This document shows positions 1-64,000 of a stretch of DNA of 64,000 nt, piece after piece (within the stretch, counting starts at the first letter, position 1; the number at the start of each line of letters is the position of its first letter). The position numbers were made by a program, and so were the translations under genes. This DNA comes from a virus: IMG/VR virus record IMGVR_UViG_3300025276_000021; one strand, given 5' to 3'. The notes beneath the pieces are model-generated. The model saw only the letters and a program-made list of their open reading frames with translations. It searched no databases and was not told the DNA's origin.

Positions 1-74
1 ATAAATAGATGTGTGATATATTTTATGTTATATTTGATTTAGATTATAGTATCTAACCTCAGGAATTTAAAAAT

Positions 75-563
75 ATGATTGATCCACTTACTGCAATTGC
101 CGCAGCATCTGCCGCCTACAATGGCGTAAAAAAAGTGATGGAAGCAGGCAAAGAAATAGAGGATGTTACACAGACTCTAGGAAAATGGTTCGGCGCACTT
201 AATGACATTAATCGTGCCGAGCAGCAAAGAAAAAACCCTCCACTCCATGCAAAATTCGCAGGCAATGCATCTATTGAAGAAGAAGCCTTTGCTATTATTG
301 CACACCAAAAGAAAATGAAAGAACAAGAAAAAGAAATGGCTTTTATGCTGAATATGCGCTTTGGACCTTCTACCTGGGATGAAATGATGCAACTTCGCCG
401 TGATATTAAAAAACAACGTGAGGATACAATTTACGCCGCTGAAGAATTTAAACATGCAATTATTGATGGAGCGATAATGATAGCACTATCTTGTGGAATA
501 CTAGGAATGATTTTTAGCGGAGTCTATCTTATTGGAGTTGTACAAACTCCGCCTTGGTGGTAA
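75..563 (+). CDS. hypothetical protein with C-terminal transmembrane helix
   Basis: 162-aa ORF, AGGA SD at 61-64, hydrophobic C-terminal segment; window begins with ATAAATA, possibly a truncated late promoter. Confidence 0.75.
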   Translation: MIDPLTAIAAASAAYNGVKKVMEAGKEIEDVTQTLGKWFGALNDINRAEQQRKNPPLHAKFAGNASIEEEAFAIIAHQKKMKEQEKEMAFMLNMRFGPSTWDEMMQLRRDIKKQREDTIYAAEEFKHAIIDGAIMIALSCGILGMIFSGVYLIGVVQTPPWW

Positions 564-564
564 A

Positions 565-783
565 ATGATACAGGTATTCATGTTAGTACTAATTATGGGA
601 ATAGGTGGAGATAGAAAAGAAGTTGGAGAAACTTTATATTTTAAATCAATTCAAGTGTGCAATGCGACTGCTTTTGAATTATCTAAAAGATGGGGTCATT
701 GGTCTCACAGAGATCAGGTAACCGCATATTGTTTACCAAAAGCGGTTGAACCCGATACTCCCTTAATTGACGTTATCGATTAG
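565..783 (+). CDS. small hypothetical protein (hydrophobic N-terminus, two Cys)
   Basis: ATG at 565 right after upstream stop; MIQVFMLVLIM...FKSIQVC...AYCLP. Confidence 0.65.
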   Translation: MIQVFMLVLIMGIGGDRKEVGETLYFKSIQVCNATAFELSKRWGHWSHRDQVTAYCLPKAVEPDTPLIDVID

Positions 784-1372
784 CAAGCGGATTATCTAAC
801 GCTTTAGTTACTAGCGTATTCAAATCATTTTCTAGTCTGCCAAGCTCTTTGTCTATGCCAGATTCCATATTTGTTATTTTGCTGTCAACTTTACTTAGCA
901 AGGCATCAATTTTATCGTCAAATCTATCGGATGCAGCATCTACAGATTTTCGGTTATCATCTTTGCCCTTATCTATCATACCCTCAACTTTGTCGATAGT
1001 ATTATTTACTTTTGTTTCAAGTCGTGTAATCATGCCTTCTGTTCTCATAATAGAACTTCGAAGTGATCCTGTAGTTTGACTAACATTCTCTTGTGTCTGT
1101 GTAACGCTATCTCTAATCGTTTTTATTTGACTTTGGAATGACTCCACAATTGCCCTAGTCGATTCAAGTTCCTCGCGAGTGACAGCCAACTCTTCGGTAA
1201 TTGCGCTCAAATCTGGCGCCACATATTCTTCGATTTGTTCTTTCATATTTCGATAATCATTATAAAATTCAAACCCTCCCCAAGCACCGCCACCTAATGT
1301 ACTTAAGGCTGTAATTATCGCAAACATTTTGCCGCCTGTGAATTTTAGTCCTGCAAATTCTACTTCTGCCAT
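773..1372 (-). CDS. membrane-anchored coiled-coil protein
   Basis: N-terminal TM helix followed by long heptad-rich region; AGGA SD. Confidence 0.75.
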   Translation of the reverse strand: MAEVEFAGLKFTGGKMFAIITALSTLGGGAWGGFEFYNDYRNMKEQIEEYVAPDLSAITEELAVTREELESTRAIVESFQSQIKTIRDSVTQTQENVSQTTGSLRSSIMRTEGMITRLETKVNNTIDKVEGMIDKGKDDNRKSVDAASDRFDDKIDALLSKVDSKITNMESGIDKELGRLENDLNTLVTKALDNPLANR

Positions 1373-1384
1373 TTATCTATTCCT

Positions 1385-1699
1385 TTAAAATTTAATTTCT
1401 TTTCCGACAACTATTCCCACGTTATCGTTTTCTATGCCAGGCATTATAAAAAATGTTCCATATCTCAACCTTACAATCGGCATAATGCCTTTATGATATC
1501 CACTTGCAACACCAATTTCCATATCTACGTTATCATCAAGATTAATGTTTGTAGAAGCGAAATAGCTCACTCGTTTTTCGCTGTTATAGAATGCCCCGAC
1601 ATATAAATTTGAATGTGCAAATTTTATGTAAGGATGAAAATCATTATAGTTTTTTTCCATTGCAAAATGTAGCGTTAACGCTAATCCTAAGTCTAACAT
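1385..1699 (-). CDS. small putative outer-membrane beta-strand protein
   Basis: alternating hydrophobic beta pattern, C-terminal Phe (VGIVVGKEIKF). Confidence 0.55.
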   Translation of the reverse strand: MLDLGLALTLHFAMEKNYNDFHPYIKFAHSNLYVGAFYNSEKRVSYFASTNINLDDNVDMEIGVASGYHKGIMPIVRLRYGTFFIMPGIENDNVGIVVGKEIKF

Positions 1700-1700
1700 A

Positions 1701-3740
1701 TTATTTCCTTAAATTTGGATATTGTGAATCTTCCATTATACCGAAGTTGGGATCATTGACAAACCATCTTGCAAATTCATGGTCAACTGTAGGTTTTGGT
1801 GGATAAAAATATATATCTGGTACTTTCATTTCTGCATAATCAAAATCAGGCACAAAAGCTATTAAAGCTAATAATTGTGCTTGCATTTTCATTTGATCTT
1901 CAATCGTATCAGCATCGTCAATTTTCTCTTTTATTCCCGCAATCTTTATTGCAACTAAATCCTTAATCTTCTTTTTACGACTATCTTTTTTTTCTTTTTC
2001 CGTTGGCTCTGGCTTTTCTTCTTTTTTCTCAGGTTTAGTAGCATCTTCCTCAGATTCAACGGCTTTGTCAGTATCTTCGCCCTCATCTACTTCTTTATCC
2101 TTTCCATCACCATCTTCAGAGCCAGTATCTTCCCCAGCGTCTTTTTCTTTTCCGTCATTACTCTCGGACTCGCTCGATTCATCATCGGATGATTCTTCAC
2201 TTTTTCCATCAGTATCGGATCCAGATCCGTCATTCTCTTCTGGCTCGGCTGATTCCGACTTCGGCTCTGGCTCTGGCTCGGATCCAGACTCTCCTTCTCC
2301 ACTGGAATCTGATTTTCCTTGCTCTGGCTCATCTGCCCTAATAGTTGTTGTTTCAACTGGTCCATCATTTTCCCTTTCTTTTAGCTGCATTTCTATTTCT
2401 GCAATTTCCATCTCAATTGATTCCGTAGTTATAGTCGTATCAGGTACCGTCTGATCTATAATAGAGACACTTGACATATCAATAATTTCAGGCATGATAA
2501 AAATGGGCACAACAATATCGACTGGCGCTGCGGCTACTGTGACGGCTGCGGTTGCTTGTTCCAAATATTCTTCTACTGATCCCGGCTCAGAAATTTCTCC
2601 AGCGTTTGATTCCACTGTAGGAGAAGAATAGTTTGGACAACTTATATCATATTGACCATCTAATTCGCATTGCTGATCGAAATATGCAACTTGATACATT
2701 GGACATTGTACGTCATATAGTTGATCATATGTACACTGTTGGTCAAGATATGCAGCTTCATATCCTGGACAAGCAGGAGAATATAGTTCGTCTATCGCAC
2801 ATTGCTGTGTAAGAAATGCAGCGGAATATCCTGGACAGGACATATCGTATAAGGGTGATGCAGCGCAAGCCTTATCGTAAAGATGTTTTGCGTATGCTTC
2901 TGCATATCCTTCGCATGTAGGATTATAAAGGGTGTCGAGATTACAAGGATTCGATCTATATGTAAAGCTAGTATCTCCGCTTCTAACTACAGGACCATAA
3001 TAACCATCATATTTTCCATTGTCAACAGAGGTGATTACAAAACTTACATCACCTAAATGAGAAGGACTATATATTGTACCCTCACCAGTCAAATGATTGA
3101 ATAACTCTATATCATCCTCTGTTATTTGCCAAACAGCGCCAAATTCGCCTTCTTTTGTCGTTTCGTTAGTACTATGGTCATTTTGGCGATTCCAATGAAA
3201 CCAAGTATCATAATCGTAAGTTCTTTGTTCAATTATATTATCGTTTGAATCCGTTATAGTAACAACTACGTTTAGGCTATCAAATTGATCTGCGTATTCG
3301 CCCGTTGGTTTGAAATTTTCATCTAATCTATTTTCGATATCACTATCACAATAGATTTCTGTGCCGTCTGGTTTGGTTACGTTGAAACAACCATTTATCC
3401 ATTCCCATCTGTAGTGAATTTTATCAAGACTGATTCCTGATCCAGCGGTGGACAAAGCTTCATTTAAAGCTATGCTTATTGCAAATTGGTCAGAACAAGC
3501 ACCAAACTGTAAAACTTCTCCAGAACCCCAATTATGTACATCGCCTGTGAGTAAATTTACGTGGGATGATGCCTCACTAAAACAAGCACCGTTCGATATA
3601 ATTCCATCAGTCAAACTAGCTTCCGGAGATATAGTTGTTGGCGATTCTTGACTGCTAGCCGCCAGCGGCAAACATAAGAAGAACAAGTAAAGCACCGCCG
3701 ATAACACTTTTGCCAGTGTCCCATTGCCTTTTTTGAACAT
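1701..3740 (-). CDS. large secreted protein with Cys-Tyr repeats and acidic linker
   Basis: signal-peptide-like N-terminus, five CxxxxLYxxxCxxY repeats, D/E/S-rich low-complexity region; exact start uncertain. Confidence 0.75.
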   Translation of the reverse strand: MFKKGNGTLAKVLSAVLYLFFLCLPLAASSQESPTTISPEASLTDGIISNGACFSEASSHVNLLTGDVHNWGSGEVLQFGACSDQFAISIALNEALSTAGSGISLDKIHYRWEWINGCFNVTKPDGTEIYCDSDIENRLDENFKPTGEYADQFDSLNVVVTITDSNDNIIEQRTYDYDTWFHWNRQNDHSTNETTKEGEFGAVWQITEDDIELFNHLTGEGTIYSPSHLGDVSFVITSVDNGKYDGYYGPVVRSGDTSFTYRSNPCNLDTLYNPTCEGYAEAYAKHLYDKACAASPLYDMSCPGYSAAFLTQQCAIDELYSPACPGYEAAYLDQQCTYDQLYDVQCPMYQVAYFDQQCELDGQYDISCPNYSSPTVESNAGEISEPGSVEEYLEQATAAVTVAAAPVDIVVPIFIMPEIIDMSSVSIIDQTVPDTTITTESIEMEIAEIEMQLKERENDGPVETTTIRADEPEQGKSDSSGEGESGSEPEPEPKSESAEPEENDGSGSDTDGKSEESSDDESSESESNDGKEKDAGEDTGSEDGDGKDKEVDEGEDTDKAVESEEDATKPEKKEEKPEPTEKEKKDSRKKKIKDLVAIKIAGIKEKIDDADTIEDQMKMQAQLLALIAFVPDFDYAEMKVPDIYFYPPKPTVDHEFARWFVNDPNFGIMEDSQYPNLRK
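2630..2947 (-). repeat. five ~22-aa Cys-Tyr peptide repeats
   Basis: CNLDTLYNPTCEGY / CAASPLYDMSCPGY / CAIDELYSPACPGY / CTYDQLYDVQCPMY / CELDGQYDISCPNY. Confidence 0.85.
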
Positions 3741-4236
3741 CTGATTTGGTCTCCGGTACTATAAATTCTGGAATTTTCTTCTTTCCTGTCGGTTTTTTCC
3801 ATTCAAGCTTTGCATCGTCGCCAATTTTGCCTTCATATGGACAGGGAGTTCCAGCCATTCGCATAGCATCGTGAACCCTCCTATCTTGACATAAAACTGA
3901 AACCGCTGCTACTTTCATACCAAAATCGTATAGTGTTTTAGAAATTTTTAATCTTTCGCAATTCTGATCTGTTACAGTTTCTCCGGTTGATATACCTAGA
4001 ATTTGCGTTTGGACTGCTCCAGAAATTGCAACAGTACACAAGTCTTGAGAACTACCACCAGCACTAGGAGAAATTGCTGAAGGAGGTGGTGATAGAACTA
4101 TAGTTCTGCCTTTTGAATCTGAATTGCTATTACTTTGAGTTGTAGTTTCCACTACTGTCTGAGCATATAGAACGATAGGTTTTGATGCACATGCAGTAAC
4201 TAATAGAAACAATAATATCAATAATTTTTTACTCAT
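3655..4236 (-). CDS. putative exported protein or lipoprotein, Cys-containing, with C-terminal TM helix
   Basis: signal peptide with possible lipobox VTAC; four further Cys; GGAG SD; late promoter upstream. Confidence 0.75.
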   Translation of the reverse strand: MSKKLLILLFLLVTACASKPIVLYAQTVVETTTQSNSNSDSKGRTIVLSPPPSAISPSAGGSSQDLCTVAISGAVQTQILGISTGETVTDQNCERLKISKTLYDFGMKVAAVSVLCQDRRVHDAMRMAGTPCPYEGKIGDDAKLEWKKPTGKKKIPEFIVPETKSDVQKRQWDTGKSVIGGALLVLLMFAAGG

Positions 4237-4260
4237 AATTTAACTCCTGTTTATCACTAC

Positions 4261-4268
4261 TATTTATA
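4261..4268 (-). promoter_or_regulatory. T4-type late promoter TATAAATA
   Basis: exact TATAAATA 25 nt upstream of the 4236 start. Confidence 0.75.
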
Positions 4269-4316
4269 AGAAAAAGATAGGCAAAATACCCATCTCTAGT
4301 TAATGCTAACTAATAT

Positions 4317-4361
4317 TATAGTATTAGTAATCGACCGAAAATGGGTATTACTAATACTATA
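4317..4361. repeat. perfect 15-bp inverted repeat
   Basis: TATAGTATTAGTAAT (4317-4331) and ATTACTAATACTATA (4347-4361), 15-nt spacer. Confidence 0.9.
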
Positions 4362-4383
4362 GTATCATTTACTCATATCATAT

Positions 4384-4412
4384 AAAAAAAGAGGGGCAAA
4401 AATGCCCCTCTT
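4384..4412 (-). terminator. intrinsic terminator after porin gene
   Basis: GAGGGGCA/TGCCCCTC stem followed by a U-run on the - strand. Confidence 0.8.
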
Positions 4413-4456
4413 ACTCTGCAGCGTAAATTTTAGATAATTACTCTAATAGTGTAATT

Positions 4457-5611
4457 TTAGAATGAGAATGAGATTCCTGCATCAATCCATTGACGTTTTG
4501 CATCGTCATTCATAACTCCAATTTTCGCTGTTGCGCCACCAAGATCATACTCAACACCAAAGCCTGTGTATGATGTATCAGCGGAACCAACTGTAGTAAC
4601 GTCTTTCTGAAAAACTGTTCCTGTCAAGGCAGAGATATTATATGAAATGCTAATTGCAGTTTCTTCAACATCTGCGGCAGTACCGTTATCATCTTCTGAC
4701 TGTACAACTTTAGCTGTAATATCAGCCATAGTCATTCCAGCACCATATGAGGTTTGAGTTGCTGTTCCGATTTGAGAATGTCCTACGCCAACATTAACAG
4801 CAACGCCGCTAATATCTTGAGAATAAGAAAGACCTACAGCATTATTGCTTCCTGATTGAATTGTAGTATCCATCGACAATGCTGCAGTAATACCCATTGT
4901 ACTCAATTCCCAGCCTAGATTATGTGCGCTAGATTGATATGACAATTCGTTATTATTGCCTAAACCCGCAATACCAACACCAGCAACATCACCTACAGTA
5001 ATCTCATCTGCTCCGTCTAGATCGCCCATTGAGATTTTGCCGAATGTGCCGCTGATATATTGAGAACCCGCAGTGCCTGCATTACCGGCAACAGCGTTAT
5101 CAGCACGAATAGTTGCGCCAAAAGAAAGACCGTTATCAAGTGTGCCCTCACCTGTGAAAGCAATACGAACACGATTTACTGCAGATGTTGTATCCTTAAC
5201 AGCGTCAGTGCCTACAGTACCATCTGTTGCATCAATTGCTGCATCCCAAGCTGTAATTGCAGCATTGTATGATGTTACCTCTGCGGCAGTAGGGCCAGAA
5301 ATAAGTCCAAACGCAGTGACAGCCGCAGCCCGATCTGCTCGGAGTTCTGTTAGCAGAGTGACGGCAGTTGAGTCGCTAGTTGCTGCCGCAGCAGATAGAT
5401 CAGATGCCCAAGTACCTACAGCGGTATCAAGTGCTGTAATCTGTGCTGCAGTATACGCACCTTCTGTTGCTGCAACAGCGGCAGTACCTTCAACACTCTG
5501 TACTCCCATACGGGCAGAACCTGTGATACCCAATTTAAAATCTGCTGCGGAAACGGTAGTTGTGAGTGCTGTTGTTGCAAGCATAGCAACGGCAAGAGTA
5601 GTAAACTTCAT
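4457..5611 (-). CDS. alphaproteobacterial (Rhodobacter-type) porin with large insertion
   Basis: signal peptide; RVRIAFTGEGTLDNGLSFGATIRAD and ISGTFGKISMGDLDGA motifs; C-terminal beta-signal AGISFSF. Confidence 0.85.
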   Translation of the reverse strand: MKFTTLAVAMLATTALTTTVSAADFKLGITGSARMGVQSVEGTAAVAATEGAYTAAQITALDTAVGTWASDLSAAAATSDSTAVTLLTELRADRAAAVTAFGLISGPTAAEVTSYNAAITAWDAAIDATDGTVGTDAVKDTTSAVNRVRIAFTGEGTLDNGLSFGATIRADNAVAGNAGTAGSQYISGTFGKISMGDLDGADEITVGDVAGVGIAGLGNNNELSYQSSAHNLGWELSTMGITAALSMDTTIQSGSNNAVGLSYSQDISGVAVNVGVGHSQIGTATQTSYGAGMTMADITAKVVQSEDDNGTAADVEETAISISYNISALTGTVFQKDVTTVGSADTSYTGFGVEYDLGGATAKIGVMNDDAKRQWIDAGISFSF

Positions 5612-5641
5612 TAAAATATTCCTTTGTGATTAAATAAAATA

Positions 5642-6060
5642 CGACTTTTCTGTTGCTAGGTAAGTCGCCAACCCCCTGTGTTATGCAGCTAGTGCGTAAC
5701 CAGATGGTGCAAAATTATTGTTTGCATTTAGTAGTTTCTTCGCGTTAACCCAGCTTAGATCGGGATAGTCTCCATGTTTCCGTCCACATCTGTCGATCCT
5801 ATTTCATCCCCATCATAAAGTCACTGAACCTAGAGGTTTACAGATATATTTAACTGTATCCCAATGTCCGTCTGCTGGAACTTCTGTATACTCTACAAGC
5901 ATAGTTTCGCATTTCAATTTGGTATCAAATTGCTGTATGTCTTGCTCTAAACAAGTAGAGCCAGAGCAAACCGTCAGTAGTATATGCCAGATAATTTCCA
6001 TTTCAAATGTCCTTATGGTGGAGATGCGCGGTACTGCCCCGCGGTCCAGTATATGTCAAG
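5642..6060 (-). ncRNA. ssrA: two-piece, circularly permuted tmRNA (acceptor piece ~6060-6016; coding piece 5811-~5642)
   Basis: acceptor stem GGGGATG (5811-5805) pairs with CATCTCC-A-CCA (ending 6016), with G3:U70; T-arm CGCGG-GGCAGTA-CCGCG; tag frame ANNNFAPSGYALAA* at 5725-5681; GCAACAGAA motif downstream; outer ends approximate. Confidence 0.95.
5813..6001 (-). CDS. 62-aa four-Cys protein inside the tmRNA intervening segment (YebW/DUF1482-like pattern)
   Basis: TAAGGA SD immediately after the tmRNA CCA; ATG 6001; TGA 1 nt before tmRNA G1; hydrophobic N-terminus, CxxxxC...C...C. Confidence 0.7.
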   Translation of the reverse strand: MEIIWHILLTVCSGSTCLEQDIQQFDTKLKCETMLVEYTEVPADGHWDTVKYICKPLGSVTL

Positions 6061-6116
6061 TTAATATCATCAACTACAGTAGTATATAGTCTCCTATTTG
6101 TCATTTAATTGACAAC

Positions 6117-6145
6117 ATTATAGCATTATTTCGTTAGTGTGTCAA
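6117..6145 (-). promoter_or_regulatory. consensus sigma70-type promoter for tmRNA/porin
   Basis: TTGACA-17 nt-TATAAT with extended TG. Confidence 0.85.
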
Positions 6146-6217
6146 TAGGGAAACAGCTTTTTTTGAAACTAAAAACTTTAGAGGACATTTCATTTCCTAA
6201 CTCATAATTTTTTTTAC

Positions 6218-8152
6218 TTATACTCCTTCTTTATATAAGTAAACCCTGCCTATATTTGCGTAGCTATATGCAGAACCAGAATACACACCATTTCCTACGC
6301 CATCTACGTTCTGTAAACCATCTGCACTAATCAAGCATTGTGTGCCATCACCTGTCATACTAACATTGTGACCAAAGTTAGCTGCCTCTGAGATCACCCC
6401 AGCAGCAAAACTTGGGACTATTCTTTCGTGTTCAGTCCAAGTTGAACCTGATCTAAGATATGTATATGCTGCACCGAACCAAGTTGTTCCACTACTGAAG
6501 GCGCGGAGTTCACCTAAGGCACCAATTATCAATTTATCTCCTGCTGCATCTAATGTTACTGTTCCAAATCTATATGTTTGTGCCGAACCATTTGTTGGAT
6601 ATGAAGCGGGTCTTATATGTTGTTGATGCGTCCATGTTGTTCCCGATCTTGTCCAGACATTTACAAAGCCACCAGAAGAACCTACTACCGCTCCCCATGC
6701 AAAAGTATTTCCGTCATATGATAAAGATAAAGCATTATTAGAGGAACCACCGCCTTCCCCTTGCCCGTTCCAACCACCGGCGTAGCCGATATTGTCGGTA
6801 TTTCTGTAATACGAACTTTCGCCGAATTGGTAATTTGTTGTGGTTATAGTGTGTTCTTCATTTGAACCAACAGAATTAGCCCAACTTGTGCCATTATATT
6901 TGTAAATATATATCTTGCCCGCGTTGGTGCCCGCGCTGTCTTGTCCATGCGCGGCAACAGCTAAAGTGCTACCATCACCTGACAAACAGACAGTGTTAAA
7001 CTGATCATTCGCTACCGAATCGGAACCACTAAATACTGTTTGCTCAGTCCAAGTTGTTCCACTTCTGGTTAAAATAGAAACTTCACCTGCGTTGTACGCT
7101 ACAGTGTTTTGCCTTTTTCCACCATCATTTGTTCCGCCTCGGTTAGAACCAACAGCAAGCGTATTTCCGTCATCACTTAAATCTATAGTCTTGCCATAAT
7201 ATTGATATTGTTGATTTGTGCCTGACCTCATAAGGGTTTGTTGTGTTGACCAAGTGGTTCCAGTTCTAGATAATACAAATACTCTTCCTGCATATGTAAT
7301 TGAACCATCTGTATAATCTGAGTGTGCTACCGCAATAGTATTTCCATCAGCACTTATTGCTAAGGAATCTCCAACACCCATATATTGTTCAGTTGTTGAT
7401 TGGGTTGGAGAAAATGTATGTTGGAGTGTCCAAGTAGTGCCGCTATCAGATGTAACATATATGTATGCTTCTCCACCTACACTAGAATCTGATCTAACTG
7501 CAATACCACTAGTAGATACCACAACAGTATTTCCATCACTTGATATTTTAGCCCGTCTACCGAATTGAGGGTAATGAGCATCCAAGAGATATGTGGGTGG
7601 GGTAAACGTAGCTAAAACCGCCGGTGCTTCCCAAGTGCCAAATGATAATGTAAATGCACTTACTGAACTAACCGCTGAATTTACGCCATCCGTTACACTA
7701 AATGTAATACTGAATGTCGTGGCATTACTTGCATGAGGAGTAATAGTGAATACGTTATCTGCGTTTGCAACAGTTGTTCCATTTAATGAACCAGCTGTTA
7801 CGCTTGATGACCACGTTAAAGCCATTCCTTCTGGATCCGTAGCCACTGCAGTAATTGTAGTGGCTGTTCCATCACTTGCTAAGCCATACGTTGAATTTAC
7901 ACCAGTAATAGAAGAAGGTGAAGCATTTGTTACTTCAGCGACCAGATACCAGCCTACTCCTGACCAGATATACAATTTATTTGTAGACGTAATAAATGCT
8001 TTATTACCAACAGTATCTGAGGTCGCTGGCAAATCAGCCAAATTTGTATAATGCTCCATTGAAGCTACAGTATCTAAAGGCTGGGCTGGATCAGTAGCTC
8101 TTACATAAGTAGGCAATTCTGTTGCGTATTTTATTTCAGAATATTTTGCCAT
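6218..8152 (-). CDS. tail fibre or receptor-binding protein with FG-GAP-like beta-propeller
   Basis: repeated FG..(V/I)(S/A)ISxDGNT.AV and RSGTTW motifs; N-terminal module shared with the next gene. Confidence 0.75.
   Translation of the reverse strand: MAKYSEIKYATELPTYVRATDPAQPLDTVASMEHYTNLADLPATSDTVGNKAFITSTNKLYIWSGVGWYLVAEVTNASPSSITGVNSTYGLASDGTATTITAVATDPEGMALTWSSSVTAGSLNGTTVANADNVFTITPHASNATTFSITFSVTDGVNSAVSSVSAFTLSFGTWEAPAVLATFTPPTYLLDAHYPQFGRRAKISSDGNTVVVSTSGIAVRSDSSVGGEAYIYVTSDSGTTWTLQHTFSPTQSTTEQYMGVGDSLAISADGNTIAVAHSDYTDGSITYAGRVFVLSRTGTTWSTQQTLMRSGTNQQYQYYGKTIDLSDDGNTLAVGSNRGGTNDGGKRQNTVAYNAGEVSILTRSGTTWTEQTVFSGSDSVANDQFNTVCLSGDGSTLAVAAHGQDSAGTNAGKIYIYKYNGTSWANSVGSNEEHTITTTNYQFGESSYYRNTDNIGYAGGWNGQGEGGGSSNNALSLSYDGNTFAWGAVVGSSGGFVNVWTRSGTTWTHQQHIRPASYPTNGSAQTYRFGTVTLDAAGDKLIIGALGELRAFSSGTTWFGAAYTYLRSGSTWTEHERIVPSFAAGVISEAANFGHNVSMTGDGTQCLISADGLQNVDGVGNGVYSGSAYSYANIGRVYLYKEGV
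7876..7986. repeat. duplicated segment, copy 1 (N-terminal fibre module)
   Basis: 34-nt (7876-7909) and 40-nt (7947-7986) blocks identical to 10621-10654 and 10692-10731. Confidence 0.9.
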
Positions 8153-8155
8153 AAT

Positions 8156-10879
8156 TTATCCTTGCAATTCTGCCGTAGGTGGGGTAAAGGTTGCGGTATA
8201 TCTTGCAAGACCTTTTGTAATTCTAAAATCTTGTATATATCCTCCGAAAGAAAGATATGATCCATCGGTATATGCTGCATATAAAACATAATCTGTTTGA
8301 TTTAAATTATATGAGTTTGTTCCACTATCAAATAGTGTCCCGTTATAAAAGAGCCTAAGTGAGGTTCCTTCTCTAGTCATTGCTATATGCTGCCATTGGT
8401 TGACAACGAATTTATTTGTCGCGCTATAAAAGCCCTGATTTGTGGTATTATTTCCAATAAACCATCGGTCAATACGCATGACTACACCCATACCACCTCC
8501 TATTGTAGCCCCACTAATAGCAGTAGCATACGAACCCAAAGAAGTTGGATATATCCAAGCCTCTACTGTAAAATCATCTGTACCAATAGGTTCAATTGGC
8601 ATTTTAACATAATCTCCAGTACCATCACCATATATTGATTTTGTTCCAGCAAATTTTACTTGACTTGTAGACGTTGCGGCATCGCCAAAACATTTTATTG
8701 CAGATGACTGACTCAAATCTGAAATAGATGTTTCTGGATTCAATAGAAATTTAACACCATCAGCTACATTAATTGTTCCTATCATACCCGCATGAATTCC
8801 ACATTGATAGTAATATGTACCAGCAGTATTAGGAGTCCAACTAACTACACCGCTTGTTGCTCCTTGTCCTGTTGCTGCCGGAGTACTGACATTTGCTCCA
8901 GCATCTGACACTCTAATATTAAAAGGATGACCTGAAGCATTTACAGTAAAGTTTACAGTTTGACCAATTGCCATATTTACAGTTGCGTTACTACCACTTA
9001 CAGCACCGCTTAATGTATATGCATTTGAAAATGCATTTGATACACCTATAGCCATGGCTGGATACGCTACAGAAGTTGTTAATGGCGCAGTTGGAGGTGT
9101 AAACGCAGAAGTATAAACTGCTGTTCCTACTACTAATCTAGCATCAGAAATAAATCCTTTAAAAAAATACCCACGGCCCCATCCAACTCTAAACGATGAA
9201 GACCCTCCTATGTCTGCGCCAACGCCAGTTTTAGACCCTACACTTGTTCCATTTAACCAAATATTTAAAGAAGTGCCAGAGCGAGTTATAGATACATGGT
9301 TCCATATGTTTGTTGAAATCGTAGTAGATGATTCAACATTATCACTGGAACCAACCCCTGCCCAATCAAAGTATAACTTGCCATTTGATAATACAAGCAA
9401 TGTAAATTCATCATTAATATCACTAGAACCTGACCCAACTATGCCTCTATGTGATGAATGATCATCTAAGTTAACCCAAGCCTCCCAAGTAAAGTCGCCA
9501 GTACCAATTCCATCATGTATATTTGTACCAGTATCTAAATAATCACCAGTGCCATCAAAATATGCAGACGCACCATGAGAGGCTTCTGAATATACACCAG
9601 CATCGAATAATGAGAATGGTTTTAGAGATGCATCACCACCAACGGTGATTGTATGATTTGATGCAGATTGATCTTTAAAATAAGGTAAATCGCCAAGTAA
9701 AAATTTTGTGTTTGTAACAGCAGTAAGAGGTTCTGTTGGAACTGTAATGCTTGTTCCAGTATAAAGTCCTGTTCCATTAACTATACGAACATCTCTCATA
9801 TAACCATCAAAAGACCAAGCACTTAAAGACGAGCCGTCACTTCCGACAGTAAGTGTTGTATTAGCAGTACAATTTTCACTTGCTGCATTAGTAGTAGTTC
9901 TAGTGCCATTTATATATGTAGAAATTGTACCTGAAGTGCGAGATACTGCTATGTGCAGCCACTCATTTATCGCTGGAGTCTGAGTAAAGTTAGTAGAAGT
10001 TCCAGCACCTGAACCAGAAGAACTAGCAAAAACAAGTGATGTGCCTGTATTATATAGATTCCAACCAAAGAGACCACTACCACTCCATTTGCCAATCAAT
10101 CCTTGATTTTTTAATTGATTAAAATATACCCACATTTCTACTGTAAAGTCACCAGTTAAATTTGTGTCTGTCGTTTGAGGAATTGTTATGTAATCGTTAG
10201 TTCCATCAAGTCCCAATGAATACCCACCCCGACGATATGGACTAAATGTTGATGCTGTTGGGTTACCAGCGACAGTAATTGTATGATTTGAGGTAGAAGC
10301 GTCATCAAAGGTTTGATTAGAACCAGTTGCAGTTGCTTTGACTGACGATATAGTGTATCTAGAATTTGTTACAGTAAATGATAATGTAAATGCGCTAACT
10401 GCACTTACAACTCCATTTAAACCATCAGTCACCCTAAATGTTAAACTAAAAGTTCCGGCATTTGCAGGATCTGTTGAAGGCGTAATGGTAAATACATTAT
10501 CTGCTTGAGATACTGTTGCTGTTGATCCTAATGATCCAGTTGATACTACATGGGACCACGTTAAAGCAAATCCTTCTGGGTCTGTTGAAACTGCTGTAAT
10601 AGTTGTTGCAGTACCATCAGTTGCTAAGCCATACGTTGAATTTACACCAGTAATTGCTGTTGGAGATGCATTAGTCACTTCAGCAACTAAGTACCAGCCT
10701 ACTCCTGACCAGATATACAATTTATTTGTAGCGACTACAAATGCTGTATTGCCAATGGTTGTAGAGGATGCTGGCAAATCTGCAAATGTTGCGTATGCTG
10801 CCGAGACTGATTTTGAATCCGCACTTCTAGGAAAGTCTGTAGATTGCGTAACATATTTTGCTCTTGAATAACTGCCCAT
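8156..10879 (-). CDS. tail fibre or adhesin with three LamG (ConA-like) domains and a cupredoxin-like insert
   Basis: DFTVEMW, DFTWEAW, DFTVEAW and WxH(I/V) LamG motifs; GHPF...YYYQCGIHAGM. Confidence 0.8.
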   Translation of the reverse strand: MGSYSRAKYVTQSTDFPRSADSKSVSAAYATFADLPASSTTIGNTAFVVATNKLYIWSGVGWYLVAEVTNASPTAITGVNSTYGLATDGTATTITAVSTDPEGFALTWSHVVSTGSLGSTATVSQADNVFTITPSTDPANAGTFSLTFRVTDGLNGVVSAVSAFTLSFTVTNSRYTISSVKATATGSNQTFDDASTSNHTITVAGNPTASTFSPYRRGGYSLGLDGTNDYITIPQTTDTNLTGDFTVEMWVYFNQLKNQGLIGKWSGSGLFGWNLYNTGTSLVFASSSGSGAGTSTNFTQTPAINEWLHIAVSRTSGTISTYINGTRTTTNAASENCTANTTLTVGSDGSSLSAWSFDGYMRDVRIVNGTGLYTGTSITVPTEPLTAVTNTKFLLGDLPYFKDQSASNHTITVGGDASLKPFSLFDAGVYSEASHGASAYFDGTGDYLDTGTNIHDGIGTGDFTWEAWVNLDDHSSHRGIVGSGSSDINDEFTLLVLSNGKLYFDWAGVGSSDNVESSTTISTNIWNHVSITRSGTSLNIWLNGTSVGSKTGVGADIGGSSSFRVGWGRGYFFKGFISDARLVVGTAVYTSAFTPPTAPLTTSVAYPAMAIGVSNAFSNAYTLSGAVSGSNATVNMAIGQTVNFTVNASGHPFNIRVSDAGANVSTPAATGQGATSGVVSWTPNTAGTYYYQCGIHAGMIGTINVADGVKFLLNPETSISDLSQSSAIKCFGDAATSTSQVKFAGTKSIYGDGTGDYVKMPIEPIGTDDFTVEAWIYPTSLGSYATAISGATIGGGMGVVMRIDRWFIGNNTTNQGFYSATNKFVVNQWQHIAMTREGTSLRLFYNGTLFDSGTNSYNLNQTDYVLYAAYTDGSYLSFGGYIQDFRITKGLARYTATFTPPTAELQG
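10621..10731. repeat. duplicated segment, copy 2
   Basis: see 7876-7986. Confidence 0.9.
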
Positions 10880-10909
10880 AAATCTACCTGTTTTGTTAAA
10901 TATATGCTG

Positions 10910-11044
10910 TTATTTATACATATCTATTTTCATTCTATGGAGCTTTTCTCTTAAATCTATTACCTTAACGTCACTTAAAGGAATTTCTCGCAACAAAATT
11001 AGCAGAATGTCCATATCATCTTTAGTAAGAGTTTCTTTAGTCAT
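10910..11044 (-). CDS. 44-aa hypothetical protein (not in ORF track)
   Basis: MTKETLTKDDMDILLILLREIPL...; start overlaps the upstream stop and the ORF fills the gap. Confidence 0.55.
   Translation of the reverse strand: MTKETLTKDDMDILLILLREIPLSDVKVIDLREKLHRMKIDMYK
10911..10918 (-). promoter_or_regulatory. T4-type late promoter TATAAATA
   Basis: exact match upstream of the fibre genes. Confidence 0.75.
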
Positions 11045-11588
11045 AGCCTAATACCGCAACTTTGTCTATATCGTCACTGATTAACTTAGATTCTATGATA
11101 TTATATACACGCCTGCAATGATAACCTAGATCATATAAATTGGTATTGTTGTCTATCACATAATCTGCTAGACCTCTGGTTAGTGTCATACTCTCACTAC
11201 TTTCTGGTGGCAAATGTTTAGACCTATCTACCCATATACAAGCGTCGAATACTTTTTGTTCTTTCATAGCCACAAATTCTCTGACATTTCTAAGTCCACA
11301 ATATATGTCATGTTCTGCAAAAATATCTTTACCGAGTTTTGCAGGATCAGCGACACAGTAGCCAGAAATAGCATCGTACCACTCAGACCTGTGATTATGT
11401 CTGTCTGCGTAACATTCTTCAAATGATTTGTAATTATATTTTTCTTTTAGATCATTATAGATAAATTTTTTGCAGGCAAACATACTGCTCGAAATAAAAC
11501 TCAACTTAAAATCTTGACATAAAATTTCGGAAACAGTATCTTTACCATGACGTCCATGGCCTATAACAAGTAATTTGGCTTTTTTCAT
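11037..11588 (-). CDS. deoxynucleoside monophosphate kinase (gp1-like)
   Basis: P-loop GHGRHGKDTV; GLRNVREF; ADYVIDNN. Confidence 0.75.
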   Translation of the reverse strand: MKKAKLLVIGHGRHGKDTVSEILCQDFKLSFISSSMFACKKFIYNDLKEKYNYKSFEECYADRHNHRSEWYDAISGYCVADPAKLGKDIFAEHDIYCGLRNVREFVAMKEQKVFDACIWVDRSKHLPPESSESMTLTRGLADYVIDNNTNLYDLGYHCRRVYNIIESKLISDDIDKVAVLGYD

Positions 11589-11818
11589 TCTACTTCCTCC
11601 AACTCGTAATATTCCATAACTCCATTTGTCTGAGATTTTGCTATTTCTTCGGCTTTATCCCAATCAGCGTTCTCTAATTCAATTTCTATTAACTTATCTA
11701 TTCTTACATTATCTATTTCAGGGAACCCTAGAGATTTGAGCGCGGACGTAACTGCACTTCCAGCATTATCTAGGATTCCTCTACGAATACATATCCGAAT
11801 ACGATATTTTGTCACCAA
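11585..11818 (-). CDS. purS: FGAM synthase small subunit PurS
   Basis: GILDNAGSAVTSALKSLGF..VRIDKLIEI...NGVMEYY pattern. Confidence 0.8.
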   Translation of the reverse strand: MVTKYRIRICIRRGILDNAGSAVTSALKSLGFPEIDNVRIDKLIEIELENADWDKAEEIAKSQTNGVMEYYELEEVE

Positions 11819-12288
11819 GTTGCAGCTGGCGCTGATGGCATTTGAAATAGTGCAGCCACTTTAGAGTCTGTCATTGTTCTAGCAAAGATGCACCAACCAA
11901 ACCAACCATTCTGTTCGATATCATCTTTAATAAGTTGAATTTCAGTAAACTCTCTAAAACTAGTTCCTGTAGTCCAAACATCGTCTACGATAAGAACAGG
12001 ATCAAATGCATTGCCCGAAACATAATTACTTAGAGCGTTCTGCAATTTTACACCACCGCGAGGAATACCAATAACTTTTGAAAATTGTCGAACTTCAATC
12101 TCGGAAATCATTTTAGCAAAACAATCCCATTCCGCGTCTGAGATAGCGTCACATTCTATTTTCCATGTGAGGTCTAACCCTGCATGTGATTTAAAATTAG
12201 ACTGTTGAAACAAATCAGTCTTAGGCGTTATACATGAAGAATGAATATATCCTTCTGATAGTGTATCGTAATAATTCTCTAATCCCAT
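11812..12288 (-). CDS. type I phosphoribosyltransferase (PyrE-like)
   Basis: GIPRGG and PRPP-binding loop VLIVDDVWTTGTS. Confidence 0.75.
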   Translation of the reverse strand: MGLENYYDTLSEGYIHSSCITPKTDLFQQSNFKSHAGLDLTWKIECDAISDAEWDCFAKMISEIEVRQFSKVIGIPRGGVKLQNALSNYVSGNAFDPVLIVDDVWTTGTSFREFTEIQLIKDDIEQNGWFGWCIFARTMTDSKVAALFQMPSAPAATW

Positions 12289-12491
12289 TATTTATCTCCC
12301 ATATTTGTTGGTGCGTATTGATCACCATTATAAGCAGGATAAGTTCCCTTTTCTACTCCGGAGTTGCATCCAACAACTACAGCCAGAAGTATTGCTATTG
12401 ATATATATGTTCCTCTTTTCATCCAATGCATAAATCCATCAAATGATTCTTCAGCTTGTTGTTGTGCCACATCTTTTATTTCTTTACTCAT
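12288..12491 (-). CDS. aa3-type cytochrome c oxidase subunit IV (CtaH)-like membrane peptide
   Basis: QQQAEESFDGFMHW followed by a TM helix, resembling Rhodobacter CtaH (QQEKTFAGF + TM); start at TAATG overlap. Confidence 0.5.
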   Translation of the reverse strand: MSKEIKDVAQQQAEESFDGFMHWMKRGTYISIAILLAVVVGCNSGVEKGTYPAYNGDQYAPTNMGDK

Positions 12492-12613
12492 TATTTTAAC
12501 CAATTCAAATATTTTTCAGGGTATTGTTTTTTATCTTCATATCTTACCCACAAGAAAGTACAAATTATTGCAAACCAAAAACATAGACAAAATGTTCCAA
12601 TAACAATTGCCAT
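12491..12613 (-). CDS. 40-aa single-TM protein (not in ORF track)
   Basis: MAIVIGTFCLCFWFAIICTFLWVRY...; TAATG coupling at both ends. Confidence 0.6.
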   Translation of the reverse strand: MAIVIGTFCLCFWFAIICTFLWVRYEDKKQYPEKYLNWLK

Positions 12614-12783
12614 TAGTGTCCACCTTCTGAGTATATTACGGGTATAGCAAGAAACAACATGCCAAATATCATTGCAATCAACATAATAACTGGCATCTGT
12701 GATAGTAGAGGTTTATGAAAATCAAAGAGCCTGATATATTCATGTACTCTGTATGCTGCTACTTTATTCCTAATCTTTTTCAT
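12613..12783 (-). CDS. 56-aa single-TM protein (not in ORF track)
   Basis: MKKIRNK...PVIMLIAMIFGMLFLAIPVIY; coupled to neighbours. Confidence 0.6.
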   Translation of the reverse strand: MKKIRNKVAAYRVHEYIRLFDFHKPLLSQMPVIMLIAMIFGMLFLAIPVIYSEGGH

Positions 12784-12970
12784 CTTCTAATATCTCTAAT
12801 AGTTGCAATCCATTATCGTATGGACTCAAATTGTTATACTTTGTTAGACACTCTGAAATTGTGATATTTTCCCATATGTCTGTTGTTCCATCTGGATAAG
12901 TTATCTGATATTTACGTTTAGTTCTATCCCAAAATCTAGGACGAACATCCGTAATCATTTCAGTTTTCAT
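12770..12970 (-). CDS. hypothetical protein
   Basis: 66-aa ORF within the operon. Confidence 0.6.
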   Translation of the reverse strand: MKTEMITDVRPRFWDRTKRKYQITYPDGTTDIWENITISECLTKYNNLSPYDNGLQLLEILEDEKD

Positions 12971-12974
12971 AGTA

Positions 12975-13148
12975 TCATTCGCTTAATCCAAAGCAAGGCA
13001 GTAAATTCATGTTACAGTACATACCATAATCTTCAAGACCTACTGTCAGCATTAGCATAATGACAGGTAATCCTAATATCATAAAGACAAGTACAAGAAA
13101 TGCCCATCCTAAACCCTTTGTAGTACAATATTGATGTTCTCCACTCAT
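12975..13148 (-). CDS. 57-aa membrane protein (not in ORF track)
   Basis: MSGEHQYCTTKGLGWAFLVLVFMILGLPVIMLMLTV...; ATGA overlap with the hydrolase stop. Confidence 0.65.
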   Translation of the reverse strand: MSGEHQYCTTKGLGWAFLVLVFMILGLPVIMLMLTVGLEDYGMYCNMNLLPCFGLSE

Positions 13149-13753
13149 GATTGTCCATCTTCCATTCTATAAAAAATATGTGCACCGATTTGAGCAATTT
13201 TAGTAAAAGCCTTAGCCCAACTAGGCGAAACGTATGTTGCATGGTAATGTGTAGAGCCTTCACTAATGCCTCTCCAAGTACCTTTATTATATATCATATC
13301 TGCATATCTCACAGATTTTTCCCAAGCTTCTGCGTTTTGTGGTTCATCTGCTTTACCGTCACAATACCAGCTAAACTGACATTTATTTAATAGTGGTTCA
13401 CCTTTATCATTCAGATAAGATTGATGCACAACATCACATGGCGTATCTGGATACTTTGCATGGTTTACTCTATTTAGCACAACATCTGTAACGCTCATGG
13501 CATCAACCAAAGATACTGCCATTGTTTCATAGTAAATATTAGTGGATAAGCAAGTTAATTGCTTAATCTTTTCTGCATGTTCTTCTAATCGAATAACTTC
13601 TTTTTCATTAAATTCTTCCGCTAAAGCCGCTGCTCTTAGTTCTACTGCTTCCGCGCTTTCGTTGGTTCTTTTTTGGCTTTCATATACTGCATATCCTATG
13701 CCTGCACATACTATAGCATTTACTGCCATTATTGCGATATGTTTATATTTCAT
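13145..13753 (-). CDS. SleB-like cell wall hydrolase with N-terminal TM anchor
   Basis: CLSTNIYYE, VVLNRV...YP.T.C.VV.Q, CQFSWYCDGK, HYHATYVSPSW, IGAHIFY. Confidence 0.9.
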   Translation of the reverse strand: MKYKHIAIMAVNAIVCAGIGYAVYESQKRTNESAEAVELRAAALAEEFNEKEVIRLEEHAEKIKQLTCLSTNIYYETMAVSLVDAMSVTDVVLNRVNHAKYPDTPCDVVHQSYLNDKGEPLLNKCQFSWYCDGKADEPQNAEAWEKSVRYADMIYNKGTWRGISEGSTHYHATYVSPSWAKAFTKIAQIGAHIFYRMEDGQS

Positions 13754-13784
13754 TTTGTGTCCCTATTATGATTCGTTATTATTA

Positions 13785-13813
13785 ATAATATCATAATAAG
13801 GAAACTTTGTCAA
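13785..13813 (-). promoter_or_regulatory. sigma70-type promoter
   Basis: TTGACA-17-TATTAT, extended TG. Confidence 0.7.
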
Positions 13814-14061
13814 GTGGTTTTAGGAAACTTTAATGTGTATTGTGTATGATGTTCAGGCGATAAATCTTTATAACCCAATGCCCAATTTTCAGCAGAATCT
13901 TCTACATATCTAAGAGATTTATTAGGAAAAGTTTCTTCAAAGTATTTTATACCTTCATCAGTAAAATATTTTATATAAGCATATTCTTCTTTATAACTGA
14001 AATGAATTTCGCAATAATCTGTACTGTTATCGGACCAATGAGTTGAAAGTTTTTTTCCCAT
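13810..14061 (-). CDS. hypothetical protein
   Basis: 83-aa ORF with GGAG SD. Confidence 0.7.
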   Translation of the reverse strand: MGKKLSTHWSDNSTDYCEIHFSYKEEYAYIKYFTDEGIKYFEETFPNKSLRYVEDSAENWALGYKDLSPEHHTQYTLKFPKTT

Positions 14062-14063
14062 TT

Positions 14064-14732
14064 TTATTCTCCTTGCATTAAATCCTCGGCTAAAGGAAAT
14101 ATTTTGCTGATAGCTTTACCACACGCGACTGCCAGATCCATGTGTTCTTTTTGAGTTCCATTATCACTTCTTAGTTCTATATAGTGAATCCATGATCTTA
14201 GCGTTCCGTTGACGTACAGCCTCGACATTGTAAGACCTTCAGGCAAAACTTTTCTTGCTTGTTCCTTAGCGATACCATTTTCGATTGCCCATTCATATGC
14301 TGATTTAGTTGCTTCAATTACAACTTTCTGTTGCCTTACCCATTCTTTTTGAAGTTCAATATCATCATGTTCAATACTATTTTGTCTGTTCTTAGGGTCT
14401 TGCAATCGTGCATCGCAAACCTCGAACATATTTTCCCCAAATTCATCGACATTAGCATATCTTTGTGAAAACTCTTGAAATGAAAATGAACGATGCCGTA
14501 AGAGTTGTCTGGCAATATCTCTTGTAGTTTCAATCTCCATTGTCGCAGAAACCATTTCGAGTGGCGACCAATGCTTGTGTTTAATTAAATATCGAATAAG
14601 TTTTTCGCTTGTACTATTATTCATTTGATTTGTAGGATTTGACACTCTTGCACAGAACGCAACAAATTCTTGAATATTTCCAAGTGCGGGACTTTCGTGT
14701 GGTTGTGTGTATGCTCTTAAAACTGCTTTCAT
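14064..14732 (-). CDS. thyX: flavin-dependent thymidylate synthase
   Basis: HWSPLE and RHRSFSFQEFSQRY signature. Confidence 0.95.
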   Translation of the reverse strand: MKAVLRAYTQPHESPALGNIQEFVAFCARVSNPTNQMNNSTSEKLIRYLIKHKHWSPLEMVSATMEIETTRDIARQLLRHRSFSFQEFSQRYANVDEFGENMFEVCDARLQDPKNRQNSIEHDDIELQKEWVRQQKVVIEATKSAYEWAIENGIAKEQARKVLPEGLTMSRLYVNGTLRSWIHYIELRSDNGTQKEHMDLAVACGKAISKIFPLAEDLMQGE

Positions 14733-14741
14733 AATAATTCC

Positions 14742-14990
14742 TTAGTGTACGGTTACGTTGGTAAAGTGTTCATCAAGCATACTTTCGTGTTGTTCAAAAA
14801 TATAATTTAACAGGCTCTTATATGCTTGATCAGTCAATTCAAATCTATATAGCTTTAGAGAATATGCCATCATTAAGCCAGCGATTTGTAGATTTTCATA
14901 TCCTGCATCTTTTCTATTATCTACAATTTCGTGAAAATAATGCCACAGCTTCTCTAAATCTACTTCGCTAATTTCCTCTTTATCTGTCAT
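14742..14990 (-). CDS. hypothetical protein
   Basis: 82-aa coupled ORF. Confidence 0.65.
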   Translation of the reverse strand: MTDKEEISEVDLEKLWHYFHEIVDNRKDAGYENLQIAGLMMAYSLKLYRFELTDQAYKSLLNYIFEQHESMLDEHFTNVTVH

Positions 14991-15238
14991 TTTATTAGAT
15001 TACTCCATTTTTTGAGCTTTTCTCTTTTAGCTGTAGCTGCGGTAAGTATCTCATCTCCTGAAATATCAAGATGGTCTCCCAACAAATCTAACATACATTG
15101 CACGTCTCCCATTTCCGCTATAAGATTTTTTCGCTTTTCATCGTCTATGCCAAACCTAAGAATTTTCATACACTCTTTTGTTAATTCCGCACATTCTTCG
15201 CCCGTAACAACTAAACATTCTGCGTGGGTTTGCTTCAT
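14987..15238 (-). CDS. MazG-like NTP pyrophosphohydrolase
   Basis: EECAEL...EMGDV all-alpha NTP-PPase motif. Confidence 0.75.
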   Translation of the reverse strand: MKQTHAECLVVTGEECAELTKECMKILRFGIDDEKRKNLIAEMGDVQCMLDLLGDHLDISGDEILTAATAKREKLKKWSNLIK

Positions 15239-16608
15239 AGTTTAAAGTCCTTAAATTTAGCAGCATCTTGCCCCTGCGGAGTTTTATCAAAAATAGGTGT
15301 ATCGTCTATCAAAGTCTGCTCAGTATCATCAACGTCAAATAGTCTCATTTTTGCTCGGTCAACACCAATTACAAATCGCTTTTTATAGCCTACATCATTA
15401 TAGCGATTCTTCAATTGCTTAACCGCGATTTGACCCATGCTTTCAAGTTCTTCACTGGAGATAAGAGCAAACATGAGGTCGGCAGTAGCGGGTAGTCCAA
15501 AAGACTCGGACGTATCTTCAAGCCCAACATCTGAGTTGCCATAACCAGAGCGAGTCGTTTGTGTTGCCGAAACAATCGGGAGGTTAAACTCGACTGCAAG
15601 GCCGCGCATTTCTTCTGCAATAGCTTTGATATATGTGTAAGAATTGATAGACCCTCCCATACCTTTCATGCGACTTGACGCACATATATTTAGATAATCA
15701 ATAAAGACAATATCAGGCACAAACGATTTTTTCAGTTTTAATTCGCCCAGCAAATTTCGAAAGTGTGCAGTATTTGCTTGACCTGTAGGATACTCTTTTA
15801 CGATTAGTTTACCGTTCGTTCTTTTAGAGATATTCGCAACGCGCTCTGCAAAATTTTCTTTACTCAATTCTGTGAGATCCGCGATAGGTACGTTTAGCAA
15901 GTTTGCGTCAATACGTTCTGCAATGCGTTCTTCTGCCATTTCCATTGTGATATATAATACATTCTTACCATCTGTTAATGCTGCCGCTGCTTGGTGACAC
16001 ATAAACAGAGATTTACCAACACCAGTGCCTGCGAGAATAATATTTAGTGTTTTTCTTGGTAGACCACCCTTCGTGATGATATTGAAATATTCAAGATCGA
16101 ACGGCAGTCTTTCTTCATCTTGATGATAAAACTCATATCTTTCAGCAAAGTTTGCCAAATAGTCGTGTCCGATATTCGTATCAAATGAAACGCCTAAAGC
16201 TTTTGTCAAAATCTCGGGTAGTGCGTTTTTAGTGAGTGACTTATGTTTGCCGTCAATAATACTGATCGACTCCATAACCGCATTGAATAATGCTCTGTCT
16301 TGACACCACTTTTCAGTTTGATCTAAAAGCCATTCCTCGTCTGATTTCTCTTTATCAAAGAGTTGTGGTATTACTTCTATCGCTTGATTATAGTTTTCTT
16401 CAGTCAAAGAACCAGATTCGTCTAGCTGAATTTTGTAAGTTTCTGCTGTAGGTAATTTATTATATTTTGCAACAAATTTACCAATTTCGACAAACAGAGT
16501 TTTATAAACACCCTCAAAATATTCCACTTGCACGAACGGCAAAACTTTTCTCATATACTGTTCATCAGTAAGGATGTTTTTTAGAATTACTTGCTCTATA
16601 TTACTCAA
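15235..16608 (-). CDS. gp41: replicative DnaB-like helicase
   Basis: AGTGVGKS, IDYLNIC, ATQTTRSG, SESFGLPATAD, KNRY. Confidence 0.97.
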   Translation of the reverse strand: MSNIEQVILKNILTDEQYMRKVLPFVQVEYFEGVYKTLFVEIGKFVAKYNKLPTAETYKIQLDESGSLTEENYNQAIEVIPQLFDKEKSDEEWLLDQTEKWCQDRALFNAVMESISIIDGKHKSLTKNALPEILTKALGVSFDTNIGHDYLANFAERYEFYHQDEERLPFDLEYFNIITKGGLPRKTLNIILAGTGVGKSLFMCHQAAAALTDGKNVLYITMEMAEERIAERIDANLLNVPIADLTELSKENFAERVANISKRTNGKLIVKEYPTGQANTAHFRNLLGELKLKKSFVPDIVFIDYLNICASSRMKGMGGSINSYTYIKAIAEEMRGLAVEFNLPIVSATQTTRSGYGNSDVGLEDTSESFGLPATADLMFALISSEELESMGQIAVKQLKNRYNDVGYKKRFVIGVDRAKMRLFDVDDTEQTLIDDTPIFDKTPQGQDAAKFKDFKL

Positions 16609-16631
16609 ATTATTTCCTTCGTTAAACGTCT

Positions 16632-16660
16632 ATTATACTATATTTTTTACGAGAGGTCAA
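16632..16660 (-). promoter_or_regulatory. sigma70-type promoter
   Basis: TTGACC-17-TATAAT. Confidence 0.75.
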
Positions 16661-17511
16661 GATAGAAAATCGTCTAATTTCGAGGCGTGTGCATCGACAT
16701 AAGCTTTTTTATATTCGAACCTAGCCTTTAGTACTAACCCTCTATATGCCAGTGCAGCATCGTCTTTTATCTTATAATATTTTGGATACATTTCAGCTAA
16801 AAGACGCTGATCTTGTCGGGATTGATCGTCTTTATTATTATCCCATAGAACAGAACCAATATTTGCTTTTTTATCGACACTTTTGTTTTTAGCGCAAAAA
16901 TCGTTCATTTTCCAACCAGCTTTGCCATTTGTAGCCATGACTATGTTAAAAAGAGTATCGTCCGAAGTATGCATTGTGCTTGACAATAATTTTTTATTGT
17001 CGCAAAATGTATCATATAATTTGTTTCCGTCTATAAACCAAATTTGATAAATAGCCTGAAGTTTTGTAATAGCTTGTGGTGGAGGAGCAAAAGCTTCCGA
17101 AGAAACTCCTAAGTAACAAGCATCATTATTATCAGTTAAGATTTTTGATGCGTTTGCAAAAAGATAATCCACATCATCTAGAGTGGCTATTCGTTTTGCT
17201 TTTTCCATATTAGACGGTAATCCAAAATATTTTTGATTTCTTCTGACAATAACCATATCATCGTCTGCCATCATATATTTGCTAGTTTTAGCGTGTTGAT
17301 ATATTATATTCCTAGTTTCTGCGATAGCGTGTGGATGCTTATATGTTAGCCAATCTGGTAAAACTAGATATTCTGTATCATATTTGTATTGTTCTCTTTC
17401 CCAAGCTTGTACTACAAAAACAACACGTTTTTTTAAAGAATCTGAGAGGCAATTATAAGTTATTTGATTATCTACTCGTTTAACAGTAGGTATATAAATC
17501 TTTTCAATCAT
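16657..17511 (-). CDS. GT-A glycosyltransferase, TET-associated (TAGT/GREB1-like) family
   Basis: KIYIPTVKR, IAETRNII, MADDD (DxD), SDD; C-terminal KLDDFLS. Confidence 0.7.
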   Translation of the reverse strand: MIEKIYIPTVKRVDNQITYNCLSDSLKKRVVFVVQAWEREQYKYDTEYLVLPDWLTYKHPHAIAETRNIIYQHAKTSKYMMADDDMVIVRRNQKYFGLPSNMEKAKRIATLDDVDYLFANASKILTDNNDACYLGVSSEAFAPPPQAITKLQAIYQIWFIDGNKLYDTFCDNKKLLSSTMHTSDDTLFNIVMATNGKAGWKMNDFCAKNKSVDKKANIGSVLWDNNKDDQSRQDQRLLAEMYPKYYKIKDDAALAYRGLVLKARFEYKKAYVDAHASKLDDFLS

Positions 17512-17839
17512 CTTCTATCCAACGTAGTAGACTATTTGCTTCACGGTCTAATGCGGGATACCATGCACTTTTCGTTTTCATAGTCATGGCTTGACCAATC
17601 AAATCACAATATTCTTTATAATCTTCAGCATTACGAAAATGCATCATAACAGTTTTATATGTCTTATTATGTTCCTGAGTATAAGTGGGCATACCAACCC
17701 AGTGTTTTTCCCAGTTGTCACGATTATCCTCAATATCGACAAAATCTGCAAGTGAGGCAGTGCCTGCTATTGTTTCGCCCATATGATCCATAAAATTATC
17801 ATATTGTCCAGATTCTTCTACTTTTTTATCATCTGACAT
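17504..17839 (-). CDS. hypothetical protein associated with the glycosyltransferases
   Basis: HWVGMP...HFRNAEDY...TKSAWYP; lies between two GT genes. Confidence 0.7.
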   Translation of the reverse strand: MSDDKKVEESGQYDNFMDHMGETIAGTASLADFVDIEDNRDNWEKHWVGMPTYTQEHNKTYKTVMMHFRNAEDYKEYCDLIGQAMTMKTKSAWYPALDREANSLLRWIEDD

Positions 17840-18107
17840 TATTAATTACCTCTTTCCAGTGTACTATTGTATCTGTTGGTTTATTACCAGGTCGAATAAG
17901 TTCATGGCAACAACCACACGCATGATATCTTTGTTTTGTTAAAGGATCAACATAAATACGCCATCTAGGAGATCCATATTTAATGTCGTTAGCCCAGTCT
18001 CCATTAAGTTGTTGGGCTGCATTTGGTTTTCCGCAAATATCACAATCTGGTTGAAAGAACTTTCTATTTTTATCTTGTACCACAGTATCGCTGATAAAAT
18101 CACACAT
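17829..18107 (-). CDS. putative zinc-finger protein
   Basis: CDIC...CGCC; start at ATG 18107 overlapping the upstream stop. Confidence 0.6.
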   Translation of the reverse strand: MCDFISDTVVQDKNRKFFQPDCDICGKPNAAQQLNGDWANDIKYGSPRWRIYVDPLTKQRYHACGCCHELIRPGNKPTDTIVHWKEVINNVR

Positions 18108-19050
18108 CCTTCTTTCCTTTATAGTTTCGGAGTTTATATTTTTCATCACTCACAAGTTTAAGACCGTATTCGTTATTGCCGCTCATGGGCACATAGTTTT
18201 CTCTAAATTTTAACATATTCTTTTTAAAAGGAGAGTAGTCTACATAGTGATGCCAGCGACCATATCTCCAAGCTATTCTAGCAACGTCTGGATGCATATC
18301 AACTAGCATTTGAGATTTATTAGCAGTGCCTAAGCTATTATAGCCAGTATCATTCAAATCTTTACCTGTCACGATACTTTTCTGATCTGTATTTTCAACA
18401 TGATAAAATTCTGCCGTATTGCCACCCTTTAGTGTTTGTGTAGCTAACTTGCCTTGCATGAAAGCATTGAATTGAATAGTACAGTCACCGTCTTTCAGTA
18501 CTCGCAAGCAAATATCAGTATCTTCATTATATCTGCCGCGCCATCTATGCTTGCAATCATTTGCAATTAATAAGCATGAATAAATTCTTGTGTTTTTAAC
18601 AAAAGCGGGATACTTTTGATTTGGCGCAATAAAGAAACGATACTGAAAACCAGAGATAGGGACGTTAGTGTATCTATCTGTAAATTCTTCCGCTGCTTTA
18701 AATATTGCACCAGTCTCGACTCTAATACGTTTGTTTTCGTGTAATCTGTAAAAGTCAGATATATTATCATCTAGTACCCAATGACGTTCAAAACCTAAAG
18801 TCATTGAATGATCCCAGCACCAGTTTCTAGCGCGACCGGGTCCGTCACCGTGATTTGAGAACGGAGCAATCAATAATGTAACATAGTCCCTAATTGCAAA
18901 TACATCTAGTGATTTTTTATAATCGTCCTCGTCTTGAGGTTCAATTGCAATATAATGTGGGATTTTCATACGGGCGAGTGATCTGGATGTTACCATCGAA
19001 TCAGATCGACCCTTAGATATGATGTAAACTGGATAGTCTGGGTTAGTCAT
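18100..19050 (-). CDS. TET-associated glycosyltransferase family protein (probable DNA base glycosylation)
   Basis: YPVYIISKGR, RARNWCWDHS, WVLDDNI, RIYSCLLI, WRGRYNEDTD. Confidence 0.8.
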   Translation of the reverse strand: MTNPDYPVYIISKGRSDSMVTSRSLARMKIPHYIAIEPQDEDDYKKSLDVFAIRDYVTLLIAPFSNHGDGPGRARNWCWDHSMTLGFERHWVLDDNISDFYRLHENKRIRVETGAIFKAAEEFTDRYTNVPISGFQYRFFIAPNQKYPAFVKNTRIYSCLLIANDCKHRWRGRYNEDTDICLRVLKDGDCTIQFNAFMQGKLATQTLKGGNTAEFYHVENTDQKSIVTGKDLNDTGYNSLGTANKSQMLVDMHPDVARIAWRYGRWHHYVDYSPFKKNMLKFRENYVPMSGNNEYGLKLVSDEKYKLRNYKGKKDV

Positions 19051-19079
19051 TCAATAATACCTCTTGCTGATATTCTTAC

Positions 19080-19108
19080 ATTATATACTATATAGGTAAT
19101 TTAGTCAA
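19080..19108 (-). promoter_or_regulatory. sigma70-type promoter
   Basis: TTGACT-17-TATAAT. Confidence 0.7.
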
Positions 19109-19412
19109 CCTTATTTTCTGATCTTTTTATACTATCTTCTATAATATGCAGTAAAATTTTACCAACGTACTCTTGAAAATCTTCATCATCCTCAGTAAGA
19201 GTATCGTCAGGAGAATACGAAACATTAAAATCAAACGTAAGTTGATGATCATCTCCACCTGGAATTTCTTCACCAACTTTAATAGTTCCGATGGAGACTA
19301 CGCTTTCAACGTAGTCCCCTTTCAAAAATCTAATATTCCATGCATCGTCAGACTCTTTCGACGGAACCAATTCATAGTGATCGTTTTCGATCAAATGTGA
19401 AGTTATAGCCAT
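19101..19412 (-). CDS. probable head vertex assembly chaperone (gp40-like)
   Basis: size, position directly after uvsX as in T4, LTFDF...FQEYVGKIL pattern. Confidence 0.5.
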   Translation of the reverse strand: MAITSHLIENDHYELVPSKESDDAWNIRFLKGDYVESVVSIGTIKVGEEIPGGDDHQLTFDFNVSYSPDDTLTEDDEDFQEYVGKILLHIIEDSIKRSENKVD

Positions 19413-19413
19413 A

Positions 19414-20463
19414 TTATTCTCCTTCTAACAAATCATCAAAATCTACTTCTGTCTGGTGACCAATAGTATACTGTTTTTTGATAAATTCTGCAAAATCTGT
19501 AGTATCAAAAATAGGTTTCCAGAAATCTTCTTCCAGTGTGCCTGCTTCGCGTACTTTCTTTTCTGATACTTCACCCGTTGACATATCGACAGAACTATAC
19601 CAGCCATTACTCGGCTTAACAACATAGCCTCCAGCAAGTGCGACCTCTAATAGTCCAGACCAAGCAGCTACTCCACCTTCCCACGTTACACTGATTGGTA
19701 TCTTAGATTTTTCTTTGACGAACCGAGATTTTTCAACATTGATAACAAAGTCATAGCCTTGAATCTCAGTACCTTTCTTGTTTTGACGGCGTCCCAAGAT
19801 CCAAATATTATTTGCGCTGTAATAAATGCCTGTGCCACCTGATACAATATCTTTAGGAAACAAACCAATTTCTTTGTATGTGTGATTGACTGCAATCATA
19901 GGAATATCTTTCATAGCAAGATATGGCGTACACATTCTGAATAGACCCTTGAGTGCTTTTGCCCGTGACATATCAGCCACAGATTTTTCGTTGATTGCGT
20001 CTTCCATTTCTTTCTTAGATGCAAGATTGCCGATAGAGTCAATGACAACTATAACACGATCTTTGCGGTCTAGACCTTCTAACTGACCGATGAGATCAAA
20101 TTTCAATTCTTCGACATTGGTAATTGGTGTATGCAGAACGCGAGTCGTGTCAATATCGAATTGCTCAAAATAAGAAGCTGGTGAGCCAAATTCTGAATCA
20201 TAGAATAGCATGATAGCATCAGGATACTTGTTTAGATACGCTGCAGCGATTAGCAGCGTGAATGAAGTTTTAAAATGTTTAGATGGTCCAGCAAGTACCG
20301 TCAGTCCGGGAGTAAGACCACCATCTACTGATCCAGAAAGTGCAACATTGATCATAGGTACAGATGTTGAAACTTTCTCTTTATTATTAAAAAATTTAGA
20401 CTCCGAAAGAACTTCAGTATTCTTTAGTTTTGAGTTCTTTTTGAGTTTGTCCATTACCGACAT
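19414..20463 (-). CDS. uvsX: RecA-like recombinase
   Basis: GPSKHFKT, FYDSEFG, IDSIGNLAS, KSRFVKEKS. Confidence 0.97.
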   Translation of the reverse strand: MSVMDKLKKNSKLKNTEVLSESKFFNNKEKVSTSVPMINVALSGSVDGGLTPGLTVLAGPSKHFKTSFTLLIAAAYLNKYPDAIMLFYDSEFGSPASYFEQFDIDTTRVLHTPITNVEELKFDLIGQLEGLDRKDRVIVVIDSIGNLASKKEMEDAINEKSVADMSRAKALKGLFRMCTPYLAMKDIPMIAVNHTYKEIGLFPKDIVSGGTGIYYSANNIWILGRRQNKKGTEIQGYDFVINVEKSRFVKEKSKIPISVTWEGGVAAWSGLLEVALAGGYVVKPSNGWYSSVDMSTGEVSEKKVREAGTLEEDFWKPIFDTTDFAEFIKKQYTIGHQTEVDFDDLLEGE

Positions 20464-20488
20464 ATAATTCTCCTGTGTTTATTTTGCC

Positions 20489-20517
20489 ATTATAGCATAT
20501 TCTATAATGATTGTCTA
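20489..20517 (-). promoter_or_regulatory. sigma70-type promoter
   Basis: TAGACA-17-TATAAT, extended TG. Confidence 0.7.
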
Positions 20518-21035
20518 CCATAAAATTGTGTTCTTTGTGCTTTTTCTTGAAATAGATACCAGCAACAATTGTCTTTACCAACACTCTTACTTCCTTCTAT
20601 CCACTTGACCCTACCTATACTTACAATCTTAGAACACATTTTCATATAAGGTTCGCTCTGCTTTGTATGCATCCAATCAGCATCGAATAGCAACCAAGTT
20701 GGACGCTTTGGCGCAAAATACTCTATAAATGGATGTAGAAATTTTCTATTCCAAGGTGGGTTAGTTATTACATAATCTACATTATCATCAATCAATATAT
20801 CAAATGCATCTTTTTGTTTTACCCAATCAACTCTAGGTTCTATATCTGTATTTGATAACGATTTACAATCCATATTAAAATGCAAATGTTTTGTAAGTCT
20901 ACCATCACCAGCGCAAGGTTCTATAAAAGTAAAATAACTCTCAGGCAAGTGTGGCAAAAGTGGCAAGACTGCCGCCTCAGGTGTAGGATAAAAATCTCTT
21001 TCTACTCTTTCAAAGTCACTTCTTTTTCCCATCAT
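20502..21035 (-). CDS. N6-adenine DNA methyltransferase
   Basis: DFYPTP, EPCAGDG (SAM-binding), TNPPW (catalytic). Confidence 0.85.
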   Translation of the reverse strand: MMGKRSDFERVERDFYPTPEAAVLPLLPHLPESYFTFIEPCAGDGRLTKHLHFNMDCKSLSNTDIEPRVDWVKQKDAFDILIDDNVDYVITNPPWNRKFLHPFIEYFAPKRPTWLLFDADWMHTKQSEPYMKMCSKIVSIGRVKWIEGSKSVGKDNCCWYLFQEKAQRTQFYGRQSL

Positions 21036-21459
21036 GTACCCTTTTTCTCAAATCACTAGATGAAAATCTGTGGTCTCGTTTATTATAAAATATTTCTATG
21101 CCGCGTTCCGCGCAAATTTGACGACCAGTGAATGTAGTGCTTTTATATTCTTCGCCAATTATTCTTACGTCAATAGGAAACATACTCAAAATATCTTCTA
21201 AATCTTGCTCAGTTTGATATGGAATAATTTCATCGACATATTTTACTCCAGATAGTTGTGTGTGACGCTCAACTAAAGTTTGTATGGGCTTATTCTTGTT
21301 AGGTCTGTCCACAGATGGATCGACTTGCAATGCACAGATCAGATGATTGCATTTTGTCTTAGCTTCCCGAAGCATTGCAATATGACCTGCATGTAATAGG
21401 TCAAAAGTTGAAGCCGTAATTCCTATTTTTGTTTTAATATTTCCCAAGTCTCTTTCCAA
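21016..21459 (-). CDS. cytidylyltransferase (TagD-like)
   Basis: STFDLLHAGH (HxGH), KYVDEIIPY, SSSDLR. Confidence 0.88.
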   Translation of the reverse strand: MERDLGNIKTKIGITASTFDLLHAGHIAMLREAKTKCNHLICALQVDPSVDRPNKNKPIQTLVERHTQLSGVKYVDEIIPYQTEQDLEDILSMFPIDVRIIGEEYKSTTFTGRQICAERGIEIFYNKRDHRFSSSDLRKRVHDGKKK

Positions 21460-22127
21460 TCTTTTACTTGATATGTAGCATTTTTGCCGCCGCGGTCATG
21501 TACTGCAAGAGCAATCTCATGGTCATTACCACCCAAGTCGCATTTATCACCGTAGAAGTTTATTATATCACAATTTTCAAAATCTGTCAATACTTGTGAT
21601 TTATTATTTCCCTTAACAGTGATATCGATGCCAGTTTCGCCGCCAAGTTTAAAGTCAAAATCTGGGAAAAGTTTTGATAATCGTTCACTTATTTTCTTTC
21701 TCTCACTCGTATGATTGTCCCAATGAATATATTGAGTTCTAGCGCGTTGACCTGCGTTTCTGCCTACAATAGATAAATTTACTAGCCCGGGTCTTTCTTC
21801 AATATGAATGCCTGTTCTAACAGGAAATTCACTTTCGGTTATCTCTTTATTTAGATATCCCCACATTGTATCAGGTAGTTTTATTGTACCCTTGCGAACA
21901 TTTTTGCCCCTTTCCCATACATCGTTGCCAGAACATTGATAATTGCGTTTTGTTATACCCCAAATGACATTACCAACTTGTTCTCTCGTTTTTTGAATAT
22001 CACTACCTGTAACAAGATATACATTATTCAATGTACAAAAGTCAAAGAAGAACGAACTAAATTTTTCATCTATTTTACCACGACTTGGAGTAAGTGTACC
22101 ATCAACATCGAAAATGTGGTGTATCAT
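21423..22127 (-). CDS. HAD-family (eukaryote-type) phosphomannomutase
   Basis: FDVDGTLTPSR, VTGSD, GGETGIDI, FYGDK...GGNDHEI. Confidence 0.85.
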   Translation of the reverse strand: MIHHIFDVDGTLTPSRGKIDEKFSSFFFDFCTLNNVYLVTGSDIQKTREQVGNVIWGITKRNYQCSGNDVWERGKNVRKGTIKLPDTMWGYLNKEITESEFPVRTGIHIEERPGLVNLSIVGRNAGQRARTQYIHWDNHTSERKKISERLSKLFPDFDFKLGGETGIDITVKGNNKSQVLTDFENCDIINFYGDKCDLGGNDHEIALAVHDRGGKNATYQVKDWKETWEILKQK

Positions 22128-23437
22128 ATTCTGTTATCTTTCAATTCATTTATCAATCTAGTCAGTTTTGCTTTATACTCCGCGCCTTGATAATGTGCAG
22201 GCATCAACTCACTTGACGCATATTTTCCGAACGACTTAATCATGCAAAAGCTAATATCATCGACTTTAATATATGCAGTGTCTAGTTTATCGTCAATAGC
22301 AGTCTTTATGCTTTCCCTTGTAAGTTTTAGATCAAATCTTTCTCCAGCACTATTCATTCCAGTGTTGACAAGATATACATTGCAATCATTTGAATTGATT
22401 TTTTGCATTAGCAATTCACTGTATTCTTTAACTGGTCTCGGCATAAACGGCGAACCATAGCAAGGCGAAAATGTTTTTGTTATTTCGCTAACACCGCGTT
22501 CTGTTCCAGGCATAACACTTGTATATCCTGTTTCGAAAAGCAATTTTACTGTGTCGCCTTTGATTTTGCTAATAGCAGGTAAAATACCTTCTGCATCAAA
22601 TGTTAGGAAGAAAATATTAGTCGGATGATCTAGCTCATCTTTTGGACTATGGGCGTTCTCAACACAATCTAGTGGATAGCTAAGTCTTGCGTTAGGCACT
22701 CCTGGGTTTTCGATTACTAGATTCTCTCGACTCTCTGCAAGAGCTACTGCATCATAAATTGTCTTATGTGTTTCTTCCGAAAGTCCTTCACTTTTAGCAT
22801 AGCAGCCAGTTTCGATCATTTCTATACCATAATAGTCCCAAGTGATTTCATCGTCACCAATTAGACGAAAATCAGGATCACTACTTAATGTTGTTTTACC
22901 TGTGCCGCTCAAACCAAACATCAAATTAGTTGTATCGTTATATGTGAACGCACTACAATGCATAGGCAATATGCCATGCTTTGGAATTTCAAAACTAACA
23001 ATTCCAAATACGCCCTTCTTAATTTCGCCCAAAAATGTAGTACCTGCAATAAGCATTTCTTTTTTGTCTAAGTGGACAAAAATTCTAGGATGAGGAACTG
23101 ATATTTCAGTATTGTGTAATATTGTCCAATCTGGTACCCAGTGACCAAAGCCCCGGGGCAAAACAGTAAACATATTCCTAACAAACTGTTCGTGGCGCTC
23201 GTCATTAGTATGGACCTCGAAACGAATACCTGCAGTCTCGAAACACAAAGGAAAATTACGTTTGGTCGTAGAATTTTCAGATTTCATTCTTGACGCGAAT
23301 TGATTATATTCGTTAGGATCACCAACTTTGCAATATTTTGGTCTTTTAGTACATAATTCGTTTGTAGCTGTCCCAAAGAAGTATTTGTTTTCTGGACTTC
23401 TACCTGTCGGCTCTGTCGTGATACTAATGTTTGCCAT
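22124..23437 (-). CDS. pckA: ATP-dependent phosphoenolpyruvate carboxykinase (N-terminally shortened)
   Basis: TGRSP, GEIKKG, MHCSA, FGLSGTGKTTLS, IGDDE, GCYAK, FSPCYGSPF, YLVNTG. Confidence 0.92.
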   Translation of the reverse strand: MANISITTEPTGRSPENKYFFGTATNELCTKRPKYCKVGDPNEYNQFASRMKSENSTTKRNFPLCFETAGIRFEVHTNDERHEQFVRNMFTVLPRGFGHWVPDWTILHNTEISVPHPRIFVHLDKKEMLIAGTTFLGEIKKGVFGIVSFEIPKHGILPMHCSAFTYNDTTNLMFGLSGTGKTTLSSDPDFRLIGDDEITWDYYGIEMIETGCYAKSEGLSEETHKTIYDAVALAESRENLVIENPGVPNARLSYPLDCVENAHSPKDELDHPTNIFFLTFDAEGILPAISKIKGDTVKLLFETGYTSVMPGTERGVSEITKTFSPCYGSPFMPRPVKEYSELLMQKINSNDCNVYLVNTGMNSAGERFDLKLTRESIKTAIDDKLDTAYIKVDDISFCMIKSFGKYASSELMPAHYQGAEYKAKLTRLINELKDNRI

Positions 23438-23440
23438 CAG

Positions 23441-23803
23441 CTATTCCTTATATCCGATCGTTTCTCTTACAATATCATTATGGTTAAATTCTGCCCAGTA
23501 TAATTCAAATGCCACGCCTGGCTCAATACACTCAAATTGGTGATACACACCGGGTTTCACTTTAGTATATTCACCAGCGTTCAAAATAGTTTCATCAATC
23601 AAATCATAATCATTTTGCCAGACGCGAACAAGCATAATTCCCGACTCAATGTAAAAGCCATTCCATTTATACTCATGTAGATGTTTTGAACAGACACCGC
23701 CGCCTTCCATTTCAATACGATGAAATTCTAATGCACCATTTGCTTCAATCAATTCTGTTTGGCCCCATACTTTTCCTGCAATAGTCATATTTTTATCCTC
23801 CAC
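23441..23803 (-). CDS. cupin protein (mannose-6-phosphate isomerase-like)
   Basis: KVWG, SKHLHEYK, PGVYHQF cupin metal motifs. Confidence 0.75.
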   Translation of the reverse strand: MEDKNMTIAGKVWGQTELIEANGALEFHRIEMEGGGVCSKHLHEYKWNGFYIESGIMLVRVWQNDYDLIDETILNAGEYTKVKPGVYHQFECIEPGVAFELYWAEFNHNDIVRETIGYKE

Positions 23804-24620
23804 TCGCTCTACAAATTTGGTCTATATTCTGATTTATACGATTATTAAATTCTTCTTCCGACTGACTAAGGAATAGTCCTTCACTTAAGGCACGGCTGAA
23901 GCTTGCAGATATGTTCCTCTGTTTTGAAAGACGCTCACATGCCTCATTTGTAGAATAACCTCCACTCAATGCAACAATACTGTCTATATTATAATGCTTG
24001 GTCAATTCATAATAAAGATTATCAGACTCTGGTGGAGTTAGCTTTAGCATCGTAAACAATCGTGTCAAACCCAAAGTATTTTTATTAGAAAGAAATTTAT
24101 CTAACTTATTTCTAAGTTGAACATGCATTTTCCATTCAATTTCTGCTTTATCTGGAGAATCGATAGGAACTTCTGGTTCAATAATTGGCATAAGAAATCC
24201 TTCAGCGATTTCTTTAGCAAGTTTAAACTGTTGATTTAATACGGGCGCTATCATATCAACACTATGGACAATACTTCGCATTTTTGTGCCAGTACAGCCA
24301 TGCGAAGTCGCAAACTGAATCATCTCATCTATATCAAACTCTTTAAGAGTTCCATCTGGATTACACCCGCTATCGACTTTCAAATAAATTGGTATCTGTT
24401 TAGCGTGTAAAATCGGAGCCATACCTCTATCTAAAGTGTCTTTGTATAGAATTGCTCCTTTTATATTTTCTGAAGTAAATTTAGGACTATTTACCATACG
24501 CATACGCATTGCATGGACTTTTTCCATTTTATCATCTTCAGTATATTCTTGTCCGTAGCGTTCTAAAACTCCACCTGTTGATCCACCACTGTGGTCCATT
24601 GCTGCAATAAATTTACTCAT
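23793..24620 (-). CDS. class I fructose-bisphosphate aldolase
   Basis: FIAAMDHSGGS, LKVDSG, GTKMRS, PIIEPEV, VALSGGY, ASFSRAL. Confidence 0.9.
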   Translation of the reverse strand: MSKFIAAMDHSGGSTGGVLERYGQEYTEDDKMEKVHAMRMRMVNSPKFTSENIKGAILYKDTLDRGMAPILHAKQIPIYLKVDSGCNPDGTLKEFDIDEMIQFATSHGCTGTKMRSIVHSVDMIAPVLNQQFKLAKEIAEGFLMPIIEPEVPIDSPDKAEIEWKMHVQLRNKLDKFLSNKNTLGLTRLFTMLKLTPPESDNLYYELTKHYNIDSIVALSGGYSTNEACERLSKQRNISASFSRALSEGLFLSQSEEEFNNRINQNIDQICRASGG

Positions 24621-24991
24621 TTGTAAGTTCCTATCTTGGGCTTGTGTAATTTATCTAGCACCCATTTAATTTTTTGATCTTGCTCCCAATTACTGAGATA
24701 ATCGTTGTCTCTATCAAATAAGGTAAGCATTTCTTCCTCGGAACATTGATAAACATCACATCCCTGTTCGCCTATGTGATATTGAGAAAACTCATCACAT
24801 TCTTCACAAATGACCGTATCTGACGCCCAATCATCAAGTTCGGCGTCATTCGGCTCTACATCAGAATTTAGTTTACGTAGGTCATCTTTATGCATCACAT
24901 AGCGATGACGGAAAGATGATACTGTAGTTACTACCACATAGTCTTTATTAGTCATATATCTAATCCCATAAGTTTTCATAATATTTTCCAA
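24617..24991 (-). CDS. hypothetical protein
   Basis: ORF in operon; true start may be 24955. Confidence 0.7.
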   Translation of the reverse strand: MENIMKTYGIRYMTNKDYVVVTTVSSFRHRYVMHKDDLRKLNSDVEPNDAELDDWASDTVICEECDEFSQYHIGEQGCDVYQCSEEEMLTLFDRDNDYLSNWEQDQKIKWVLDKLHKPKIGTYK

Positions 24992-25475
24992 ACAGTCTAA
25001 ATCCGTTGGTCATTCTTAGTTGGTGTACTTGTTGGCGTTCACGATCTTGCCATTCAAAATGACCATTTAAAAATAAACCAGAATCACCTTCAATGTACGG
25101 ACCATAGTAATCATCTTGCCAATTATCTCGACACTTCTGCTCAAATGCCCAAATCATTTCATCCATGATCCAATCCCAACGCTCAAAGTGTTTAGGATCA
25201 ACATCACCTGTTTTATCATACGCGGCTAGTTGTTTTTTAGTAGCACGAAGTTCTTTTGGTACATCAGTGCCGTCCACATTTGGAGAGCCATGTTTAGTAT
25301 CTTTTAGTTGCACAAGCATGGGTAAGATGATAGTAGCAAGAGTATCGTCCATACTCCAAGTATCATATCTGTCTATACGAATGCTAGTTTTCTGTTTAGG
25401 TGAATACCCAAACCAGTCGTACAGCCAGTTATGATAGAATCTATAATTAGGATATCCACCAATTTTAACTTTCAT
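24960..25475 (-). CDS. hypothetical phage protein
   Basis: YDTWSMD.TLA.IILPML...GFRLFGKYY. Confidence 0.75.
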   Translation of the reverse strand: MKVKIGGYPNYRFYHNWLYDWFGYSPKQKTSIRIDRYDTWSMDDTLATIILPMLVQLKDTKHGSPNVDGTDVPKELRATKKQLAAYDKTGDVDPKHFERWDWIMDEMIWAFEQKCRDNWQDDYYGPYIEGDSGLFLNGHFEWQDRERQQVHQLRMTNGFRLFGKYYENLWD

Positions 25476-25636
25476 TCGTCCATATCTCTTAAATCAAGAA
25501 CTTTATTATATTCAATTGTGTATCCACAAGCACGGAGAAAGTTTTGAAATTCTTCAAGCACCTCGTCAAGGGTGATATCATCGGGAATTTCTATTTCAAT
25601 TTTTACACCACCAATACTGTTTCTACTAAATTTCAT
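25472..25636 (-). CDS. 54-aa hypothetical protein (not in ORF track)
   Basis: GAGGA SD; MKFSRN...LEEFQNFLRACGY; ATGA overlap downstream. Confidence 0.65.
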   Translation of the reverse strand: MKFSRNSIGGVKIEIEIPDDITLDEVLEEFQNFLRACGYTIEYNKVLDLRDMDE

Positions 25637-25652
25637 AATACTATCCTCACTT

Positions 25653-26597
25653 CTACATAAAATCGTCTAAAGAAAGTGGTTTATTTCTTTTATATCCCAC
25701 TAAGTCCATTTCTCTCGCTAACAGACAATCATCAGGAATGTTATCCCAAAGTTTTTCGTTAATCATTTCTGCGTCTTGAAAAGCACTTTCAAAGAAGTGT
25801 GCGACAATGTAAGATTTTGACATAATTTCATCAATGGAAGGCATAGTGTGTCCAAAAATCTGAGTTTTACCGTCTAGTCGAGTTGGACTTTCGATAGTAT
25901 AGCATTTGCCTCTGCCTTTCCATGCAGGAACAGGACTCATATAAATTGGTTGAAATATCTTTGCTGTAGTATCTCTATTTGCAATATTTTTAACAGTCCA
26001 AAGAATAGAGTTCCATTCATCCGTAGTGCCTTTTGGCTTAATTTTTAATTTTTCAACTATTCTATCTGATAGATCAGATATTTCCTGTTGTGTCGTTTCA
26101 CCAATTTTTATTGGAAATGCACTAAGTTCTTTGCCGTCCCAAGATCCATCGTGTACAGTCATGGGAGGCTTATTAGGTCCCCACTGAGGAACCATACCAC
26201 CAGTTTTTTTCGACGGCATTGTACTGAACCAACTATCATGCTCAGGAAAAGATTTAAGTATAACACTATCCATATCAAGTACAATACCTAAAGTCTCACT
26301 TGCTCTTTTAAGACGAACTGCGTCAGACACAAAAGCGATTGAATGACCAAACGATAATGCATTGAAGGCATCTTTAGCTGAGATAACTTCTTCGGCGTTT
26401 TTGATTTTAATGTCATATGAAAACTCTGTGACTTTTTGGTGAGTCCATATTTCTACATCGTTGTTTAATCTTTCATGTGATTTGAATACTAAATCATGTA
26501 ATAATGAAAACTTTAGTTCACTATTTGACCATTCATCAACAGTATTATATCCGAATCTTTCTGGTATATTAGACCAGTACATTATAATTTTACTCAT
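25653..26597 (-). CDS. DxD glycosyltransferase (GT32/Och1-like)
   Basis: IIMYW, FVSDAVRL, GIVLDMDSV; C-terminal SLDDFM. Confidence 0.75.
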   Translation of the reverse strand: MSKIIMYWSNIPERFGYNTVDEWSNSELKFSLLHDLVFKSHERLNNDVEIWTHQKVTEFSYDIKIKNAEEVISAKDAFNALSFGHSIAFVSDAVRLKRASETLGIVLDMDSVILKSFPEHDSWFSTMPSKKTGGMVPQWGPNKPPMTVHDGSWDGKELSAFPIKIGETTQQEISDLSDRIVEKLKIKPKGTTDEWNSILWTVKNIANRDTTAKIFQPIYMSPVPAWKGRGKCYTIESPTRLDGKTQIFGHTMPSIDEIMSKSYIVAHFFESAFQDAEMINEKLWDNIPDDCLLAREMDLVGYKRNKPLSLDDFM

Positions 26598-26609
26598 TCA
26601 CTATCCCCG

Positions 26610-27545
26610 TTATATATTTCTATAAGCATACTCTATTGCTCTATCGGCTTCAACTCCAAGAGGTCTTTTTTCATATTTCTGTGAAGTCTCATCGTCTAAT
26701 TCTCTGACAAGTTGCTCGACCTCATATGCACTTATAGGATACTCTCGCTTAATTGCGTTCATTGCAGTAGATACCATAATCTTATATATCATAGCATAAC
26801 GACCTGAGTTGTCAGTACCAGATATAGCAAACCATTCTTTAATGTGATTTTTATTAACGAACGGACAATCTCTATAACCAGTCCAACGTATATCAGTATT
26901 TTTCTGCTGATCTTTTCTATATTGTATTACTTTATCTATAGTATCTTTAGGTAGTCTGTCTATGAAAGAAGAACCAGTTTTTTCTTTATAAGGGTATTTT
27001 GATATTATACGATTTGCATCCATATCAGAGCCAGAAGTATTGCTGAATATAAAGTTATTAGAATTATCATAATTCGCAGGGATGTAATACATTCTAGATA
27101 AGTCTTTAGTCTGACCATCTCCGATTTCTCCGAGTTCTTTATTGAGTGCAAACCAGAAGTGTTTGATTTTAGATGCATCAATCGATGCCGTAAGTGGGAA
27201 CACAAGTCTAAACTTTGGGTGTTCAAGTGAACTACTTGCCGTAGAATAGCAAATATAATTAAACTCGCCAAAACGGTCAAAAAGTTCACTTTCTAATTTT
27301 CCTTTAAAGACATGATCATCAACATCAACAGCAGCCCAACTTGACCAATCCAAAACATTCGCGTTTGCCCTAGTTGTATCAGAAACGTAACTAGCAGGAG
27401 ATATAAGTTGTGCATCATGCTTTCCTTTTCTTGGAATTTTAGATAAATCATATAGAAATTTAGTATAGTCCTCCCACCGCAAGAAATTCATCTTACGATG
27501 GGTTTTGTTGTCATACAGATTTTTAAATATAGTAAGACTATACAC
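26610..27545 (-). CDS. putative AEP-superfamily primase or primase-polymerase
   Basis: AAVDVDD (DxD), YSTASS...PKFRLVFPL, KDLSRMYY. Confidence 0.6.
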   Translation of the reverse strand: MYSLTIFKNLYDNKTHRKMNFLRWEDYTKFLYDLSKIPRKGKHDAQLISPASYVSDTTRANANVLDWSSWAAVDVDDHVFKGKLESELFDRFGEFNYICYSTASSSLEHPKFRLVFPLTASIDASKIKHFWFALNKELGEIGDGQTKDLSRMYYIPANYDNSNNFIFSNTSGSDMDANRIISKYPYKEKTGSSFIDRLPKDTIDKVIQYRKDQQKNTDIRWTGYRDCPFVNKNHIKEWFAISGTDNSGRYAMIYKIMVSTAMNAIKREYPISAYEVEQLVRELDDETSQKYEKRPLGVEADRAIEYAYRNI

Positions 27546-27866
27546 TTATAAATCCGCTTCCTTTACAAAGATGCCATCAATCATTCGACCTTTACGATCT
27601 TTAATATCATTATAAGCAACGGTTAGACAGTTATTCATGGTAATATTATTACGCTTCATAATATTGATCATCACAACCATCATATCGCCTAGATCATCCC
27701 GAATGTCATTGCCCTTACATACACTATCAGACAACTCGCCTAATTCTTGCATTAGCTTCAACACCTGATCTTTATCGGTAGAACCTTCAATTAAATTGCG
27801 TTCTTCGTGCCAATCGCCAATTTTATTTACTAATGCAGCAACATGCAGTTTTTGTGTAGTTTCCAT
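27546..27866 (-). CDS. MazG-like nucleotide pyrophosphohydrolase
   Basis: KLMQELGEL...DDLGD, AYNDIKDRKG...GIFVKE. Confidence 0.8.
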   Translation of the reverse strand: METTQKLHVAALVNKIGDWHEERNLIEGSTDKDQVLKLMQELGELSDSVCKGNDIRDDLGDMMVVMINIMKRNNITMNNCLTVAYNDIKDRKGRMIDGIFVKEADL

Positions 27867-27898
27867 AATGTATCCTTAATATTTAATCGATAATAGTT

Positions 27899-27927
27899 AT
27901 TTTATCACATTTAATCTGCCTTGTCAA
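27899..27927 (-). promoter_or_regulatory. sigma70-type promoter
   Basis: TTGACA-17-TAAAAT, extended TG. Confidence 0.7.
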
Positions 27928-29747
27928 GAGATATTGACAATGTTGTTTCGATACTGAAGATTTGTGGCGTGTTTTTCTCGCTTAGTTATTGCTCGGTGCA
28001 TGTTAGCACATAAAGTTTCAAGATTTTCAGGACGGTTATCAGTGTGATCTCCATTTTTGTGATTTACATCTAAAGATTCAAAATATTCTTCCTCTGTGTA
28101 ACCAAGAGCATGAAATGTTGCAGCGCATTGAGGCACGCCATTTTCGTCTCTTGGACATTTTTCACATAAACAACCTTTTTGATTTTTATAACTCAGATCG
28201 CCCGGCTGCGCCCAAGGTGATTTAAGTCCGCCCCAGTTTCGTGTGCTTTGCTCTTTATCGTCAGTAACATTCAATACATTTTCAGAAGAACCGTTGATTA
28301 GAATATCGCTTTCTAATGTATTTAGATAGTCTTTCCAATCATCTACACTTAATGTCTGGTTTTTAAAAAATGCGTCTGCACCGGCGCGATTTTGCGGTGT
28401 ATCAGGCAAAAAGATTGTGTAACCAAAAGTAACTTCAAACCAGCGTTCTGCAATTTCTTTGGGAACTCCATCTTTAATAGCTTTCAACTTAGCTGCAACA
28501 GCTTCACGCATATTAGAAATACCTTTGACTTTAGGAAATCTATTTGCACGACCCATGAATTGCTCGACACTAGATGTTACAGATAAATCATTACTAGCTG
28601 CTCTAATATTTGTAGATATTAGAAGATTCATGCTAGGAATATTTACTGCATTATCCAGATGTTTAGTAGCAATAACAATATAAACATCTTTTGTTTTATC
28701 TGATAATCCATCAAACAATTCTGCAGCTTTTGGTTGACTACCGCCAGAACCGTATTGCCGGTTGATTTGGTTTTTAGAAAGTCCTTTTATTGCTTTTCTT
28801 TTTGAAACTACAATTGCAACTTTGCCGTGGTAATCCCGAGCAGGGAAACTATCGTAAATTTCATGGGATGATGCAAAACTACCTTTTGCCATGCCTTGAA
28901 TTCCAATAATTGCTTTTGCAATTTCCAATCCATATTTTGCATGGATATCTTTCATTTCTTGATATTCTGCTTCCTGCTCTGCTACCAATTCTTCTATAAG
29001 CTCACTATATTCTGCAACAGGGTAAAAGTTAACGCCGCGATTACAGCTATGAAACTCTAAAGTTTTTTCTTTAGGGCATACAGATAACAGTTTCATCCAA
29101 GAAGAATTTTTTACAGTATTTCTAGGAGTAGCTGTTATTAAAAACCAAGTGTTGGCACCCATTTCTAAAAATGTGTTAAGCCAGGCGGCATCATCTTCAG
29201 ATGTGACATAAGAAGGATAACCATACGCAATCATATATTCTTCGGCGCCGCGTGATTGTAAACCGATATGAGCTTCATCGCTAATTCCAACAATGCGATA
29301 TTTTTTGCCTAATTTTTGAAAAAGTTCAGAATTTTGTGATATCGCTGTAGGATGTGCGACTACGATAGTTGGTCCACTAAAAGTTCGCATATTAACAGAT
29401 GAATTGCCAAAGGCGTCTTTCATATAAACTAATGCCAAATCATCCTGATTTCCACTTTCAGGTAGCCACGCTCTAACTAGCGATTCTATATCTTCTAAAG
29501 ATGCATCGTTAGGACAAGTAAAAATTACAATGTCTGCTAAATCTTCTTTGAATATTGTAGGAATTATGTTATGTACTATAGTGTGAGTTTTTCCAGATCC
29601 TGTGCCTGCAGAAACCACATTCATCATATCTGATGATGGTTGACGAATCTCATTTAAGATGGGATCAGAAATAAACTCTTTCTGATAATCGCGCAAGAGC
29701 GCCATAGTTTCGTAAACGGGATCTTTATTTTCGAACGGGAACGCCAT
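27924..29747 (-). CDS. SF2 helicase/ATPase fused to a C-terminal HNH nuclease
   Basis: AGTGSGKT, DEAH, TATP, QFMGRANR; CEKC...VNHKNGDHTDNRPENLETLCANMH. Confidence 0.8.
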   Translation of the reverse strand: MAFPFENKDPVYETMALLRDYQKEFISDPILNEIRQPSSDMMNVVSAGTGSGKTHTIVHNIIPTIFKEDLADIVIFTCPNDASLEDIESLVRAWLPESGNQDDLALVYMKDAFGNSSVNMRTFSGPTIVVAHPTAISQNSELFQKLGKKYRIVGISDEAHIGLQSRGAEEYMIAYGYPSYVTSEDDAAWLNTFLEMGANTWFLITATPRNTVKNSSWMKLLSVCPKEKTLEFHSCNRGVNFYPVAEYSELIEELVAEQEAEYQEMKDIHAKYGLEIAKAIIGIQGMAKGSFASSHEIYDSFPARDYHGKVAIVVSKRKAIKGLSKNQINRQYGSGGSQPKAAELFDGLSDKTKDVYIVIATKHLDNAVNIPSMNLLISTNIRAASNDLSVTSSVEQFMGRANRFPKVKGISNMREAVAAKLKAIKDGVPKEIAERWFEVTFGYTIFLPDTPQNRAGADAFFKNQTLSVDDWKDYLNTLESDILINGSSENVLNVTDDKEQSTRNWGGLKSPWAQPGDLSYKNQKGCLCEKCPRDENGVPQCAATFHALGYTEEEYFESLDVNHKNGDHTDNRPENLETLCANMHRAITKREKHATNLQYRNNIVNIS

Positions 29748-29789
29748 GATATAAACCTTTTCAGTATGTGCGATTCTCTTTACTACTAC

Positions 29790-29818
29790 AATATAGCATA
29801 AACAAGCCTACTTGTCAA
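29790..29818 (-). promoter_or_regulatory. sigma70-type promoter
   Basis: TTGACA-17-TATATT, extended TG. Confidence 0.7.
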
Positions 29819-32313
29819 CCAAAAAAATCTTCTAGGGTAGCTTTTTCTTCAACAGACCAACCAACAGCATCTAGAATTGGTGTGATAGGATCAAGAAAGG
29901 TTTTAGAAAATTGTGTTTCATAATCAACGTATCTAGCTAAATTCATTTCCGGCGGAATATAGTCTGGAAAAGATATAACATTTTGTCGAATTGGATTAGG
30001 CATCTTTAGATAGCTGAATAAAACTTTTTCGCCGTTTTGAATAGGAGAGTATTTTTTATCTAACGCTTTATCTTTTATTTGATTGTTATACAATAGTGCG
30101 CCACGAACGTGAATTGGTGTACCTTTCTTAAAGATCGTTTTACGATCTGCATATTTTTTCACTTCGCTACAACCACGAGGAAAAGATACTGCTTCGGGCG
30201 GCAGTGATTTAAACTCTGTCTTAAAATCGTTGATAAATTTTCGTGTATCCATTTCTGAACCAGATATGATAATCTTAAAAACTTGCAGAAATTTATCACG
30301 GACAACTTGAGGAGTTGACGATTTTACAGCTTCAATACCCATGATTTTTAGTTTCGGTTCTTTATATTGAACACCTTCGTTATTATGCACATTCAAGATA
30401 TAACGCTTTTTTGCCATCCATAAACCACGGTCTGCAATAGCTTCGCGTTCCATAATCATACGATTTGTATATGCGTTCATCTGTCGAAAAAGATCATCAT
30501 AGCCTTTCTGAAGTACAGCTTCAAAATGCTCTGCACAAATCTTATCAAGTGCTTTTACTGGATCTTTAGGTGCTAATTTTTTGATGAATGGTCCGAAGTT
30601 AATATAGAGTGAATCTGTATCCATCGCAATAACATAATCTGTGTTATCAGTTTTTAAAATCTTATTCATTTCATCATTAATGCAGCGTTCAGCCCATTGA
30701 ATGGATAACTGACCTGAGAGTGTGATACCTTCGGCAATCCGCTGGTCGAAGTAACGAAAATGTTGATTGCCGATTGCGCCATATAATGAATTGAGTAGAA
30801 TTTTAATTGCCATCTGACGATTTTCAAGTTGATTGATTTCTCTTGAAAGTGCATCTGATGGATTGTCTGCGTGTTTCTGCATTGCTGACAACATTGCTTT
30901 TTTAGTCGCTTTTCGCTCTAACATATAATCGGAAATAATCTTAGGCAGAATACCTTGTTTTTCTTTACTAAATGTCACGCCGTTGGCTGCTATAGATAAA
31001 TCTTTGTTGACGTTAGGTGCATTGTGCATATAGTGTTCTACGCCAGATTGGTGACGCTCATCAGGATCAACAACTAGCGTTTCAGGTGACATATTATATT
31101 GCACAATTAGACTTGGATATAGTGAGTTCAAATCAAAAGAAACAACCCACTCATGGGCACCAACGTGTGGATCTTTTACATAGCCGCCGGGATAAGGAGT
31201 TTTGTGCTTATCATCTTTAGGCGAGATAATGATATTTTTCTTATTCAAATCACGATGGATAATAGAGTCCCATATGGCAGTAGTACCCATAGTCGTATCA
31301 TAATTCACGCCACCGCGGTACGCCATGGTCAACGCAAGAGTAATCAAATCCATTTTTTCGTCAATTTTACCAACTAGCCAAACGTCTTTAATGTTATAAT
31401 CAATGAATAGTTGATGGTCGTTTTTATAAAGAGTATGCAGATTGCCGTGTTCTTCATATGACAATTTCTTTTCGCCAAGAACAACATTAGCAATATGATC
31501 TAACTTGTATGATGCTTGATTGCCGTAAGAATAACCAAACTTTTTAAACAATTCAATATAATCAAGTTGTGATATGCCAGTAATTTCGTAGCTTTTCATA
31601 ACGCGACCTTGGACAGTAACATTTCTCTCGCTAACAAGACCCCAAGGTGAGAATTTGTTAGAGACTTCTGTGCCAGCTAACTTAGCAACACGATTAATCA
31701 AGTACGGCATATCAAAGTTTTTGATGTACCAACCTGTAATAACGTCTGGCGTATTCTTTGTCCAGTATGTCATAAATTTTGCGAGTAATTCAGTCTCACT
31801 ACTACATTTGCGGTATTGAACCATTATGTCTTGATTTTCACGCTTATCAGCATCAAAGTCACCAAGACCCCAAACGTGATATATTTCGCTTGTGGAACTT
31901 TTCAGACAGATCGAAATTACAGGATAATTAGCAGTTTCTGGTTCTGGAAAACCATCGTCTGACGCAACTTCGATATCTAGATTTGCAACATTCACATGTT
32001 TACGATTGAATTGAATATCTTTAGGAAATTCAGATACAATAAACTGTTGAATGTAATTTGTGTTGCCGTAAATTTTGACATTATCCATATCTTTATACGT
32101 TTCTAGCCATTCTTTAGCATCACGCATAGATTCAAAATCTACTGGTTGTAGAGAAACGCCGTCAAGTGATTTCCAATCTGTCTGGGTTTTACTACGCACA
32201 AACAACGTGGGTTTAAATTTGACACGCTTTTCAATTCTCACACCGTGGTCGTTATAACCACGGTATAAGAGTGAGTTGCCGTATCGCGCTACATTCGTAT
32301 AAAAAGCTGCCAA
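29815..32313 (-). CDS. gp43: family B DNA polymerase
   Basis: DIEV exonuclease motif, SFDLNSLYPS, KILLNSLYGA, DTDS; TTG start with GGAG SD. Confidence 0.97.
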   Translation of the reverse strand: MAAFYTNVARYGNSLLYRGYNDHGVRIEKRVKFKPTLFVRSKTQTDWKSLDGVSLQPVDFESMRDAKEWLETYKDMDNVKIYGNTNYIQQFIVSEFPKDIQFNRKHVNVANLDIEVASDDGFPEPETANYPVISICLKSSTSEIYHVWGLGDFDADKRENQDIMVQYRKCSSETELLAKFMTYWTKNTPDVITGWYIKNFDMPYLINRVAKLAGTEVSNKFSPWGLVSERNVTVQGRVMKSYEITGISQLDYIELFKKFGYSYGNQASYKLDHIANVVLGEKKLSYEEHGNLHTLYKNDHQLFIDYNIKDVWLVGKIDEKMDLITLALTMAYRGGVNYDTTMGTTAIWDSIIHRDLNKKNIIISPKDDKHKTPYPGGYVKDPHVGAHEWVVSFDLNSLYPSLIVQYNMSPETLVVDPDERHQSGVEHYMHNAPNVNKDLSIAANGVTFSKEKQGILPKIISDYMLERKATKKAMLSAMQKHADNPSDALSREINQLENRQMAIKILLNSLYGAIGNQHFRYFDQRIAEGITLSGQLSIQWAERCINDEMNKILKTDNTDYVIAMDTDSLYINFGPFIKKLAPKDPVKALDKICAEHFEAVLQKGYDDLFRQMNAYTNRMIMEREAIADRGLWMAKKRYILNVHNNEGVQYKEPKLKIMGIEAVKSSTPQVVRDKFLQVFKIIISGSEMDTRKFINDFKTEFKSLPPEAVSFPRGCSEVKKYADRKTIFKKGTPIHVRGALLYNNQIKDKALDKKYSPIQNGEKVLFSYLKMPNPIRQNVISFPDYIPPEMNLARYVDYETQFSKTFLDPITPILDAVGWSVEEKATLEDFFG

Positions 32314-32341
32314 GTATCATTCTCCATAAATCATTCTATAT

Positions 32342-32370
32342 ATTATAGCATAGGTGATAGATATTGTCTA
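32342..32370 (-). promoter_or_regulatory. sigma70-type promoter
   Basis: TAGACA-17-TATAAT, extended TG. Confidence 0.7.
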
Positions 32371-32589
32371 GTCTTTTTTTGAGACAAATGCATACATTTC
32401 TTTGGCTTTTTCCATTAATTCTTCTGTTGAATAAATTTTGTATGCTTCTTTAACCTCTTCCATCGATTTTTTACCTTGTTCGTGCATATCATTTGCAAGT
32501 TGAATATTCATTGACCATTGCTGATCCATGTAATCTTTTGCCATCGCTAACATTTCTGCGCGGATTTCAAAGGGATTTTTGTGTGCCAT
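32368..32589 (-). CDS. hypothetical protein
   Basis: KNPFEIRAEML.MAKDY; AGGA SD. Confidence 0.7.
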   Translation of the reverse strand: MAHKNPFEIRAEMLAMAKDYMDQQWSMNIQLANDMHEQGKKSMEEVKEAYKIYSTEELMEKAKEMYAFVSKKD

Positions 32590-32608
32590 TGTGTGATCCT
32601 ATCTAAAT

Positions 32609-32914
32609 TTAATTATGTTCGCCATTATTCTGACGTCCGTTGTATCCGTCAATTCTATTAAAAACTTTAGGCTTTCGTTTTGCTGTCTCAAAAGTACCTA
32701 CGGTAATTACAATAGCTGCAAGTAAGAGCGTATGAGCAATTGCATTAATTCCCCAGAAGGCAATGCTGCCCACGTACATGGAACATACAGATACCCACAT
32801 CCATGCAAGAATTTGCATAATTAAATGTCTAACTTGTAGGTTTGGTATATTCTTTAATGGATTGATATTTGCATCCATTACACTATTCCAAGCGTCATTA
32901 ACATAGTCTTTCAT
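32609..32914 (-). CDS. hypothetical two-TM membrane protein
   Basis: GGAG SD before MKDYV; two hydrophobic segments. Confidence 0.7.
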   Translation of the reverse strand: MKDYVNDAWNSVMDANINPLKNIPNLQVRHLIMQILAWMWVSVCSMYVGSIAFWGINAIAHTLLLAAIVITVGTFETAKRKPKVFNRIDGYNGRQNNGEHN

Positions 32915-33038
32915 CACATTCTCCATAATTTGTGTGTGTGATTGGGGCATTTCTGCCCCAATTTTTAATTTATTTTATACCAAAAATATTCTATTATTTG
33001 TCGGTATAATCGGTAATTCATTACCATAACGTATACAA

Positions 33039-33188
33039 TCACCCCCAACCTCTGAGGTTATCATTCTCCCATACTTTCATTCGCCTTTCTAGATCGGCGT
33101 GAGATTTAGCTTTTGAGAAATATTCATCTCTCAATTCAATCTCAGTTTTAGGCTTAACAAAATTAAATAGTTTCATAAGTAATTCCAT
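33039..33188 (-). CDS. 49-aa DUF3563-like protein (not in ORF track)
   Basis: RDEYFSKAKSHADLERRMK pattern; TGATG coupling. Confidence 0.6.
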   Translation of the reverse strand: MELLMKLFNFVKPKTEIELRDEYFSKAKSHADLERRMKVWENDNLRGWG

Positions 33189-33439
33189 CATCTTTCTGCC
33201 CTTGGAAGATGATCTAAGTTTTCTAAACCCATGGTACTTCTATTCAATAAATCCCAAATTTGATCTACTGTCATATTTGGATATTCGCCTTTTAGCATAG
33301 GGGCAATTTTTCGGTTGGCTTCTACTTGCCTCGCTCTAATCATAGAAACCCACAAACGGTTGAGAGAATCGTTGATCAGATCAATTAATGAACTAATTGC
33401 TTTCGTTAAGTAGTTGTGACTTGTTAGTATATGTTGCAT
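33188..33439 (-). CDS. hypothetical protein
   Basis: 83-aa ORF with GAGGA SD inside the end of hsp20. Confidence 0.65.
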   Translation of the reverse strand: MQHILTSHNYLTKAISSLIDLINDSLNRLWVSMIRARQVEANRKIAPMLKGEYPNMTVDQIWDLLNRSTMGLENLDHLPRAER

Positions 33440-33863
33440 TTGAGTTTTCCTCGTTTTTTCCTATTGAAATTTTACGAGGACGCATTTCTTCTGGGATTTC
33501 ATACTTCAGTTCTACGGCAAGTATGCCATCTTGAATATCTGCTCCGTTTACTTGAACGTGTTCAGACAATCGAAAAGTACGTTTAAACTTCTTGGTACTA
33601 ATACCTCGATGAATAAAGTCTCTTCCTTTGCTAACGTGTTCTCCAGTTATCATCAAAGTTCTATCTTTAACTTCTATTGATAATTCATCTTTTGAAAAGC
33701 CTGCAACTGCAAGTTCAATAAGATATTCATGCTCACTCGCTTTAATAATATTGTGAGGTGGATAGTGATCAGATGCATGACGAACTGTGTGTTCCATTTC
33801 GTTAAACAAATGATCGAATCCTACAAAAGATGATCGTGGAAATAGTGTTTGAATGCCTGTCAT
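33393..33863 (-). CDS. small heat shock protein (Hsp20/IbpA family)
   Basis: YPPHNI, IELAVAGF, HRGIS.KKF.RTFRL, DGIL; start reassigned to ATG 33863 (GAGGAG SD). Confidence 0.95.
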   Translation of the reverse strand: MTGIQTLFPRSSFVGFDHLFNEMEHTVRHASDHYPPHNIIKASEHEYLIELAVAGFSKDELSIEVKDRTLMITGEHVSKGRDFIHRGISTKKFKRTFRLSEHVQVNGADIQDGILAVELKYEIPEEMRPRKISIGKNEENSNATYTNKSQLLNESN

Positions 33864-33963
33864 TTTGGGGTTCTCCTCTTCCAAGCAAGAATGTTCTGGG
33901 ACCAGATTATTCTGCATCCCGCCTTCATTGGACAACCTCTACAAGCTGTCTCTGTAGTATATA
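33864..33963 (-). promoter_or_regulatory. ROSE-like RNA thermometer in the hsp20 5' UTR
   Basis: three hairpins (33950-33931, 33920-33898, 33891-33871); the last is UUCUU(G)CUU-GGAA-GAGGAGAA, with UUGCU pairing the SD and a bulged G. Confidence 0.7.
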
Positions 33964-33969
33964 TGTATT

Positions 33970-33998
33970 ATTATAGTCTATTTCAAGAGTAATGTCAA
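33970..33998 (-). promoter_or_regulatory. consensus sigma70-type promoter for hsp20
   Basis: TTGACA-17-TATAAT. Confidence 0.8.
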
Positions 33999-34005
33999 GA
34001 TTTAT

Positions 34006-34947
34006 TTAAAATTTTATTCGCATATTAGCGTTTATTCTAGAAATCTCTATTGCCAAATCTTGATTTCTGTCGTGCATCTCAATCTCTTTGCCGAGTTTAT
34101 TTTCAATCCAATCCTCAGCTTTGTCCCATTCAAATTGAACACCAGAGCGCATATCATTTCTTATTTCATGGGTCATATGTACTTGTCTTATTTTATAATT
34201 ATTAACAATTACCTCGTCCCATTGTCCAGCTGGCATCCGATCTTCATTATAATGACTTTGTATCTTTTTGGCAAGTGCTTTAGCATTCTTCTTATATGTT
34301 TTTGTTGCGGCTTCAATATAACCTTTGATAATATCAGAAAGTTCTCCGCTTCTATTTTTTTGCTTTAATTCTGCAGGCAGAAGTTGCCAATACATGGTTA
34401 GACTTTCGCCTTTATTATTAGGTTTTTTACCCCAAACTCTTTCAATAGCACTTATAACATATTTTTCCATATCAGCAGGCATAGTTCCCAAATCCTTTAG
34501 ATCGACCTTGGTATTTTCAAATTTATCAGTGTATGTATCAGAGCGAGCCAATTCATACATTTCATACCAACGCCTGCCCGAATTGTCGGGTTCTGATCCA
34601 ATATCACCGGAGAACGATCCTAACAAATCAGCTTCCAATTCATAGATAACTTGAGCACCACTAGTGGCGACACCTCTAGCAAGACTCGTAGAGGACATAT
34701 TCAAAAATGCGGAAATGCCGCGCTTTTTGTTCTCACCTTTAAACATCGTTTTATGAAACTGTTGAGCTGCAATATGCCAGCAAGTTATTCTTGGAGGAGT
34801 AGGAGTGATCTGTTTCATTTGTGCTGAGGACATAGGCATCCAAAAATTTGCAATGCCTTCATTATCGCTTTTTTTGATATCAAATAGCTTTTGAGATAAA
34901 CTACTTTTACCATGCAATTCTAATAAATAAGACTTAAAATTTTGCAT
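34006..34947 (-). CDS. putative internal head protein, ADP-ribosyltransferase-like (paralogue of 35406-36362)
   Basis: leader MQNFKSYLLE; WH...GISAF...IYEL...WDEVIVN. Confidence 0.5.
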   Translation of the reverse strand: MQNFKSYLLELHGKSSLSQKLFDIKKSDNEGIANFWMPMSSAQMKQITPTPPRITCWHIAAQQFHKTMFKGENKKRGISAFLNMSSTSLARGVATSGAQVIYELEADLLGSFSGDIGSEPDNSGRRWYEMYELARSDTYTDKFENTKVDLKDLGTMPADMEKYVISAIERVWGKKPNNKGESLTMYWQLLPAELKQKNRSGELSDIIKGYIEAATKTYKKNAKALAKKIQSHYNEDRMPAGQWDEVIVNNYKIRQVHMTHEIRNDMRSGVQFEWDKAEDWIENKLGKEIEMHDRNQDLAIEISRINANMRIKF

Positions 34948-35406
34948 CTATTTTGCTTTCCTTGTCAATATATAAAGAGATAATTCATCCAAATCTAGTT
35001 CTTCAATTTTAAAGCCCATTTTAGTAGCAAATCGTTTTACTAATTTACTGTATAATTTGTTTCTGCTTCCGCTCTCACCATCTTCGGCAGATTTAGATGC
35101 TGTAAAACTTGCGACTTTTATTTGTGGATTTTTCTCTATAAATTCTTTTATGTGGTTTATTACTGCGCCAAATATTTGCATTTGGTCGCCTTTACCAGTA
35201 ACAGACATATCACCACCAACACTGAATACAATATTAACGTCCGATTTTTCAGGAATATTTTTAGATTGTGACCAATTATAAATCATTTCTACAAATTGTT
35301 TACCTATTCGACCGAGATATTTTTCAGTTTCAGGTCTGGTGCTAGTTTGTTTCCACTGAATTTTAGTGTTGAACGATTCGCCCAAATGTGATTTAAAACT
35401 TATCAT
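34948..35406 (-). CDS. putative internal head protein, unknown function
   Basis: leader MISFKSHLGE; C-terminal SRNKLYSKL...GF is loosely GNAT-like. Confidence 0.55.
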   Translation of the reverse strand: MISFKSHLGESFNTKIQWKQTSTRPETEKYLGRIGKQFVEMIYNWSQSKNIPEKSDVNIVFSVGGDMSVTGKGDQMQIFGAVINHIKEFIEKNPQIKVASFTASKSAEDGESGSRNKLYSKLVKRFATKMGFKIEELDLDELSLYILTRKAK

Positions 35407-36362
35407 TAACTTTTAATCCTTGTTGCTAATATATGGGACTGTAAATCTCTAGAATTATCCCACTCAACAACCTCTATACCTCTACTTTTAGCATCTTCCA
35501 TTGCATCTGTAACATCTGACCATAATCCATTTACAAATTGTGGTGCGGAGAGTAGTACATGTAGTTTTTTAACTTTATACTGATTGACAATCATTTCGTC
35601 CCAGGCAGCCTTGTCCAACTTATCAACATATTGTTTTTTTAGTGCAGTCGCTATTTTCTTTGAATTTTTCATATAAGATTTGTTGACTGTATCAATATAA
35701 CCCTTGATAATATTGCCCATCTCTTTTTTTGCGCCAGCTGAGTCAGGCGAACCATGTTTATCTTCTAAGTGTCTTGGTACATCTACCCAATCTGGGCGTA
35801 AGCCTCTTTTTGTATGTCCGTCTAAATTGCCTAATACTTTTCTCACATATGTTTCTATATCTTTGGGTAAACTACCCAAGTCGTTTTTCTCAAGTGGTCT
35901 ATGTAAATCGTTGATATGTGGGAAATCAGAAGTGTTATGGAATCCAGTGTCTAATAATGATTGCAATGTTACCCATCTTCTACCAGTCTTATCTACGCCT
36001 GAACGCACATCCGTTTCGAATGAACCTAAAAGATTAGCATCTAATTCATAGATAAAACCACCGCCAGACGCAATACCTCTATCCATACTACTTGGTTTCA
36101 TATTTCTAAATGCGGACAGTCCAGATTTTTTGTTTTGTCCTTTAACAAGTTTATCGTGATTACTTTCGCTAGTGACATGAAAAACAGAGCCTCTAATTTC
36201 AGTTGGCATCACTCTTTTTATGTTTGCATTACCCATAGGTATTTTAAATGACATTATATCACCATCTTTGCCGCCGAAAAGAGGCATATTAAAGAGATGC
36301 TTGGATAAGCTTGCCTGACTAAAAACTTCCTCTAATTGCATATATTGATAGAATGTTTTCAT
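35406..36362 (-). CDS. putative internal head protein, ADP-ribosyltransferase-like (paralogue of 34006-34947)
   Basis: leader MKTFYQYMQLEE; FH...GLSAF...IYEL...WDEMIVN. Confidence 0.5.
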   Translation of the reverse strand: MKTFYQYMQLEEVFSQASLSKHLFNMPLFGGKDGDIMSFKIPMGNANIKRVMPTEIRGSVFHVTSESNHDKLVKGQNKKSGLSAFRNMKPSSMDRGIASGGGFIYELDANLLGSFETDVRSGVDKTGRRWVTLQSLLDTGFHNTSDFPHINDLHRPLEKNDLGSLPKDIETYVRKVLGNLDGHTKRGLRPDWVDVPRHLEDKHGSPDSAGAKKEMGNIIKGYIDTVNKSYMKNSKKIATALKKQYVDKLDKAAWDEMIVNQYKVKKLHVLLSAPQFVNGLWSDVTDAMEDAKSRGIEVVEWDNSRDLQSHILATRIKS

Positions 36363-36625
36363 TTTCTATTCCTGAGTCTCGGTTCTCTACGATTATATCT
36401 TACTGTGACTGACGCTAGATTTTTCAAGTCATTGTTGAGAGGATTATTATCTTTGTGATGGATGTCACGACCATCTCCATCCTCTGCCATTCCAGACCGA
36501 ACAGCGGCGCGTCTTGCTCTTTTTCTAGCTGCATTTCTTTTCATCTGCTCAGGAGTACCAAGATAGTTTTCGCGTTCTTTTTTATAGTCTCTACCTTCAC
36601 TAATATATGCTTTAAAAGTTTTCAT
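36359..36625 (-). CDS. small HNH endonuclease-like protein with capsid-targeting-like leader
   Basis: MKTFKAYISE; DIHHKDNNPLNNDLKNL...NR. Confidence 0.75.
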   Translation of the reverse strand: MKTFKAYISEGRDYKKERENYLGTPEQMKRNAARKRARRAAVRSGMAEDGDGRDIHHKDNNPLNNDLKNLASVTVRYNRREPRLRNRK

Positions 36626-37191
36626 GCTACATTATCCCAAAAAGTTTTACTAATTTCGCCTGCAGGAGAGGCAGACGTACTAGATGCTGGAGTGTTTGCA
36701 GTCCCACCCATATTGCTGTGGTTTGTACAGTAATAATATAAATTAGGAGCACCAACAGCAACAGTTATCTGAGTATATGCTCCAGCACTTCCCGGAGTTC
36801 CTGACGTTGTTACGCCCGTTGTGTATTCACTACCACCGCCATGTGTCCCATTAGATGTAGCACTGAATCTTAATGGATGGTTTGAGTTAGAAGAATCTGA
36901 TTGATCAAATTTATATGTTCTACCTTCTGATAAACTTAATATTCTCTCGGGCCCAACTGCATCTATATAATATCTATTTCCTACTCCTGGATTTGAAACT
37001 GTTACAGCAAAGGTAACAGTACCAGCACTTACTGTTCTGCGGACACTTGTATACACAGCATGACCATTTGTAGTTCTAATACCATTTGTTTGTTTTAACC
37101 ATAGAGGTCTTAATGGGCTATTAGCACCGGGATCAGGCGGAGCGTTATCATATTGCCAACTAGAATTGTTTGTAATATTTACGAACGCCAT
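36622..37191 (-). CDS. protein with cupredoxin/plastocyanin-like domain, probably virion-associated
   Basis: NHPLRFS...LYYYCTNHSNMGG; late promoter upstream. Confidence 0.7.
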   Translation of the reverse strand: MAFVNITNNSSWQYDNAPPDPGANSPLRPLWLKQTNGIRTTNGHAVYTSVRRTVSAGTVTFAVTVSNPGVGNRYYIDAVGPERILSLSEGRTYKFDQSDSSNSNHPLRFSATSNGTHGGGSEYTTGVTTSGTPGSAGAYTQITVAVGAPNLYYYCTNHSNMGGTANTPASSTSASPAGEISKTFWDNVA

Positions 37192-37203
37192 GTGTCGGTC
37201 TCC

Positions 37204-38418
37204 TCATCGTTTGTTTTTACTATTTATATGTTTTAATAAATCTTCTTTATTGCTTTTACCAGTCTTAATAGAATAGTCTAGTGCAGATTGTAATACATCT
37301 CCAATAGCTTTACCCTTAAATCCAGCTTTAACTGCATCTCTACCATCTATTGGCATGTCTTTTACTGAAATATATTTTATACCCTTTAGTCTACTCGACA
37401 GAGTTTTAGATCCTTTTGCAGATAAAAATGCGTCTATAGCTCTAACATCAACACTTTTAGCATAGTTTGCAAGCTCAACATTATTCATACCTTCTTTCCA
37501 GTCTACGACATTTTGAACAATTTTTGCATCCGTATTCGAAAGTCGTATGACTGTTTTGGCAGTTGAGCCTGCTTTGTTTCCGTAGTCGCTAAGTAATATT
37601 CCCATGAATACAGCAAAATCACTTTTGCCGAGAGCGTCAATTGTTTTCAAATCGTTTGATTTTAATTTAATTGATTTAAATATATGTTTCATCAAACCAG
37701 AATCGAATAGTATTTTTACACCAATACTAGGTTTCTTAGATTTACTGAAAAGCTTTTTAAATTCTTCTTGGAATCTATCTGCGGAAATGGTAGAGATAGT
37801 GCTTGCTCTTTTCTTCATTTCCTTGTATGTCTCTTTTTCGATAGTAAAATCAAATCTTGATGCAAACTGCACAGCTCGAAACATTCTGAGAGGATCATCC
37901 TCGAACGATGTTGGACTGATCATGCGGATTTGCTTATTCTTTATATCCTTCATGCCTTTACCATCAACGTCTATTATCTCACCAGTATCAACATCTTTCG
38001 CTAGTGCATTTATCCAAAAATCGCGCCTTAGCTGATCTTGCTGTAGCGTAATGCCTTTACCAAGTTCTACTTCAAAGTCTTTATGACCTGAGCCTGTGCT
38101 TTTTGAGTCAATTCTTGGCACAGAAATATCTACATCCTCAGCTTCAGTAGAGCCTGTAGGAACAAATTTTAGAATGCCGAACGACTTGCCTACCATGTTG
38201 ACTTTACCGTGAGGCTTTAGAATTTTTTCTATATCATCTAACTCGATTCCAACAATGATAATATCAAGATCCTTAGATATTTTACCTATCATTTCATCAC
38301 GGACAACACCGCCTATTTGATATATTTTCCCACCCGCGCTTTTGATTGCTTTTCGTATCTGCGTTGACAGAAGGTCATCGACCATACTTTCATTCAAATG
38401 AGATATAAAACTTTTCAT
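37204..38418 (-). CDS. cca: class II tRNA nucleotidyltransferase (CCA-adding enzyme) with capsid-targeting-like leader
   Basis: GGVVRD, DLDI, DQLRRDFWINAL, EDDPLRMFRAVQFASRF; leader MKSFISHLNE. Confidence 0.88.
   Translation of the reverse strand: MKSFISHLNESMVDDLLSTQIRKAIKSAGGKIYQIGGVVRDEMIGKISKDLDIIIVGIELDDIEKILKPHGKVNMVGKSFGILKFVPTGSTEAEDVDISVPRIDSKSTGSGHKDFEVELGKGITLQQDQLRRDFWINALAKDVDTGEIIDVDGKGMKDIKNKQIRMISPTSFEDDPLRMFRAVQFASRFDFTIEKETYKEMKKRASTISTISADRFQEEFKKLFSKSKKPSIGVKILFDSGLMKHIFKSIKLKSNDLKTIDALGKSDFAVFMGILLSDYGNKAGSTAKTVIRLSNTDAKIVQNVVDWKEGMNNVELANYAKSVDVRAIDAFLSAKGSKTLSSRLKGIKYISVKDMPIDGRDAVKAGFKGKAIGDVLQSALDYSIKTGKSNKEDLLKHINSKNKR
37221..37228 (-). promoter_or_regulatory. T4-type late promoter TATAAATA
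   Basis: exact match within the 3' end of cca, upstream of 37191. Confidence 0.7.
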
Positions 38419-38428
38419 GGTTTATTCC

Positions 38429-38776
38429 TTACCAGTGTTGTACATCTGGATATCTGACAATTGCTCTAATTGATCTTACGGCTAGCTTTGCTGTCGGATC
38501 ACCCCTATCATATAATACAACCTCTGTACCATTTACAAAATCTGATACATTCACACCTTTGCCTATAAGAGACATGGTTCTGTGTAAATAATCATTTTCG
38601 TCGTAATCATTTTCAAATCCTGCTTTGCCTCGAACCTCAACCCACTTACTGCCTGGTAATGGTCGAATCCTTAGAATACCCATCTTACCTTGCCTGATAT
38701 AGGTCAATGCGTAAGACTCTTTTTTCTTACGTTGATTTTTCGTCAATTCAGTTATAAATCTAGTAAAAGATTTCAT
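38429..38776 (-). CDS. putative internal head protein, unknown function
   Basis: leader MKSFTRFITE. Confidence 0.6.
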   Translation of the reverse strand: MKSFTRFITELTKNQRKKKESYALTYIRQGKMGILRIRPLPGSKWVEVRGKAGFENDYDENDYLHRTMSLIGKGVNVSDFVNGTEVVLYDRGDPTAKLAVRSIRAIVRYPDVQHW

Positions 38777-38781
38777 AGCAT

Positions 38782-39345
38782 TTATCCTTTCACATAAGGT
38801 TTGATAATAGTTTCTATGTTTTTTATGATTTTCTTATGTGTAGGACTAAGATCCTTACGATCAGCTTTTACAGCGTCTAAGGCTATTTTTGTATCGCCCG
38901 CATATTTCTTTTGCCATGATGCTGGCTGCTTTGCAATATCAGACACATTTGCTAATCTATCTGCAAGTTTAATAACAAGTGCCCAGCTTGTCATATTAAC
39001 CATTTTGCCTTTGATATATTCACCTTTGCCGCCGGCAGCTTCTAGATCATCTTTCTTAGTTGTCAATTGATCAACTAAATTTGCAACTAATCCACCAAAC
39101 TGTTTGACCAAATCGTCATGCGATAAGTCAGTGTCCTCTAACGTATCGTGTAGATATGCAGCTTGAACTAGTGCAGATAGATTTGAGGATTTAGGTTTGA
39201 ATTTTGCGACTATTTTCGCAACTTCTTTTGGATGAGCAATATATCTACCACCACTTTTCCTAAATTGTCCTTCATGTGCCTTTGTAGCAACTCTTAATGC
39301 ACTTAGGGCGCTTTCATTAAGCATATGCGACTTAAAAGATTTCAT
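38782..39345 (-). CDS. stand-alone RelA/SpoT HD-domain hydrolase (small alarmone hydrolase) with capsid-targeting-like leader
   Basis: AHEGQFRKSG..YIAHP, LHDTLEDT, IKLADRLAN; leader MKSFKSHMLNE. Confidence 0.88.
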   Translation of the reverse strand: MKSFKSHMLNESALSALRVATKAHEGQFRKSGGRYIAHPKEVAKIVAKFKPKSSNLSALVQAAYLHDTLEDTDLSHDDLVKQFGGLVANLVDQLTTKKDDLEAAGGKGEYIKGKMVNMTSWALVIKLADRLANVSDIAKQPASWQKKYAGDTKIALDAVKADRKDLSPTHKKIIKNIETIIKPYVKG

Positions 39346-39382
39346 ATCTTTTTTTCCTTGACTGATTCTATTTCTTATATTT

Positions 39383-39411
39383 AGACTAACACGCTAGTCC
39401 AATAATGTCAA
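39383..39411 (-). promoter_or_regulatory. possible sigma70-type promoter
   Basis: TTGACA-17-TAGTCT with extended TG; weak -10. Confidence 0.45.
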
Positions 39412-39419
39412 TAGTAGAT

Positions 39420-39836
39420 TTACTTTTTTCCGATGTTATATTTGGGACACAATTCCCAATTTACTTTTTCTTTAAAAGGAATAATCTTAATCTGTCTCAG
39501 AGGTGCCATAATTTCGGCTGCCTTACCATTAACTAAAGTAATCAATCCCCAATCAGAAATGAGTGTTGCTATAGTGTTTCTTCTAGCAACGTCACTTTCT
39601 TCAAGGTTAGATTTTTTACCATCTAGTAGAAATAGTTCCTTAAAATGTACTATAAAGTATCTACCCTGCTTATGCAGAATATGACACGATTGAAATAATT
39701 TATTCTCTTTTCTACTCGAAACGCCGATTCTAGTTAAAGTTTCACGAACCTTCAGAAAATCGTCAGGTTCGTTTAAGGTAATCTCTAACATGGATTCCGG
39801 AGTCCAAGCAACTATATTTGATTCATCCATTGTCAA
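39420..39836 (-). CDS. regA: translational repressor RegA
   Basis: PDDFLKVRETLTRIG...QSCHILHKQGRYFIVHFKELF. Confidence 0.96.
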   Translation of the reverse strand: MTMDESNIVAWTPESMLEITLNEPDDFLKVRETLTRIGVSSRKENKLFQSCHILHKQGRYFIVHFKELFLLDGKKSNLEESDVARRNTIATLISDWGLITLVNGKAAEIMAPLRQIKIIPFKEKVNWELCPKYNIGKK

Positions 39837-39874
39837 CTCACTTTTTTTCTTATATTTTCATTACATGACAATGC

Positions 39875-39882
39875 TATTTATA
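39875..39882 (-). promoter_or_regulatory. T4-type late promoter TATAAATA
   Basis: exact match upstream of regA and the 34-39 kb cassette. Confidence 0.7.
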
Positions 39883-39899
39883 CATTTTAAGAATTTACG

Positions 39900-40283
39900 T
39901 TATCGCGCTTTTTTACCACCTTTACTCAACTTTTGTTTAATATGGTCTAAATGCTCTTTTGAAATAAGAGATAGTACCTCTTTGGCACGAGGATTCGAGT
40001 ATCCATAATACTCTTTGATTAATTCTAAGTTTCCAACTTTCTCTGCTTTGAACCACTTAGAAAATCGTTTGCGTTTTCTTACCATATTATTCAAAAAGTC
40101 GTACTGCATTCTAGCAGGAATAGTATGATTAATATTCATTTGATTTGCAATACCAATAGTGTCGTGAAAATAAGATAAGCCACGATTTACCATCCAGCTA
40201 CTATACGCTTTCTCTGCTAAATCGTCTACCATAATATCGTCTTTTTTAATATTGATTGAATTTAAATAATCAAAATGATTCAT
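39900..40283 (-). CDS. gp62: clamp loader small subunit
   Basis: FDYLNSIN, VNRGLSYF.DT, RKRFSKW, YYGYS; synteny. Confidence 0.9.
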   Translation of the reverse strand: MNHFDYLNSINIKKDDIMVDDLAEKAYSSWMVNRGLSYFHDTIGIANQMNINHTIPARMQYDFLNNMVRKRKRFSKWFKAEKVGNLELIKEYYGYSNPRAKEVLSLISKEHLDHIKQKLSKGGKKAR

Positions 40284-40879
40284 TATAATGCCTTTATGAT
40301 CGTCTGCATACGCATCACATCCATCACAACATCATGCCGGGCATCATGCGCTATGAATTTTTCTTTGCATCCGTCTGGAATATAACTGTTTCTTGTATTT
40401 GATCCATATAAGAGACCGTCAAGATATGATCTTGTATCACGTACCATCCAGAAAGGATACGGAATAGCATTTCCAGTTTCTTTTAAGATGCCTTCAAGAA
40501 TGGGAATATCAAATGTGTTTCCACGAGTGAATACTGTCTTTAGATTATTCATGTTTACATTTATTACAAAAAAATTATACAGCTTGTCAATAGATTGATC
40601 AATACTAGGATCAGGATCAAGCACTTTCTTAGCTTCAGGACCTTGCGTATTCCACCAATCTAATGTGCCTTTCTGAATTTTTCTATCATATTTCTTAACT
40701 TGCTCAGTAACATCAAATTTCATATATTTTGTATTTTCTAGCAATTCCTCATATGTATAAGGATCATTGCTGAATCTACCACTTGTATATGTAAGTAATC
40801 CTATAGATAGGACAACACCTCTATTGACGTCCGAAGAAAGGGTCTCAAAATCAAAAATTACGCAATCATCTGCTGACAT
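40283..40879 (-). CDS. DEDD 3'-5' exonuclease (DexA-like)
   Basis: IFDFETL, RGNTFDIPIL, RDTRS, HDARHD. Confidence 0.8.
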   Translation of the reverse strand: MSADDCVIFDFETLSSDVNRGVVLSIGLLTYTSGRFSNDPYTYEELLENTKYMKFDVTEQVKKYDRKIQKGTLDWWNTQGPEAKKVLDPDPSIDQSIDKLYNFFVINVNMNNLKTVFTRGNTFDIPILEGILKETGNAIPYPFWMVRDTRSYLDGLLYGSNTRNSYIPDGCKEKFIAHDARHDVVMDVMRMQTIIKAL

Positions 40880-41817
40880 TATAGCCACTCCACATTAGAC
40901 ATTAATTCTGTTAAACACGCTACCGTATTGATTTCTGCATCGGCAACAAATGCATTTTTATATTGATAATCCGCAAGAATAAGAACAACAGCAGGTAAAC
41001 TCGTTGGCTTAACAGTAGCAGACATTTTATCATAAATGCCGCGAAAAATAGCACTACTGTCAGTATCCATATTATTTGCAACCCAGATACGCATTTTCTT
41101 GAAATCTTTATCTTTAAGCAATTTTATGAGATTGCTAATCTCATCCATGCCAGAACTACTAGAACTGCCAGCACTAAGCACACCGCCGATAGACCGTCTC
41201 TGTACTTCATTTAATACCCTTCTCCAGTCAGGAGCATGTTTCAATATAATTTCGCCAACATCAGGATCGTTATATTCAACGCCCTCAGTTTCTAAAATAA
41301 TTTTCAATCTTTTCATAAACTGACTGGCTAATGACGCCATCGCTTTTTTAGATGTATTGAAATCATATACACCACACCGAGAGTGTAAAGGTTCAATGAT
41401 GCGGTTTTTAAAATTACAAGTCAGAATAAATCTACAATTATTAGAAAATTCTTCAATGAAGCCGCGCAGTGCTGGTTGTGTAGATTGTGGATTTAGATAA
41501 TCTGCCTCGTCTAGAATAACAACTTTGTATCCACCCTGTAATGATACTGTTGACGCAAACTGTCTAACTTTGCCGCGCAGAGTGTCGATATTACCCTCTT
41601 CACTTCCGTTGATTACTAGATAATCTAAATCTAGCATTTTACATATAGCTTTTGCAGCCGTAGTCTTACCGCAGCCTGCTGTGCCAGAAAATAACATATT
41701 TGGTATTTCACCAGTTTTGATCACCTCAGTTAAAGTGTATTTCAAATCTTTTGGCAAAATAGTTTCATCTATCGTAGTCGGGCGATACTTTTCTACCCAT
41801 AGGAATTCATCACTCAT
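40879..41817 (-). CDS. gp44: clamp loader ATPase subunit
   Basis: LWVEKYRP, GTAGCGKTT, LDEAD, SRC. Confidence 0.96.
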   Translation of the reverse strand: MSDEFLWVEKYRPTTIDETILPKDLKYTLTEVIKTGEIPNMLFSGTAGCGKTTAAKAICKMLDLDYLVINGSEEGNIDTLRGKVRQFASTVSLQGGYKVVILDEADYLNPQSTQPALRGFIEEFSNNCRFILTCNFKNRIIEPLHSRCGVYDFNTSKKAMASLASQFMKRLKIILETEGVEYNDPDVGEIILKHAPDWRRVLNEVQRRSIGGVLSAGSSSSSGMDEISNLIKLLKDKDFKKMRIWVANNMDTDSSAIFRGIYDKMSATVKPTSLPAVVLILADYQYKNAFVADAEINTVACLTELMSNVEWL

Positions 41818-41843
41818 CTAATATCTTTCGCTTTGTTCATCAT

Positions 41844-41872
41844 ATAATAACACATTAGTTGCCTAATGTCAA
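41844..41872 (-). promoter_or_regulatory. sigma70-type promoter
   Basis: TTGACA-17-TATTAT, extended TG. Confidence 0.7.
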
Positions 41873-41879
41873 GTGGTAA

Positions 41880-41899
41880 GGGAGAGCAAATGCTCTCCC
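41880..41899 (-). terminator. stem-loop after the gp45 unit
   Basis: GGGAGAGC stem; short U tail. Confidence 0.5.
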
Positions 41900-41910
41900 C
41901 AACTTTATTT

Positions 41911-42111
41911 TCATTCTTCAGCTTGCTCTTGTTTATAGTTTTCTACAACCTGCACTCCCTGTGTACATTGATCACGCAATTGACCGATAGTCGAAAGTTC
42001 TTCTCCTCTAAAACCACCCCGTTGTGTAACTGTGTCAATAACAGCAATAGCACTCCGCGAAATTTGATTCATAAGGTCGTATGCTTTTTTATGTGGATCT
42101 TTATCAGCCAT
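41911..42111 (-). CDS. hypothetical protein
   Basis: start reassigned to MADKD at 42111. Confidence 0.65.
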   Translation of the reverse strand: MADKDPHKKAYDLMNQISRSAIAVIDTVTQRGGFRGEELSTIGQLRDQCTQGVQVVENYKQEQAEE

Positions 42112-42118
42112 TTGTAAT

Positions 42119-42796
42119 TTACTCTCCGTAAGTTGATGTTTTTTCAAGTGCAATCCAATATTGCAGTCCGTTCTCAGTATTAGTTAGTTTTGAAATTAGT
42201 TTAGATGAAATTTCAACATCGTAGGTTCCTGTAAGAATTTTAAGATTATTAATATTATACACGAACTTATATGTAGCAATATCAGAAGTCGCAGGGATAT
42301 CAATAGAATAAGTATTTGCTGTTGCGTTCTCTAACGTGGTTACTGTCAATTTAGCAAGACCGTCACCACCATCTTGAATAACTAATTCTGAATGTCCGAG
42401 CGCACTAGCTGCAGCTTTTACATTTCCGAGTGTAGTTTCGTCTAATGTCAGTTTAATATTGCCTTCTGGCATTCTAACATCTTTAGTTGTTTTTGTGAGC
42501 ATTTCTGTATCAGAAAAGAAATACTTAATATTCGAACGACCTGAGGAATCACCGACAACGCAATGCTTATCAGCAAATGTAAGTTTTGGCTCATCTACTA
42601 ATCTCAGTACGCTAAGAAATTCACTTAGATCGTAAATACCGAACTCTTGTGGAAATGTTTCTTCAACAGTAACTTTAGCCAGAATGTTTTTTGCTTCGGA
42701 AATAGTTCTAATCGTTTGACCTTCTTCAATAACAATATTACTATTGATCGAGGCAAAATTTCTAAGAATCTCAATTGTCTGTGTAGATAGTCGCAT
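42119..42796 (-). CDS. gp45: sliding clamp
   Basis: MRLS..T..IL.NFASIN, FGIYDL.EFL, YWIALE. Confidence 0.95.
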   Translation of the reverse strand: MRLSTQTIEILRNFASINSNIVIEEGQTIRTISEAKNILAKVTVEETFPQEFGIYDLSEFLSVLRLVDEPKLTFADKHCVVGDSSGRSNIKYFFSDTEMLTKTTKDVRMPEGNIKLTLDETTLGNVKAAASALGHSELVIQDGGDGLAKLTVTTLENATANTYSIDIPATSDIATYKFVYNINNLKILTGTYDVEISSKLISKLTNTENGLQYWIALEKTSTYGE

Positions 42797-42826
42797 AATA
42801 TAGTCTCCATTGTGTGTATCTGAATT

Positions 42827-42855
42827 ATTATATCATAGTTTATTTGTATTGTCAA
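42827..42855 (-). promoter_or_regulatory. consensus sigma70-type promoter
   Basis: TTGACA-17-TATAAT, extended TG. Confidence 0.8.
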
Positions 42856-42859
42856 CCTT

Positions 42860-44575
42860 TTATTTTAACTTGCTGAAATTTTTGTCTTTGTAAAATTCCA
42901 GCTTTTCTTCGAATTTTCCATCTAGTATTTCGCCTTTATGTGATATGACAAACACGTTAGTATCATCGTCAAGAGTATAGAGTATTTTCATAAGATTGTC
43001 AACCCCATCATGGTCCAATGATGAATCAAATGTTTCATCTAATATCAATAAGTTTGTAGCTACAGAATTTTTCATCTTAGCTATTTGACGCCAAGTGAAT
43101 AGTAGTGCCAGGTCGATACGCTGTTTTTCTCCTTCAGAAAATGAATCATATGAAAACGCATCACGATGGCGAGATCGGATAGTTTCTTGAAAACTTTCAT
43201 CTAGATCGAAATGTACAAAAAAATCTAGGACCTGCAAATATTTGTTTACAAGATTATTTATGACCGGAAGATATTCTTTAATAACTTTAGTTTTAATTCC
43301 AGTATCTTTTAACATTTCAGTCATAACACTGTTATAAAGCATATTTTCATTCAATTCATATCTATCAGAATTTATGCTTTTCTGATCATCAAACATATCG
43401 TTTAATTCGGTATTTGCCTTATTTAAATCGCCTGACGCGCCCTGTGTCGTATTTAATTCGTCTTGATAAGATTGTATTTGTGTTTGCATTCTAGAAATTG
43501 TAGTGCTGTTAGAAGATATAGTGGACAATTTTGCTCGGATGTTATTTGCTAAACCTGTGAAACGCTCAATAGTTTCTTCTACAATAGCAGACTCTTTAGA
43601 GCCTTGTTCCATAGCTTCTTTTAGTTCTTTAGCTTTTGATTGTGCTTCCGCAAGATTCGTGTCGCGTAGTACACTATCAATATTCTGAGTACATGTTGGA
43701 CATGTTTCGTTTTGTTCATAAAATTTTGCATCTTTGACAAGTGTTTTTATTTTTGTCTGAAATTGCGCTTGGTATTGCAAAAGTGTCTGTTTTTTGTCAT
43801 TAGCTTTATTCAACTCTATTTGCATATTAGATTGATTTTCTTGGACAAATTCATCACATATGATATTTTCTTTTTCTAATATAGAGATATCCTTTCTGAT
43901 TTTCTCTATATCTGCTTTGCGCTTAGAAATAAAATCGTCGTTCAATGATGTTATACCGTCAATATATTTCTTTTGAGTTGAAATTTTATTATCTAACAAA
44001 TCCAACGAATACTTTATTTCCTTTGACTTATCTTTTAGTCTTGAATTTTTCTCTTTCAAAATAGTATTCATTTTTGAAAAGACGTTGATATCCAATAAAT
44101 CTTCAATAACATCTCGACGGTGTTGGGCAGGTAGCTGCATGAAAGGAATAAAAGAAGATGAACCTAGAACGATGATCTGGTGAAAAGATTTGTGATTCAG
44201 CTTTAAAATGTTTTGCTCTAATATTTTTTGATATTCTTTAGCATGTGATGATTGATCAACCATAGAGCCGTTTGTCCAAATCTCGAAGGCTGTGGGTTTT
44301 ATACCTCTCACAATTTTAAACTCATTACTGCCGACAGTAAATTCAACCTCAACAACACAATCTTTATTGTTTATAGAGTTTACTAGTTGTGGCTTGTTAA
44401 TATTACGATGAGGTTTGCCAAACAAAGAAAATGAGAGTGCGTCAAGTAGCGTAGATTTGCCAGCGCCGTTTTGTCCAACAATCAATGTGGACTTTATTTT
44501 ATTCAAATTTATTTCTGTCCAGTTGTTACCCGTAGACAAGAAATTTTTATAACGCAATGATTTAAATACTATCAA
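42860..44575 (-). CDS. gp46: Rad50/SbcC-like recombination ATPase
   Basis: GQNGAGKS, CPTC zinc hook, FSEGEK, LDETFD. Confidence 0.96.
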   Translation of the reverse strand: MIVFKSLRYKNFLSTGNNWTEINLNKIKSTLIVGQNGAGKSTLLDALSFSLFGKPHRNINKPQLVNSINNKDCVVEVEFTVGSNEFKIVRGIKPTAFEIWTNGSMVDQSSHAKEYQKILEQNILKLNHKSFHQIIVLGSSSFIPFMQLPAQHRRDVIEDLLDINVFSKMNTILKEKNSRLKDKSKEIKYSLDLLDNKISTQKKYIDGITSLNDDFISKRKADIEKIRKDISILEKENIICDEFVQENQSNMQIELNKANDKKQTLLQYQAQFQTKIKTLVKDAKFYEQNETCPTCTQNIDSVLRDTNLAEAQSKAKELKEAMEQGSKESAIVEETIERFTGLANNIRAKLSTISSNSTTISRMQTQIQSYQDELNTTQGASGDLNKANTELNDMFDDQKSINSDRYELNENMLYNSVMTEMLKDTGIKTKVIKEYLPVINNLVNKYLQVLDFFVHFDLDESFQETIRSRHRDAFSYDSFSEGEKQRIDLALLFTWRQIAKMKNSVATNLLILDETFDSSLDHDGVDNLMKILYTLDDDTNVFVISHKGEILDGKFEEKLEFYKDKNFSKLK

Positions 44576-45636
44576 GATATTTCCAATACTTGTGCTTCAG
44601 TCAAAAGATTTCTCATTTCAATTTTGATTCTATTTTTATCTAAATCCGTATCTACATTGTCTACATAACTATCCAACAAAGTTGTCGTATCCTCTATAGA
44701 AACACCTTCATCGCCAACTCTTTCCCCTATAAATTCTTCAAAGTTCTCTGCAATTTTAAGTTCATGGATGTTCTTACTTTGTATTCTATCACATAATCTA
44801 TCGAATGTAAAGGGGTCAGACTTATTTACCACAACTATTTTTACAAATTTTTCATCTAAGTTATCGACATTATATGACGTATAATCATGTTTGGTATCAT
44901 CGTAAACTATTTTTTCAAATAATGTGAATGGATTTCTAATAGCTTCTATTTCTCGGGTTTCAGTATCTAATACATGAAAGTGCTTAGGATCATGAGCGTC
45001 TGACCAGAAAAATTCCATTTGTGTGCCCAAATACATGATGTTTTCTTGCTGAGACTTTGTATGGTAATGTCCAGATATAACAGTCTCAAATCTTGAAAAT
45101 ATATCTTTGTCTAAACCTCCATGACTTTGAATACCTCGCATCATATCAAAACCACACAACTCTAAGTGACCACCAAGAATAGACGCCTTACAATTTTTGA
45201 TAAAATTCATGGATTCTTCATAGTTCTCGGATGTTATCCAGGGTAGTAATGCAATATCAAGACCACTATAATTCATCACTGTGGGTTTCATAATGATATG
45301 AATTTCGTTCATATAGTGACCCAATAATTCTTTTAGTGAATTTAAATCATTTGTATTTTTAAAATATGTATCGTGGTTACCTGGAATAATGTCCATAGTC
45401 ATGCCACGATCACGCATAGGATTTAGAAAACTTTTTCTATTATGCGTTAGAGATTTGAAGTTAATAAATTTCCGGTGGTCGTAATAATCGCCCAAGTGTA
45501 AGATTTGCTTGATATTTTGGGCGTCACAGTAGGGAAACATTATTTCATTGTAAAATTTAGATGCATTTTCTAAAAATATATCCGAGCTATTTCTAATACC
45601 TGTGTGGGTATCATTCAGGATTGCTATTTTTGCCAT
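44572..45636 (-). CDS. gp47: Mre11/SbcD-like nuclease
   Basis: DTH, GDYYD, GNHD, GHYH. Confidence 0.95.
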   Translation of the reverse strand: MAKIAILNDTHTGIRNSSDIFLENASKFYNEIMFPYCDAQNIKQILHLGDYYDHRKFINFKSLTHNRKSFLNPMRDRGMTMDIIPGNHDTYFKNTNDLNSLKELLGHYMNEIHIIMKPTVMNYSGLDIALLPWITSENYEESMNFIKNCKASILGGHLELCGFDMMRGIQSHGGLDKDIFSRFETVISGHYHTKSQQENIMYLGTQMEFFWSDAHDPKHFHVLDTETREIEAIRNPFTLFEKIVYDDTKHDYTSYNVDNLDEKFVKIVVVNKSDPFTFDRLCDRIQSKNIHELKIAENFEEFIGERVGDEGVSIEDTTTLLDSYVDNVDTDLDKNRIKIEMRNLLTEAQVLEIS

Positions 45637-45751
45637 TCAATCTTCTTTCAATTTCAAGTTTTTGTTCCATAATAATTTTTTGCTGAGACTCAAGTTCCTC
45701 ATACTGAATGTCTGCTTCAGATTTCTTAGGAAATTCGACTATATCACCCAT
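45611..45751 (-). CDS. 46-aa hypothetical protein (not in ORF track)
   Basis: MGDIVEFPKK...; TGATG-coupled to gp55 and fills the gap. Confidence 0.5.
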   Translation of the reverse strand: MGDIVEFPKKSEADIQYEELESQQKIIMEQKLEIERRLNGKNSNPE

Positions 45752-46347
45752 CATTCTAGAAAATCTTTTAGATCGGAGTCTACATTGACACTTCTTTTCT
45801 TACGCATTTGTTTCTCCTTCTTACCAAATTCTTTCAATTCTGTATCATATTCTTTAACTTTGTCGATACGGTCTTTCAATACGTCAATAAAGTGAGTCGC
45901 AACACTAGCTGAAGCCTCGCCTTGTTCTGTTACCAGAAAAGCTTCAATGCCGGATTGCGACAGATATTTTTCTTTTATCTCTTGCTGTTTCTTTTCTTTT
46001 GCGATACGTCGAAGAAATGCATACCAAATGATCTGTGTAAAATATGCAAATGCGTTCGGCTTACCCGTGCGTGTTACAGCATTGATATTATAATTCTCAA
46101 CAGCTTTTAAGCAATTTTCGACTGCGTCCATTACCATTTCTTCACGGTACGTATATCTAATAAAATTAGACTTGTGAGATAAATTTTCTGCAATATTAAG
46201 GAAACATCTCGCTAAGTAGTTCGGAACAATAGGTAAATCTTGTTCCGCATCTCTAGCGGAATTGACTGTTTTTACATACTCCACGATGTTTGCAGAAAAT
46301 TCTTGATTATTTACATAGTGTGCATTCTTTGTTTTTTTTCTAGTCAT
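45751..46347 (-). CDS. gp55: late-transcription sigma factor
   Basis: HYVNN, NFIRYTYREEM..DA.ENC, NAFAYFTQI...AFLRRI.KEK. Confidence 0.95.
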   Translation of the reverse strand: MTRKKTKNAHYVNNQEFSANIVEYVKTVNSARDAEQDLPIVPNYLARCFLNIAENLSHKSNFIRYTYREEMVMDAVENCLKAVENYNINAVTRTGKPNAFAYFTQIIWYAFLRRIAKEKKQQEIKEKYLSQSGIEAFLVTEQGEASASVATHFIDVLKDRIDKVKEYDTELKEFGKKEKQMRKKRSVNVDSDLKDFLE

Positions 46348-46373
46348 TTCACATTTCCTTCATAATTACTAAC

Positions 46374-46402
46374 ATTATAGCACAATTTTTCAATCTAGTC
46401 AA
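46374..46402 (-). promoter_or_regulatory. sigma70-type promoter for gp55
   Basis: TTGACT-17-TATAAT, extended TG. Confidence 0.75.
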
Positions 46403-46439
46403 GAAATAAATTTTTATTTGATATTGAGGCGATTTCGTC

Positions 46440-46467
46440 TTGACATTTATGAAAATTCTGTTATAAT
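46440..46467 (+). promoter_or_regulatory. divergent sigma70-type promoter (antisense to the uvsW unit)
   Basis: TTGACA-16-TATAAT with extended TG. Confidence 0.5.
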
Positions 46468-46477
46468 AAGACTCTTC

Positions 46478-46939
46478 TTAGTGAAGCGGGGGTATAGTGT
46501 TTCCTCTAGGGAAGTTTATTACAGTAGAATCAGAATCAGATTTCAAATCAACATGACTCATTCCTAATCTTTCCATCCAAGTAGTTGCGTCTAGTTTAAC
46601 GTCTATTTCTTCAGATTTTATATTTTCTCTGCTTTCTTTTAATATTTCTACAGCAGCATCATATTGGTTCATTAAATCTTCACTTGGAATAGTTCTTGCC
46701 ATAATATGTTGGCAATTAAGAGAAACAAGATTTAGTTGTGTATCGTCCGTGAAAGACATCCATGGTCGTAACATTCCTAGAGTTTTGTTCCCACTCAATT
46801 CTTGCTTAACAATCATAAATGCGTTTTTAACAATAACTTCAAATTCATCTTCATATTCTTCTTCAGGTAATTCAATCATATCACATAATAATTCGTCGCC
46901 GTTTGAAAGTTTAATTTGTAAAATGTTACTATTTTTCAT
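46478..46939 (-). CDS. T4-like hypothetical protein downstream of uvsW
   Basis: IKLSNGDELLC...LRPWM; synteny. Confidence 0.7.
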   Translation of the reverse strand: MKNSNILQIKLSNGDELLCDMIELPEEEYEDEFEVIVKNAFMIVKQELSGNKTLGMLRPWMSFTDDTQLNLVSLNCQHIMARTIPSEDLMNQYDAAVEILKESRENIKSEEIDVKLDATTWMERLGMSHVDLKSDSDSTVINFPRGNTIPPLH

Positions 46940-48444
46940 AACTTAATCCTATACTCTTTATAATCGAATTGCTCTTTGGTATATATCTTTAATCTTTCTT
47001 CGCCGTGGAGAAGCGCGTAGTTTTTTCTTGATTTGTGCTGTAGGTCGTCTACTAGATCGTATAGCTTACTAACTCTCCCATCATCACTTTTTCTCAAACT
47101 TCTTCCGATACTCTGTAAAACTCTAATCTGCGATTTACTAGGTGAAGCAAATACGATGTTATGTAGATTCTTTATATTTATACCAGTACTAAATGTTCCT
47201 AATGATGCTACAATTATAGAGTTCTCTTGTGTCTCAACGATTTTTCTGATTGCCTCTCTATCTGTTGCTTCTGTTTGACCTGATACATAGAATACTTTTC
47301 GATTTTCTTCCGCTTTTTCTGATATAATATCATACAACACTTTGCCATGCTTTTCGACAAATTGAAATAAAACAAGAGTATTTCCTTTAGCGTCAATAGC
47401 TAAATTTCGTATAAAATTATTTCTCGATTCGTTTAGTACGATCCAGTTTATTTCTTGTGCATAAGTTTTTCCTACATTTTCTATCTTATCTTCGTCGTTA
47501 TATTCTAGGGTTAACATAAAGATATTCAATGCAGCTAAGGTATCATCGTCTTGTAGTTTCTTTGTTGTAGTTACTTTTCTTACTTTACCGAACAAACCTT
47601 CTAACACAAGTTTGTGTGTCTGTGTACCATCTAGTGTACCTGTAGTACCGAAGCGATATGCGGTATTAACACATTTATTCATAATTGATGATAATGATTT
47701 CGATTTGAATCCGTGACACTCATCACCAAATGTTACGCCAAATTCCGCAAACCAATTAGGCTGTAGTTTGTAAATAGATTGCCATGTGCTGATAACAATA
47801 CGTTCCTCAAGATCATGCTTTGCTTTTCCGGAATAGATAACGTGCGCTTCTTTTTCTATATCAAACGAACTATCATGTGTTGAATAGTCGCCAAAATCTG
47901 CAAACATTTGCTGTACTAAAGAAGTTGTAGGAACAATAACTAAAACTTTATCTTCGTGATTTTGCATATACCAACGCATTAGTACATAGATAATTAAAGA
48001 TTTACCTGAGCCTGTTGGAGAAAGTAAAATTGATCTTTTATTTTTAATTGCTGTGCATATAGCATCGAATTGGTAGTCTCTTACTGTAATGGGATTACCA
48101 CGACTTCTTAATTTTAAAGTTTCGATAAATTGCATAATATTGTCAGGATCAACTTGATTGTACTGTTCTGGTGAACCATACTCACCGTCCTCATAATCAA
48201 GTTCATATCCGCGCTGTTTCGCAAAAGCTTTTAGTTGATGCAATAGACCAGCAGGCAATTCTTGCGTCATTCCGTTAAATATGCGAATTTTGCCATCCCA
48301 AACTTTGTTTTTATAGAGCGGCATAAATTTGTAACCATCTACAAAGAAGCTAAAGTATTCGTTTAGTTCCATAAGAATGCCGCTGTCGCAGTCAACTAGT
48401 AGCTGACTTTCGTTTTTCTTCATTACAGTAATTTTTTCAATCAT
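46936..48444 (-). CDS. uvsW: SF2 DNA helicase UvsW
   Basis: WDGKIR, SPTGSGKS, GDECH, GTTGTL, LQSIGR. Confidence 0.96.
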   Translation of the reverse strand: MIEKITVMKKNESQLLVDCDSGILMELNEYFSFFVDGYKFMPLYKNKVWDGKIRIFNGMTQELPAGLLHQLKAFAKQRGYELDYEDGEYGSPEQYNQVDPDNIMQFIETLKLRSRGNPITVRDYQFDAICTAIKNKRSILLSPTGSGKSLIIYVLMRWYMQNHEDKVLVIVPTTSLVQQMFADFGDYSTHDSSFDIEKEAHVIYSGKAKHDLEERIVISTWQSIYKLQPNWFAEFGVTFGDECHGFKSKSLSSIMNKCVNTAYRFGTTGTLDGTQTHKLVLEGLFGKVRKVTTTKKLQDDDTLAALNIFMLTLEYNDEDKIENVGKTYAQEINWIVLNESRNNFIRNLAIDAKGNTLVLFQFVEKHGKVLYDIISEKAEENRKVFYVSGQTEATDREAIRKIVETQENSIIVASLGTFSTGINIKNLHNIVFASPSKSQIRVLQSIGRSLRKSDDGRVSKLYDLVDDLQHKSRKNYALLHGEERLKIYTKEQFDYKEYRIKL

Positions 48445-48664
48445 CTAATAGTCCGTCTCTCCAACTTGATGAATTTGCGTTTTGTTCTATTTTCTTTCTC
48501 TTATCTGTCTGTGCGAGAACAGGCAGATATAATCTCAAAGCCTCTTCGATAATTTGTGTTCTAGTCCTATATCTAGTGATATAAGAGTCAACTTCTGATA
48601 AAAGTTCAACGTCGAGCCTTGCTCTAACACTGAAAGTAGGAACTTTAGGATGTTTGCTGCCCAT
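48437..48664 (-). CDS. ribbon-helix-helix (CopG-like) DNA-binding protein
   Basis: FSVRARLD.ELL.EVD...RTQIIEEALRLYL. Confidence 0.65.
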   Translation of the reverse strand: MGSKHPKVPTFSVRARLDVELLSEVDSYITRYRTRTQIIEEALRLYLPVLAQTDKRKKIEQNANSSSWRDGLLDD

Positions 48665-48666
48665 TT

Positions 48667-49113
48667 TTAGCCTCCCGCTTCAAACTGTTTCCATTTAATG
48701 ATGTTGCCGATACTTTGATGTTTCCATTTTAAATTTTCAACAATCTCCGTTAGTGTTTCAACGAAAGTTTTATAATATTCTATTTTTTCTTCACTGCGCT
48801 GAATATCCACATCTGAATCGTACCATTTGTTCATATCGCCTTTCATTACCTTAACTCCATTAAACGGATCATAATCCCAACCATGTGCCTCAATAGCGTC
48901 TTGATCCATCTTACCATTATAGTACAGCCATTTCTCTTTTAAAAGAATATTCTGTTTCATCTTAGATTTTTTGAGTTGAAGTTTATTTATAGCGAGAACC
49001 TGCAAATATTTAGAGTGCAGTTTAGCAATATCTACTGTCGCTCTAACTAAATTTGTTTCGTCTATTTGGCAGTCTTTCTGCCATTCTTCTAGCGTAGTCT
49101 CAAGTGTAAGCAA
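48667..49113 (-). CDS. uvsY: recombination mediator UvsY
   Basis: W.KDC.ID, LHSKYL, WLYYNGK, NIIKW.QF.AG; synteny. Confidence 0.92.
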   Translation of the reverse strand: MLTLETTLEEWQKDCQIDETNLVRATVDIAKLHSKYLQVLAINKLQLKKSKMKQNILLKEKWLYYNGKMDQDAIEAHGWDYDPFNGVKVMKGDMNKWYDSDVDIQRSEEKIEYYKTFVETLTEIVENLKWKHQSIGNIIKWKQFEAGG

Positions 49114-49151
49114 TTCAAGTCTCCATAATCAAATTCATAATATATATAGTG

Positions 49152-49649
49152 CTATTTTATCTCATAGTAGCCGACTCTAAACGTAACAGGAAACGTGATA
49201 ACAGGCGATGTTTCGGATGTGGCTTCTAACAAAATTGTTCCTATTGATGTAGCGACACAATCGATATATCGAATTGTTTTTACCACATTATTATGGCTAC
49301 TAGTAATCGTCACTGTAATATCCATGGCTGAACCGTTCTTAGAACTTTTTGACATAGGACTTTCGTATTTTTCTGTTACCATATTTTGAATCAGATTAAA
49401 TACTTCAATATAAGTATTTAGATTTTCATCTACTAAAATATCCATCGACAAATCTTCAAATGTGAGAGTATCGCCAGGTAAAGTTATCGTTTGTATTCTC
49501 TTAAATGGAACGGACGGGGAATTGATCGAAACTCCGGGATGAATTAATCTTTGTGCAAAAAATTCTAAGTTCCCAAATTTAGAGTGATCTATCACAACCT
49601 TAAAGTTTGTGGGTTGAAGATAGTTCATATTTTGTGTTAATGCTGACAT
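49152..49649 (-). CDS. gp3: tail tube terminator/completion protein
   Basis: NYLQPTNF, PGDTLTFEDL...LVDENL..Y; synteny; late promoter. Confidence 0.85.
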   Translation of the reverse strand: MSALTQNMNYLQPTNFKVVIDHSKFGNLEFFAQRLIHPGVSINSPSVPFKRIQTITLPGDTLTFEDLSMDILVDENLNTYIEVFNLIQNMVTEKYESPMSKSSKNGSAMDITVTITSSHNNVVKTIRYIDCVATSIGTILLEATSETSPVITFPVTFRVGYYEIK

Positions 49650-49681
49650 AAGATATATCCGATTCGATCTAATTATATCTC

Positions 49682-49689
49682 TATTTATA
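49682..49689 (-). promoter_or_regulatory. T4-type late promoter TATAAATA
   Basis: exact match upstream of gp3. Confidence 0.75.
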
Positions 49690-49701
49690 TAAAAATAAAG
49701 C

Positions 49702-49730
49702 TTGACATTACAAAGCTATTATGTTACATT
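49702..49730 (+). promoter_or_regulatory. sigma70-type promoter for the + strand islet
   Basis: TTGACA-17-TACATT, extended TG. Confidence 0.65.
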
Positions 49731-49766
49731 AGTTATAGAAACAGAATCACTTGAAAGGGTTCACAA

Positions 49767-50120
49767 ATGACTAAGTTCAACAAAAAAGACTTCACATACC
49801 ACGGTGGTTATTTGCACTACACTGGAGATTATACAGATCGTCCCGTTTGGCCTGTTGTCAGTAAAAACGGCGTAAATGTTCATCCGTCACTTGTCGGCAA
49901 AAGCAAAGACCTATTCATCGCTCGTTTCAAGCATAGTGGTCCATTCACAAAAGCAAAATTTGTAGCAGAATTGTTAAAGTCTTTTACTGTTGAAGAATAT
50001 GTTGATGCAAGAAATGAAGAAGGTTTAGATAGTTCCCCACTTCAAATTCTTCGGAATAAAAATGAAGATTGGTACTACAAAACAATCCAAAATTGGAAAA
50101 TGAAAAGAGGAGTTTTATAA
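49767..50120 (+). CDS. hypothetical early protein
   Basis: 117-aa ORF with own promoter and SD. Confidence 0.75.
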   Translation: MTKFNKKDFTYHGGYLHYTGDYTDRPVWPVVSKNGVNVHPSLVGKSKDLFIARFKHSGPFTKAKFVAELLKSFTVEEYVDARNEEGLDSSPLQILRNKNEDWYYKTIQNWKMKRGVL

Positions 50121-50329
50121 TGCAAGTCGTAACAGTTAGGTTTGTAGGATCGATGGTTCAGCCATCACACCACGATTGTGAAATTGTAGAAGGTTCTATG
50201 AGTATGCGATATGATGTGCGGGAAGATGATACTAATCCTCCAGTATGCGAAATTATCTCGCCATTCGGCAAAGATAATACATTAAAAGCGTTCTATGTGA
50301 ATGAACAATGGAATTGCATTTTAGATTAA
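50120..50329 (+). CDS. hypothetical protein
   Basis: GAGGAG SD and TAATG-coupled start at 50120. Confidence 0.65.
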   Translation: MQVVTVRFVGSMVQPSHHDCEIVEGSMSMRYDVREDDTNPPVCEIISPFGKDNTLKAFYVNEQWNCILD

Positions 50330-50402
50330 AAAAAAGACAGTGCCGAAACACTGTCTTTGAGTAGTAGTAAAGAGCGCCCTCTGTGTGGCGCTCTTTTTTT
50401 TG
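50327..50402. terminator. paired terminators between the convergent + islet and gp23
   Basis: AAAGACAGTG/CACTGTCTTT and AAAGAGCGCC/GGCGCTCTTT hairpins flanked by A and T runs. Confidence 0.8.
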
Positions 50403-50405
50403 TTC

Positions 50406-51755
50406 TTATGCACCCAGAATGTTGTCAACTCTGAAGATTCTGTAATACTGATTAGTCTTAGCGTTTGCAAGACCGTCAGAAGCTGTTGGACCAACAAAAG
50501 GATTCGAAACCATGCCGTAGCGGGTCTTAAAGCCGATTTTTGGTTGAAAGCTATCCTCAGCAACAGCGCGAACCATTGTGAGAGGTACGTATGGGCAATA
50601 GAAGATACCAGCATCGTATGCATTTGTACCTTTATAGCCACATGTGATGTAGTCAACAGTTGCATATGGATCAACATATACTTTTGTACGACCGTTAAGA
50701 ACACCAGCAAAAGTGTTTCCTGTATCATCTACGTTCAAGTTGGCAGAGATTGCTGGAGCATAGTCTAGCATTCCGGTTGCAGCCAAGCATGACGCAACGT
50801 CCGAAGAAGTGATGATAAAGTTACCACGACCGCGGCGAGTATCTTTTGCGATTGCGTTTGCTTCGCGCTCGATTTGTACCATCAGACCTTTGAACTTTTC
50901 AACACTCCAACGACCGTCTGCATCTGTTTGCAGATCAAACACACCGTTAAGAAGGGTGTTAGCTTGACTTGCGCCAGTTTTAGCTTGGCTGTTGATTGTG
51001 CGGATAACTTCACGATTGATTTCCGCGAGGATTTCAGTCGAAAGAATGTTAGCCAGTTCACTTTCAGCGTCCAGACCGTGGATAGCTTTCAAGTCTTGTG
51101 CGAGTTCAAGCGAATATTCTGCTTTCAATGCGCGTGTTTTGGCTGATACGTCTGCACGATCAATGGTGAAACCCATTTCTGCCCATGCGCTTGCGCCGGA
51201 TGTGCCCAGTCCTTCGCCTTCAACTTTAGTCATGCCGCCTGCAGGAGCTGCACTATTACGGTTATCGTCGATAGTTGAGTCTGCGTTAGCATCAGCAACA
51301 CCAGCAAGACCAGAACCATCTACAATGTTAGTTGTAGCGGAATCGCCTGAGAAGCCAGTGACGGCTTCGCTATGCAGTGCTTCATTGCCGCTAGTTGCAC
51401 CAGCGCGAGTAGTTTTGTAGGTAGATTTCATTGCAAAGATCAGTCCAGTTGGACCAGTCATTGGCTGAACACCACATACGTCATATGCCATCATGTTAGG
51501 CATAGCACGACGAACCAACGAAATCAGAACTGGGTCCCAATTTTGTACGTTACCAGTGTTGTTTGCTGGAGCTGCTTCAGTCAGTCCACCAAAACCTTGG
51601 TATTGTGTGCGCTGCTCCATGAGAGCTTTTTCTTGGTTCTCAAGAACAACAGCAGTTACCGACTTGCGGTGCTTGTCTTGAATTGCGCCAGCAGATTCTT
51701 CATTCAGAACTGGTGCCCACTTTTCAATAAGTGTATTGTAGTTAGTTGTTTGCAT
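50406..51755 (-). CDS. gp23: major capsid protein
   Basis: KWAPVL, LTEA cleavage site, VQPMTGPTGLIFAM, YCPYVPL, FKTRYG. Confidence 0.98.
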   Translation of the reverse strand: MQTTNYNTLIEKWAPVLNEESAGAIQDKHRKSVTAVVLENQEKALMEQRTQYQGFGGLTEAAPANNTGNVQNWDPVLISLVRRAMPNMMAYDVCGVQPMTGPTGLIFAMKSTYKTTRAGATSGNEALHSEAVTGFSGDSATTNIVDGSGLAGVADANADSTIDDNRNSAAPAGGMTKVEGEGLGTSGASAWAEMGFTIDRADVSAKTRALKAEYSLELAQDLKAIHGLDAESELANILSTEILAEINREVIRTINSQAKTGASQANTLLNGVFDLQTDADGRWSVEKFKGLMVQIEREANAIAKDTRRGRGNFIITSSDVASCLAATGMLDYAPAISANLNVDDTGNTFAGVLNGRTKVYVDPYATVDYITCGYKGTNAYDAGIFYCPYVPLTMVRAVAEDSFQPKIGFKTRYGMVSNPFVGPTASDGLANAKTNQYYRIFRVDNILGA

Positions 51756-51766
51756 TTTAATAACTC

Positions 51767-52867
51767 CTAGGTATTATTTTTAAGTGCGGCAACATAATGT
51801 GCCATGCTAGAGGAAACATCAACAGGCGCTTCTGTTTCTTCGCTTTCTTCAGTAATCATTGTTTCTTCAACTAGATCAGCATGTGTTTCTACATCTGATT
51901 TATTTGAAAAATATGATTCCTTGATGGTTTCGACTTTAAAGAGAAACGACTCAACGTCCTCAAATTCGATTCCTTCTGCTAGTTTTTCTAATTTGGTTGC
52001 TTGAGTATCTGCAAGATCCTTAGAAGCTTCACGAATGATCGCGAGGCGTTGTAGGTCTTTTACATGCTCATTCATTTCCATATTAGTAGCTGTTTGCTTG
52101 TTTAGGCGAGTCTCAAGTTCTTGGACTTCCTCTGCAAGCTGGTCAACTAGATCAACTTTGGATTCTGGAACTTCGATATATGACTCAGTAAACAGGTCTT
52201 TCAACTTGCTCATAAATCCTTCTGAAATTTCATTCCGAATACCAGTCTCAACAGCGAGACGGTTTTCTTCTACCCATTGTTCGACTACATAGTTAAGATA
52301 AGAATCAATTTTGTCTACCAATTCGCTTTTGGCTTCCACAATTGCTTCCGAAGTCTCGTCGGCGTATTGCTCTTCGAGGCTTTCGATTCTATTGCTAAAT
52401 GCTTCTTCCAATTCTTGAACTTTTGATTCAACCCGAAGGTTCAATGCGGCTTCAAAAATAGTGCCAGCTTTATCTTTAAAATCTTCTGATAGTGACTCAT
52501 CGCTTGAAATCAGTGCTTCGAGATCAGCTTCGGTAGTATCTTCTACCATCACTTCTTCCTCGTCACTTACTTCAATTTCTTCGCCCATCATGCTTGAATA
52601 AGCCGCCATCAACTTAACTTTGTTAAGCTCTGACATTTTTTGGCTCATTGCATTGATCATACCCGCTTTAGTTTTCGGGGGTGATGCTTTTTTTACATTG
52701 CTAGTATCACCAGCGGCTTTTGCTGGATCAGCGGGGCCTCCGGTACCAGCATCTTCAGATCCACCGGCTGGCAGCTCCATGCTGCTCTCCGATACATCTA
52801 GTTCTTCGTTAGATTCCACAATTTCCTCATCATGGACTTCAACGTATTCTTGATCTTGATCAGTCAT
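51767..52867 (-). CDS. gp22: prohead core scaffold protein
   Basis: acidic coiled coil, IFEAA, DSYLNYVVEQW; synteny. Confidence 0.92.
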   Translation of the reverse strand: MTDQDQEYVEVHDEEIVESNEELDVSESSMELPAGGSEDAGTGGPADPAKAAGDTSNVKKASPPKTKAGMINAMSQKMSELNKVKLMAAYSSMMGEEIEVSDEEEVMVEDTTEADLEALISSDESLSEDFKDKAGTIFEAALNLRVESKVQELEEAFSNRIESLEEQYADETSEAIVEAKSELVDKIDSYLNYVVEQWVEENRLAVETGIRNEISEGFMSKLKDLFTESYIEVPESKVDLVDQLAEEVQELETRLNKQTATNMEMNEHVKDLQRLAIIREASKDLADTQATKLEKLAEGIEFEDVESFLFKVETIKESYFSNKSDVETHADLVEETMITEESEETEAPVDVSSSMAHYVAALKNNT

Positions 52868-52881
52868 ACTTGACTCCTTTT

Positions 52882-53529
52882 TTATTTCAATAACGAGAGG
52901 AAATTTTCAAACCCACGAACTTGCGCTTCTTGCAATGCTCTTGATGGTGCTCTTTTTATTTCAGTCTCTATTTTTTCAATGTCTTGAGCCTCGATCAGAC
53001 CATTATTCCAAACCCACTCTACACCTTCCATAATTCCATTAACAAAAGCATTAGGTGCAGATGGATCCTGGACAATGTCGATAGTGCTAAGGACGAAATC
53101 GTCTTTAACTTCCATCACGCCGTTACGATTTTCCAGACTTCCCATACCACGAGTCGAAACACCTAGTTGAACACCGCCATCTAGCAGACCTTTAACAATC
53201 TTACCCATAGGAGTATCTAATATAAGTGCTTTACCCATCACATTATTTCCCTCAAAATTGAGATCCGTAATACGATGGGATACTTTATCCAAATTAATAG
53301 TCGGGCCTTCGGGGTGATTTAACTCACCAACAGCACGACCTTTGGAAACTTGTTCTGTAACATATTTGCCTACAGCTTTTTCCATAATCGCTTTCGGATA
53401 ATTTCTACCGTTACGATTTTTTTGGTCAGCTTGTGCAAATACACCTTCGATTTGATAAGACTTAGCTTCGCCTTTACCTTCAGTGACCAGTGATAGATCG
53501 TGGTCACAATATTCTGCGATTAGTTTCAT
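52882..53529 (-). CDS. gp21: prohead protease
   Basis: NRNGRNY, GELNHP, GVSTRGMGSL, DIVQDPSAPNAFV. Confidence 0.96.
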   Translation of the reverse strand: MKLIAEYCDHDLSLVTEGKGEAKSYQIEGVFAQADQKNRNGRNYPKAIMEKAVGKYVTEQVSKGRAVGELNHPEGPTINLDKVSHRITDLNFEGNNVMGKALILDTPMGKIVKGLLDGGVQLGVSTRGMGSLENRNGVMEVKDDFVLSTIDIVQDPSAPNAFVNGIMEGVEWVWNNGLIEAQDIEKIETEIKRAPSRALQEAQVRGFENFLSLLK

Positions 53530-53532
53530 GTC

Positions 53533-53736
53533 TTATCCTTTACCTTTAGAAAATTGTTTAATAAACTCTTTAGCCATTTTAATAGCATCTTTTTCAGAAT
53601 CGTAATCATCTAAATGTTCGCCGTCGATAGTAGCTTTAAATCGATCACCAGCTTTAGTGACAACAATCGTTTGATCTCCAACCTTAACTTTTTTCTCAGT
53701 CAACAACGATTCTTTTAGTTCATTAAAAGTTTTCAT
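53533..53736 (-). CDS. prohead core protein (gp68-like)
   Basis: MKTFNELKESLLTE leader; position before gp21. Confidence 0.6.
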   Translation of the reverse strand: MKTFNELKESLLTEKKVKVGDQTIVVTKAGDRFKATIDGEHLDDYDSEKDAIKMAKEFIKQFSKGKG

Positions 53737-53746
53737 TTGTATTCTT

Positions 53747-54028
53747 TCATTCTGCTTCGGCAGTAGCAAACATATTACTGCCGATATTAATTCTTTGCAT
53801 TTCTAATTCATCGCTAAGTTTACTACCCAATACATCTTGAAATAATGTCTCAGCCGAATTAAATTCATCGCTTGCAATTGCATCAATCATATCTTCTACA
53901 GGATTCGTAGGCTCATCGTCGTCCATCAAATCCTCGTCACTAATATCTTTCATCTCTATATCGTCTACATTAATATCGTCTACATTAATGTCAATATCAT
54001 CTACATCAATATCTAATTCATCATCCAT
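53747..54028 (-). CDS. acidic prohead core protein (gp67-like)
   Basis: highly acidic; position; late promoter upstream. Confidence 0.6.
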   Translation of the reverse strand: MDDELDIDVDDIDINVDDINVDDIEMKDISDEDLMDDDEPTNPVEDMIDAIASDEFNSAETLFQDVLGSKLSDELEMQRINIGSNMFATAEAE

Positions 54029-54054
54029 TTCAATTCTTCTCCTTGTTACACTGT

Positions 54055-54062
54055 TATTTATA
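54055..54062 (-). promoter_or_regulatory. T4-type late promoter TATAAATA
   Basis: exact match upstream of the head core genes. Confidence 0.75.
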
Positions 54063-54082
54063 CAAAGTTATTTTTTGACTTT

Positions 54083-55858
54083 TTATATTGGTGTACCTTC
54101 ATTATATGGCAATTTCTTGAAACCACCTGTACCAGTTGAATTTGTTGAAAACCATATTACAACCATTGCTGGACCTCCAGGCATACCCGGCTGCTCAGTT
54201 CCTATATTGTTGCCACCACTTAAAAAATAGTTACTTGCCGCACCACCACCACAGCCAAATGCATTAAAACGGTTGCCGCTAGTATCCGCTGTGATACTAT
54301 TTAAGTAGGTTCTATGATCTGCTCCAGAAAATCCTCCATACACTCCACCACCGCCCATAGAGTTATTACCTGCGTTTGTGCCCGCTACACCTCTAGAATC
54401 TCTACCACCAGTCAGTGGAGTTAGATTTTCGTTAGTGTACTGTCCAGTTAGAAAAAATTTACTAAACCAATTTTGGGGATAATTTCTTCTACTTGAGCTT
54501 TTTTGGTAGTGTCTGTATTTAGCACTATTTTCAAACTTTAACTCATCGGCACTTGAAGAATAAGTTGGGGGACCAGAGCTGTGTGATGCCGACGGAAAAG
54601 ATGTAACTGATCCGCCCTGATACCCAACGCCAGAATGTTTGCTCCAAAAAGCATTGTTATTGTTATTGCTAAAAGGTGGATATGGGTCTACAAATGGGGG
54701 ATTAGTTCCATCATATATGACTCGTCGCCAAGATTCGCCATTGCCAGATAGTAATGGTAAAATACTACTTCCACCACTATTATATCCGCCAGGCGAATTA
54801 AATGAACCGCCAAACGTAGTGTACCACGTGTATTCACCGTTATATGTACTAAATGTTGCTTCAGATGCACCACCGCCTGCGCCGCCAAAATTGCCTTGGC
54901 TTCCAGAGCCACCATTTGTACCGCCGTCACCTCCATCTGCTTGATTTACTCCTGTCGCGTCGAAGCCGCCTGCGCCGCCACCGCCACCGCCGAAAGCTGC
55001 CGCTGTAGTAGGTCTGAGTACTGTTACACCTTCTCCACCAGTGCCACCTATTCCAATAAATGAGTTGCTTGGTTGAACAGGGATAGTGCCACCAGCACCG
55101 CCATAAATTAGCGTCTGCATCGCTGTGCTGGGTGGGACATAATAGAAATCTGATCCACCCCCACCACCGCCGTTTACTTTAGCTATAATATTGTCTACAT
55201 GATCGTCTCCAGTTACGCCAGAAGAACTACTAATTATAATGGGTCCACCTGCGCCACCGCCCAATGTGGTGGCACCATTGTGGTAAGAACCGCCGGCATA
55301 ACCTGGTGATCCAATTTCAATCTTATATTGTCTATTTTTATCAAAAGGGATGCCGTGAGTAGTCAACAAACATGAGCCTCCACCACCGCCACTACCGCCC
55401 ATGAGCCATTGCTGACCTTGGTAGTTAGTAGTTCTCTCACTTAAACTACCACCGCCGCCGGCACTTAACGCATAAAATCCCCATGTACCTCCATCATATA
55501 CATCCATATCAGTACTCCAAGGAATTCCGCCAGTGCCGAAATCTTTTCCAAAGTAATAAGTTTTTGTTGCACCTTTAGATTCACTTGTTAGGGATCTAAC
55601 AGACCTAGTACCTGTCATATAAATGGTTGCAGCAATTGGATTTCCTGTAACACTATTTGCTGCTCCATAAAAATCAAACAGACTAATAGTAGTGCCAGCG
55701 CTGCCGGCTGGGATATTTTTTGTAGTTATATTATTTGGTACAAAGTTTCCCCCCAATGATCCACCTCGATAATATTCGAATAATCCTTGAGCATTCGTCC
55801 CACCAAACTCATTCTCTATATCATCTAATGATATAGGACCATGGTACGGTAAAACCAT
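54083..55858 (-). CDS. glycine-rich fibre or adhesin protein
   Basis: GPISL.DI..EFGG...ISLFDFYG N-terminus and many polyglycine stretches. Confidence 0.7.
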   Translation of the reverse strand: MVLPYHGPISLDDIENEFGGTNAQGLFEYYRGGSLGGNFVPNNITTKNIPAGSAGTTISLFDFYGAANSVTGNPIAATIYMTGTRSVRSLTSESKGATKTYYFGKDFGTGGIPWSTDMDVYDGGTWGFYALSAGGGGSLSERTTNYQGQQWLMGGSGGGGGSCLLTTHGIPFDKNRQYKIEIGSPGYAGGSYHNGATTLGGGAGGPIIISSSSGVTGDDHVDNIIAKVNGGGGGGSDFYYVPPSTAMQTLIYGGAGGTIPVQPSNSFIGIGGTGGEGVTVLRPTTAAAFGGGGGGAGGFDATGVNQADGGDGGTNGGSGSQGNFGGAGGGASEATFSTYNGEYTWYTTFGGSFNSPGGYNSGGSSILPLLSGNGESWRRVIYDGTNPPFVDPYPPFSNNNNNAFWSKHSGVGYQGGSVTSFPSASHSSGPPTYSSSADELKFENSAKYRHYQKSSSRRNYPQNWFSKFFLTGQYTNENLTPLTGGRDSRGVAGTNAGNNSMGGGGVYGGFSGADHRTYLNSITADTSGNRFNAFGCGGGAASNYFLSGGNNIGTEQPGMPGGPAMVVIWFSTNSTGTGGFKKLPYNEGTPI

Positions 55859-58800
55859 TATTTATTTTCCTCATTTTCCAATTTTTCAATACGTCCTTTT
55901 AATTCTTTTATTGATTCTATCAATAAAGGAATAAGTTTTTCGTAGTATACTGCCTTATAACCATCTATTCTATCTATAACAATTTCTGGCATCACTGCCT
56001 CAACTTCCTGCGCAATAACACCAACATCTTTTAAATCTGTATTTCTACCTTCAGCTTTTTCGTTCCAGTTGAAAGTATATCCACTTAATGAAGAAATTTT
56101 ATCTAAAGAATTGTTTATTTTCTCTATATTTTCTTTCAACCTAGAATCTGATGAGTGTGCAGCTATTATATTTCCTGTAGCTCTAATTTCTCCTGCTACA
56201 GTGAAATCGCCAGTATAATTACCACTCATGGCTAAGGTTTCATTTGTAGCGTCTACTGTTATACCCTTATTCGCTACTGCCGTATATGTTGTACCGCCGC
56301 CTAAAGCATCATCGTCAATATCAAACGTGACTGTCTGATTCAATGCTGTAATAGAAAGTGCTGCATTTGAGGAAGCAAACGTAATATTTTGTTTATCTGC
56401 GTTCAATGTAGTTGAACTGGCGTCAGCTCCAACTATTTGACCTATAAAGAATGAAGGTTTAAATTGAAGTATTCCTGTTGCAGAATCATAAAATAAAGCA
56501 GCGTCTACGGAATCTGCTACAGCATTAGGGCCTATAGTTAAAGGCGGTGGCGGAGCTACATTAGTCCAACTATCACCGTTGTACTCTAATATATCATATT
56601 GCTGTGGGTTCGTAATCGTTACATCTTGCAATGAATCTAGCCAAGCGTATAATGTGACAGAAACACTATCTTCCGCCCAATCTGCAGACATTGTTGGCAT
56701 TAAACGAATACCAGTACCACCATTCCAATAAAAGCCATCTCTGCCAGATCCTGATGCTGGATCACTAGTTGAAAATATCTCTTGGTCATATGGAGAATTT
56801 GCAGCGTCATAACTCTTTATCCAAAATCTTGAAAAACTATGAGGAAAACTAATGTTAAATTGTCCTGTAGCTTCTGCATAAGCAAGTGAACCTTCGTTTG
56901 TCGGATTATCTTCAACTATAGTAAAGTTTGAATATGATCCATCAGAATTTTGTGCTGCTGTAATAGCTTCTGCATGTTCCGTTATGGCAGACTCTGGAAC
57001 AACAGGCATCAAGGCCGGAGCCAACGGTCCCGCTGCGGAATCAATTTTAGCTGCAGGTATTTGAGGTATTTCGGCAGCAACTAGTTCGTCTACATTTAAA
57101 GTTATAGTTCCTGTTGCTGCATCGTATGCTAATAGTTGAGCATATGTTCCAGTTCCAGTATTTACTGTTGTTATATCTAGTTCTGGCAACTCTGCAGTTT
57201 CTAAGGCATCTACGTTTAATGTGTATGTTCCACTCGCCTCGGTATATGCTAATTGAGCGTATGTGCCTGTGCCAGTATTTGCGGCAGAAAATAATTCTCT
57301 AACCCTCTCGTTGGTGTGATATTCGTTTATGTCGCCTTCTTGTATCTCATCTGTAGTATAGTGGCCAAGTGCATTTGGGACTGTGGCAAATGGATGGCTG
57401 AAAGTCCAAATGCCGCCACTATCATTCATCCATCTGATATATGCTGGTGGACCATCAATATCTATGCCAGCGCCGTCTGCCGAAGCTGCATCTGTTGCGC
57501 CAGAAGCTAATATAATATTTTTATCTGCGATTGTGACTTCTGTTGAATTTACTGTTGTAGTCGTACCATTAACAGTCAAATTGCCTTTAATAGTCACTAA
57601 TCCAGTGCTATCACCATGTGTAGCAGGATCAATAATAAGATTTGATGGTCCAAGTATTTGTCCAGTAAGTTCTACTGTGTCTGTGAGTAAATGTCCTTTA
57701 TTAGTTATTCTAGCTGCAATATCACCTTGCCAATTTGTTAAAGCTGAAGGACTTTGCTGTGTATCTTGAACAATAAAAGTATTTGATAGGAACTGCACAA
57801 CCAGATCTACATGATTATCTAAACTATTTGCTACTGAAGGTGGCTGCGCTGCAGCTTCATATGATGCACCTCCCACTTGAAATATTCCAGCATAAGAAAG
57901 TCCTGAAACGTAATGAGCGTCAGAAGTTGAAGGTGTACTCGCTAATCTAGCTAAATTTACTGATAAACATGCAGCTTCGAATCCTGCAGGTATAGATGAT
58001 GGTGACCACACGCCTCCGGAATGTATAACTCCCATTTCGCCGTCTATCATGGCTGAAATCAAAGCGGCTAGACCGCCATATGCACTAGGACCTAAGTTTA
58101 CAACATCTTCAATTATGCCAAATTTACTTAATTTTGTAAATGTTAGACCCACAAAATCTGCAGCATGTTCATAAAATAGCGAATCTGGATCCAATGGACC
58201 AGACTTTCTAATTCTATCTAAAGACCTACCGTTGAAAATAAAATATCTAACGTCTCCAGTAACTCCAGTAGCTCGAATGTCTACTTTGCCTTCAGGTATC
58301 AATAAAGCTGGGTTTTCATCGTCTTGTAAGATTTGACCTACTAGAATAGTTCGCCAAGGATCTTGATACCAAGTCTTTTTTGTCTCTGGATTATGATAAA
58401 ATCTTCCTGTTGCCAAATCGCCGCCAAGAATATCATTTCCTTCGCTGTCTGTATTAACTTTTTTATAGCCTACTGTCTCACCATACTTAGCTGCTTTATC
58501 AGAGTCATAAAATAGGTAAGTATCTCTCTTTTTTAAATCAACAACAGTTGTCTCATCCCAATTAAATTTTCCAGTATCTAAAGTTGAAAATTTTATGTTT
58601 GATATCAATCCTTGATTTATATTATGAAACGCAAATCCCCAGTGTACATCCTGTGCAAATATTGATAAGTCCACACCACTTCTGTAATCTGTTTGATTTA
58701 AATCGATGTTTATTTGATTAGTAATAAATGTTGAGCTTCCAAACGGCGTAGTATCAATTTTAAGACCATTTTCATTTTTCTCTATTTTAACTGTTGTGCT

Positions 58801-60636
58801 ACCCGCTGTAGCCCAAGACATATTTCTATTCGGCGTTGGTGTTTCGGATGCTTCAGAATATATAATTTTTTCGTCTGGTTGGAATGCATTATATACTAAG
58901 GAATAGTTCATTACTGTATGTTTATGATATGAAGTCCAGCCAGGAGGTTCGTTAAAAGTATATGTGTATGGTCCTGCTGAATCGTCTCTTCCCAAGTCTA
59001 CAGTACTTCTAAATAGAGTTAATGTTTTTTCTTCAGTCGCGGTTTTAACTAACCCTACAAGAATACCTATGGCACCAGCTTGAGGCACAGTTTCGCTTGC
59101 TGCCGACATTGTTACTTGTAAGTTATATTTTGAAACTGGTTCAGGAGAGTAATATCCTTGAATCTCGTTTCTAGGATTGAATATACTTGATCCAACATTA
59201 CCACTAATTGTCGCGCCCGAAAAGTTAATATCTTGACCAGTTATACTGTCAAATTCGTATCCTCTATTAATATTTGTCACACCCGGCACGCGAGACTTGG
59301 TGGAGAAGATAACATTGATAGAATCAAACTCTAATTGATCTATGCGAGTTTTACCTGGAAAGATGCCTATGCTATCTTCGTGACGATATATCTTAAATTT
59401 TTCCCACTCACTCTTTGATGAATCTGTGTCTGATAGTCCAGTAGGAAAATCATTCAAAAGTCTAGTAACTTCATCACTGTCATATGCGAATCTTGCTATG
59501 ACAAAAGGATAATCCCAGACATATGCACTATCGTATTTACTATATGATAGTAATTGACCGGGCAATCCTTTGCCATGATGCATACCTGAGTCTACATTCT
59601 CTGATCCAATATTTTTTGCCAGAGGCGGATTAAATTCCCATTCATCTTTAATTTCATCATATTTTAAAGACGCAATTTTTTTATCCTTGCCAGTCAAATC
59701 TTCTTTTATATAATAAAGACCTCCAAAATTATCTTCTGCAAGTGCTTTAATATCAGAAAACCAATCATTGCGGTCATATATACCAGCATCAAGCATATAT
59801 CTTCCAGCACGAACAGAGCTGTCCATGTAAACGCTGCCGCCGTTAGTTTTATTTATTTGTGCTGTCGTAATGACTCCATCTCTTGCAGTCAAATTTACTG
59901 TGACGATATCCACAGCGTTCACGTTATTTATTGTAGCAGAATCACTTATCAGTGAAAATGCTTCACCTATAGTTGAATATGAGTATAAAGATCGTATGCT
60001 ATCAGAATAGAGGAATCTCATTCTGGAACTGTCTGCGCGTAAACCAATAAAATGTGCGCTATCAGCTTCTATTCTACCAAAAACACCAAGATCTGCTCTT
60101 ATACTATCTGCTTCTATTCCGGTAAAAACACCTAGACCAGGCGGAAAAACTGTACCTGAAATAGATGAATCTCCGATAGCTATACCATCAGCGCCCCCAC
60201 CTAATCCTGTATTTATGTCAAAAAGAGGATCATCTATAATGTCTAGTAGTGCGACATTAAAAAATATATTAGTGTAAGTCGTTTCTTCCGACCACAGATA
60301 GCCGTCTCGGGCTTCATTATCTACTGCAGAAAAAGTATCTATTGCAAATACGCTATTCAGAGGAGATATTGGTATTCCGATTAAATAAAATGATGAAACG
60401 TCGGAGCCATATCCATTTTCAGGATGAGTAAATGCTAAGTTTACGCCTCCTGTTTGTCTTGGTTTCCAGACTGTAGGTCTTTTCGAACCTGACGCTTTAT
60501 TAAATAACGGATCAAGTACAACGCCCACGAAAACAGCAGTTGTTCCATGAGGCAATTTTATTTCAGTGTCGTTTCTTAATTCCGTTCTGCCTTCTATACC
60601 GCTAGGTTGTGCAGCCCACTTAATAATATCCGCCAT
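55858..60636 (-). CDS. long tail fibre protein with C-terminal intramolecular chaperone (peptidase S74)
   Basis: GNLTVNGTTTTVNST fibre motif; SDSRLKENI...GVIAQEVE...LIESIKEL. Confidence 0.85.
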   Translation of the reverse strand: MADIIKWAAQPSGIEGRTELRNDTEIKLPHGTTAVFVGVVLDPLFNKASGSKRPTVWKPRQTGGVNLAFTHPENGYGSDVSSFYLIGIPISPLNSVFAIDTFSAVDNEARDGYLWSEETTYTNIFFNVALLDIIDDPLFDINTGLGGGADGIAIGDSSISGTVFPPGLGVFTGIEADSIRADLGVFGRIEADSAHFIGLRADSSRMRFLYSDSIRSLYSYSTIGEAFSLISDSATINNVNAVDIVTVNLTARDGVITTAQINKTNGGSVYMDSSVRAGRYMLDAGIYDRNDWFSDIKALAEDNFGGLYYIKEDLTGKDKKIASLKYDEIKDEWEFNPPLAKNIGSENVDSGMHHGKGLPGQLLSYSKYDSAYVWDYPFVIARFAYDSDEVTRLLNDFPTGLSDTDSSKSEWEKFKIYRHEDSIGIFPGKTRIDQLEFDSINVIFSTKSRVPGVTNINRGYEFDSITGQDINFSGATISGNVGSSIFNPRNEIQGYYSPEPVSKYNLQVTMSAASETVPQAGAIGILVGLVKTATEEKTLTLFRSTVDLGRDDSAGPYTYTFNEPPGWTSYHKHTVMNYSLVYNAFQPDEKIIYSEASETPTPNRNMSWATAGSTTVKIEKNENGLKIDTTPFGSSTFITNQINIDLNQTDYRSGVDLSIFAQDVHWGFAFHNINQGLISNIKFSTLDTGKFNWDETTVVDLKKRDTYLFYDSDKAAKYGETVGYKKVNTDSEGNDILGGDLATGRFYHNPETKKTWYQDPWRTILVGQILQDDENPALLIPEGKVDIRATGVTGDVRYFIFNGRSLDRIRKSGPLDPDSLFYEHAADFVGLTFTKLSKFGIIEDVVNLGPSAYGGLAALISAMIDGEMGVIHSGGVWSPSSIPAGFEAACLSVNLARLASTPSTSDAHYVSGLSYAGIFQVGGASYEAAAQPPSVANSLDNHVDLVVQFLSNTFIVQDTQQSPSALTNWQGDIAARITNKGHLLTDTVELTGQILGPSNLIIDPATHGDSTGLVTIKGNLTVNGTTTTVNSTEVTIADKNIILASGATDAASADGAGIDIDGPPAYIRWMNDSGGIWTFSHPFATVPNALGHYTTDEIQEGDINEYHTNERVRELFSAANTGTGTYAQLAYTEASGTYTLNVDALETAELPELDITTVNTGTGTYAQLLAYDAATGTITLNVDELVAAEIPQIPAAKIDSAAGPLAPALMPVVPESAITEHAEAITAAQNSDGSYSNFTIVEDNPTNEGSLAYAEATGQFNISFPHSFSRFWIKSYDAANSPYDQEIFSTSDPASGSGRDGFYWNGGTGIRLMPTMSADWAEDSVSVTLYAWLDSLQDVTITNPQQYDILEYNGDSWTNVAPPPPLTIGPNAVADSVDAALFYDSATGILQFKPSFFIGQIVGADASSTTLNADKQNITFASSNAALSITALNQTVTFDIDDDALGGGTTYTAVANKGITVDATNETLAMSGNYTGDFTVAGEIRATGNIIAAHSSDSRLKENIEKINNSLDKISSLSGYTFNWNEKAEGRNTDLKDVGVIAQEVEAVMPEIVIDRIDGYKAVYYEKLIPLLIESIKELKGRIEKLENEENK
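57085..57280 (-). repeat. tandem peptide duplication in the tail fibre
   Basis: NTGTGTYAQLAYTEASGTYTLNVDAL / NTGTGTYAQLLAYDAATGTITLNVDEL. Confidence 0.8.
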
Positions 60637-60639
60637 ATT

Positions 60640-62178
60640 TTATCGCCGATCGTCGTTATCTTCTGCCCTCGGATCATCAATATCGCCCGCTTTTATTTCA
60701 GCAGCAATTTCATTTTTCATGTCTTTAACATCCTTATCATCATATCTCAAAACATTTTTAAGAACCCAAGCTTTAGAGAAATAATCTCCGACATACTGCG
60801 TCATTTGATCTAGTGTTTGTAATCTTTCGCGTAGTACCTCAGACTCTTTTAGTTCTGCAAAGTAATTATCTCTTGCATAATCTACGCTAATATGCGTTTT
60901 CCATTCTTCCCAATCTGCATCTGTGCAAATTTTTTTTAATATGAGTTGTTTTCTCAATACGTTTAAGAAAATCATTCCAAATTTCTTACGCAGTCTGTCG
61001 ATGAATTTTTGAAATTTAATTTCTTCGCGGCTCACTTCATTTCCACGACCTAGAGAAAACTGTGCCTCTTGCTCAAGTCTATTCATGGGCACGTTTAATG
61101 CTCTGTAAACTCTTTTTTGAAAATAAATAATGTCATCAATCTGACCAAGATTGTCGCCGCCAGGAAGTGTTGTGACTTCAGTTCCTCTGCCACCTTCACG
61201 TCTAGGTAACCAAAAATCTTCTAGCATTGACATGTGTTTTCTATCATCGCGCATTTCGCCAGTGCTTGCGTCATATACAAGTTTATTTCTATACTTAGAC
61301 ATAATATTTCGCATGTATTCTTCGGCTTTACCTTTGGGTAGGTTGCCCACATCGACATAAAAAATTCTACGCTCGGGCGCACGACTCAATCTATAAATTA
61401 CCAGAGAGTCTTCCATCATTCTTAATTGATTAACAGGCTTGATACATTTATGTAAATGAGATACAACTTTTTTTCTAGTCTCATCTAGCAAACCACTTGT
61501 CACATAATTAATAGAATCTGCTGTAAATTTTATGCCTTTATTATGTGTTTGACCAAAAGATTTTGTTCCATTTTTGTCGTGATATACATAATATTCGTTT
61601 ATAGACTCGATAATATCTGCATTTGTGACTGGATCTTTTTTAGTCTTAACTTCTTTAACTTTTCTAATTTTTGTGGCATCAATGAAACGTACTTCCTGAA
61701 TACCTTGCTTTTCGTTCTTTTCGTCAACTAAAACATGATGATAAATTCTACCGTCGATATACCACCTCTTAAACAAATCGTGCGCGTGTTCTGTAGCATC
61801 GAACATCGAAAGAACATTATTAAATTCTTCTTCCATAGATTTCTTGATATTATCTGGCGCTTCCACATTATCTAAGTTTAAGCTAAGTGCGTCCTCATCT
61901 CCGTTATTTACAATTGCTTCATTTACGATATCCTCAATAGCCATATCGACTTCGGGATGTACAGCAATGCCTCTATATTTGTTGATGAGAGCAAACATAT
62001 CTTTGGCATTATCGCCATCAATGTCAACATATTGTCCGAAATGACTGCCTGAAGCGGTAACATAACCTGCACCATCGTCACTCTGTGGAGCGACAACAGA
62101 TTTTAGTTTCTCTATATTATCTTCTTTTTTAGTTCTCTTTAATTCAAAACCAAAAAGTCTAATGCTATTATCAGCCAT
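60640..62178 (-). CDS. gp20: portal vertex protein
   Basis: WYIDGR, YRLSRAPERRIFYVDVGNLP, EDFWLPRREGGRGTE. Confidence 0.98.
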   Translation of the reverse strand: MADNSIRLFGFELKRTKKEDNIEKLKSVVAPQSDDGAGYVTASGSHFGQYVDIDGDNAKDMFALINKYRGIAVHPEVDMAIEDIVNEAIVNNGDEDALSLNLDNVEAPDNIKKSMEEEFNNVLSMFDATEHAHDLFKRWYIDGRIYHHVLVDEKNEKQGIQEVRFIDATKIRKVKEVKTKKDPVTNADIIESINEYYVYHDKNGTKSFGQTHNKGIKFTADSINYVTSGLLDETRKKVVSHLHKCIKPVNQLRMMEDSLVIYRLSRAPERRIFYVDVGNLPKGKAEEYMRNIMSKYRNKLVYDASTGEMRDDRKHMSMLEDFWLPRREGGRGTEVTTLPGGDNLGQIDDIIYFQKRVYRALNVPMNRLEQEAQFSLGRGNEVSREEIKFQKFIDRLRKKFGMIFLNVLRKQLILKKICTDADWEEWKTHISVDYARDNYFAELKESEVLRERLQTLDQMTQYVGDYFSKAWVLKNVLRYDDKDVKDMKNEIAAEIKAGDIDDPRAEDNDDRR

Positions 62179-62210
62179 GTAATTTTCCTAATAGTTATAA
62201 TGTAATTATG

Positions 62211-62232
62211 GTGGGGAGACGAATCTCCCCAC
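62211..62232 (-). other. UUCG stem-loop between gp19 and gp20
   Basis: GTGGGGAGA-TTCG-TCTCCCCAC; no strong U tail, so possibly a stabilising hairpin. Confidence 0.6.
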
Positions 62233-62241
62233 TATCACTCT

Positions 62242-62249
62242 TATTTATA
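62242..62249 (-). promoter_or_regulatory. T4-type late promoter TATAAATA
   Basis: exact match upstream of gp20. Confidence 0.75.
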
Positions 62250-62254
62250 CAACT

Positions 62255-62782
62255 TTATGAGGTCGTATTACTTTCCCAATACTGTATCTGGAATTCACAA
62301 GTAAATTCTTCGATTGCAGCGGCTTCGTCATATGACAACTCAATAGTCGAAATATTAGTTGGAAAACATCCACGAAAGACATACCGCTTTAGTACACTCT
62401 CATCTTTGTCTAATTGATCAACTAACAAGTCTGCCTGATATGCTGTCGGATCAGTTACGCCAGTATTTGTTGAATGTGCATTCATACCATTCATCCAGCG
62501 TTCTAACGCATTTCTTGTACCAAAATCTGTGTCATTATAGATCGTTACCTGCCAGGGCTGGAATGTACGATCACCCGCAATTTGCAGAGTTCTGCCACGA
62601 AATGGTACTGGAACTGTCGAGATTTCCGATGCTGGAAGCGCGGCTCCTTTACACATGAATGATGTTAATTCAACGTCACCCGCAGCATAACCTGGAAAGT
62701 TAATTGTTGCTTTAAAGAGATTTGAGCGGGCGCCCCCACCTCTTAGTTTTGCTTTGAAATCGTCTACACCTAAGATAGCCAT
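62255..62782 (-). CDS. gp19: tail tube protein
   Basis: GGARSNLF, AGDRTF..W..TI.ND, FPTNIS.I.L. Confidence 0.95.
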   Translation of the reverse strand: MAILGVDDFKAKLRGGGARSNLFKATINFPGYAAGDVELTSFMCKGAALPASEISTVPVPFRGRTLQIAGDRTFQPWQVTIYNDTDFGTRNALERWMNGMNAHSTNTGVTDPTAYQADLLVDQLDKDESVLKRYVFRGCFPTNISTIELSYDEAAAIEEFTCEFQIQYWESNTTS

Positions 62783-62801
62783 TTTTTTCTCCTATACTTT
62801 C

Positions 62802-64000
62802 TTATACAGTGCCAACAACTTCTTCAAACGAAACACCGGTGCGTACTGCAACAAAGTTAAGTGTGATGAAATTGATTGATCTTGCTGGTTTAATGAATAG
62901 GCTAGCTACAAATTGATTTGTGTCTACAACCAACGGTGTGTTGTTTGTTTCATCGCAAACCATTTTGAAATCTGTGATACCACGTCTACCCTTCACGTCT
63001 CGGAGAAGTGGTTCGATGATATTCACAAATTCTGCTCTGGTAAATTCATCGTTAAATTCAAACAGAATGTTTTGTGCTGCCGCTGAAATTGCTCTTTCAA
63101 GTACAAGAAACAATCTACGAACATTGATTCGATCAAATGCTGATGGTCTTGCAAGGTGAGTTTTATCACCATATAACAAGATGCCTTGACCTGGGATGTT
63201 TGCAATAGGATTGATCCCAGCTTGATATAGCTGATCTCTTTCAGATTTGTTTGGAGAATATGCCAAACTTGTGACGCCAAAATATTGACCTCTACGTGTT
63301 CCTGCAGGTGAGAACCAAGGTGCAAAGTTGTTATCTGTTGCTGCCATGAGTCCAGCAGTTGATGAAGCCGCAGGAATATTGATATAGTTATCATTATACT
63401 TATCATAGACTTTCAAGAATTGATTGTCTACAGCAAGATATGAACTGCGCGTGAATCCTGCAACGGCTGTGAGTGTTGTTGCAACAGGAGTTGCAGCTCC
63501 AAGTACAGCACTTCTATTTGGTGAAGTAACAACCATACAATCTTTTCTGATACTTTGTGCAATTCCTACAAGATCATTAACAATAGTAGTTTGATCTGTC
63601 GAATTTGCAACGCTAGGAGCAATTAAGAAGTCGATTGCTAATGCGTTTGGATCTTCAAACTTATCAAATCCAGTACCATAGTCTGATGCTGTAAGTAATG
63701 CTGAGTTTGCGCCGCCAGTAAGAGCTAAATCTACATCGGCTGTGAAACCAGCTGTATAGTTGCTGCTTGTTGTGGCTGCGGTGCCTGCGTTGGTACCGTA
63801 TTTCCCGTTAAAGCCTGCAAGCCAAACGTAATTAGACTGCGTGTTAATTACGTTTTTAATGTAGCTTGACGTACCGTCTGAAGTTTTTGCGCCAAGTGCC
63901 ATAGAAACGAATGGGAAAGTTTCGAGTATTGTTCCTTGCGTACCCGTAATTTTGCCACCCTTATCAATAACGACAACGTGTGCCTCATCTTTGATAGTAC
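62802..64000 (-). CDS. gp18: tail sheath protein (5' part lies outside the window)
   Basis: PWFSPAG..RG, GDKT, FDRINVRRLF, FEFND.FTR; frame stays open to the window edge (DEAHVVVIDKGG). Confidence 0.96.
   Translation of the reverse strand, partial: TIKDEAHVVVIDKGGKITGTQGTILETFPFVSMALGAKTSDGTSSYIKNVINTQSNYVWLAGFNGKYGTNAGTAATTSSNYTAGFTADVDLALTGGANSALLTASDYGTGFDKFEDPNALAIDFLIAPSVANSTDQTTIVNDLVGIAQSIRKDCMVVTSPNRSAVLGAATPVATTLTAVAGFTRSSYLAVDNQFLKVYDKYNDNYINIPAASSTAGLMAATDNNFAPWFSPAGTRRGQYFGVTSLAYSPNKSERDQLYQAGINPIANIPGQGILLYGDKTHLARPSAFDRINVRRLFLVLERAISAAAQNILFEFNDEFTRAEFVNIIEPLLRDVKGRRGITDFKMVCDETNNTPLVVDTNQFVASLFIKPARSINFITLNFVAVRTGVSFEEVVGTV

What the first reader, a model, noticed from the sequence alone, without database searches (positions are those of the whole stretch)
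5642..6145. Permuted two-piece tmRNA whose intervening segment is a complete protein-coding gene
Seen: on the - strand the order is consensus promoter (6145-6117), acceptor piece ending CCA at 6016, a 204-nt spacer (6015-5812), then the coding piece starting GGGGATG at 5811. The spacer begins with TAAGGA directly after CCA, has ATG at 6001 and TGA ending 1 nt before G1, so the ORF fills it almost exactly. Known: alphaproteobacterial permuted tmRNAs normally have a short non-coding spacer excised by RNase P and 3' processing. Inference: maturation would release a mini-mRNA, or translation competes with processing, coupling a four-Cys peptide to tmRNA production.
Basis: partly seen in the sequence, partly recalled or inferred. 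Interest (0 to 1): 0.85.

Follow-up and report, generated by a model that had tools for sequence, protein, structure and literature searches.

The report
Protein gene nested inside phage tmRNA
A marine T4-like phage carries a working-looking two-piece tmRNA gene whose normally short, discarded spacer holds a conserved 62-residue protein gene, and many related phages use that spacer as a slot for other small genes.

Summary
ARAGORN and two Rfam models find a permuted alpha-type tmRNA on the minus strand. A 204-nt spacer (IVS, 6015-5812) separates the encoded CCA from G1, and a 62-codon ORF (6001-5813) nearly fills it.

The ORF is a real gene. It is exactly 62 codons in 79 related viral loci, with dN/dS about 0.15-0.18, four invariant Cys and a confident AlphaFold model. 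No known fold or family matches it.

The same ORF-in-IVS layout occurs in 20 other IMG/VR loci, where the acceptor stem covaries, so the tmRNA stays under selection.

- The gene is not tied to the tmRNA. Elsewhere it lies just upstream of a compact tmRNA (as in cultured phage Melnitz), just downstream of one, between tRNA-Thr and tRNA-Leu, or among ordinary genes.
- In a sample chosen without regard to the ORF, 41 of 92 unique phage IVSs are at least 100 nt. Most of these are filled by one small ORF, and the ORFs are unrelated to each other. Each sits in the loop of a covarying closing helix. In 72 alphaproteobacterial genomes the median IVS is 30.5 nt and carries no ORF.

No expression data bear on how translation and processing interact. 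I found no published description. Verdict: a new variant of a known kind.

The parts
6117..6145 (-). Sigma-70 consensus promoter, TTGACA-17 nt-TATAAT with an upstream TG. It drives the tmRNA precursor. It lies about 35 nt further from the acceptor piece than the TTGACA-N17-TATAAAT promoters of relatives.
   Evidence: 12 of 12 matches. Alignment A2 shows the relatives' promoters abutting the acceptor piece.
6016..6078 (-). Acceptor piece of the two-piece tmRNA: 5' helices, T-arm 6043-6027, acceptor 3' strand 6026-6020, discriminator A 6019, and encoded CCA 6018-6016.
   Evidence: The acceptor stem covaries across relatives.
5812..6015 (-). Intervening segment (IVS), 204 nt. It is removed from mature two-piece tmRNA and here carries a gene.
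   Evidence: The IVS alone folds no better than shuffles, z -0.97.
6010..6015 (-). TAAGGA, a Shine-Dalgarno motif 8 nt upstream of the ATG. It is also the 5' arm of the IVS closing helix (with C6017 and A6016 of the CCA).
5813..6001 (-). 62-aa protein gene (P0001). It has four invariant Cys and a predicted strand-strand-helix-strand fold. The stop TGA is at 5815-5813.
5812..5820 (-). CTTTATGAT: the last codons, the stop and base -1. This is the 3' arm of the IVS closing helix and the conserved UGAU leader before the RNase P site. It is invariant in all ORF-in-IVS relatives but not in other contexts of the same gene.
5638..5811 (-). Coding piece of the tmRNA. G1 is at 5811 (GGGGATG, with a G3:U70 pair). 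The 3' end is approximate and is followed by a U-rich tract.
   Evidence: An RNA-library contig at 5643-5797 lies wholly inside it.
5681..5725 (-). Tag reading frame ANNNFAPSGYALAA plus stop, with resume codon GCA.

Best explanation
This is a functional alpha-type permuted (two-piece) tmRNA gene of an uncultured marine T4-like phage. A true protein-coding gene has been lodged in the apical loop of its intervening-segment hairpin.

One strong early-type promoter makes a single precursor: leader, acceptor piece, IVS with the 62-aa gene, then coding piece. A covarying closing helix brings the two halves of the tRNA-like domain together across the 204-nt insert. That helix pairs CCA-UAAGG(AC) with (GU)CUUUAUG and stacks on the acceptor stem.

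Inferred steps:
- RNase P cuts between U-1 and G1, one base after the ORF's UGA.
- 3' maturation trims back to the CCA, so the cell gets an ordinary two-piece tmRNA.
- The 62-aa protein is translated from this same transcript. The most likely route is co-transcriptional: the Shine-Dalgarno motif emerges about 190 nt before its pairing partner, giving ribosomes a window to load. Less efficient translation from the precursor or the excised IVS may follow.
- A ribosome terminating at the UGA would cover G1 and beyond. Folding and processing of that molecule would then have to wait for termination.

The gene is cargo riding on the tmRNA promoter, not a dedicated tmRNA partner. The IVS loop of tmRNA genes in this phage group is a general slot for small genes.

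The function of the protein itself is unknown. It is a compact Cys-containing alpha/beta domain typical of small phage accessory proteins.
For: The tmRNA looks intact and under selection.
- ARAGORN plus two covariance models well above their cut-offs.
- 21 loci carry the ORF in the IVS. Acceptor-stem pairs change together: GGGGAUG/CAUCUCC, GGGGGCG/CGCCUCC, GGGGUCG/CGACUCC and GGGGCCG/CGGCUCC.
- the tags differ between lineages but keep the (A/Y)ALAA-type end.

The ORF is a gene.
- 62 codons in 79 loci.
- median dN/dS is 0.175 within the in-IVS group and 0.149 overall. In the in-IVS group, 44 third positions, 25 first positions and 7 second positions are variable (of 62 each).
- 18 columns are invariant, including three of the four Cys; the fourth (C54) is conserved in at least 90% of rows.
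- AlphaFold mean pLDDT is 90.
- 78 proteins (one representative per 50%-identity cluster) match the family profile at E up to 0.001; most are about 62 aa, a few are long proteins matching in repeated stretches.
- homologues occur as ordinary genes, including Melnitz gene 85.

The closing helix is real.
- it forms in the minimum-free-energy fold of the precursor.
- its 3' arm CTTTATGAT is invariant only when the gene lies in the IVS.
- the compact 28-nt IVS of L009 has the same two arms around a 6-nt loop.
- across 87 unique phage IVSs the helix is 95% paired in register, against 26-53% when slid. There are many compensatory pair types, and pairing is equal in short and long IVSs.
- the Shine-Dalgarno motif has an unpaired probability of 0.01 or less in the precursor.

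The slot is general.
- 109 phage tmRNAs have IVSs of 9-266 nt.
- 39 of 41 unique IVSs of at least 100 nt are at least 75% open in one sense frame. Shuffles give a mean of 8.6 and a maximum of 15.
- four other cargo families show pN/pS of 0.13-0.29.
- one of them matches DUF2061 over the whole profile (E 1.8e-4).
- 12 such loci pass the Rfam cut-offs.

Bacteria lack the feature: median IVS is 30.5 nt, 1 of 72 is at least 100 nt, and Pelagibacterales have 11-16 nt. Mann-Whitney p is 8e-13.
Against: - There is no direct evidence of transcription across the IVS, of processing, or of translation. RNA-library contigs covered only the coding piece and read-through into the porin gene. Contigs cannot show RNA ends.
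- The Shine-Dalgarno motif is predicted to be paired in the folded precursor and largely paired in the free IVS. Efficient translation is therefore not assured, and the co-transcriptional window is an inference.
- If 3' maturation of the acceptor piece is exonucleolytic, it would degrade the ORF RNA from its 3' end after RNase P cleavage. That argues against a stable released mini-mRNA.
- The gene tree has only 186 columns. It cannot say whether the ORF entered the IVS once or several times.
Confidence: 0.6

Rival explanations
1. Dedicated coupling. The 62-aa protein works with the tmRNA or with tRNA-like RNAs, for example as a binding, protecting or regulating factor. It is placed in the IVS so that protein and RNA are made in fixed proportion.
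For: The gene keeps close company with tRNA-like genes. It lies in the IVS in 21 loci. It lies directly upstream of a tmRNA in 12 aligned loci (plus 2 loci cut at the contig end) and in Melnitz. It lies directly downstream in L035 and L037. It abuts tRNA genes in 13 loci.
Against: About a quarter of the loci have the gene with no tRNA-like neighbour, for example next to PAAR or baseplate genes. Other phages fill the same IVS slot with unrelated genes. Melnitz has this gene outside its tmRNA and a different ORF inside the IVS. The fold gives no hint of RNA binding: the best Z is 5.5, below the noise level the tool states. The tRNA region of T4-like phages is a known plastic region (own knowledge), so adjacency may be positional rather than functional.
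Confidence: 0.15
2. Processing-activated mini-mRNA. The ORF is silent in the precursor because its Shine-Dalgarno motif is locked in the closing helix. It is translated only after RNase P and 3' processing excise the IVS as a discrete small mRNA, in the manner of tRNA punctuation in mitochondria.
For: The ORF's ends coincide with the two processing sites. The Shine-Dalgarno motif is 99-100% paired in the precursor, and U, A, A open to about 0.8 unpaired after RNase P cleavage alone. The same tight abutment is seen between tRNA-Thr and tRNA-Leu in other phages.
Against: In the fully excised IVS the helix is predicted to re-form, with unpaired probability 0.07-0.32. An excised RNA would carry only 14 nt of leader and 1 nt after the stop, and would be exposed to 3' exonucleases. 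Several other cargo ORFs end 13 nt past G1, so excision would remove their stop codon. Those ORFs must be read from the precursor.
Confidence: 0.15
3. Disrupted pseudogene. Insertion of the ORF killed the tmRNA, and only the protein gene matters.
For: An IVS about seven times the bacterial median could hinder folding of the tRNA-like domain.
Against: Compensatory changes keep the acceptor stem paired in four variants across lineages that all carry the ORF. Tags stay open and keep their degron-like ends. The covariance models score full length. The closing helix is conserved. An RNA contig matches the coding piece.
Confidence: 0.04
4. The ORF is not translated and is conserved for an RNA-level role in the spacer.
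For: The first and last few nucleotides of the IVS are constrained as RNA, as the arms of the closing helix.
Against: Substitutions are concentrated at third codon positions, with dN/dS about 0.17. The IVS folds no better than shuffles, z -0.97. The protein model is confident. The same protein is encoded in ordinary operon positions.
Confidence: 0.03

Closest known systems
Alphaproteobacterial two-piece (permuted) tmRNA, first described in Caulobacter by Keiler, Shapiro and Williams 2000 (cited in PMC9004378; Rfam RF01849 and RF04321)
   Same: Gene order is acceptor piece, IVS, coding piece. It has the GGCAGUA T-loop, G3:U70, an encoded CCA and a tag ending ALAA. Scores are full length on both models.
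   Different: Bacterial IVSs are short and non-coding. The median is 30.5 nt in 72 genomes, and 11-16 nt in Pelagibacterales. Here the IVS is 204 nt and is a protein gene.
tmRNA of Methylophilales phage Melnitz and of pelagimyophages (Buchholz et al. 2022, PMC9004378)
   Same: Same phage group (T4-like, Kyanoviridae) and the same alpha-type permuted ssrA behind an early-type promoter. Melnitz also encodes a 61%-identical homologue of the 62-aa protein.
   Different: In Melnitz the homologue (gene 85) lies 3 nt upstream of ssrA, not inside it. The paper does not mention any ORF in the IVS. The Melnitz IVS (142 nt) does hold a different, unannotated ORF, conserved in 18 viral loci plus Melnitz.
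Intron-form tmRNA genes whose group I intron carries a homing endonuclease gene, and permuted tmRNAs with a tRNA-Ala gene or a repeat element in the IVS (PMC11915505)
   Same: A second gene is nested in a part of the tmRNA gene that is removed from the mature RNA.
   Different: There the cargo is the intron's own mobility gene, another RNA gene or a repeat. Here the cargo is a set of diverse small non-endonuclease proteins, and removal is by tRNA-type end processing rather than splicing. That survey held only 79 phage sequences and reports no IVS ORF.
tRNA-flanked messages: the mitochondrial tRNA punctuation model, E. coli tRNA-tufB co-transcripts, and small ORFs in the T4 tRNA cluster (own knowledge, not checked in papers here)
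   Same: A coding sequence directly abutted by tRNA-like structures and sharing their promoter. Relatives of this phage have the same 62-aa gene squeezed between tRNA-Thr and tRNA-Leu.
   Different: Here both flanking structures are halves of one RNA that must pair with each other across the ORF. Translation and RNA folding therefore act on the same helix.

Membership tests
Permuted (two-piece) alpha-type tmRNA | Gene order is 3' (acceptor) half, intervening segment, 5' (coding) half | tested here: met
   ARAGORN flags it as permuted. Both Rfam models align full length with the IVS as an insertion.
Permuted (two-piece) alpha-type tmRNA | tRNA-like domain: 7-bp acceptor stem with G3:U70, T-arm, discriminator and CCA | tested here: met
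   Read from the sequence. Seven of seven acceptor pairs are found in all 21 ORF-bearing loci, with four covarying variants.
Permuted (two-piece) alpha-type tmRNA | Tag reading frame with resume codon GCA and a hydrophobic ALAA-type end | tested here: met
   ANNNFAPSGYALAA* at 5725-5681.
Permuted (two-piece) alpha-type tmRNA | Score above the curated family cut-off | tested here: met
   RF04321 scores 102.2 against 47, and RF01849 scores 88.1 against 50.
Permuted (two-piece) alpha-type tmRNA | Precursor processed into two base-paired RNAs, alanylated, and active with SmpB | not testable with these tools
   There is only a weak hint: a 155-nt RNA-library contig lies wholly inside the coding piece (5643-5797).
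Protein-coding gene (the 62-aa ORF) | Reading frame kept, purifying selection, ribosome-binding site | tested here: met
   62 codons in 79 loci. dN/dS is 0.15-0.18 with an excess of third-position changes. TAAGGA lies 8 nt before the ATG.
Protein-coding gene (the 62-aa ORF) | Product detected (ribosome footprints or peptides) | not testable with these tools
   No raw-read RNA run held the stretch.
Any named protein family for the 62-aa product | Significant match to Pfam, PHROGs or a solved or predicted fold | tested here: inconclusive
   No Pfam or PHROG hit. Foldseek against PDB and BFVD gives nothing at E of 0.001 or below. The best VIA Z is 5.5, below the stated noise level. The protein atlas returns only unnamed viral clusters.
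tRNA-punctuated message | Coding sequence directly bounded by tRNA-type processing sites | tested here: met
   The CCA ends 14 nt before the ATG, and the stop ends 1 nt before G1.
tRNA-punctuated message | Message released by those cleavages and then translated | not testable with these tools
   No end-resolved RNA data.

The most novel reading that the evidence does not exclude
The excised spacer of phage-borne permuted tmRNA genes is a general expression slot for small protein genes. Diverse cargo ORFs sit in the loop of a conserved closing helix and are transcribed from the strong tmRNA promoter. Their translation is gated by the folding and RNase P processing of the tmRNA precursor itself. 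This would be a phage counterpart of tRNA punctuation, in which one transcript yields both a ribosome-rescue RNA and a protein. For cargo whose stop codon lies beyond G1, processing would turn the message into a non-stop mRNA, the natural substrate of the tmRNA made from the same transcript.
Probability: 0.45. Interest if true: 0.85.

Novelty: new variant of a known kind. Interest (0 to 1): 0.72.

Why it matters
tmRNA genes are treated as pure RNA genes, and their spacer as disposable. Here a stable-RNA gene and protein genes share one transcript and even the same nucleotides: the Shine-Dalgarno motif and the stop codon are the arms of an RNA helix needed to assemble the tRNA-like domain.

If the cargo is expressed, this is a compact way for phages to place small accessory genes under a very strong early promoter. 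It would also be a natural case in which translation, RNA folding and RNase P processing act on the same molecule.

On the practical side, annotation pipelines either miss these genes or call them with false N-terminal extensions that run across the acceptor piece (P0003). tmRNA finders in turn miss many long-IVS genes: ARAGORN found none in several loci that pass the Rfam cut-offs.

Melnitz and its OM43 host are in culture and carry a cargo ORF in the IVS, so the idea can be tested directly.

Tried and rejected
- Expression evidence. Laying four of them showed contigs over the coding piece and across its 3' end into the porin gene. Nothing near-identical (95% or more alike) lay over the ORF or the acceptor piece. 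Contigs cannot show ends or absence, so this counts neither for nor against.
- Function of the 62-aa protein. All of the following gave nothing usable: Pfam and PHROGs, a profile search of 1.84 billion representatives, the protein atlas, Foldseek against PDB and BFVD, and VIA-align wide. The best hits were a 70-aa chain of a type I-C CRISPR-Cas3 entry (8g9s_A) and topoisomerase subdomains, at Z of about 5. These are within noise.
- Signal peptide or membrane anchor in the N-terminal hydrophobic stretch. Rejected on the model, which makes residues 5-13 and 16-25 a beta-hairpin.
- Nucleotide search of the locus against GenBank phages. No match.
- The nearest held virus record, G001. It has no tmRNA.
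- Direction and number of moves of the ORF into the IVS. The tree has 186 columns and needs 3 changes for the in-IVS state, but one origin is not excluded. I left this open.
- An internal promoter-like site at 6006-5979. It lies across the ATG and could not serve the ORF.
- Short IVS ORFs of 26-35 codons in other loci. They show no coding signature, with pN/pS about 0.9 or only non-synonymous changes, and are not counted as genes.
- The founding papers on two-piece tmRNA (PMC16621, PMC516066). They are not held, so statements about them rest on citations in other papers and on my own knowledge.
Full report
**1. What is in the window**

On the minus strand, ARAGORN finds one permuted tmRNA at 5590-6112 with tag ANNNFAPSGYALAA*. 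Two Rfam models match full length: tmRNA_permuted at 102.2 bits (cut-off 47) and alpha_tmRNA at 88.1 bits (cut-off 50). Both align the region between the CCA and G1 as one long insertion.

Reading the sequence gives the following layout:
- T-arm at 6043-6027.
- Acceptor 3' strand CATCTCC at 6026-6020.
- Discriminator A at 6019, and CCA at 6018-6016.
- A 204-nt intervening segment (IVS) at 6015-5812.
- G1 at 5811 (GGGGATG, with the G3:U70 pair).

A perfect TTGACA-17-TATAAT promoter lies at 6145-6117.

The IVS starts with TAAGGA. It has its ATG at 6001 and its TGA at 5815-5813, one base before G1, giving a 62-aa ORF.

The window belongs to an uncultured marine T4-like phage. Supporting points:
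- It has baseplate-type Laminin_G proteins.
- Its DNA polymerase region is about 69% identical to that of Methylophilales phage Melnitz and phage C48C1.
- The window's own assembly is not held.

**2. The ORF is a real gene**

A peptide-pattern scan of IMG/VR found 93 relatives, of which 80 loci were kept.
- In 79 loci, counting the window, the frame is exactly 62 codons.
- Median dN/dS is 0.175 among the 13 unique sequences that lie inside a tmRNA, and 0.149 over all 52 unique sequences. Inside the tmRNA group, 44 third positions, 25 first positions and 7 second positions are variable, out of 62 each.
- Eighteen columns are invariant in a 36-sequence alignment, including three of the four Cys; the fourth (C54) is conserved in at least 90% of rows.
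- AlphaFold gives a confident strand-strand-helix-strand domain, with mean pLDDT 90.
- A profile search finds 78 proteins (one representative per 50%-identity cluster) at E up to 0.001. Most are about 62 aa, with a few long proteins matching in repeated stretches; where sources name family members, the name is 'hypothetical'. The atlas clusters checked are viral.

No Pfam, PHROG or structural match rises above noise. The function of the protein remains unknown.

**3. The tmRNA stays functional-looking with the gene inside**

Twenty further loci have the same layout, with an IVS of 202-205 nt. Across them the acceptor stem changes on both strands together, in four variants: GGGGAUG/CAUCUCC, GGGGGCG/CGCCUCC, GGGGUCG/CGACUCC and GGGGCCG/CGGCUCC. 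The tags diverge but stay open. The loci that ARAGORN missed pass the Rfam cut-offs.

A pseudogene would not keep compensatory pairs in this way.

**4. The gene is not bound to the tmRNA**

In relatives, the same gene lies in five kinds of place:
- Directly upstream of a compact tmRNA. This is the case in L009, L040-45 and L051-56, and in the cultured phage Melnitz. There it is gene 85, annotated as hypothetical, ending 3 nt before ssrA.
- About 400 nt upstream of a tmRNA (L023-28, L032, L039).
- Directly downstream of a tmRNA (L035, L037).
- Abutting tRNA genes. In about ten loci it is squeezed between tRNA-Thr and tRNA-Leu, with gaps of 13-20 nt and 3-5 nt. In three more loci only the downstream tRNA-Leu abuts it.
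- Among ordinary genes with no tRNA-like neighbour, for example beside PAAR or baseplate genes.

Contexts cluster on a gene tree. With only 186 columns, though, the tree cannot tell one entry into the IVS from several.

**5. How the gene sits in the IVS**

In the minimum-free-energy fold of the 475-nt precursor, both the T-arm and the acceptor stem form. The acceptor stem is extended by a second helix, in which C75-A76-U-A-A-G-G pairs with C-U-U-U-A-U-G at positions -9 to -3. The Shine-Dalgarno motif is thus one arm of this helix, and the last codons plus the stop are the other arm.

Three results show that this helix is an RNA element in its own right:
- The 3' arm CTTTATGAT is invariant in all 11 distinct in-IVS junctions. 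This includes three synonymous or stop-choice positions. The same gene in other contexts ends with varied codons and stops.
- The compact 28-nt IVS of L009 is simply these two arms around a 6-nt loop.
- Over 87 unique phage IVSs, positions t1-t10 after the CCA pair with positions -5 to -14 before G1. Pairing is 95% in register, against 26-53% when the partner is slid. There are several compensatory pair types per position, and pairing is equal in short and long IVSs. UGAU precedes G1 in 77 of the 87.

The ORF therefore occupies the apical loop of a conserved IVS hairpin. The IVS on its own is not unusually structured, with z of -0.97.

Thermodynamically, the Shine-Dalgarno motif is paired in the precursor, with unpaired probability of 0.01 or less. 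It is partly freed after RNase P cleavage and mostly paired again in the free IVS.

**6. The window is one case of a wider phenomenon**

I scanned IMG/VR with a pattern for the T-loop and acceptor end, which does not depend on the ORF. In 109 of them both tmRNA halves were found, giving 92 unique IVSs of 9-266 nt.
- 41 unique IVSs are at least 100 nt long.
- 39 of those 41 are at least 75% open in one sense frame. Shuffles give a mean of 8.6 and a maximum of 15.
- Most have a Shine-Dalgarno-like motif before the start codon.

The ORFs are unrelated to one another. Besides the 62-aa family they include:
- A Melnitz-type peptide with the core ...VVITRDYF.ER.RKADAKIPKYLSG.
- A 45-47-aa WISW...PFQWG family.
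- A 41-aa family.
- A 68-aa membrane protein that matches DUF2061 over its whole profile, at E 1.8e-4 and just under the cut-off.
- A 77-aa membrane protein, and single cases of 59-75 aa.

Where two or more diverged copies exist, the signature is that of coding sequence:

| Cargo ORF | pN/pS |
|---|---|
| 77 aa | 0.13 |
| 68 aa | 0.22 |
| 41 aa | 0.29 |
| Melnitz-type core (11 unique sequences) | 0.27 |

For the Melnitz-type core, 21 of 35 third positions vary, against 8-9 at the first and second positions. All 18 loci of that family lie in a tmRNA IVS. Melnitz itself has it, unannotated, in a 142-nt IVS. Twelve long-IVS loci pass both Rfam cut-offs.

Short frames of 26-35 codons show no coding signature and are not counted.

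Bacteria are different. In 72 alphaproteobacterial genomes with the same motif:
- The median IVS is 30.5 nt.
- Only one IVS reaches 100 nt.
- None of the five IVSs over 60 nt shows a convincing gene: their frames are stop-interrupted, lack a start codon, or hold only a very short frame.
- Pelagibacterales have IVSs of 11-16 nt.

The difference in IVS length between phages and bacteria has a Mann-Whitney p of 8e-13.

**7. Most likely mechanism**

Shown:
- One promoter, an intact tmRNA and a selected ORF in the IVS loop.
- A conserved closing helix that includes the Shine-Dalgarno motif and the stop codon.

Inferred:
- The precursor is the message.
- Ribosomes can load as soon as the Shine-Dalgarno motif emerges, about 190 nt before its pairing partner is made.
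- A ribosome terminating at the UGA covers G1 and the 5' strand of the acceptor stem. The tRNA-like domain can fold and be cut by RNase P only after termination.
- Once the helix closes, further initiation is disfavoured and the molecule matures into two-piece tmRNA.

A stable excised mini-mRNA is possible but less likely. Two points argue against it: the helix is predicted to re-form, and the RNA's 3' end would be exposed. In addition, several other cargo ORFs end 13 nt beyond G1, so processing would remove their stop codon.

A dedicated functional link between this protein and the tmRNA is not excluded. The many contexts of the gene and the variety of cargo argue against it.

**8. Comparison with what is known**

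Two-piece alpha-type tmRNA is well known. Its presence in Melnitz and in pelagimyophages is published (PMC9004378), but that paper does not mention ORFs in the IVS.

The 2025 tmRNA database paper (PMC11915505) describes homing endonuclease genes in intron-form tmRNA genes. For permuted genes it singles out only a tRNA-Ala gene and a repeat element in an IVS. It contains 79 phage sequences.

Full-text searches for an ORF in the IVS of a permuted tmRNA found nothing. The two hits that looked closest concern the tag ORF in Sinorhizobium and precursor processing in Orientia.

The finding is therefore a new variant of a known kind, and I could not find it described.

**9. Limits**

- All expression statements are inferences. 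The only RNA data were contigs, which cover the coding piece and read-through into the porin gene.
- Identification of G1 in the survey used a motif rule. It was checked by Rfam on 12 loci only.

Noticed in passing
L081:3286-3427 (Melnitz MZ577097, about 46077-46218): The cultured phage Melnitz has a 142-nt tmRNA IVS with an unannotated ORF behind GGAG-N7-ATG. Its 35-aa core is conserved in 18 viral loci, all inside tmRNA IVSs, with pN/pS 0.27. Its frame runs past G1 into the coding piece.
   Followed up: partly
L057:2910-3272; also L058, L059, L061, L064, L073-L075: In other marine phages the same 62-aa gene is wedged between tRNA-Thr and tRNA-Leu. It starts 13-20 nt after the tRNA's CCA, with a TAAGGAA- or AGGAA-type ribosome-binding site, and its stop lies 3-5 nt before the next tRNA. 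This is a tRNA-punctuated layout.
   Followed up: partly
L108, L158, L084, L119, L142 and others: Several IVS cargo ORFs read through the conserved UUAUGAU leader and stop 13 nt inside the coding piece, at the UAG of GAAAUAGGAU. RNase P cleavage at G1 would leave them without a stop codon, making them non-stop messages.
   Followed up: no
window 5560-5757: RNA-library contigs from two studies (X16, X17) run from the tag region across the tmRNA 3' end into the start of the porin gene. No terminator-like site was found between the two. This is consistent with read-through, or with DNA present in the libraries.
   Followed up: no
window 4457-5611 (-): A phage-encoded Gram-negative porin (Porin_4, E 5.8e-15) with a signal peptide starts about 27 nt after the tmRNA.
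   Followed up: no
window 6079-6145 versus A2 columns 1-60: In relatives a TTGACA-N17-TATAAAT promoter abuts the acceptor piece. In the window that site is degenerate (CTATATACTA), and a perfect consensus promoter lies about 35 nt further upstream.
   Followed up: no
L340-L401: The last 18 residues of the L137-type IVS ORF (about 54 nt) match some 60 viral loci at 89-94% identity. None of these loci had a tmRNA by my motif rule. What this short conserved element is remains unexplained.
   Followed up: no
P0003 and five cluster mates of 85 aa: Public gene calls extend the 62-aa protein by 23 residues at the N-terminus. The extension is a translation of the tmRNA acceptor piece, so it is an annotation artefact.
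   Followed up: partly
L006, L009, L010, L012, L013, L015, L016, L019, L035: ARAGORN reported no tmRNA in these loci, although Rfam scores them at 78-121 bits. Long-IVS permuted tmRNAs are easily missed by ARAGORN alone.
   Followed up: yes

Follow-up and report, generated by a model that had tools for sequence, protein, structure and literature searches.

A shared N-terminal leader on seven neighbouring phage proteins resembles the T4 capsid-targeting sequence and points to a probable packaged cargo

Introduction

Why do the products of neighbouring phage genes begin with the same ten or so residues? The question is raised by a gene cassette in the window, i.e., the 64,000-nucleotide stretch of viral DNA analysed here. 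In phage T4, the internal proteins IPI, IPII and IPIII carry an N-terminal decapeptide, the capsid-targeting sequence (CTS; Mullaney and Black 1996, as reviewed in PMC9026906 and PMC3012670), with which the leader has the form M-K-T-[Y/F]-x-x-F-I-x-E in common. A sequence-only reading of the locus had proposed that a leader of this type packages the cassette proteins in the virion, and that this phage had itself grafted it onto host-derived enzymes, which would act before phage transcription starts.

Results

A leader confined to one cassette

The leader M-K-[S/T]-F-x-x-[Y/F/H]-[L/I/M]-x(1-2)-E heads seven of eight tightly packed genes on the minus strand (34006-39345), and the ORFs and N-termini match exactly the earlier description of seven out of eight consecutive genes with a common leader (Table 1). 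The bodies behind it are otherwise unrelated, apart from the paralogues orf318 and orf313 (34% identity, E 1e-53). An hsp20 gene lies directly downstream (33393-33935), and a radical-SAM kit is also encoded elsewhere in the genome.

A degenerate nucleotide pattern that encodes the leader in its 10-residue version gave 5 matches in the window versus 0.44 expected (0 of 100 shuffles), and all five were cassette gene starts; in the T4 genome, the same pattern recovers MKTYQEFIAE at the head of ipII and ipIII. A protein-level regular expression that also allows the 11-12-residue form matched seven of the 90 called ORFs, all inside the cassette, and none of the remaining called ORFs. Recurrence of the leader in the cassette is far beyond chance.

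Table 1. Coordinates of the leader cassette, its flanking motifs and the head genes
Feature	Position	Strand	Basis or remark
T4-type late promoter motif TATAAATA upstream of regA	39875..39882	-	transcripts would enter cassette
regA translational repressor, upstream border of cassette	39420..39836	-	Pfam Translat_reg 1.5e-43
Late-promoter-like motif TCTAAATA, one mismatch, 40 nt before HD187 start	39378..39385	-	overlaps sigma-70-like site
HD187, leader MKSFKSHMLNE, RelA/SpoT-type (small alarmone hydrolase / Mesh1-like) HD hydrolase	38782..39345	-	Pfam, PDB matches
orf115, leader MKSFTRFITE, basic 115-aa protein	38429..38776	-	ORF, N-terminus
CCA404, leader MKSFISHLNE, class II tRNA nucleotidyltransferase (CCA-adding type)	37204..38418	-	Pfam, PHROG
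TATAAATA at CCA gene 3' end, 37 nt before orf189	37221..37228	-	candidate late promoter, distal cassette half
orf189, tail-fibre-like domain protein, sole cassette gene without leader	36622..37191	-	PHROG
HNH88, leader MKTFKAYISE, very basic 88-aa HNH_3-motif protein	36359..36625	-	Pfam
orf318, leader MKTFYQYMQLEE, paralogue of orf313	35406..36362	-	34% identity
orf152, leader MISFKSHLGE, DUF6934-like viral family, 152 aa	34948..35406	-	PHROG
orf313, leader MQNFKSYLLE, unnamed family, possibly ADP-ribosyltransferase fold	34006..34947	-	family alignment, AF2
67-aa basic protein, gp68 position, adjoins gp21 gene	53533..53736	-	starts MKTFNELKESLLTE
gp21-type prohead protease, presumed leader-removing enzyme	52882..53529	-	Pfam Peptidase_S77 7e-40
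gp22-type scaffolding core protein, presumed leader docking matrix	51767..52867	-	Pfam T4_CASP 2e-63
gp23 major capsid protein, G-G-L-T-E|A-A at residues 56-62	50406..51755	-	sequence motif

Similarity to the T4 capsid-targeting sequence and the head machinery

Within the T4 CTS, residues 4 and 7 are required for targeting and residues 8 and 10 for processing (PMC9026906). Among 162 unique decapeptides, selected by imposing only M1, position 4 and E10, position 7 was Y, F or H in 90% and position 8 was L, I or V in 95%; some family members have a residue other than Glu at position 10. At these four positions, to which function has been mapped, the residues of the leader agree closely with those of the T4 CTS. 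CTS function has been demonstrated in T4 only, and its transfer to the present lineage, whose capsid protein has at most 65% identity to that of any deposited phage, would be by analogy. The leaders end in LNE, ITE, ISE, LEE, LGE or LLE, which fit the gp21 motif (L/I)-x-E, and the calculated pI after the leader is 8.8-10.9 for all seven bodies, whereas the remaining ORFs have a median of 5.5 (MWU p=2e-5).

Genes for gp21 and gp22 are encoded in the window, so that a leader ending in the gp21 motif occurs together with its presumed protease and docking matrix, as would be predicted for CTS-tagged cargo. The L-T-E|A of gp23, which corresponds to the motif at the maturation site of T4 gp23, is conserved. 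The predicted gp68-like core protein with a leader-like start was also borne out: the 67-aa ORF next to the gp21 gene opens with MKTFNELKESLLTE, and its MKTF start and L-T-E at residues 12-14 are a partial match to the leader. It matched no PHROG or Pfam family.

This resemblance to a small core-position protein is what one would look for if the leader brought the cassette proteins into the prohead for assembly alone, after which they would, like T4 gp22, gp67 and gp68, be degraded or expelled at maturation, or else remain in the head undelivered; gp21 also processes the core proteins of T4 (PMC9026906). The cassette would then not be an injected toolkit. We consider this explanation unlikely, since the bodies are those of intact enzymes, whose conserved catalytic residues have no evident use in assembly, and since enzymes with the leader occur in mature purified virions of the related phages S-CREM2 and S-SM1 (PMC10665884 and PMC3037559). 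The published S-CREM2 virion proteome (PMC10665884) includes five of that phage's six leader ORFs versus 47 of 224 others (Fisher p=0.0025, a test on six leader ORFs only), among them a SAM hydrolase, a kinase and a cytidylyltransferase; its authors warn that enzymes present in abundance might have been purified along with the virions. In addition, T4-GC190 bears the leader in S-SM1, Syn9, P-SSM2 and P-SSM4, and this cytidylyltransferase was detected in S-SM1 virions (PMC3037559).

The leader could also be a tag for a process away from the capsid, e.g., docking of a modifying enzyme, an Hsp20 chaperone or a turnover protease, and the adjoining hsp20 gene or the radical-SAM kit elsewhere in the genome would suit such a role. 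This is quite improbable, because the leader agrees with the T4 CTS at each position, the cyanophage leader loci are far from any such enzyme, and the leader predicts virion membership in S-CREM2.

Conservation of the leader and turnover of the locus

Orthologues switch Ser3 of the leader between the TCT and AGT codon families, and encode Leu8 by TTG, CTG, TTA or CTA. CCA homologues at 49-75% identity retain the leader, and in the orf313 family, at 20-38% identity, 62 of 150 representatives still have it. Codon usage and conservation together indicate that the leader is maintained by protein-level selection while the bodies diverged to 25-50% identity.

These observations bear on whether the conservation is instead that of an RNA element, such as a common translation-initiation region or RegA operator that is incidentally translated. 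T4 RegA binds AU-rich initiation regions, the first codons here are AU-rich, and the cassette begins right after regA, with no spacer in two related contigs (L003 and L004). However, the synonymous and codon-family switches alter the RNA and preserve the residue, residue classes rather than bases are kept, the Shine-Dalgarno regions upstream differ, and the leader also occurs on genes away from regA (T4-GC190, the S-CREM2 genes and the cluster of contig C48C1), which makes this explanation very improbable.

From the alignments, the leader is a 10-15 residue N-terminal add-on to enzyme bodies. Leaderless HD homologues (at most 51% identity) begin at the first helix, and residue 23 of CCA404 aligns with residue 13 of Bst CCA (1miv), i.e., the body is offset by 10 residues. 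The earlier expectation that comparison with homologues would reveal an addition therefore holds, the leader being missing from more distant HD homologues and from solved CCA enzymes. The grafts cannot be credited to this phage: fusions of the leader to CCA and HD bodies are old and occur widely, and many metagenomic phages retain them at identities as low as about 47-54%.

In four related contigs (L001-L004), bodies have been exchanged and the leader retained; C48C1 and two further contigs (L057 and L065) have leader-gene clusters of their own. Gene comparison identifies the locus from regA to hsp20/gp43 as a swap site, with replacement of bodies behind a constant leader. That the common start is a functionless relic of insertion by recombination between short identical 5' ends is scarcely credible even at so clear a swap site, as a thirty-base stretch that differs at many sites is too short and too diverged for homologous exchange and the peptide is retained over very long divergence, e.g., in the orf313 and CCA families.

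Promoter motifs

The late-promoter motif TATAAATA was found at both sites where it had been reported, and both copies are conserved in L001, L003 and L004. The one-mismatch motif TCTAAATA, present in L001 as well, overlaps a weak sigma-70-like site, TTGACA(39406-39411)-N17-TAGTCT. Going by these 8-base motifs, the cassette may be transcribed late, and the weak sigma-70-like promoter ahead of the cassette makes early expression possible.

Predicted functions of the cassette proteins

HD187 matches Pfam HD_4 (5e-15; 56 bits versus a cut-off of 27.2) and HD (8e-6), and its PDB sequence matches are Rel/SpoT hydrolase domains, MESH1 and a small alarmone hydrolase. In the homologue alignment, H24, H38, H66-D67, E70-D71 and D129 are conserved, with H38, H66-D67, E70-D71 and D129 invariant or nearly so. 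With HD_4 above threshold and the H...HD...ED...D residues in place, HD187 is predicted to have the hydrolase activity of RelA/SpoT homologues, with (p)ppGpp, (p)ppApp or pyrophosphorylated tRNA as candidate substrates.

CCA404 contains PolyA_pol (1e-18) and PolyA_pol_RNAbd (8e-15) domains and belongs to phrog_2244 (9e-60). Its head and RNA-binding domains together with the GGxVRD, DxD and RRD motifs (GGVVRD36, DLD50, RRDF131) assign it by sequence to class II. Motif D is DDPLR174 (CCA-adding reference EDxxR), and the best PDB matches are a mixture of CCA-adding, A-adding and poly(A) enzymes with similar scores.

The orf313 family comprises 155 representative clusters, with H58, D115 and E245 invariant and H58, S79 and E245 conserved; it had no Pfam match. 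The AF2 model of orf313 (pLDDT 87.6) has leader residues 1-9 disordered. Its top VIA structural matches were Tpt1, CteC and DarT/DarTG at Z 5.0-5.5, all below 8, with more ART-fold toxins further down the list (Z 3.4-3.7), and Foldseek returned no match at E<=0.001. An ADP-ribosyltransferase fold is possible for both paralogues, a lead only given Z 5.0-5.5.

Among the smaller proteins, HNH88 matches Pfam HNH_3 (1.4e-6) and has a pI of 10.9 after the leader, and orf152 matches phrog_16075 (7e-11) and Atlas clusters (score 0.94-0.95) that are all viral. For orf115 we found close homologues only, no Pfam or PHROG match and a poor AF2 model (pLDDT 62.6). The PHROG matches of the leaderless orf189 (1e-22 to 1e-10) are to families of tail-fibre and baseplate proteins, and in relatives it has shrunk to a 72-aa remnant or a few codons.

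Discussion

The CTS match, the encoded machinery and the virion data from relatives together make the packaging proposal well supported; the part of it that made this phage the author of the fusions did not stand, and a host origin of the bodies and action ahead of phage transcription are suppositions. Seven proteins with a T4 head-loading tag are probably packed in the particle and delivered with the DNA. By analogy with T4, we give a probability of roughly 0.7 to the reading that the leader of 10-12 residues is a T4-type capsid-targeting propeptide and that the cassette proteins are packaged, cleaved and delivered with the DNA.

According to this reading, late transcription of the cassette would start at the TATAAATA copies upstream of regA and within the cassette, and the leader would dock each protein onto the scaffolding core during prohead assembly. 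Cleavage by gp21 after the Glu of [L/I/M]-x-E would then release the basic mature protein amid the DNA, with which it would exit at infection. The cargo would consist of a hydrolase of alarmones (ppGpp type), a CCA-adding-type enzyme, a small HNH protein, the paralogues orf313 and orf318, possibly ADP-ribosyltransferase-like, and two proteins of no assigned function. As soon as infection begins, it might act on the alarmone signalling of the host, on tRNA ends and on further targets, perhaps to weaken defences based on tRNA or alarmones (toxSAS type) or to rouse a host from starvation.

A more tentative and rather doubtful extension is that the decapeptide is a head-loading address across a very broad group of uncultured marine T4-like phages and that the cargo here is a first-minute translation-restart kit. 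If true, the injected proteome of such phages could be listed from sequence alone. The alarmone hydrolase would lower (p)ppGpp or strip toxSAS-made pyrophosphate from tRNA, the CCA-adding enzyme would repair damaged tRNA 3' ends, and the ADP-ribosyltransferase-like enzymes would retarget host factors, so that hosts arrested by starvation or defence would translate again ahead of any phage gene expression.

Comparison with known systems

Like the T4 CTS, the leader has aromatic residues at positions 4 and 7, an aliphatic residue at 8, Glu at 10 and a gp21-motif end; it differs in that position 4 is Phe rather than Tyr and position 7 is often Tyr or His. The T4 internal proteins are similar in being basic when mature and in their encoded gp21 and gp22 machinery, but they are small and of the inhibitor type, whereas the cargo here is mostly full-size enzymes, and the present phage belongs to another lineage, that of Kyanoviridae-like marine phages, and is known here from sequence. 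T4 Alt is an ADP-ribosyltransferase that is packaged in the head, injected and processed by gp21. It is likewise an enzyme cargo, head-loaded and trimmed by the prohead protease, and orf313 and orf318 may possibly share its fold (weak, Z 5.0-5.5); however, Alt has no sequence similarity to them, and its propeptide is unlike the CTS of the internal proteins.

The locus from regA to hsp20/gp43 would evolve in the manner of the polymorphic loci for internal proteins in T-even phages (IPI* versus GmrSD; Repoila et al. 1994, cited in PMC3012670), which are hypervariable, with unrelated ORFs that have the CTS alone in common and with gene content that differs between close relatives. Here, in contrast, the position is between regA and hsp20/gp43, seven genes carry the tag, and enzymes directed at RNA and nucleotides are among the bodies.

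The virion-associated "non-structural" enzymes of S-SM1 and S-CREM2 have the same leader and come from the same phage family group, but they are other enzymes than those of the window, and the passages searched in both papers (PMC3037559, PMC10665884) report virion presence without linking it to a targeting leader. The literature searched contained no paper that links the leader to these phages. HD187 resembles the stand-alone small alarmone hydrolases of Salmonella phages PVP-SE1 and SSU5, which neutralise toxSAS toxins (PMC7229694), in being a phage-encoded single-domain hydrolase of RelA/SpoT type; no capsid leader is reported for those enzymes. The loading mechanism is known from T4, and it is the cargo that is new.

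Results

Seven adjacent genes share a leader resembling the T4 capsid-targeting sequence

The window is a portion of a T4-type myovirus. Its minus strand carries gp43, regA, gp62, an exonuclease gene, gp44 and gp45 and, further along, gp23 (major capsid protein), gp22 (scaffold core), gp21 (prohead protease), two small core-position genes, gp20, gp19 and gp18. No deposited phage has a capsid protein more than 65% identical to that of the window; the closest are those of C48C1, Stenotrophomonas DLP_6, Methylophilales phage Melnitz, pelagiphage HTVC008M and cyanophages; C48C1, Melnitz, HTVC008M and the examined cyanophage records are filed under Kyanoviridae. Two large genes at 54083-60636, where T4 has none, separate the portal gene from the prohead core genes: one encodes a 1592-aa fibre protein with a Peptidase_S74 intramolecular chaperone at its C-terminal end, and the other a 591-aa protein without a family match. 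ARAGORN called a permuted tmRNA at 5590-6112 with the tag ANNNFAPSGYALAA, and no tRNA gene was found within the 64-kb window, despite the presence of a gene for a putative CCA-adding enzyme.

The interval between regA and hsp20 holds eight tightly packed genes whose stops and starts overlap or abut, and a megablast search of deposited phages with this cassette found no match. Seven of the eight proteins begin with the leader M-[K/Q/I]-[S/T/N]-F-x-x-[H/Y/F]-[L/I/M]-x(1-2)-E. The sequence-only reading had pointed out this series of leaders on otherwise mostly unrelated bodies, and our analysis confirmed it, with every coordinate and string correct.

Features of the regA-hsp20 interval
Feature	Position	Strand	Description
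regA	39420-39836	minus	cassette border
HD187	38782..39345	minus	RelA/SpoT-type HD hydrolase with leader
orf115	38429..38776	minus	115-aa protein with leader
CCA404	37204..38418	minus	class II tRNA nucleotidyltransferase with leader
orf189	36622-37191	minus	tail-fibre-like fragment, without leader
HNH88	36359..36625	minus	88-aa HNH_3 protein with leader
orf318	35406..36362	minus	~315-aa paralogue of orf313 (34% identical), with leader
orf152	34948..35406	minus	152-aa protein with leader
orf313	34006..34947	minus	~315-aa paralogue of orf318, with leader
hsp20	33393-33935		other cassette border

Across the 64-kb window, the 10-residue leader written as a degenerate DNA pattern had five matches against 0.44 expected, all at cassette gene starts, and the pattern allowing 11-12 residues was found in seven of 90 called ORFs, all inside the cassette. 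The seven mature bodies are without exception basic (pI 8.8-10.9, vs a median of 5.5 among the other ORFs of the window; p=2e-5), which fits a location among packaged DNA.

The window has nine TATAAATA motifs, without exception on the coding strand, and five of them are 34-52 bases upstream of called gene starts, including those of gp67, a 907-aa ORF and the ORF at 49152-49649. Relatives retain the copy before regA as well as that at the 3' end of the CCA gene, and TCTAAATA lies 40 bases upstream of the HD gene. Late transcription of the cassette is plausible from the placement and conservation of these motifs. Immediately past the cassette and before hsp20, a perfect sigma-70 consensus (TTGACA, 17 bases, TATAAT; 33970-33998) probably marks the switch into an early-type transcription unit.

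The leader is an add-on under selection at the peptide level

A comparison of homologues bore out the proposal that the leader is an N-terminal addition to the enzyme bodies. HD homologues above ~54% identity carry it, often followed by a second L-N-E; between 45% and 51% identity the leader is missing and the proteins begin with the first helix of the domain. These leaderless proteins may belong to cells or to other phages. Similarly, the alignment of the CCA body with the Bacillus enzyme 1miv is offset by ten residues, and residues 1-9 are disordered in the confident model of orf313. In our alignment of HD homologues (P0283-P0320), many of those with the leader show two protease-type sites in succession, I-T-E and then L-N-E 4-6 residues on, which in HD187 are merged as a single 11-residue leader.

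Selection acts on the leader at the level of the peptide. In related IMG/VR contigs, orthologues encode the same residues with different codons (Ser3 switches between TCT and AGT, and Leu8 is encoded by TTG, CTG, TTA or CTA), and their Shine-Dalgarno regions differ. Nearly all full-length members of the best 120 metagenomic CCA-enzyme homologues (49-100% identity) start with the leader, as do 62 of 150 orf313-family representatives, which are mutually <50% identical and for the most part share 20-38% identity with the query. Among 162 unique decapeptides, collected with only Met1, position 4 and Glu10 imposed and positions 7 and 8 left free, position 7 was Tyr, Phe or His in 90% and position 8 Leu, Ile or Val in 95%. 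A strict-codon scan of IMG/VR found leader matches in at least 120 contigs; among the matches listed, 108 of 124 stood at true ORF starts. Within the orf313 family, a remote branch (P0225, P0226, P0236, P0242, P0259 and P0260) has another common leader, M-I-K-L-K-D-L-L..., which may be the targeting peptide of a different phage lineage.

In the T4 genome, exactly three genes matched the leader pattern: ipII and ipIII (both MKTYQEFIAE) and gp61.1 (MKTFKEFIKE). The last (NC_000866, 18966-19130; locus L035) encodes a 54-aa hypothetical protein, adjoins the primase gene and carries no head-protein annotation; its start is closer to the marine leader than those of ipII and ipIII. The window also encodes a protease of the Peptidase_S77 family and a scaffold of the T4_CASP family, and its gp23 has G-L-T-E|A-A at residue 60; T4 gp23 is cleaved at a similar L-T-E|A motif. 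A predicted complex of gp21 residues 18-215 with HD187 residues 1-40 scored 0.31 against a mark of 0.32, which weighs on neither side.

Leader-bearing proteins occur in virions of related cyanophages

We compared the virion proteome published for S-CREM2 (PMC10665884, Table 3) with ORFs that we called on its genome. Five of six leader ORFs encode proteins in that table, vs 47 of 224 others (one-sided Fisher p=0.0025); the five are a SAM hydrolase, an APH/ChoK-like kinase, a cytidylyltransferase, ORF13 and ORF136. In its treatment of these enzymes, that report flags them as possible contaminants and ties no leader to their presence; the leader that they carry argues that they are true cargo. 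The virion-detected 'Cas9-like nuclease' of S-CREM2 (ORF12; OR473000, 7704-10313) has a leader-like R-F-A-S-F-M-A-E from 17 residues in, and either its start may be annotated too far upstream or the site may be internal. Furthermore, T4-GC190, a cyanophage core gene annotated 'cytidyltransferase', opens with the leader in Syn9, P-SSM4, P-SSM2 and S-SM1, and its product was detected in purified S-SM1 virions (Sullivan et al. 2010; PMC3037559). A literature search for capsid targeting and cyanophage found a T4 review alone.

The cargo varies among relatives

Two IMG/VR contigs whose orf313 is 96-97% identical have a 77-aa ORF in place of the fibre fragment. Two others, at ~70% identity, have lost orf318 and orf152 and gained a DUF6321 protein and a 280-aa protein, both leader-bearing. 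In the latter pair, a dihydroorotate-dehydrogenase-like 229-aa gene that is absent from the window and has no proper leader closes the cassette (L003, 5496-6185; L004, 10946-11635). C48C1 has a separate cluster of leader genes, including one for a DUF6267 protein whose Pfam match starts directly after the leader. Contigs reached via a distant CCA homologue hold up to seven leader genes within 8 kb, with bodies that include DUF6267, DnaJ, Zeta-toxin/AAA_33-type kinase and NT5C-like domains. The tail-fibre-like orf189 has its own TATAAATA and is shrunken in relatives to a 72-aa ORF (L003, 3225-3443) or a six-codon remnant, so that it has the look of a decaying insertion.

The orf313 family, so far seen in metagenomes only, has invariant His, Asp and Glu. 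The nearest folds to its model were Tpt1, CteC and DarT (Z 5.0-5.5); Foldseek found nothing in the PDB at E<=0.001, tblastn found no match among deposited phages, and Pfam scans of 56 members gave scattered single matches only. Its paralogue orf318 had a weak match to a CDI toxin nuclease domain (E 0.007, under the cut-off). For orf115, the Atlas gave possible leads to 2H phosphoesterases (scores 0.84-0.90); its AF2 model was poor (pLDDT 62.6, one of five models), and a fold search with it found nothing above Z 3.9.

Discussion

Altogether, our results favor, with a probability of roughly 0.7, a leader that loads a swappable set of enzymes into the phage head. A T4-type capsid-targeting propeptide would bring exchangeable enzymes into the head, with the regA-hsp20 interval as the swap site for tagged cargo. 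We are less confident that the leader is then cleaved and the cargo injected.

If so, a simple sequence rule, backed by the virion proteomes published for S-CREM2 and S-SM1, would tell which enzymes of abundant ocean myoviruses ride inside the particle. The leader would also account for the cytidylyltransferases, kinases and SAM hydrolase that recur in purified cyanophage virions, which the authors of those studies were unable to separate from contaminants. It further adds a large unnamed family, that of orf313, to the likely injected enzymes.

Some phages encode stand-alone alarmone hydrolases that neutralise toxSAS toxins (PMC7229694), and some of these toxins, as outlined in 10.1101/2024.07.05.602228, pyrophosphorylate the tRNA CCA end. 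With this literature, a hydrolase adjoining a putative CCA-adding enzyme suggests that the cargo might care for tRNA 3' ends and alarmone levels, as counter-defence or in restarting a starved host. tRNA-end repair and alarmone hydrolysis may be functions that a phage needs at the moment of entry, a possibility relevant to the long-standing question of how starved marine hosts are taken over and to counter-defence against tRNA- or alarmone-based immunity.

The possible fold kinship of orf313, a lead only, would echo T4 Alt. This cargo has not been reported before. Neither the T4-type mechanism nor the notion of a CTS locus with changing content is new, as both are known from the T-even internal proteins, diverse defence proteins whose sole common part is the capsid-targeting sequence (CTS; PMC3012670). 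Residues 1-10 of IPIII are enough for encapsidation, with residues 4 and 7 chiefly driving targeting and 8 and 10 processing (PMC9026906), and these same four positions are the ones conserved in the leader of the window.

Follow-up and report, generated by a model that had tools for sequence, protein, structure and literature searches.

In bacteriophage T4, the known head cargo consists of small inhibitors and an ADP-ribosyltransferase, and the gp22 scaffold forms the core to which capsid-targeted cargo binds. T4 ipII and ipIII start with MKTYQEFIAE and ipI with MKTFKEF...ITE; in this capsid-targeting tag residues 4 and 7 serve targeting, and residues 8 and 10 serve processing (PMC9026906). 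A different line of work concerns small alarmone hydrolases (SAHs). These enzymes, the stand-alone ones of phages PVP-SE1 and SSU5 among them, neutralise every toxSAS toxin tested (PMC7229694). In vitro, treatment with MESH1 or ATfaRel allows FaRel2-pyrophosphorylated tRNA to be aminoacylated again; toxSAS leaves the CCA end intact, and the SAH alone suffices for restored tRNA function (10.1101/2021.04.30.441581). Leaderless CCA and alarmone-type HD enzymes are common in jumbo and other phages (PMC7824862).

We analysed a window of 64,000 nt from the virus record IMGVR_UViG_3300025276_000021, using a census of its 84 non-overlapping ORFs. A preliminary description had placed an intact class II tRNA nucleotidyltransferase and a stand-alone RelA/SpoT HD hydrolase one gene apart here, both leader-tagged, and had read them, with the phage tmRNA, as a tRNA 3'-end repair module delivered at injection. 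The ORFs of the hydrolase (HD), the nucleotidyltransferase (CCA) and the gene between them (u115) were recovered exactly at the coordinates below, all on the minus strand, and domains, motifs and N-termini agree with the identities and tags first reported. The features of the locus and of the head machinery are as follows.

39875..39882, minus strand: TATAAATA, which fits the T4 late-promoter consensus, located between gene 62 and regA
39420..39836, minus strand: regA translational repressor (PF01818, 1.5e-43; phrog_242)
38782..39345, minus strand: HD, stand-alone RelA/SpoT-type HD hydrolase (small alarmone hydrolase), 187 aa (HD_4, spoT_relA, phrog_990)
39313-39345, minus strand: HD leader MKSFKSHMLNE, residues 1-11
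38429..38776, minus strand: u115, 115 aa, leader MKSFTRFITE, no family assigned
37204..38418, minus strand: CCA, class II tRNA nucleotidyltransferase (CCA-type), 404 aa (PolyA_pol head and RNA-binding domains, phrog_2244)
38389-38418, minus strand: CCA leader MKSFISHLNE, residues 1-10
34006..37191, minus strand: remaining leader-gene cassette, with an HNH-like protein of 88 aa and proteins of 318, 152 and 313 aa, each leader-bearing
36622-37191, minus strand: tail-fibre-like ORF of 189 aa within the cassette, without leader
53533..53736, minus strand: ORF of 67 aa with leader-like N-terminus MKTFNELKE, directly upstream of gp21
52882..53529, minus strand: gp21-type prohead protease (phrog_207, 1.2e-77)
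51767..52867, minus strand: gp22-type head scaffolding protein (phrog_237, 2e-75)
50406..51755, minus strand: gp23 major capsid protein, predicted maturation site ...GGLTE|AAPA (phrog_138, 2e-160)

We suggest, with confidence evenly balanced, that the locus is an internal-protein cassette in a marine T4-like myovirus, with HD and CCA as independent genes of injected cargo that act on one process. The cassette would comprise seven unrelated genes with a T4-type capsid-targeting propeptide, directly downstream of regA, which is its conserved upstream boundary and adjoins it in related contigs too. The cargo proteins would be produced late in infection, attach to the gp22 scaffolding core by way of their leaders, be cut by the gp21 prohead protease after (L/I/M)-x-E, and be ejected with the DNA into the next host. 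There, the two cargo enzymes would act on the translation state of the host ahead of any phage gene expression.

The leader is an N-terminal peptide of 10-11 residues (MKSF..H/F, L/I, x, E). Its pattern, ^M..[FY]..[FYH][LIMVT].{1,2}E, is found in 7 of the 84 window ORFs, against 0.06 expected by chance; all seven genes lie in one block (34006-39345), and their mature proteins are unrelated. The CCA and u115 leaders have F4, H/F at position 7, L/I at 8 and E10, and the HD leader has F4 and H7 followed by L9-N-E11, shifted by one residue. The HD leader is off-consensus, with M at 8 and E at 11, and position 2 is Q or L in its relatives. All 21 CCA-family sequences have F at position 4 and H/F/Y at position 7, position 8 is L/I/V in 21/21, and position 10 is E in 19/21. 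This leader-tagged family has 1600 database matches; the tag was checked on the best-scoring 120 of the 1600, and 111 of these (49-100% identity for the set) start with M..F. HD homologues of at least about 54% identity all carry the leader, which is missing below about 50%. Because these more distant SAHs and cultured-phage SAHs (of a Vibrio phage, DLP_6, SSU5 and PVP-SE1) are leaderless, the SAH leader is an add-on. Among relatives, the same leader is also found on an ADP-ribosyltransferase (L040:1047-1988), analogous to T4 Alt, which is packaged.

The head machinery of the window is of the corresponding type: the LTE|A site of gp23 is conserved, and aligns to the T4 gp23 site FLTE|AEIGG. 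The 67-aa ORF upstream of gp21 had no match in a family search; T4 has small prohead-core proteins at that place. Because the leader matches T4 capsid-targeting residues 4, 7, 8 and 10, and gp21, gp22 and gp23 with its LTE|A site are present, we infer, with good support, that both enzymes are probably delivered in the virion; the argument for packaging, cleavage and injection rests on a ten-residue similarity and its context. Delivery at injection, as originally proposed, is thus a reasonable expectation.

By capsid-protein sequence, the relatives of the window phage group include phages that infect slow-growing marine oligotrophs: its gp23 shares 57-58% identity with the gp23 of HTVC008M and of Melnitz. 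A near-identity DNA search of the phage collection with the window gave no match; in the nearest record, G001, the gene was absent, and C48C1, the nearest deposited phage by capsid protein (65% identity), has neither the HD nor the CCA gene. The window phage carries tmRNA and Hsp20 as other host-physiology genes.

This kinship and these host-physiology genes would fit an alternative in which nothing is packaged. The shared N-terminus would then be a recombination or translation-initiation cassette, and the enzymes would come into play only once expressed in the infected cell: CCA would mature or maintain phage and host tRNA and tmRNA, and the SAH would damp the host stringent response, as earlier proposed for cyanophage MazG. 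The frequency of leaderless phage CCA and alarmone-type HD enzymes is in keeping with this, as is the identity of the first 13 nucleotides in two leaders, which is expected of a recombination cassette. However, the leader is kept as protein with differing codons (Ser3, for example, is AGT vs TCT), the residues kept are exactly those for T4 targeting and cleavage, and the Alt-like ADP-ribosyltransferase also carries the leader. Moreover, the tmRNA encodes its own CCA, and tRNA genes, including any without an encoded CCA, were found neither in the window nor in the first 44 related IMG/VR loci (L001-L044). We consider this alternative improbable. A joint system of the HD/CCA pair with the phage tmRNA, part of the preliminary description, is also unsupported, as the tmRNA gene lies 31 kb from the CCA/HD locus and its product is not a virion component.

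As for late production of the cargo, the TATAAATA at 39875-39882, upstream of regA-HD-u115-CCA, is a consensus match only, and the window holds nine such matches with 9.4 expected, which is chance level. The coding (minus) strand carries all nine, several of which precede structural genes; this strand bias, and that alone, is suggestive of late promoters. We found no terminator-like site between regA and HD.

The HD protein consists of a sole HD domain in 187 aa, with the synthetase domain absent. It matches Pfam HD_4 (PF13328; 56 bits, cut-off 27.2), TIGR00691 spoT_relA (3e-26) and phrog_990, and in sequence it comes closest to the hydrolase domains of long Rel/SpoT enzymes. Residues R29, H38, H66-D67, E70-D71, D129 and N133 align to Rel/SpoT hydrolase structures; the protein keeps its metal ligands (H...HD...D), its catalytic pair (ED) and the R and N that bind substrate, and the hydrolase looks active by these motifs. 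It would take 3'-pyrophosphates off (p)ppGpp or (pp)pApp, and possibly off tRNA 3' ends. No synthetase-type RSH domain was found in the ten flanking genes, the immediate neighbours being regA and u115. An ATfaRel-type toxSAS antitoxin would form a bicistron with the gene of its small alarmone synthetase toxin, and no such gene lies among these neighbours.

The nucleotidyltransferase has the PolyA_pol head domain (PF01743; 1.3e-18, 67.9 bits with a cut-off of 23) and the PolyA_pol_RNAbd domain (7.5e-15), and matches phrog_2244, "tRNA nucleotidyltransferase", at 9e-60. The motifs GGVVRD, DLD, RRD, DDPLR..R and ER..EE are all present and invariant over 22 homologues, save that motif D (D174-D175-P-L-R178) has E at 174, a conservative variant, in 3 of the 22. 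DLD supplies the catalytic carboxylates of the Pol-beta head domain, and RRD (motif B) and motif D select the nucleotide. With its catalytic motifs complete, as are those of HD, the enzyme looks active, in line with the preliminary description of it as intact; it would restore truncated tRNA 3' ends. None of the NCBIfam equivalog cut-offs was reached, and by sequence the protein is a superfamily member outside every curated equivalog: the best score was to TIGR02692 (129.5 bits, cut-off 438.8); PRK13299 gave 117.8 bits (cut-off 290) and TIGR01942 pcnB 115.3 bits (cut-off 305.65). Because no equivalog cut-off was reached and pcnB scored almost equally, the CCA-adding activity is putative.

The near-equal pcnB score is one reason to ask whether the enzyme is instead a poly(A) polymerase, or an adder of A or another nucleotide, that would mark host RNAs for decay or modify phage RNA. 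The closest solved structures are CCA- and A-adding enzymes, with E. coli poly(A) polymerase and Aquifex A-adding enzymes among them. CCA enzymes need the flexible loop between motifs A and B to add the terminal A, and CC-adding enzymes have a shorter one; here the loop is invariant inside the phage family and its sequence differs from canonical CCA enzymes. The loop is, however, full length, as in CCA- and A-adding enzymes, and 3 residues longer than that of the Planococcus CCA enzyme 6ibp. Against a poly(A) polymerase there are also the full-length alignment (residues 20-397) to the Bacillus-type CCA model PRK13299, the tRNA_NucTran2_2 domain found in relatives, and the repeated association of the family with 2H or HD end-healing partners, and with Thg1 in a huge phage, which fits tRNA end repair. 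We regard such an activity as very unlikely.

Between the two enzymes, u115 had no match in Pfam, PHROG, NCBIfam, PDB sequences or the phage collection, and fold searches of its model (AF2 pLDDT 79) with Foldseek and VIA-align gave nothing convincing (best Z 3.4). It is 82-98% conserved among relatives, is gained and lost jointly with CCA, and has a core domain that recurs in many multi-domain proteins. A complex prediction for CCA with u115 scored 0.00, which counts neither for nor against binding.

We compared gene content across 67 related contigs. Downstream of regA, the cassette has HD-u115-CCA in 16 contigs, HD only in 7, and u115-CCA only in 2; of the others, 10 carry HD but no CCA, and 32 carry CCA but no HD_4 gene. 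In total 17 contigs have HD only, 34 CCA only, and 16-17 both; the indel unit in the window's own clade is u115+CCA and not HD+CCA. A fixed HD-CCA pairing is rejected by these patterns of independent gain and loss, and with it a co-inherited module.

These patterns bear on whether the two enzymes work as a dedicated counter-defence module against toxins of the toxSAS/CapRel type, in which the SAH strips a 3' pyrophosphate or alarmone and the CCA enzyme then rebuilds the end. HD and CCA do lie less than 1 kb apart in four sublineages, and within 2 kb, clustered with Thg1, in the unrelated 484-kb huge phage LR756508, where the HD is again of SAH type. Published work confirms the premise that SAHs, phage SAHs included, can reverse toxSAS products, both in the neutralisation of toxSAS (PMC7229694) and in the restored aminoacylation of FaRel2-pyrophosphorylated tRNA (10.1101/2021.04.30.441581). 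The same work, however, makes the second step unneeded, as toxSAS-damaged tRNA keeps its CCA end. With independent gain and loss, no synthetase-type RSH gene adjacent, and a window HD just 31-34% identical to the assayed phage SAHs, a dedicated module seems to us unlikely. The preliminary description therefore holds for the identities, the leader, the signs of activity and the expected injection, and is unsupported as to the module, the need for a CCA step on toxSAS-damaged tRNA, and the tmRNA link.

In other lineages CCA is fused or adjacent to a 2H phosphoesterase, and in one relative (P0100) it is fused to a PF01966 HD. The 2H-like domain (AF2 pLDDT 90.7) has two invariant HxT/S motifs; its profile had no match among PDB sequences, and all top Foldseek matches were 2H enzymes with weak E-values, 7e-3 and above. 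The recurrent 2H or PF01966 HD partners of CCA point to nuclease-cut ends with a cyclic phosphate. This fusion evidence for end healing is not clean, because the 2H domain also resembles anti-CBASS Acb1 and because cassette genes are also fused across apparently unrelated modules, CCA+HNH in P0025 being an example. A 408-aa gene beside HD in a second lineage, considered as a diverged nucleotidyltransferase, was ruled out and is DUF6267.

Returning to the internal-protein cassette, HD and CCA would have as their common target the chargeable tRNA pool and the stringent alarm raised by it, and would not form an obligate two-enzyme pathway. A packaged nucleotidyltransferase and alarmone hydrolase would mean that phages pre-load enzymes that set the host translation state at entry. 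More tentatively, and we hold this to be possible though doubtful, many marine T4-like phages may inject a translation-rescue kit of a CCA enzyme and interchangeable 3'-phosphoesterases (2H, PF01966 HD or SAH-type HD) that acts before phage genes are expressed, with the window lineage, equally tentatively, as its SAH-type HD variant. If so, tRNA acceptor-end attack (pyrophosphorylation, trimming or wrong-nucleotide addition), or decay in starved cells, would be a first-line barrier to infection in ocean bacteria. Because the leader-tagged CCA family is so large, this trait is common in the ocean rather than a one-genome curiosity, and M..F..[FHY][LI].E may serve as a simple sequence rule predicting injected effectors in uncultured T4-like phages.

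The closest counterparts of the cassette are the T4 internal proteins. Like IPI, IPII, IPIII and Alt, the window proteins have a 10-residue propeptide with aromatic residues at 4 and 7, I/L at 8 and E10; as in T4, the mature proteins are unrelated and have the tag alone in common, the genes form a plastic cluster that varies among relatives, and the same genome has gp21, gp22 and gp23. In contrast to the T4 cargo of small basic proteins, a nuclease inhibitor (IPI*) and an ADP-ribosyltransferase, the likely cargo here includes a tRNA nucleotidyltransferase of 45 kDa as well as an alarmone-type hydrolase. The T4 cluster lies near gene e and tRNA genes, whereas the window cassette lies next to regA.

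Among hydrolases, HD resembles the SAHs of the Salmonella phages PVP-SE1 (PbcSpo) and SSU5 (PaSpo), and ATfaRel, as a single-domain RelA/SpoT HD with all catalytic residues; like the first two it is phage-encoded, but the identity to them is low and they have no leader. ATfaRel pairs with a toxSAS gene, whereas none adjoins the window HD, whose substrate is putative. The nucleotidyltransferase shares motifs A-E, a full-length flexible loop, the neck/body region and a length of ~400 aa with bacterial class II CCA-adding enzymes (Bacillus/Planococcus type, 6ibp), although identity is ~30% and in the head domain only. Motif D is EDxxR in the bacterial enzymes and DDxxR in 19/22 of the phage family, which also has a family-specific loop sequence and adds the N-terminal capsid tag. 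E. coli Cca joins a nucleotidyltransferase to an HD domain; the window enzyme has no fused phosphoesterase, but its relatives, like E. coli Cca, add one (2H or PF01966 HD). T4 Pnk/Rnl1, which counters PrrC, and the jumbo-phage sets of CCA, Thg1 and RNA ligase (PMC7824862) are likewise predicted to restore damaged tRNA ends; those enzymes are expressed after infection, with no known role as virion cargo, whereas the enzymes of the window would probably arrive with the DNA.

Genes for a stand-alone RelA/SpoT-type HD hydrolase (HD) and an intact class II nucleotidyltransferase (CCA) lie one gene apart, exactly where the preliminary description placed them, and both enzymes keep their catalytic motifs. 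The three genes are as follows:

38782-39345, minus strand, HD_4 RelA/SpoT-type hydrolase, 187 aa (HD)
38429-38776, minus strand, 115-aa protein without a family match (u115)
37204-38418, minus strand, class II nucleotidyltransferase, 404 aa (CCA)

The closest matches to HD are hydrolase domains from long Rel/SpoT enzymes; MESH1 and bacterial small alarmone hydrolases (SAHs) come next. HD retains the metal ligands H38, H66-D67 and D129 as well as R29, N133 and the catalytic pair E70-D71. In the nucleotidyltransferase, motifs A (GGVVRD with DLD), B (RRD), D (DDPLR..R) and E are invariant among 22 homologues of 51-75% identity, the motif A-B loop is full length when aligned with a solved CCA-adding enzyme, and the Bacillus-type CCA model PRK13299 aligns over the whole protein. 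CCA addition is the likeliest reading of its activity, and only that, because the protein falls below every curated equivalog cut-off and a poly(A) polymerase model scores nearly equally.

All three proteins start with a similar leader (HD, MKSFKSHMLNE; u115, MKSFTRFITE; CCA, MKSFISHLNE), as do four further genes just downstream. The leader on both enzymes, claimed from the outset, is real: a simple leader pattern occurs in 7 of the 84 ORFs in the window, against 0.06 expected, and these seven are contiguous (34006-39345). The sole leaderless gene of this cassette (36622-37191; 189 aa) resembles tail-fibre or baseplate domains (phrog_693, phrog_27200). In the T4 record, ipII and ipIII begin MKTYQEFIAE and ipI begins MKTFKEF...ITE; mutagenesis of the T4 leader peptide assigned residues 4 and 7 to capsid targeting and residues 8 and 10 to proteolytic processing (PMC9026906). 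These are exactly the constrained columns of the CCA-family leader, in which position 4 is F, position 7 is H, F or Y, and position 8 is L, I or V (each 21/21), and position 10 is E (19/21).

We read the leader as an add-on to the enzymes. It is present on 111 of 120 CCA homologues (the best 120 of 1600 matches), down to 49% identity, and on all SAH homologues above ~54% identity; more distant SAHs lack it, as do the SAHs of cultured phages compared, and the same leader residues are written with differing codons. In one related contig, six consecutive cargo genes (L018:6706-11227) carry a nearly identical leader (MKTFYQY..E), which suggests that recombination within a genome homogenises or exchanges leaders; in the HD protein of this contig the leader is simply prepended to MNES. 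The leader found in the window also heads a 313-aa ADP-ribosyltransferase in relatives (L040:1047-1988, also L042; MLRFKSFITE; PF03496 at 2.6e-5), a probable analogue of Alt, which T4 packages.

We assign the window to a T4-like myovirus: it encodes RegA, the clamp loader (genes 44 and 62) and the head proteins gp23, gp22 and gp21 in one module. Its gp23 identities (65% to C48C1; 57-58% to Melnitz, HTVC008M and cyanomyoviruses) place the phage in a marine lineage without a close cultured relative. Aligned with the T4 gp23 cut site FLTE↓A, the window gp23 shows LTE↓A. A 67-aa ORF (53533-53736) immediately upstream of the gene for the prohead protease, the place of the T4 small prohead-core proteins, has a leader-like start, MKTFNELKE, then LLTE. 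Between gene 62 and regA there is a match to the T4 late-promoter consensus, TATAAATA. The window has nine such matches (4261, 10911, 37221, 39875, 47175, 48984, 49682, 54055 and 62242), a total that equals chance expectation; all nine share the minus (coding) strand, and several immediately precede structural genes. The one at 37221-37228 falls within the CCA gene, at its 3' end, 30 nt upstream of the 189-aa gene.

Gene content in 67 related contigs argues against HD and CCA as a fixed pair. Downstream of regA, the cassette holds HD-u115-CCA in 16 contigs, HD alone in seven and u115-CCA alone in two, and in one subclade the contigs differ by a clean indel, with u115+CCA as its unit, between HD and the gene that follows. 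In a second lineage, leader-tagged HD sits amid other cargo genes and CCA is absent; the gene after tagged HD in this lineage (L034:9358-10584) encodes a 408-aa DUF6267 protein (5e-102), also with a leader. In 32 contigs of more distant lineages, CCA lies in cassettes of leader genes, and the flanks retrieved (as far as 8 kb per side where the contig allows) contain no HD_4 gene. HD and CCA are therefore independent cargo genes, and u115 tracks CCA. The u115 core (motif ..EVRGK.G(Y/F)E..YD.ND.LH..) is a recurrent module, present in at least 170 proteins that range from 87 to 2473 aa (including P0128-P0276); some of them combine it with cytidylyltransferase-like, DUF5824 or NT5C domains in the style of polyvalent proteins. 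A structure search with the u115 fold gave no match.

In distant lineages CCA is fused to, or trailed by, a ~140-aa domain with two invariant HxT/S motifs, whose predicted fold (pLDDT 90.7) has only 2H phosphoesterases as top structural matches (CPDase, Usb1, LigT and phage Acb1). This recurrent partner recalls the multifunctional Cca of E. coli and points to healing of nuclease-cut ends bearing cyclic phosphate. This evidence is ambiguous: Acb1 belongs to the 2H enzymes as well, and fusions also join cassette genes to unrelated modules, as in P0025 (CCA with the cassette's HNH-like 88-aa module). In one relative, P0100, a leader-bearing PF01966 HD is fused in front of CCA, with a relic leader (YNSFLVES) between the two, and a 768-aa cytidylyltransferase-like protein (L018:11958-14264) ends in the HNH-like module. 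An unrelated uncultured 484-kb phage (LR756508.1 80000-92000) encodes, within 6 kb, an SAH-type HD, DUF2828/DUF7788, a 117-aa ORF, a CCA-type nucleotidyltransferase, a 334-aa ORF and a Thg1-like tRNA-His guanylyltransferase. This looks like a tRNA-repair neighbourhood, so an SAH-type HD can occupy one, which favours the original proposal of a tRNA 3'-end repair module.

That proposal had HD reversing toxSAS damage, CCA rebuilding tRNA ends and the phage tmRNA as a partner. Phage stand-alone SAHs neutralised every toxSAS tested (PMC7229694), and SAHs alone restored aminoacylation of FaRel2-pyrophosphorylated tRNA (10.1101/2021.04.30.441581). An anti-toxSAS role for HD is thus plausible, and the CCA enzyme is superfluous for that damage. 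The two-piece (permuted) tmRNA gene (5590-6112; tag ANNNFAPSGYALAA) lies 31 kb away, itself encodes the CCA at the end of its 3' tRNA domain, and cannot be delivered at injection; a link to the enzyme pair is unsupported. No tRNA genes were found in the window or the first 44 related loci. In jumbo phages, both CCA enzymes and HD enzymes of the alarmone type have been reported among genes for counter-defence or repair (PMC7824862); our literature search found no description of either with a capsid-targeting sequence.

The preliminary observation thus holds, and its interpretation in part. Together, the T4-like leader residues and their conservation, the gp23 LTE↓A and the Alt-like tagged protein make a well-supported case that tagged HD and CCA would be packaged into the virion, their leaders clipped by gp21, and the enzymes injected into the host. 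There, at the moment of infection, they would act on the chargeable-tRNA pool and the stringent alarm; we give even chances to this reading of two independent capsid-tagged enzymes. Host defence and host starvation are both candidates for the selective pressure. Capsid-tagged enzyme cargo of this sort appears common in marine T4-like phages and is directly testable. Tagged HD and CCA would belong to a known kind, the internal-protein cargo of T4.
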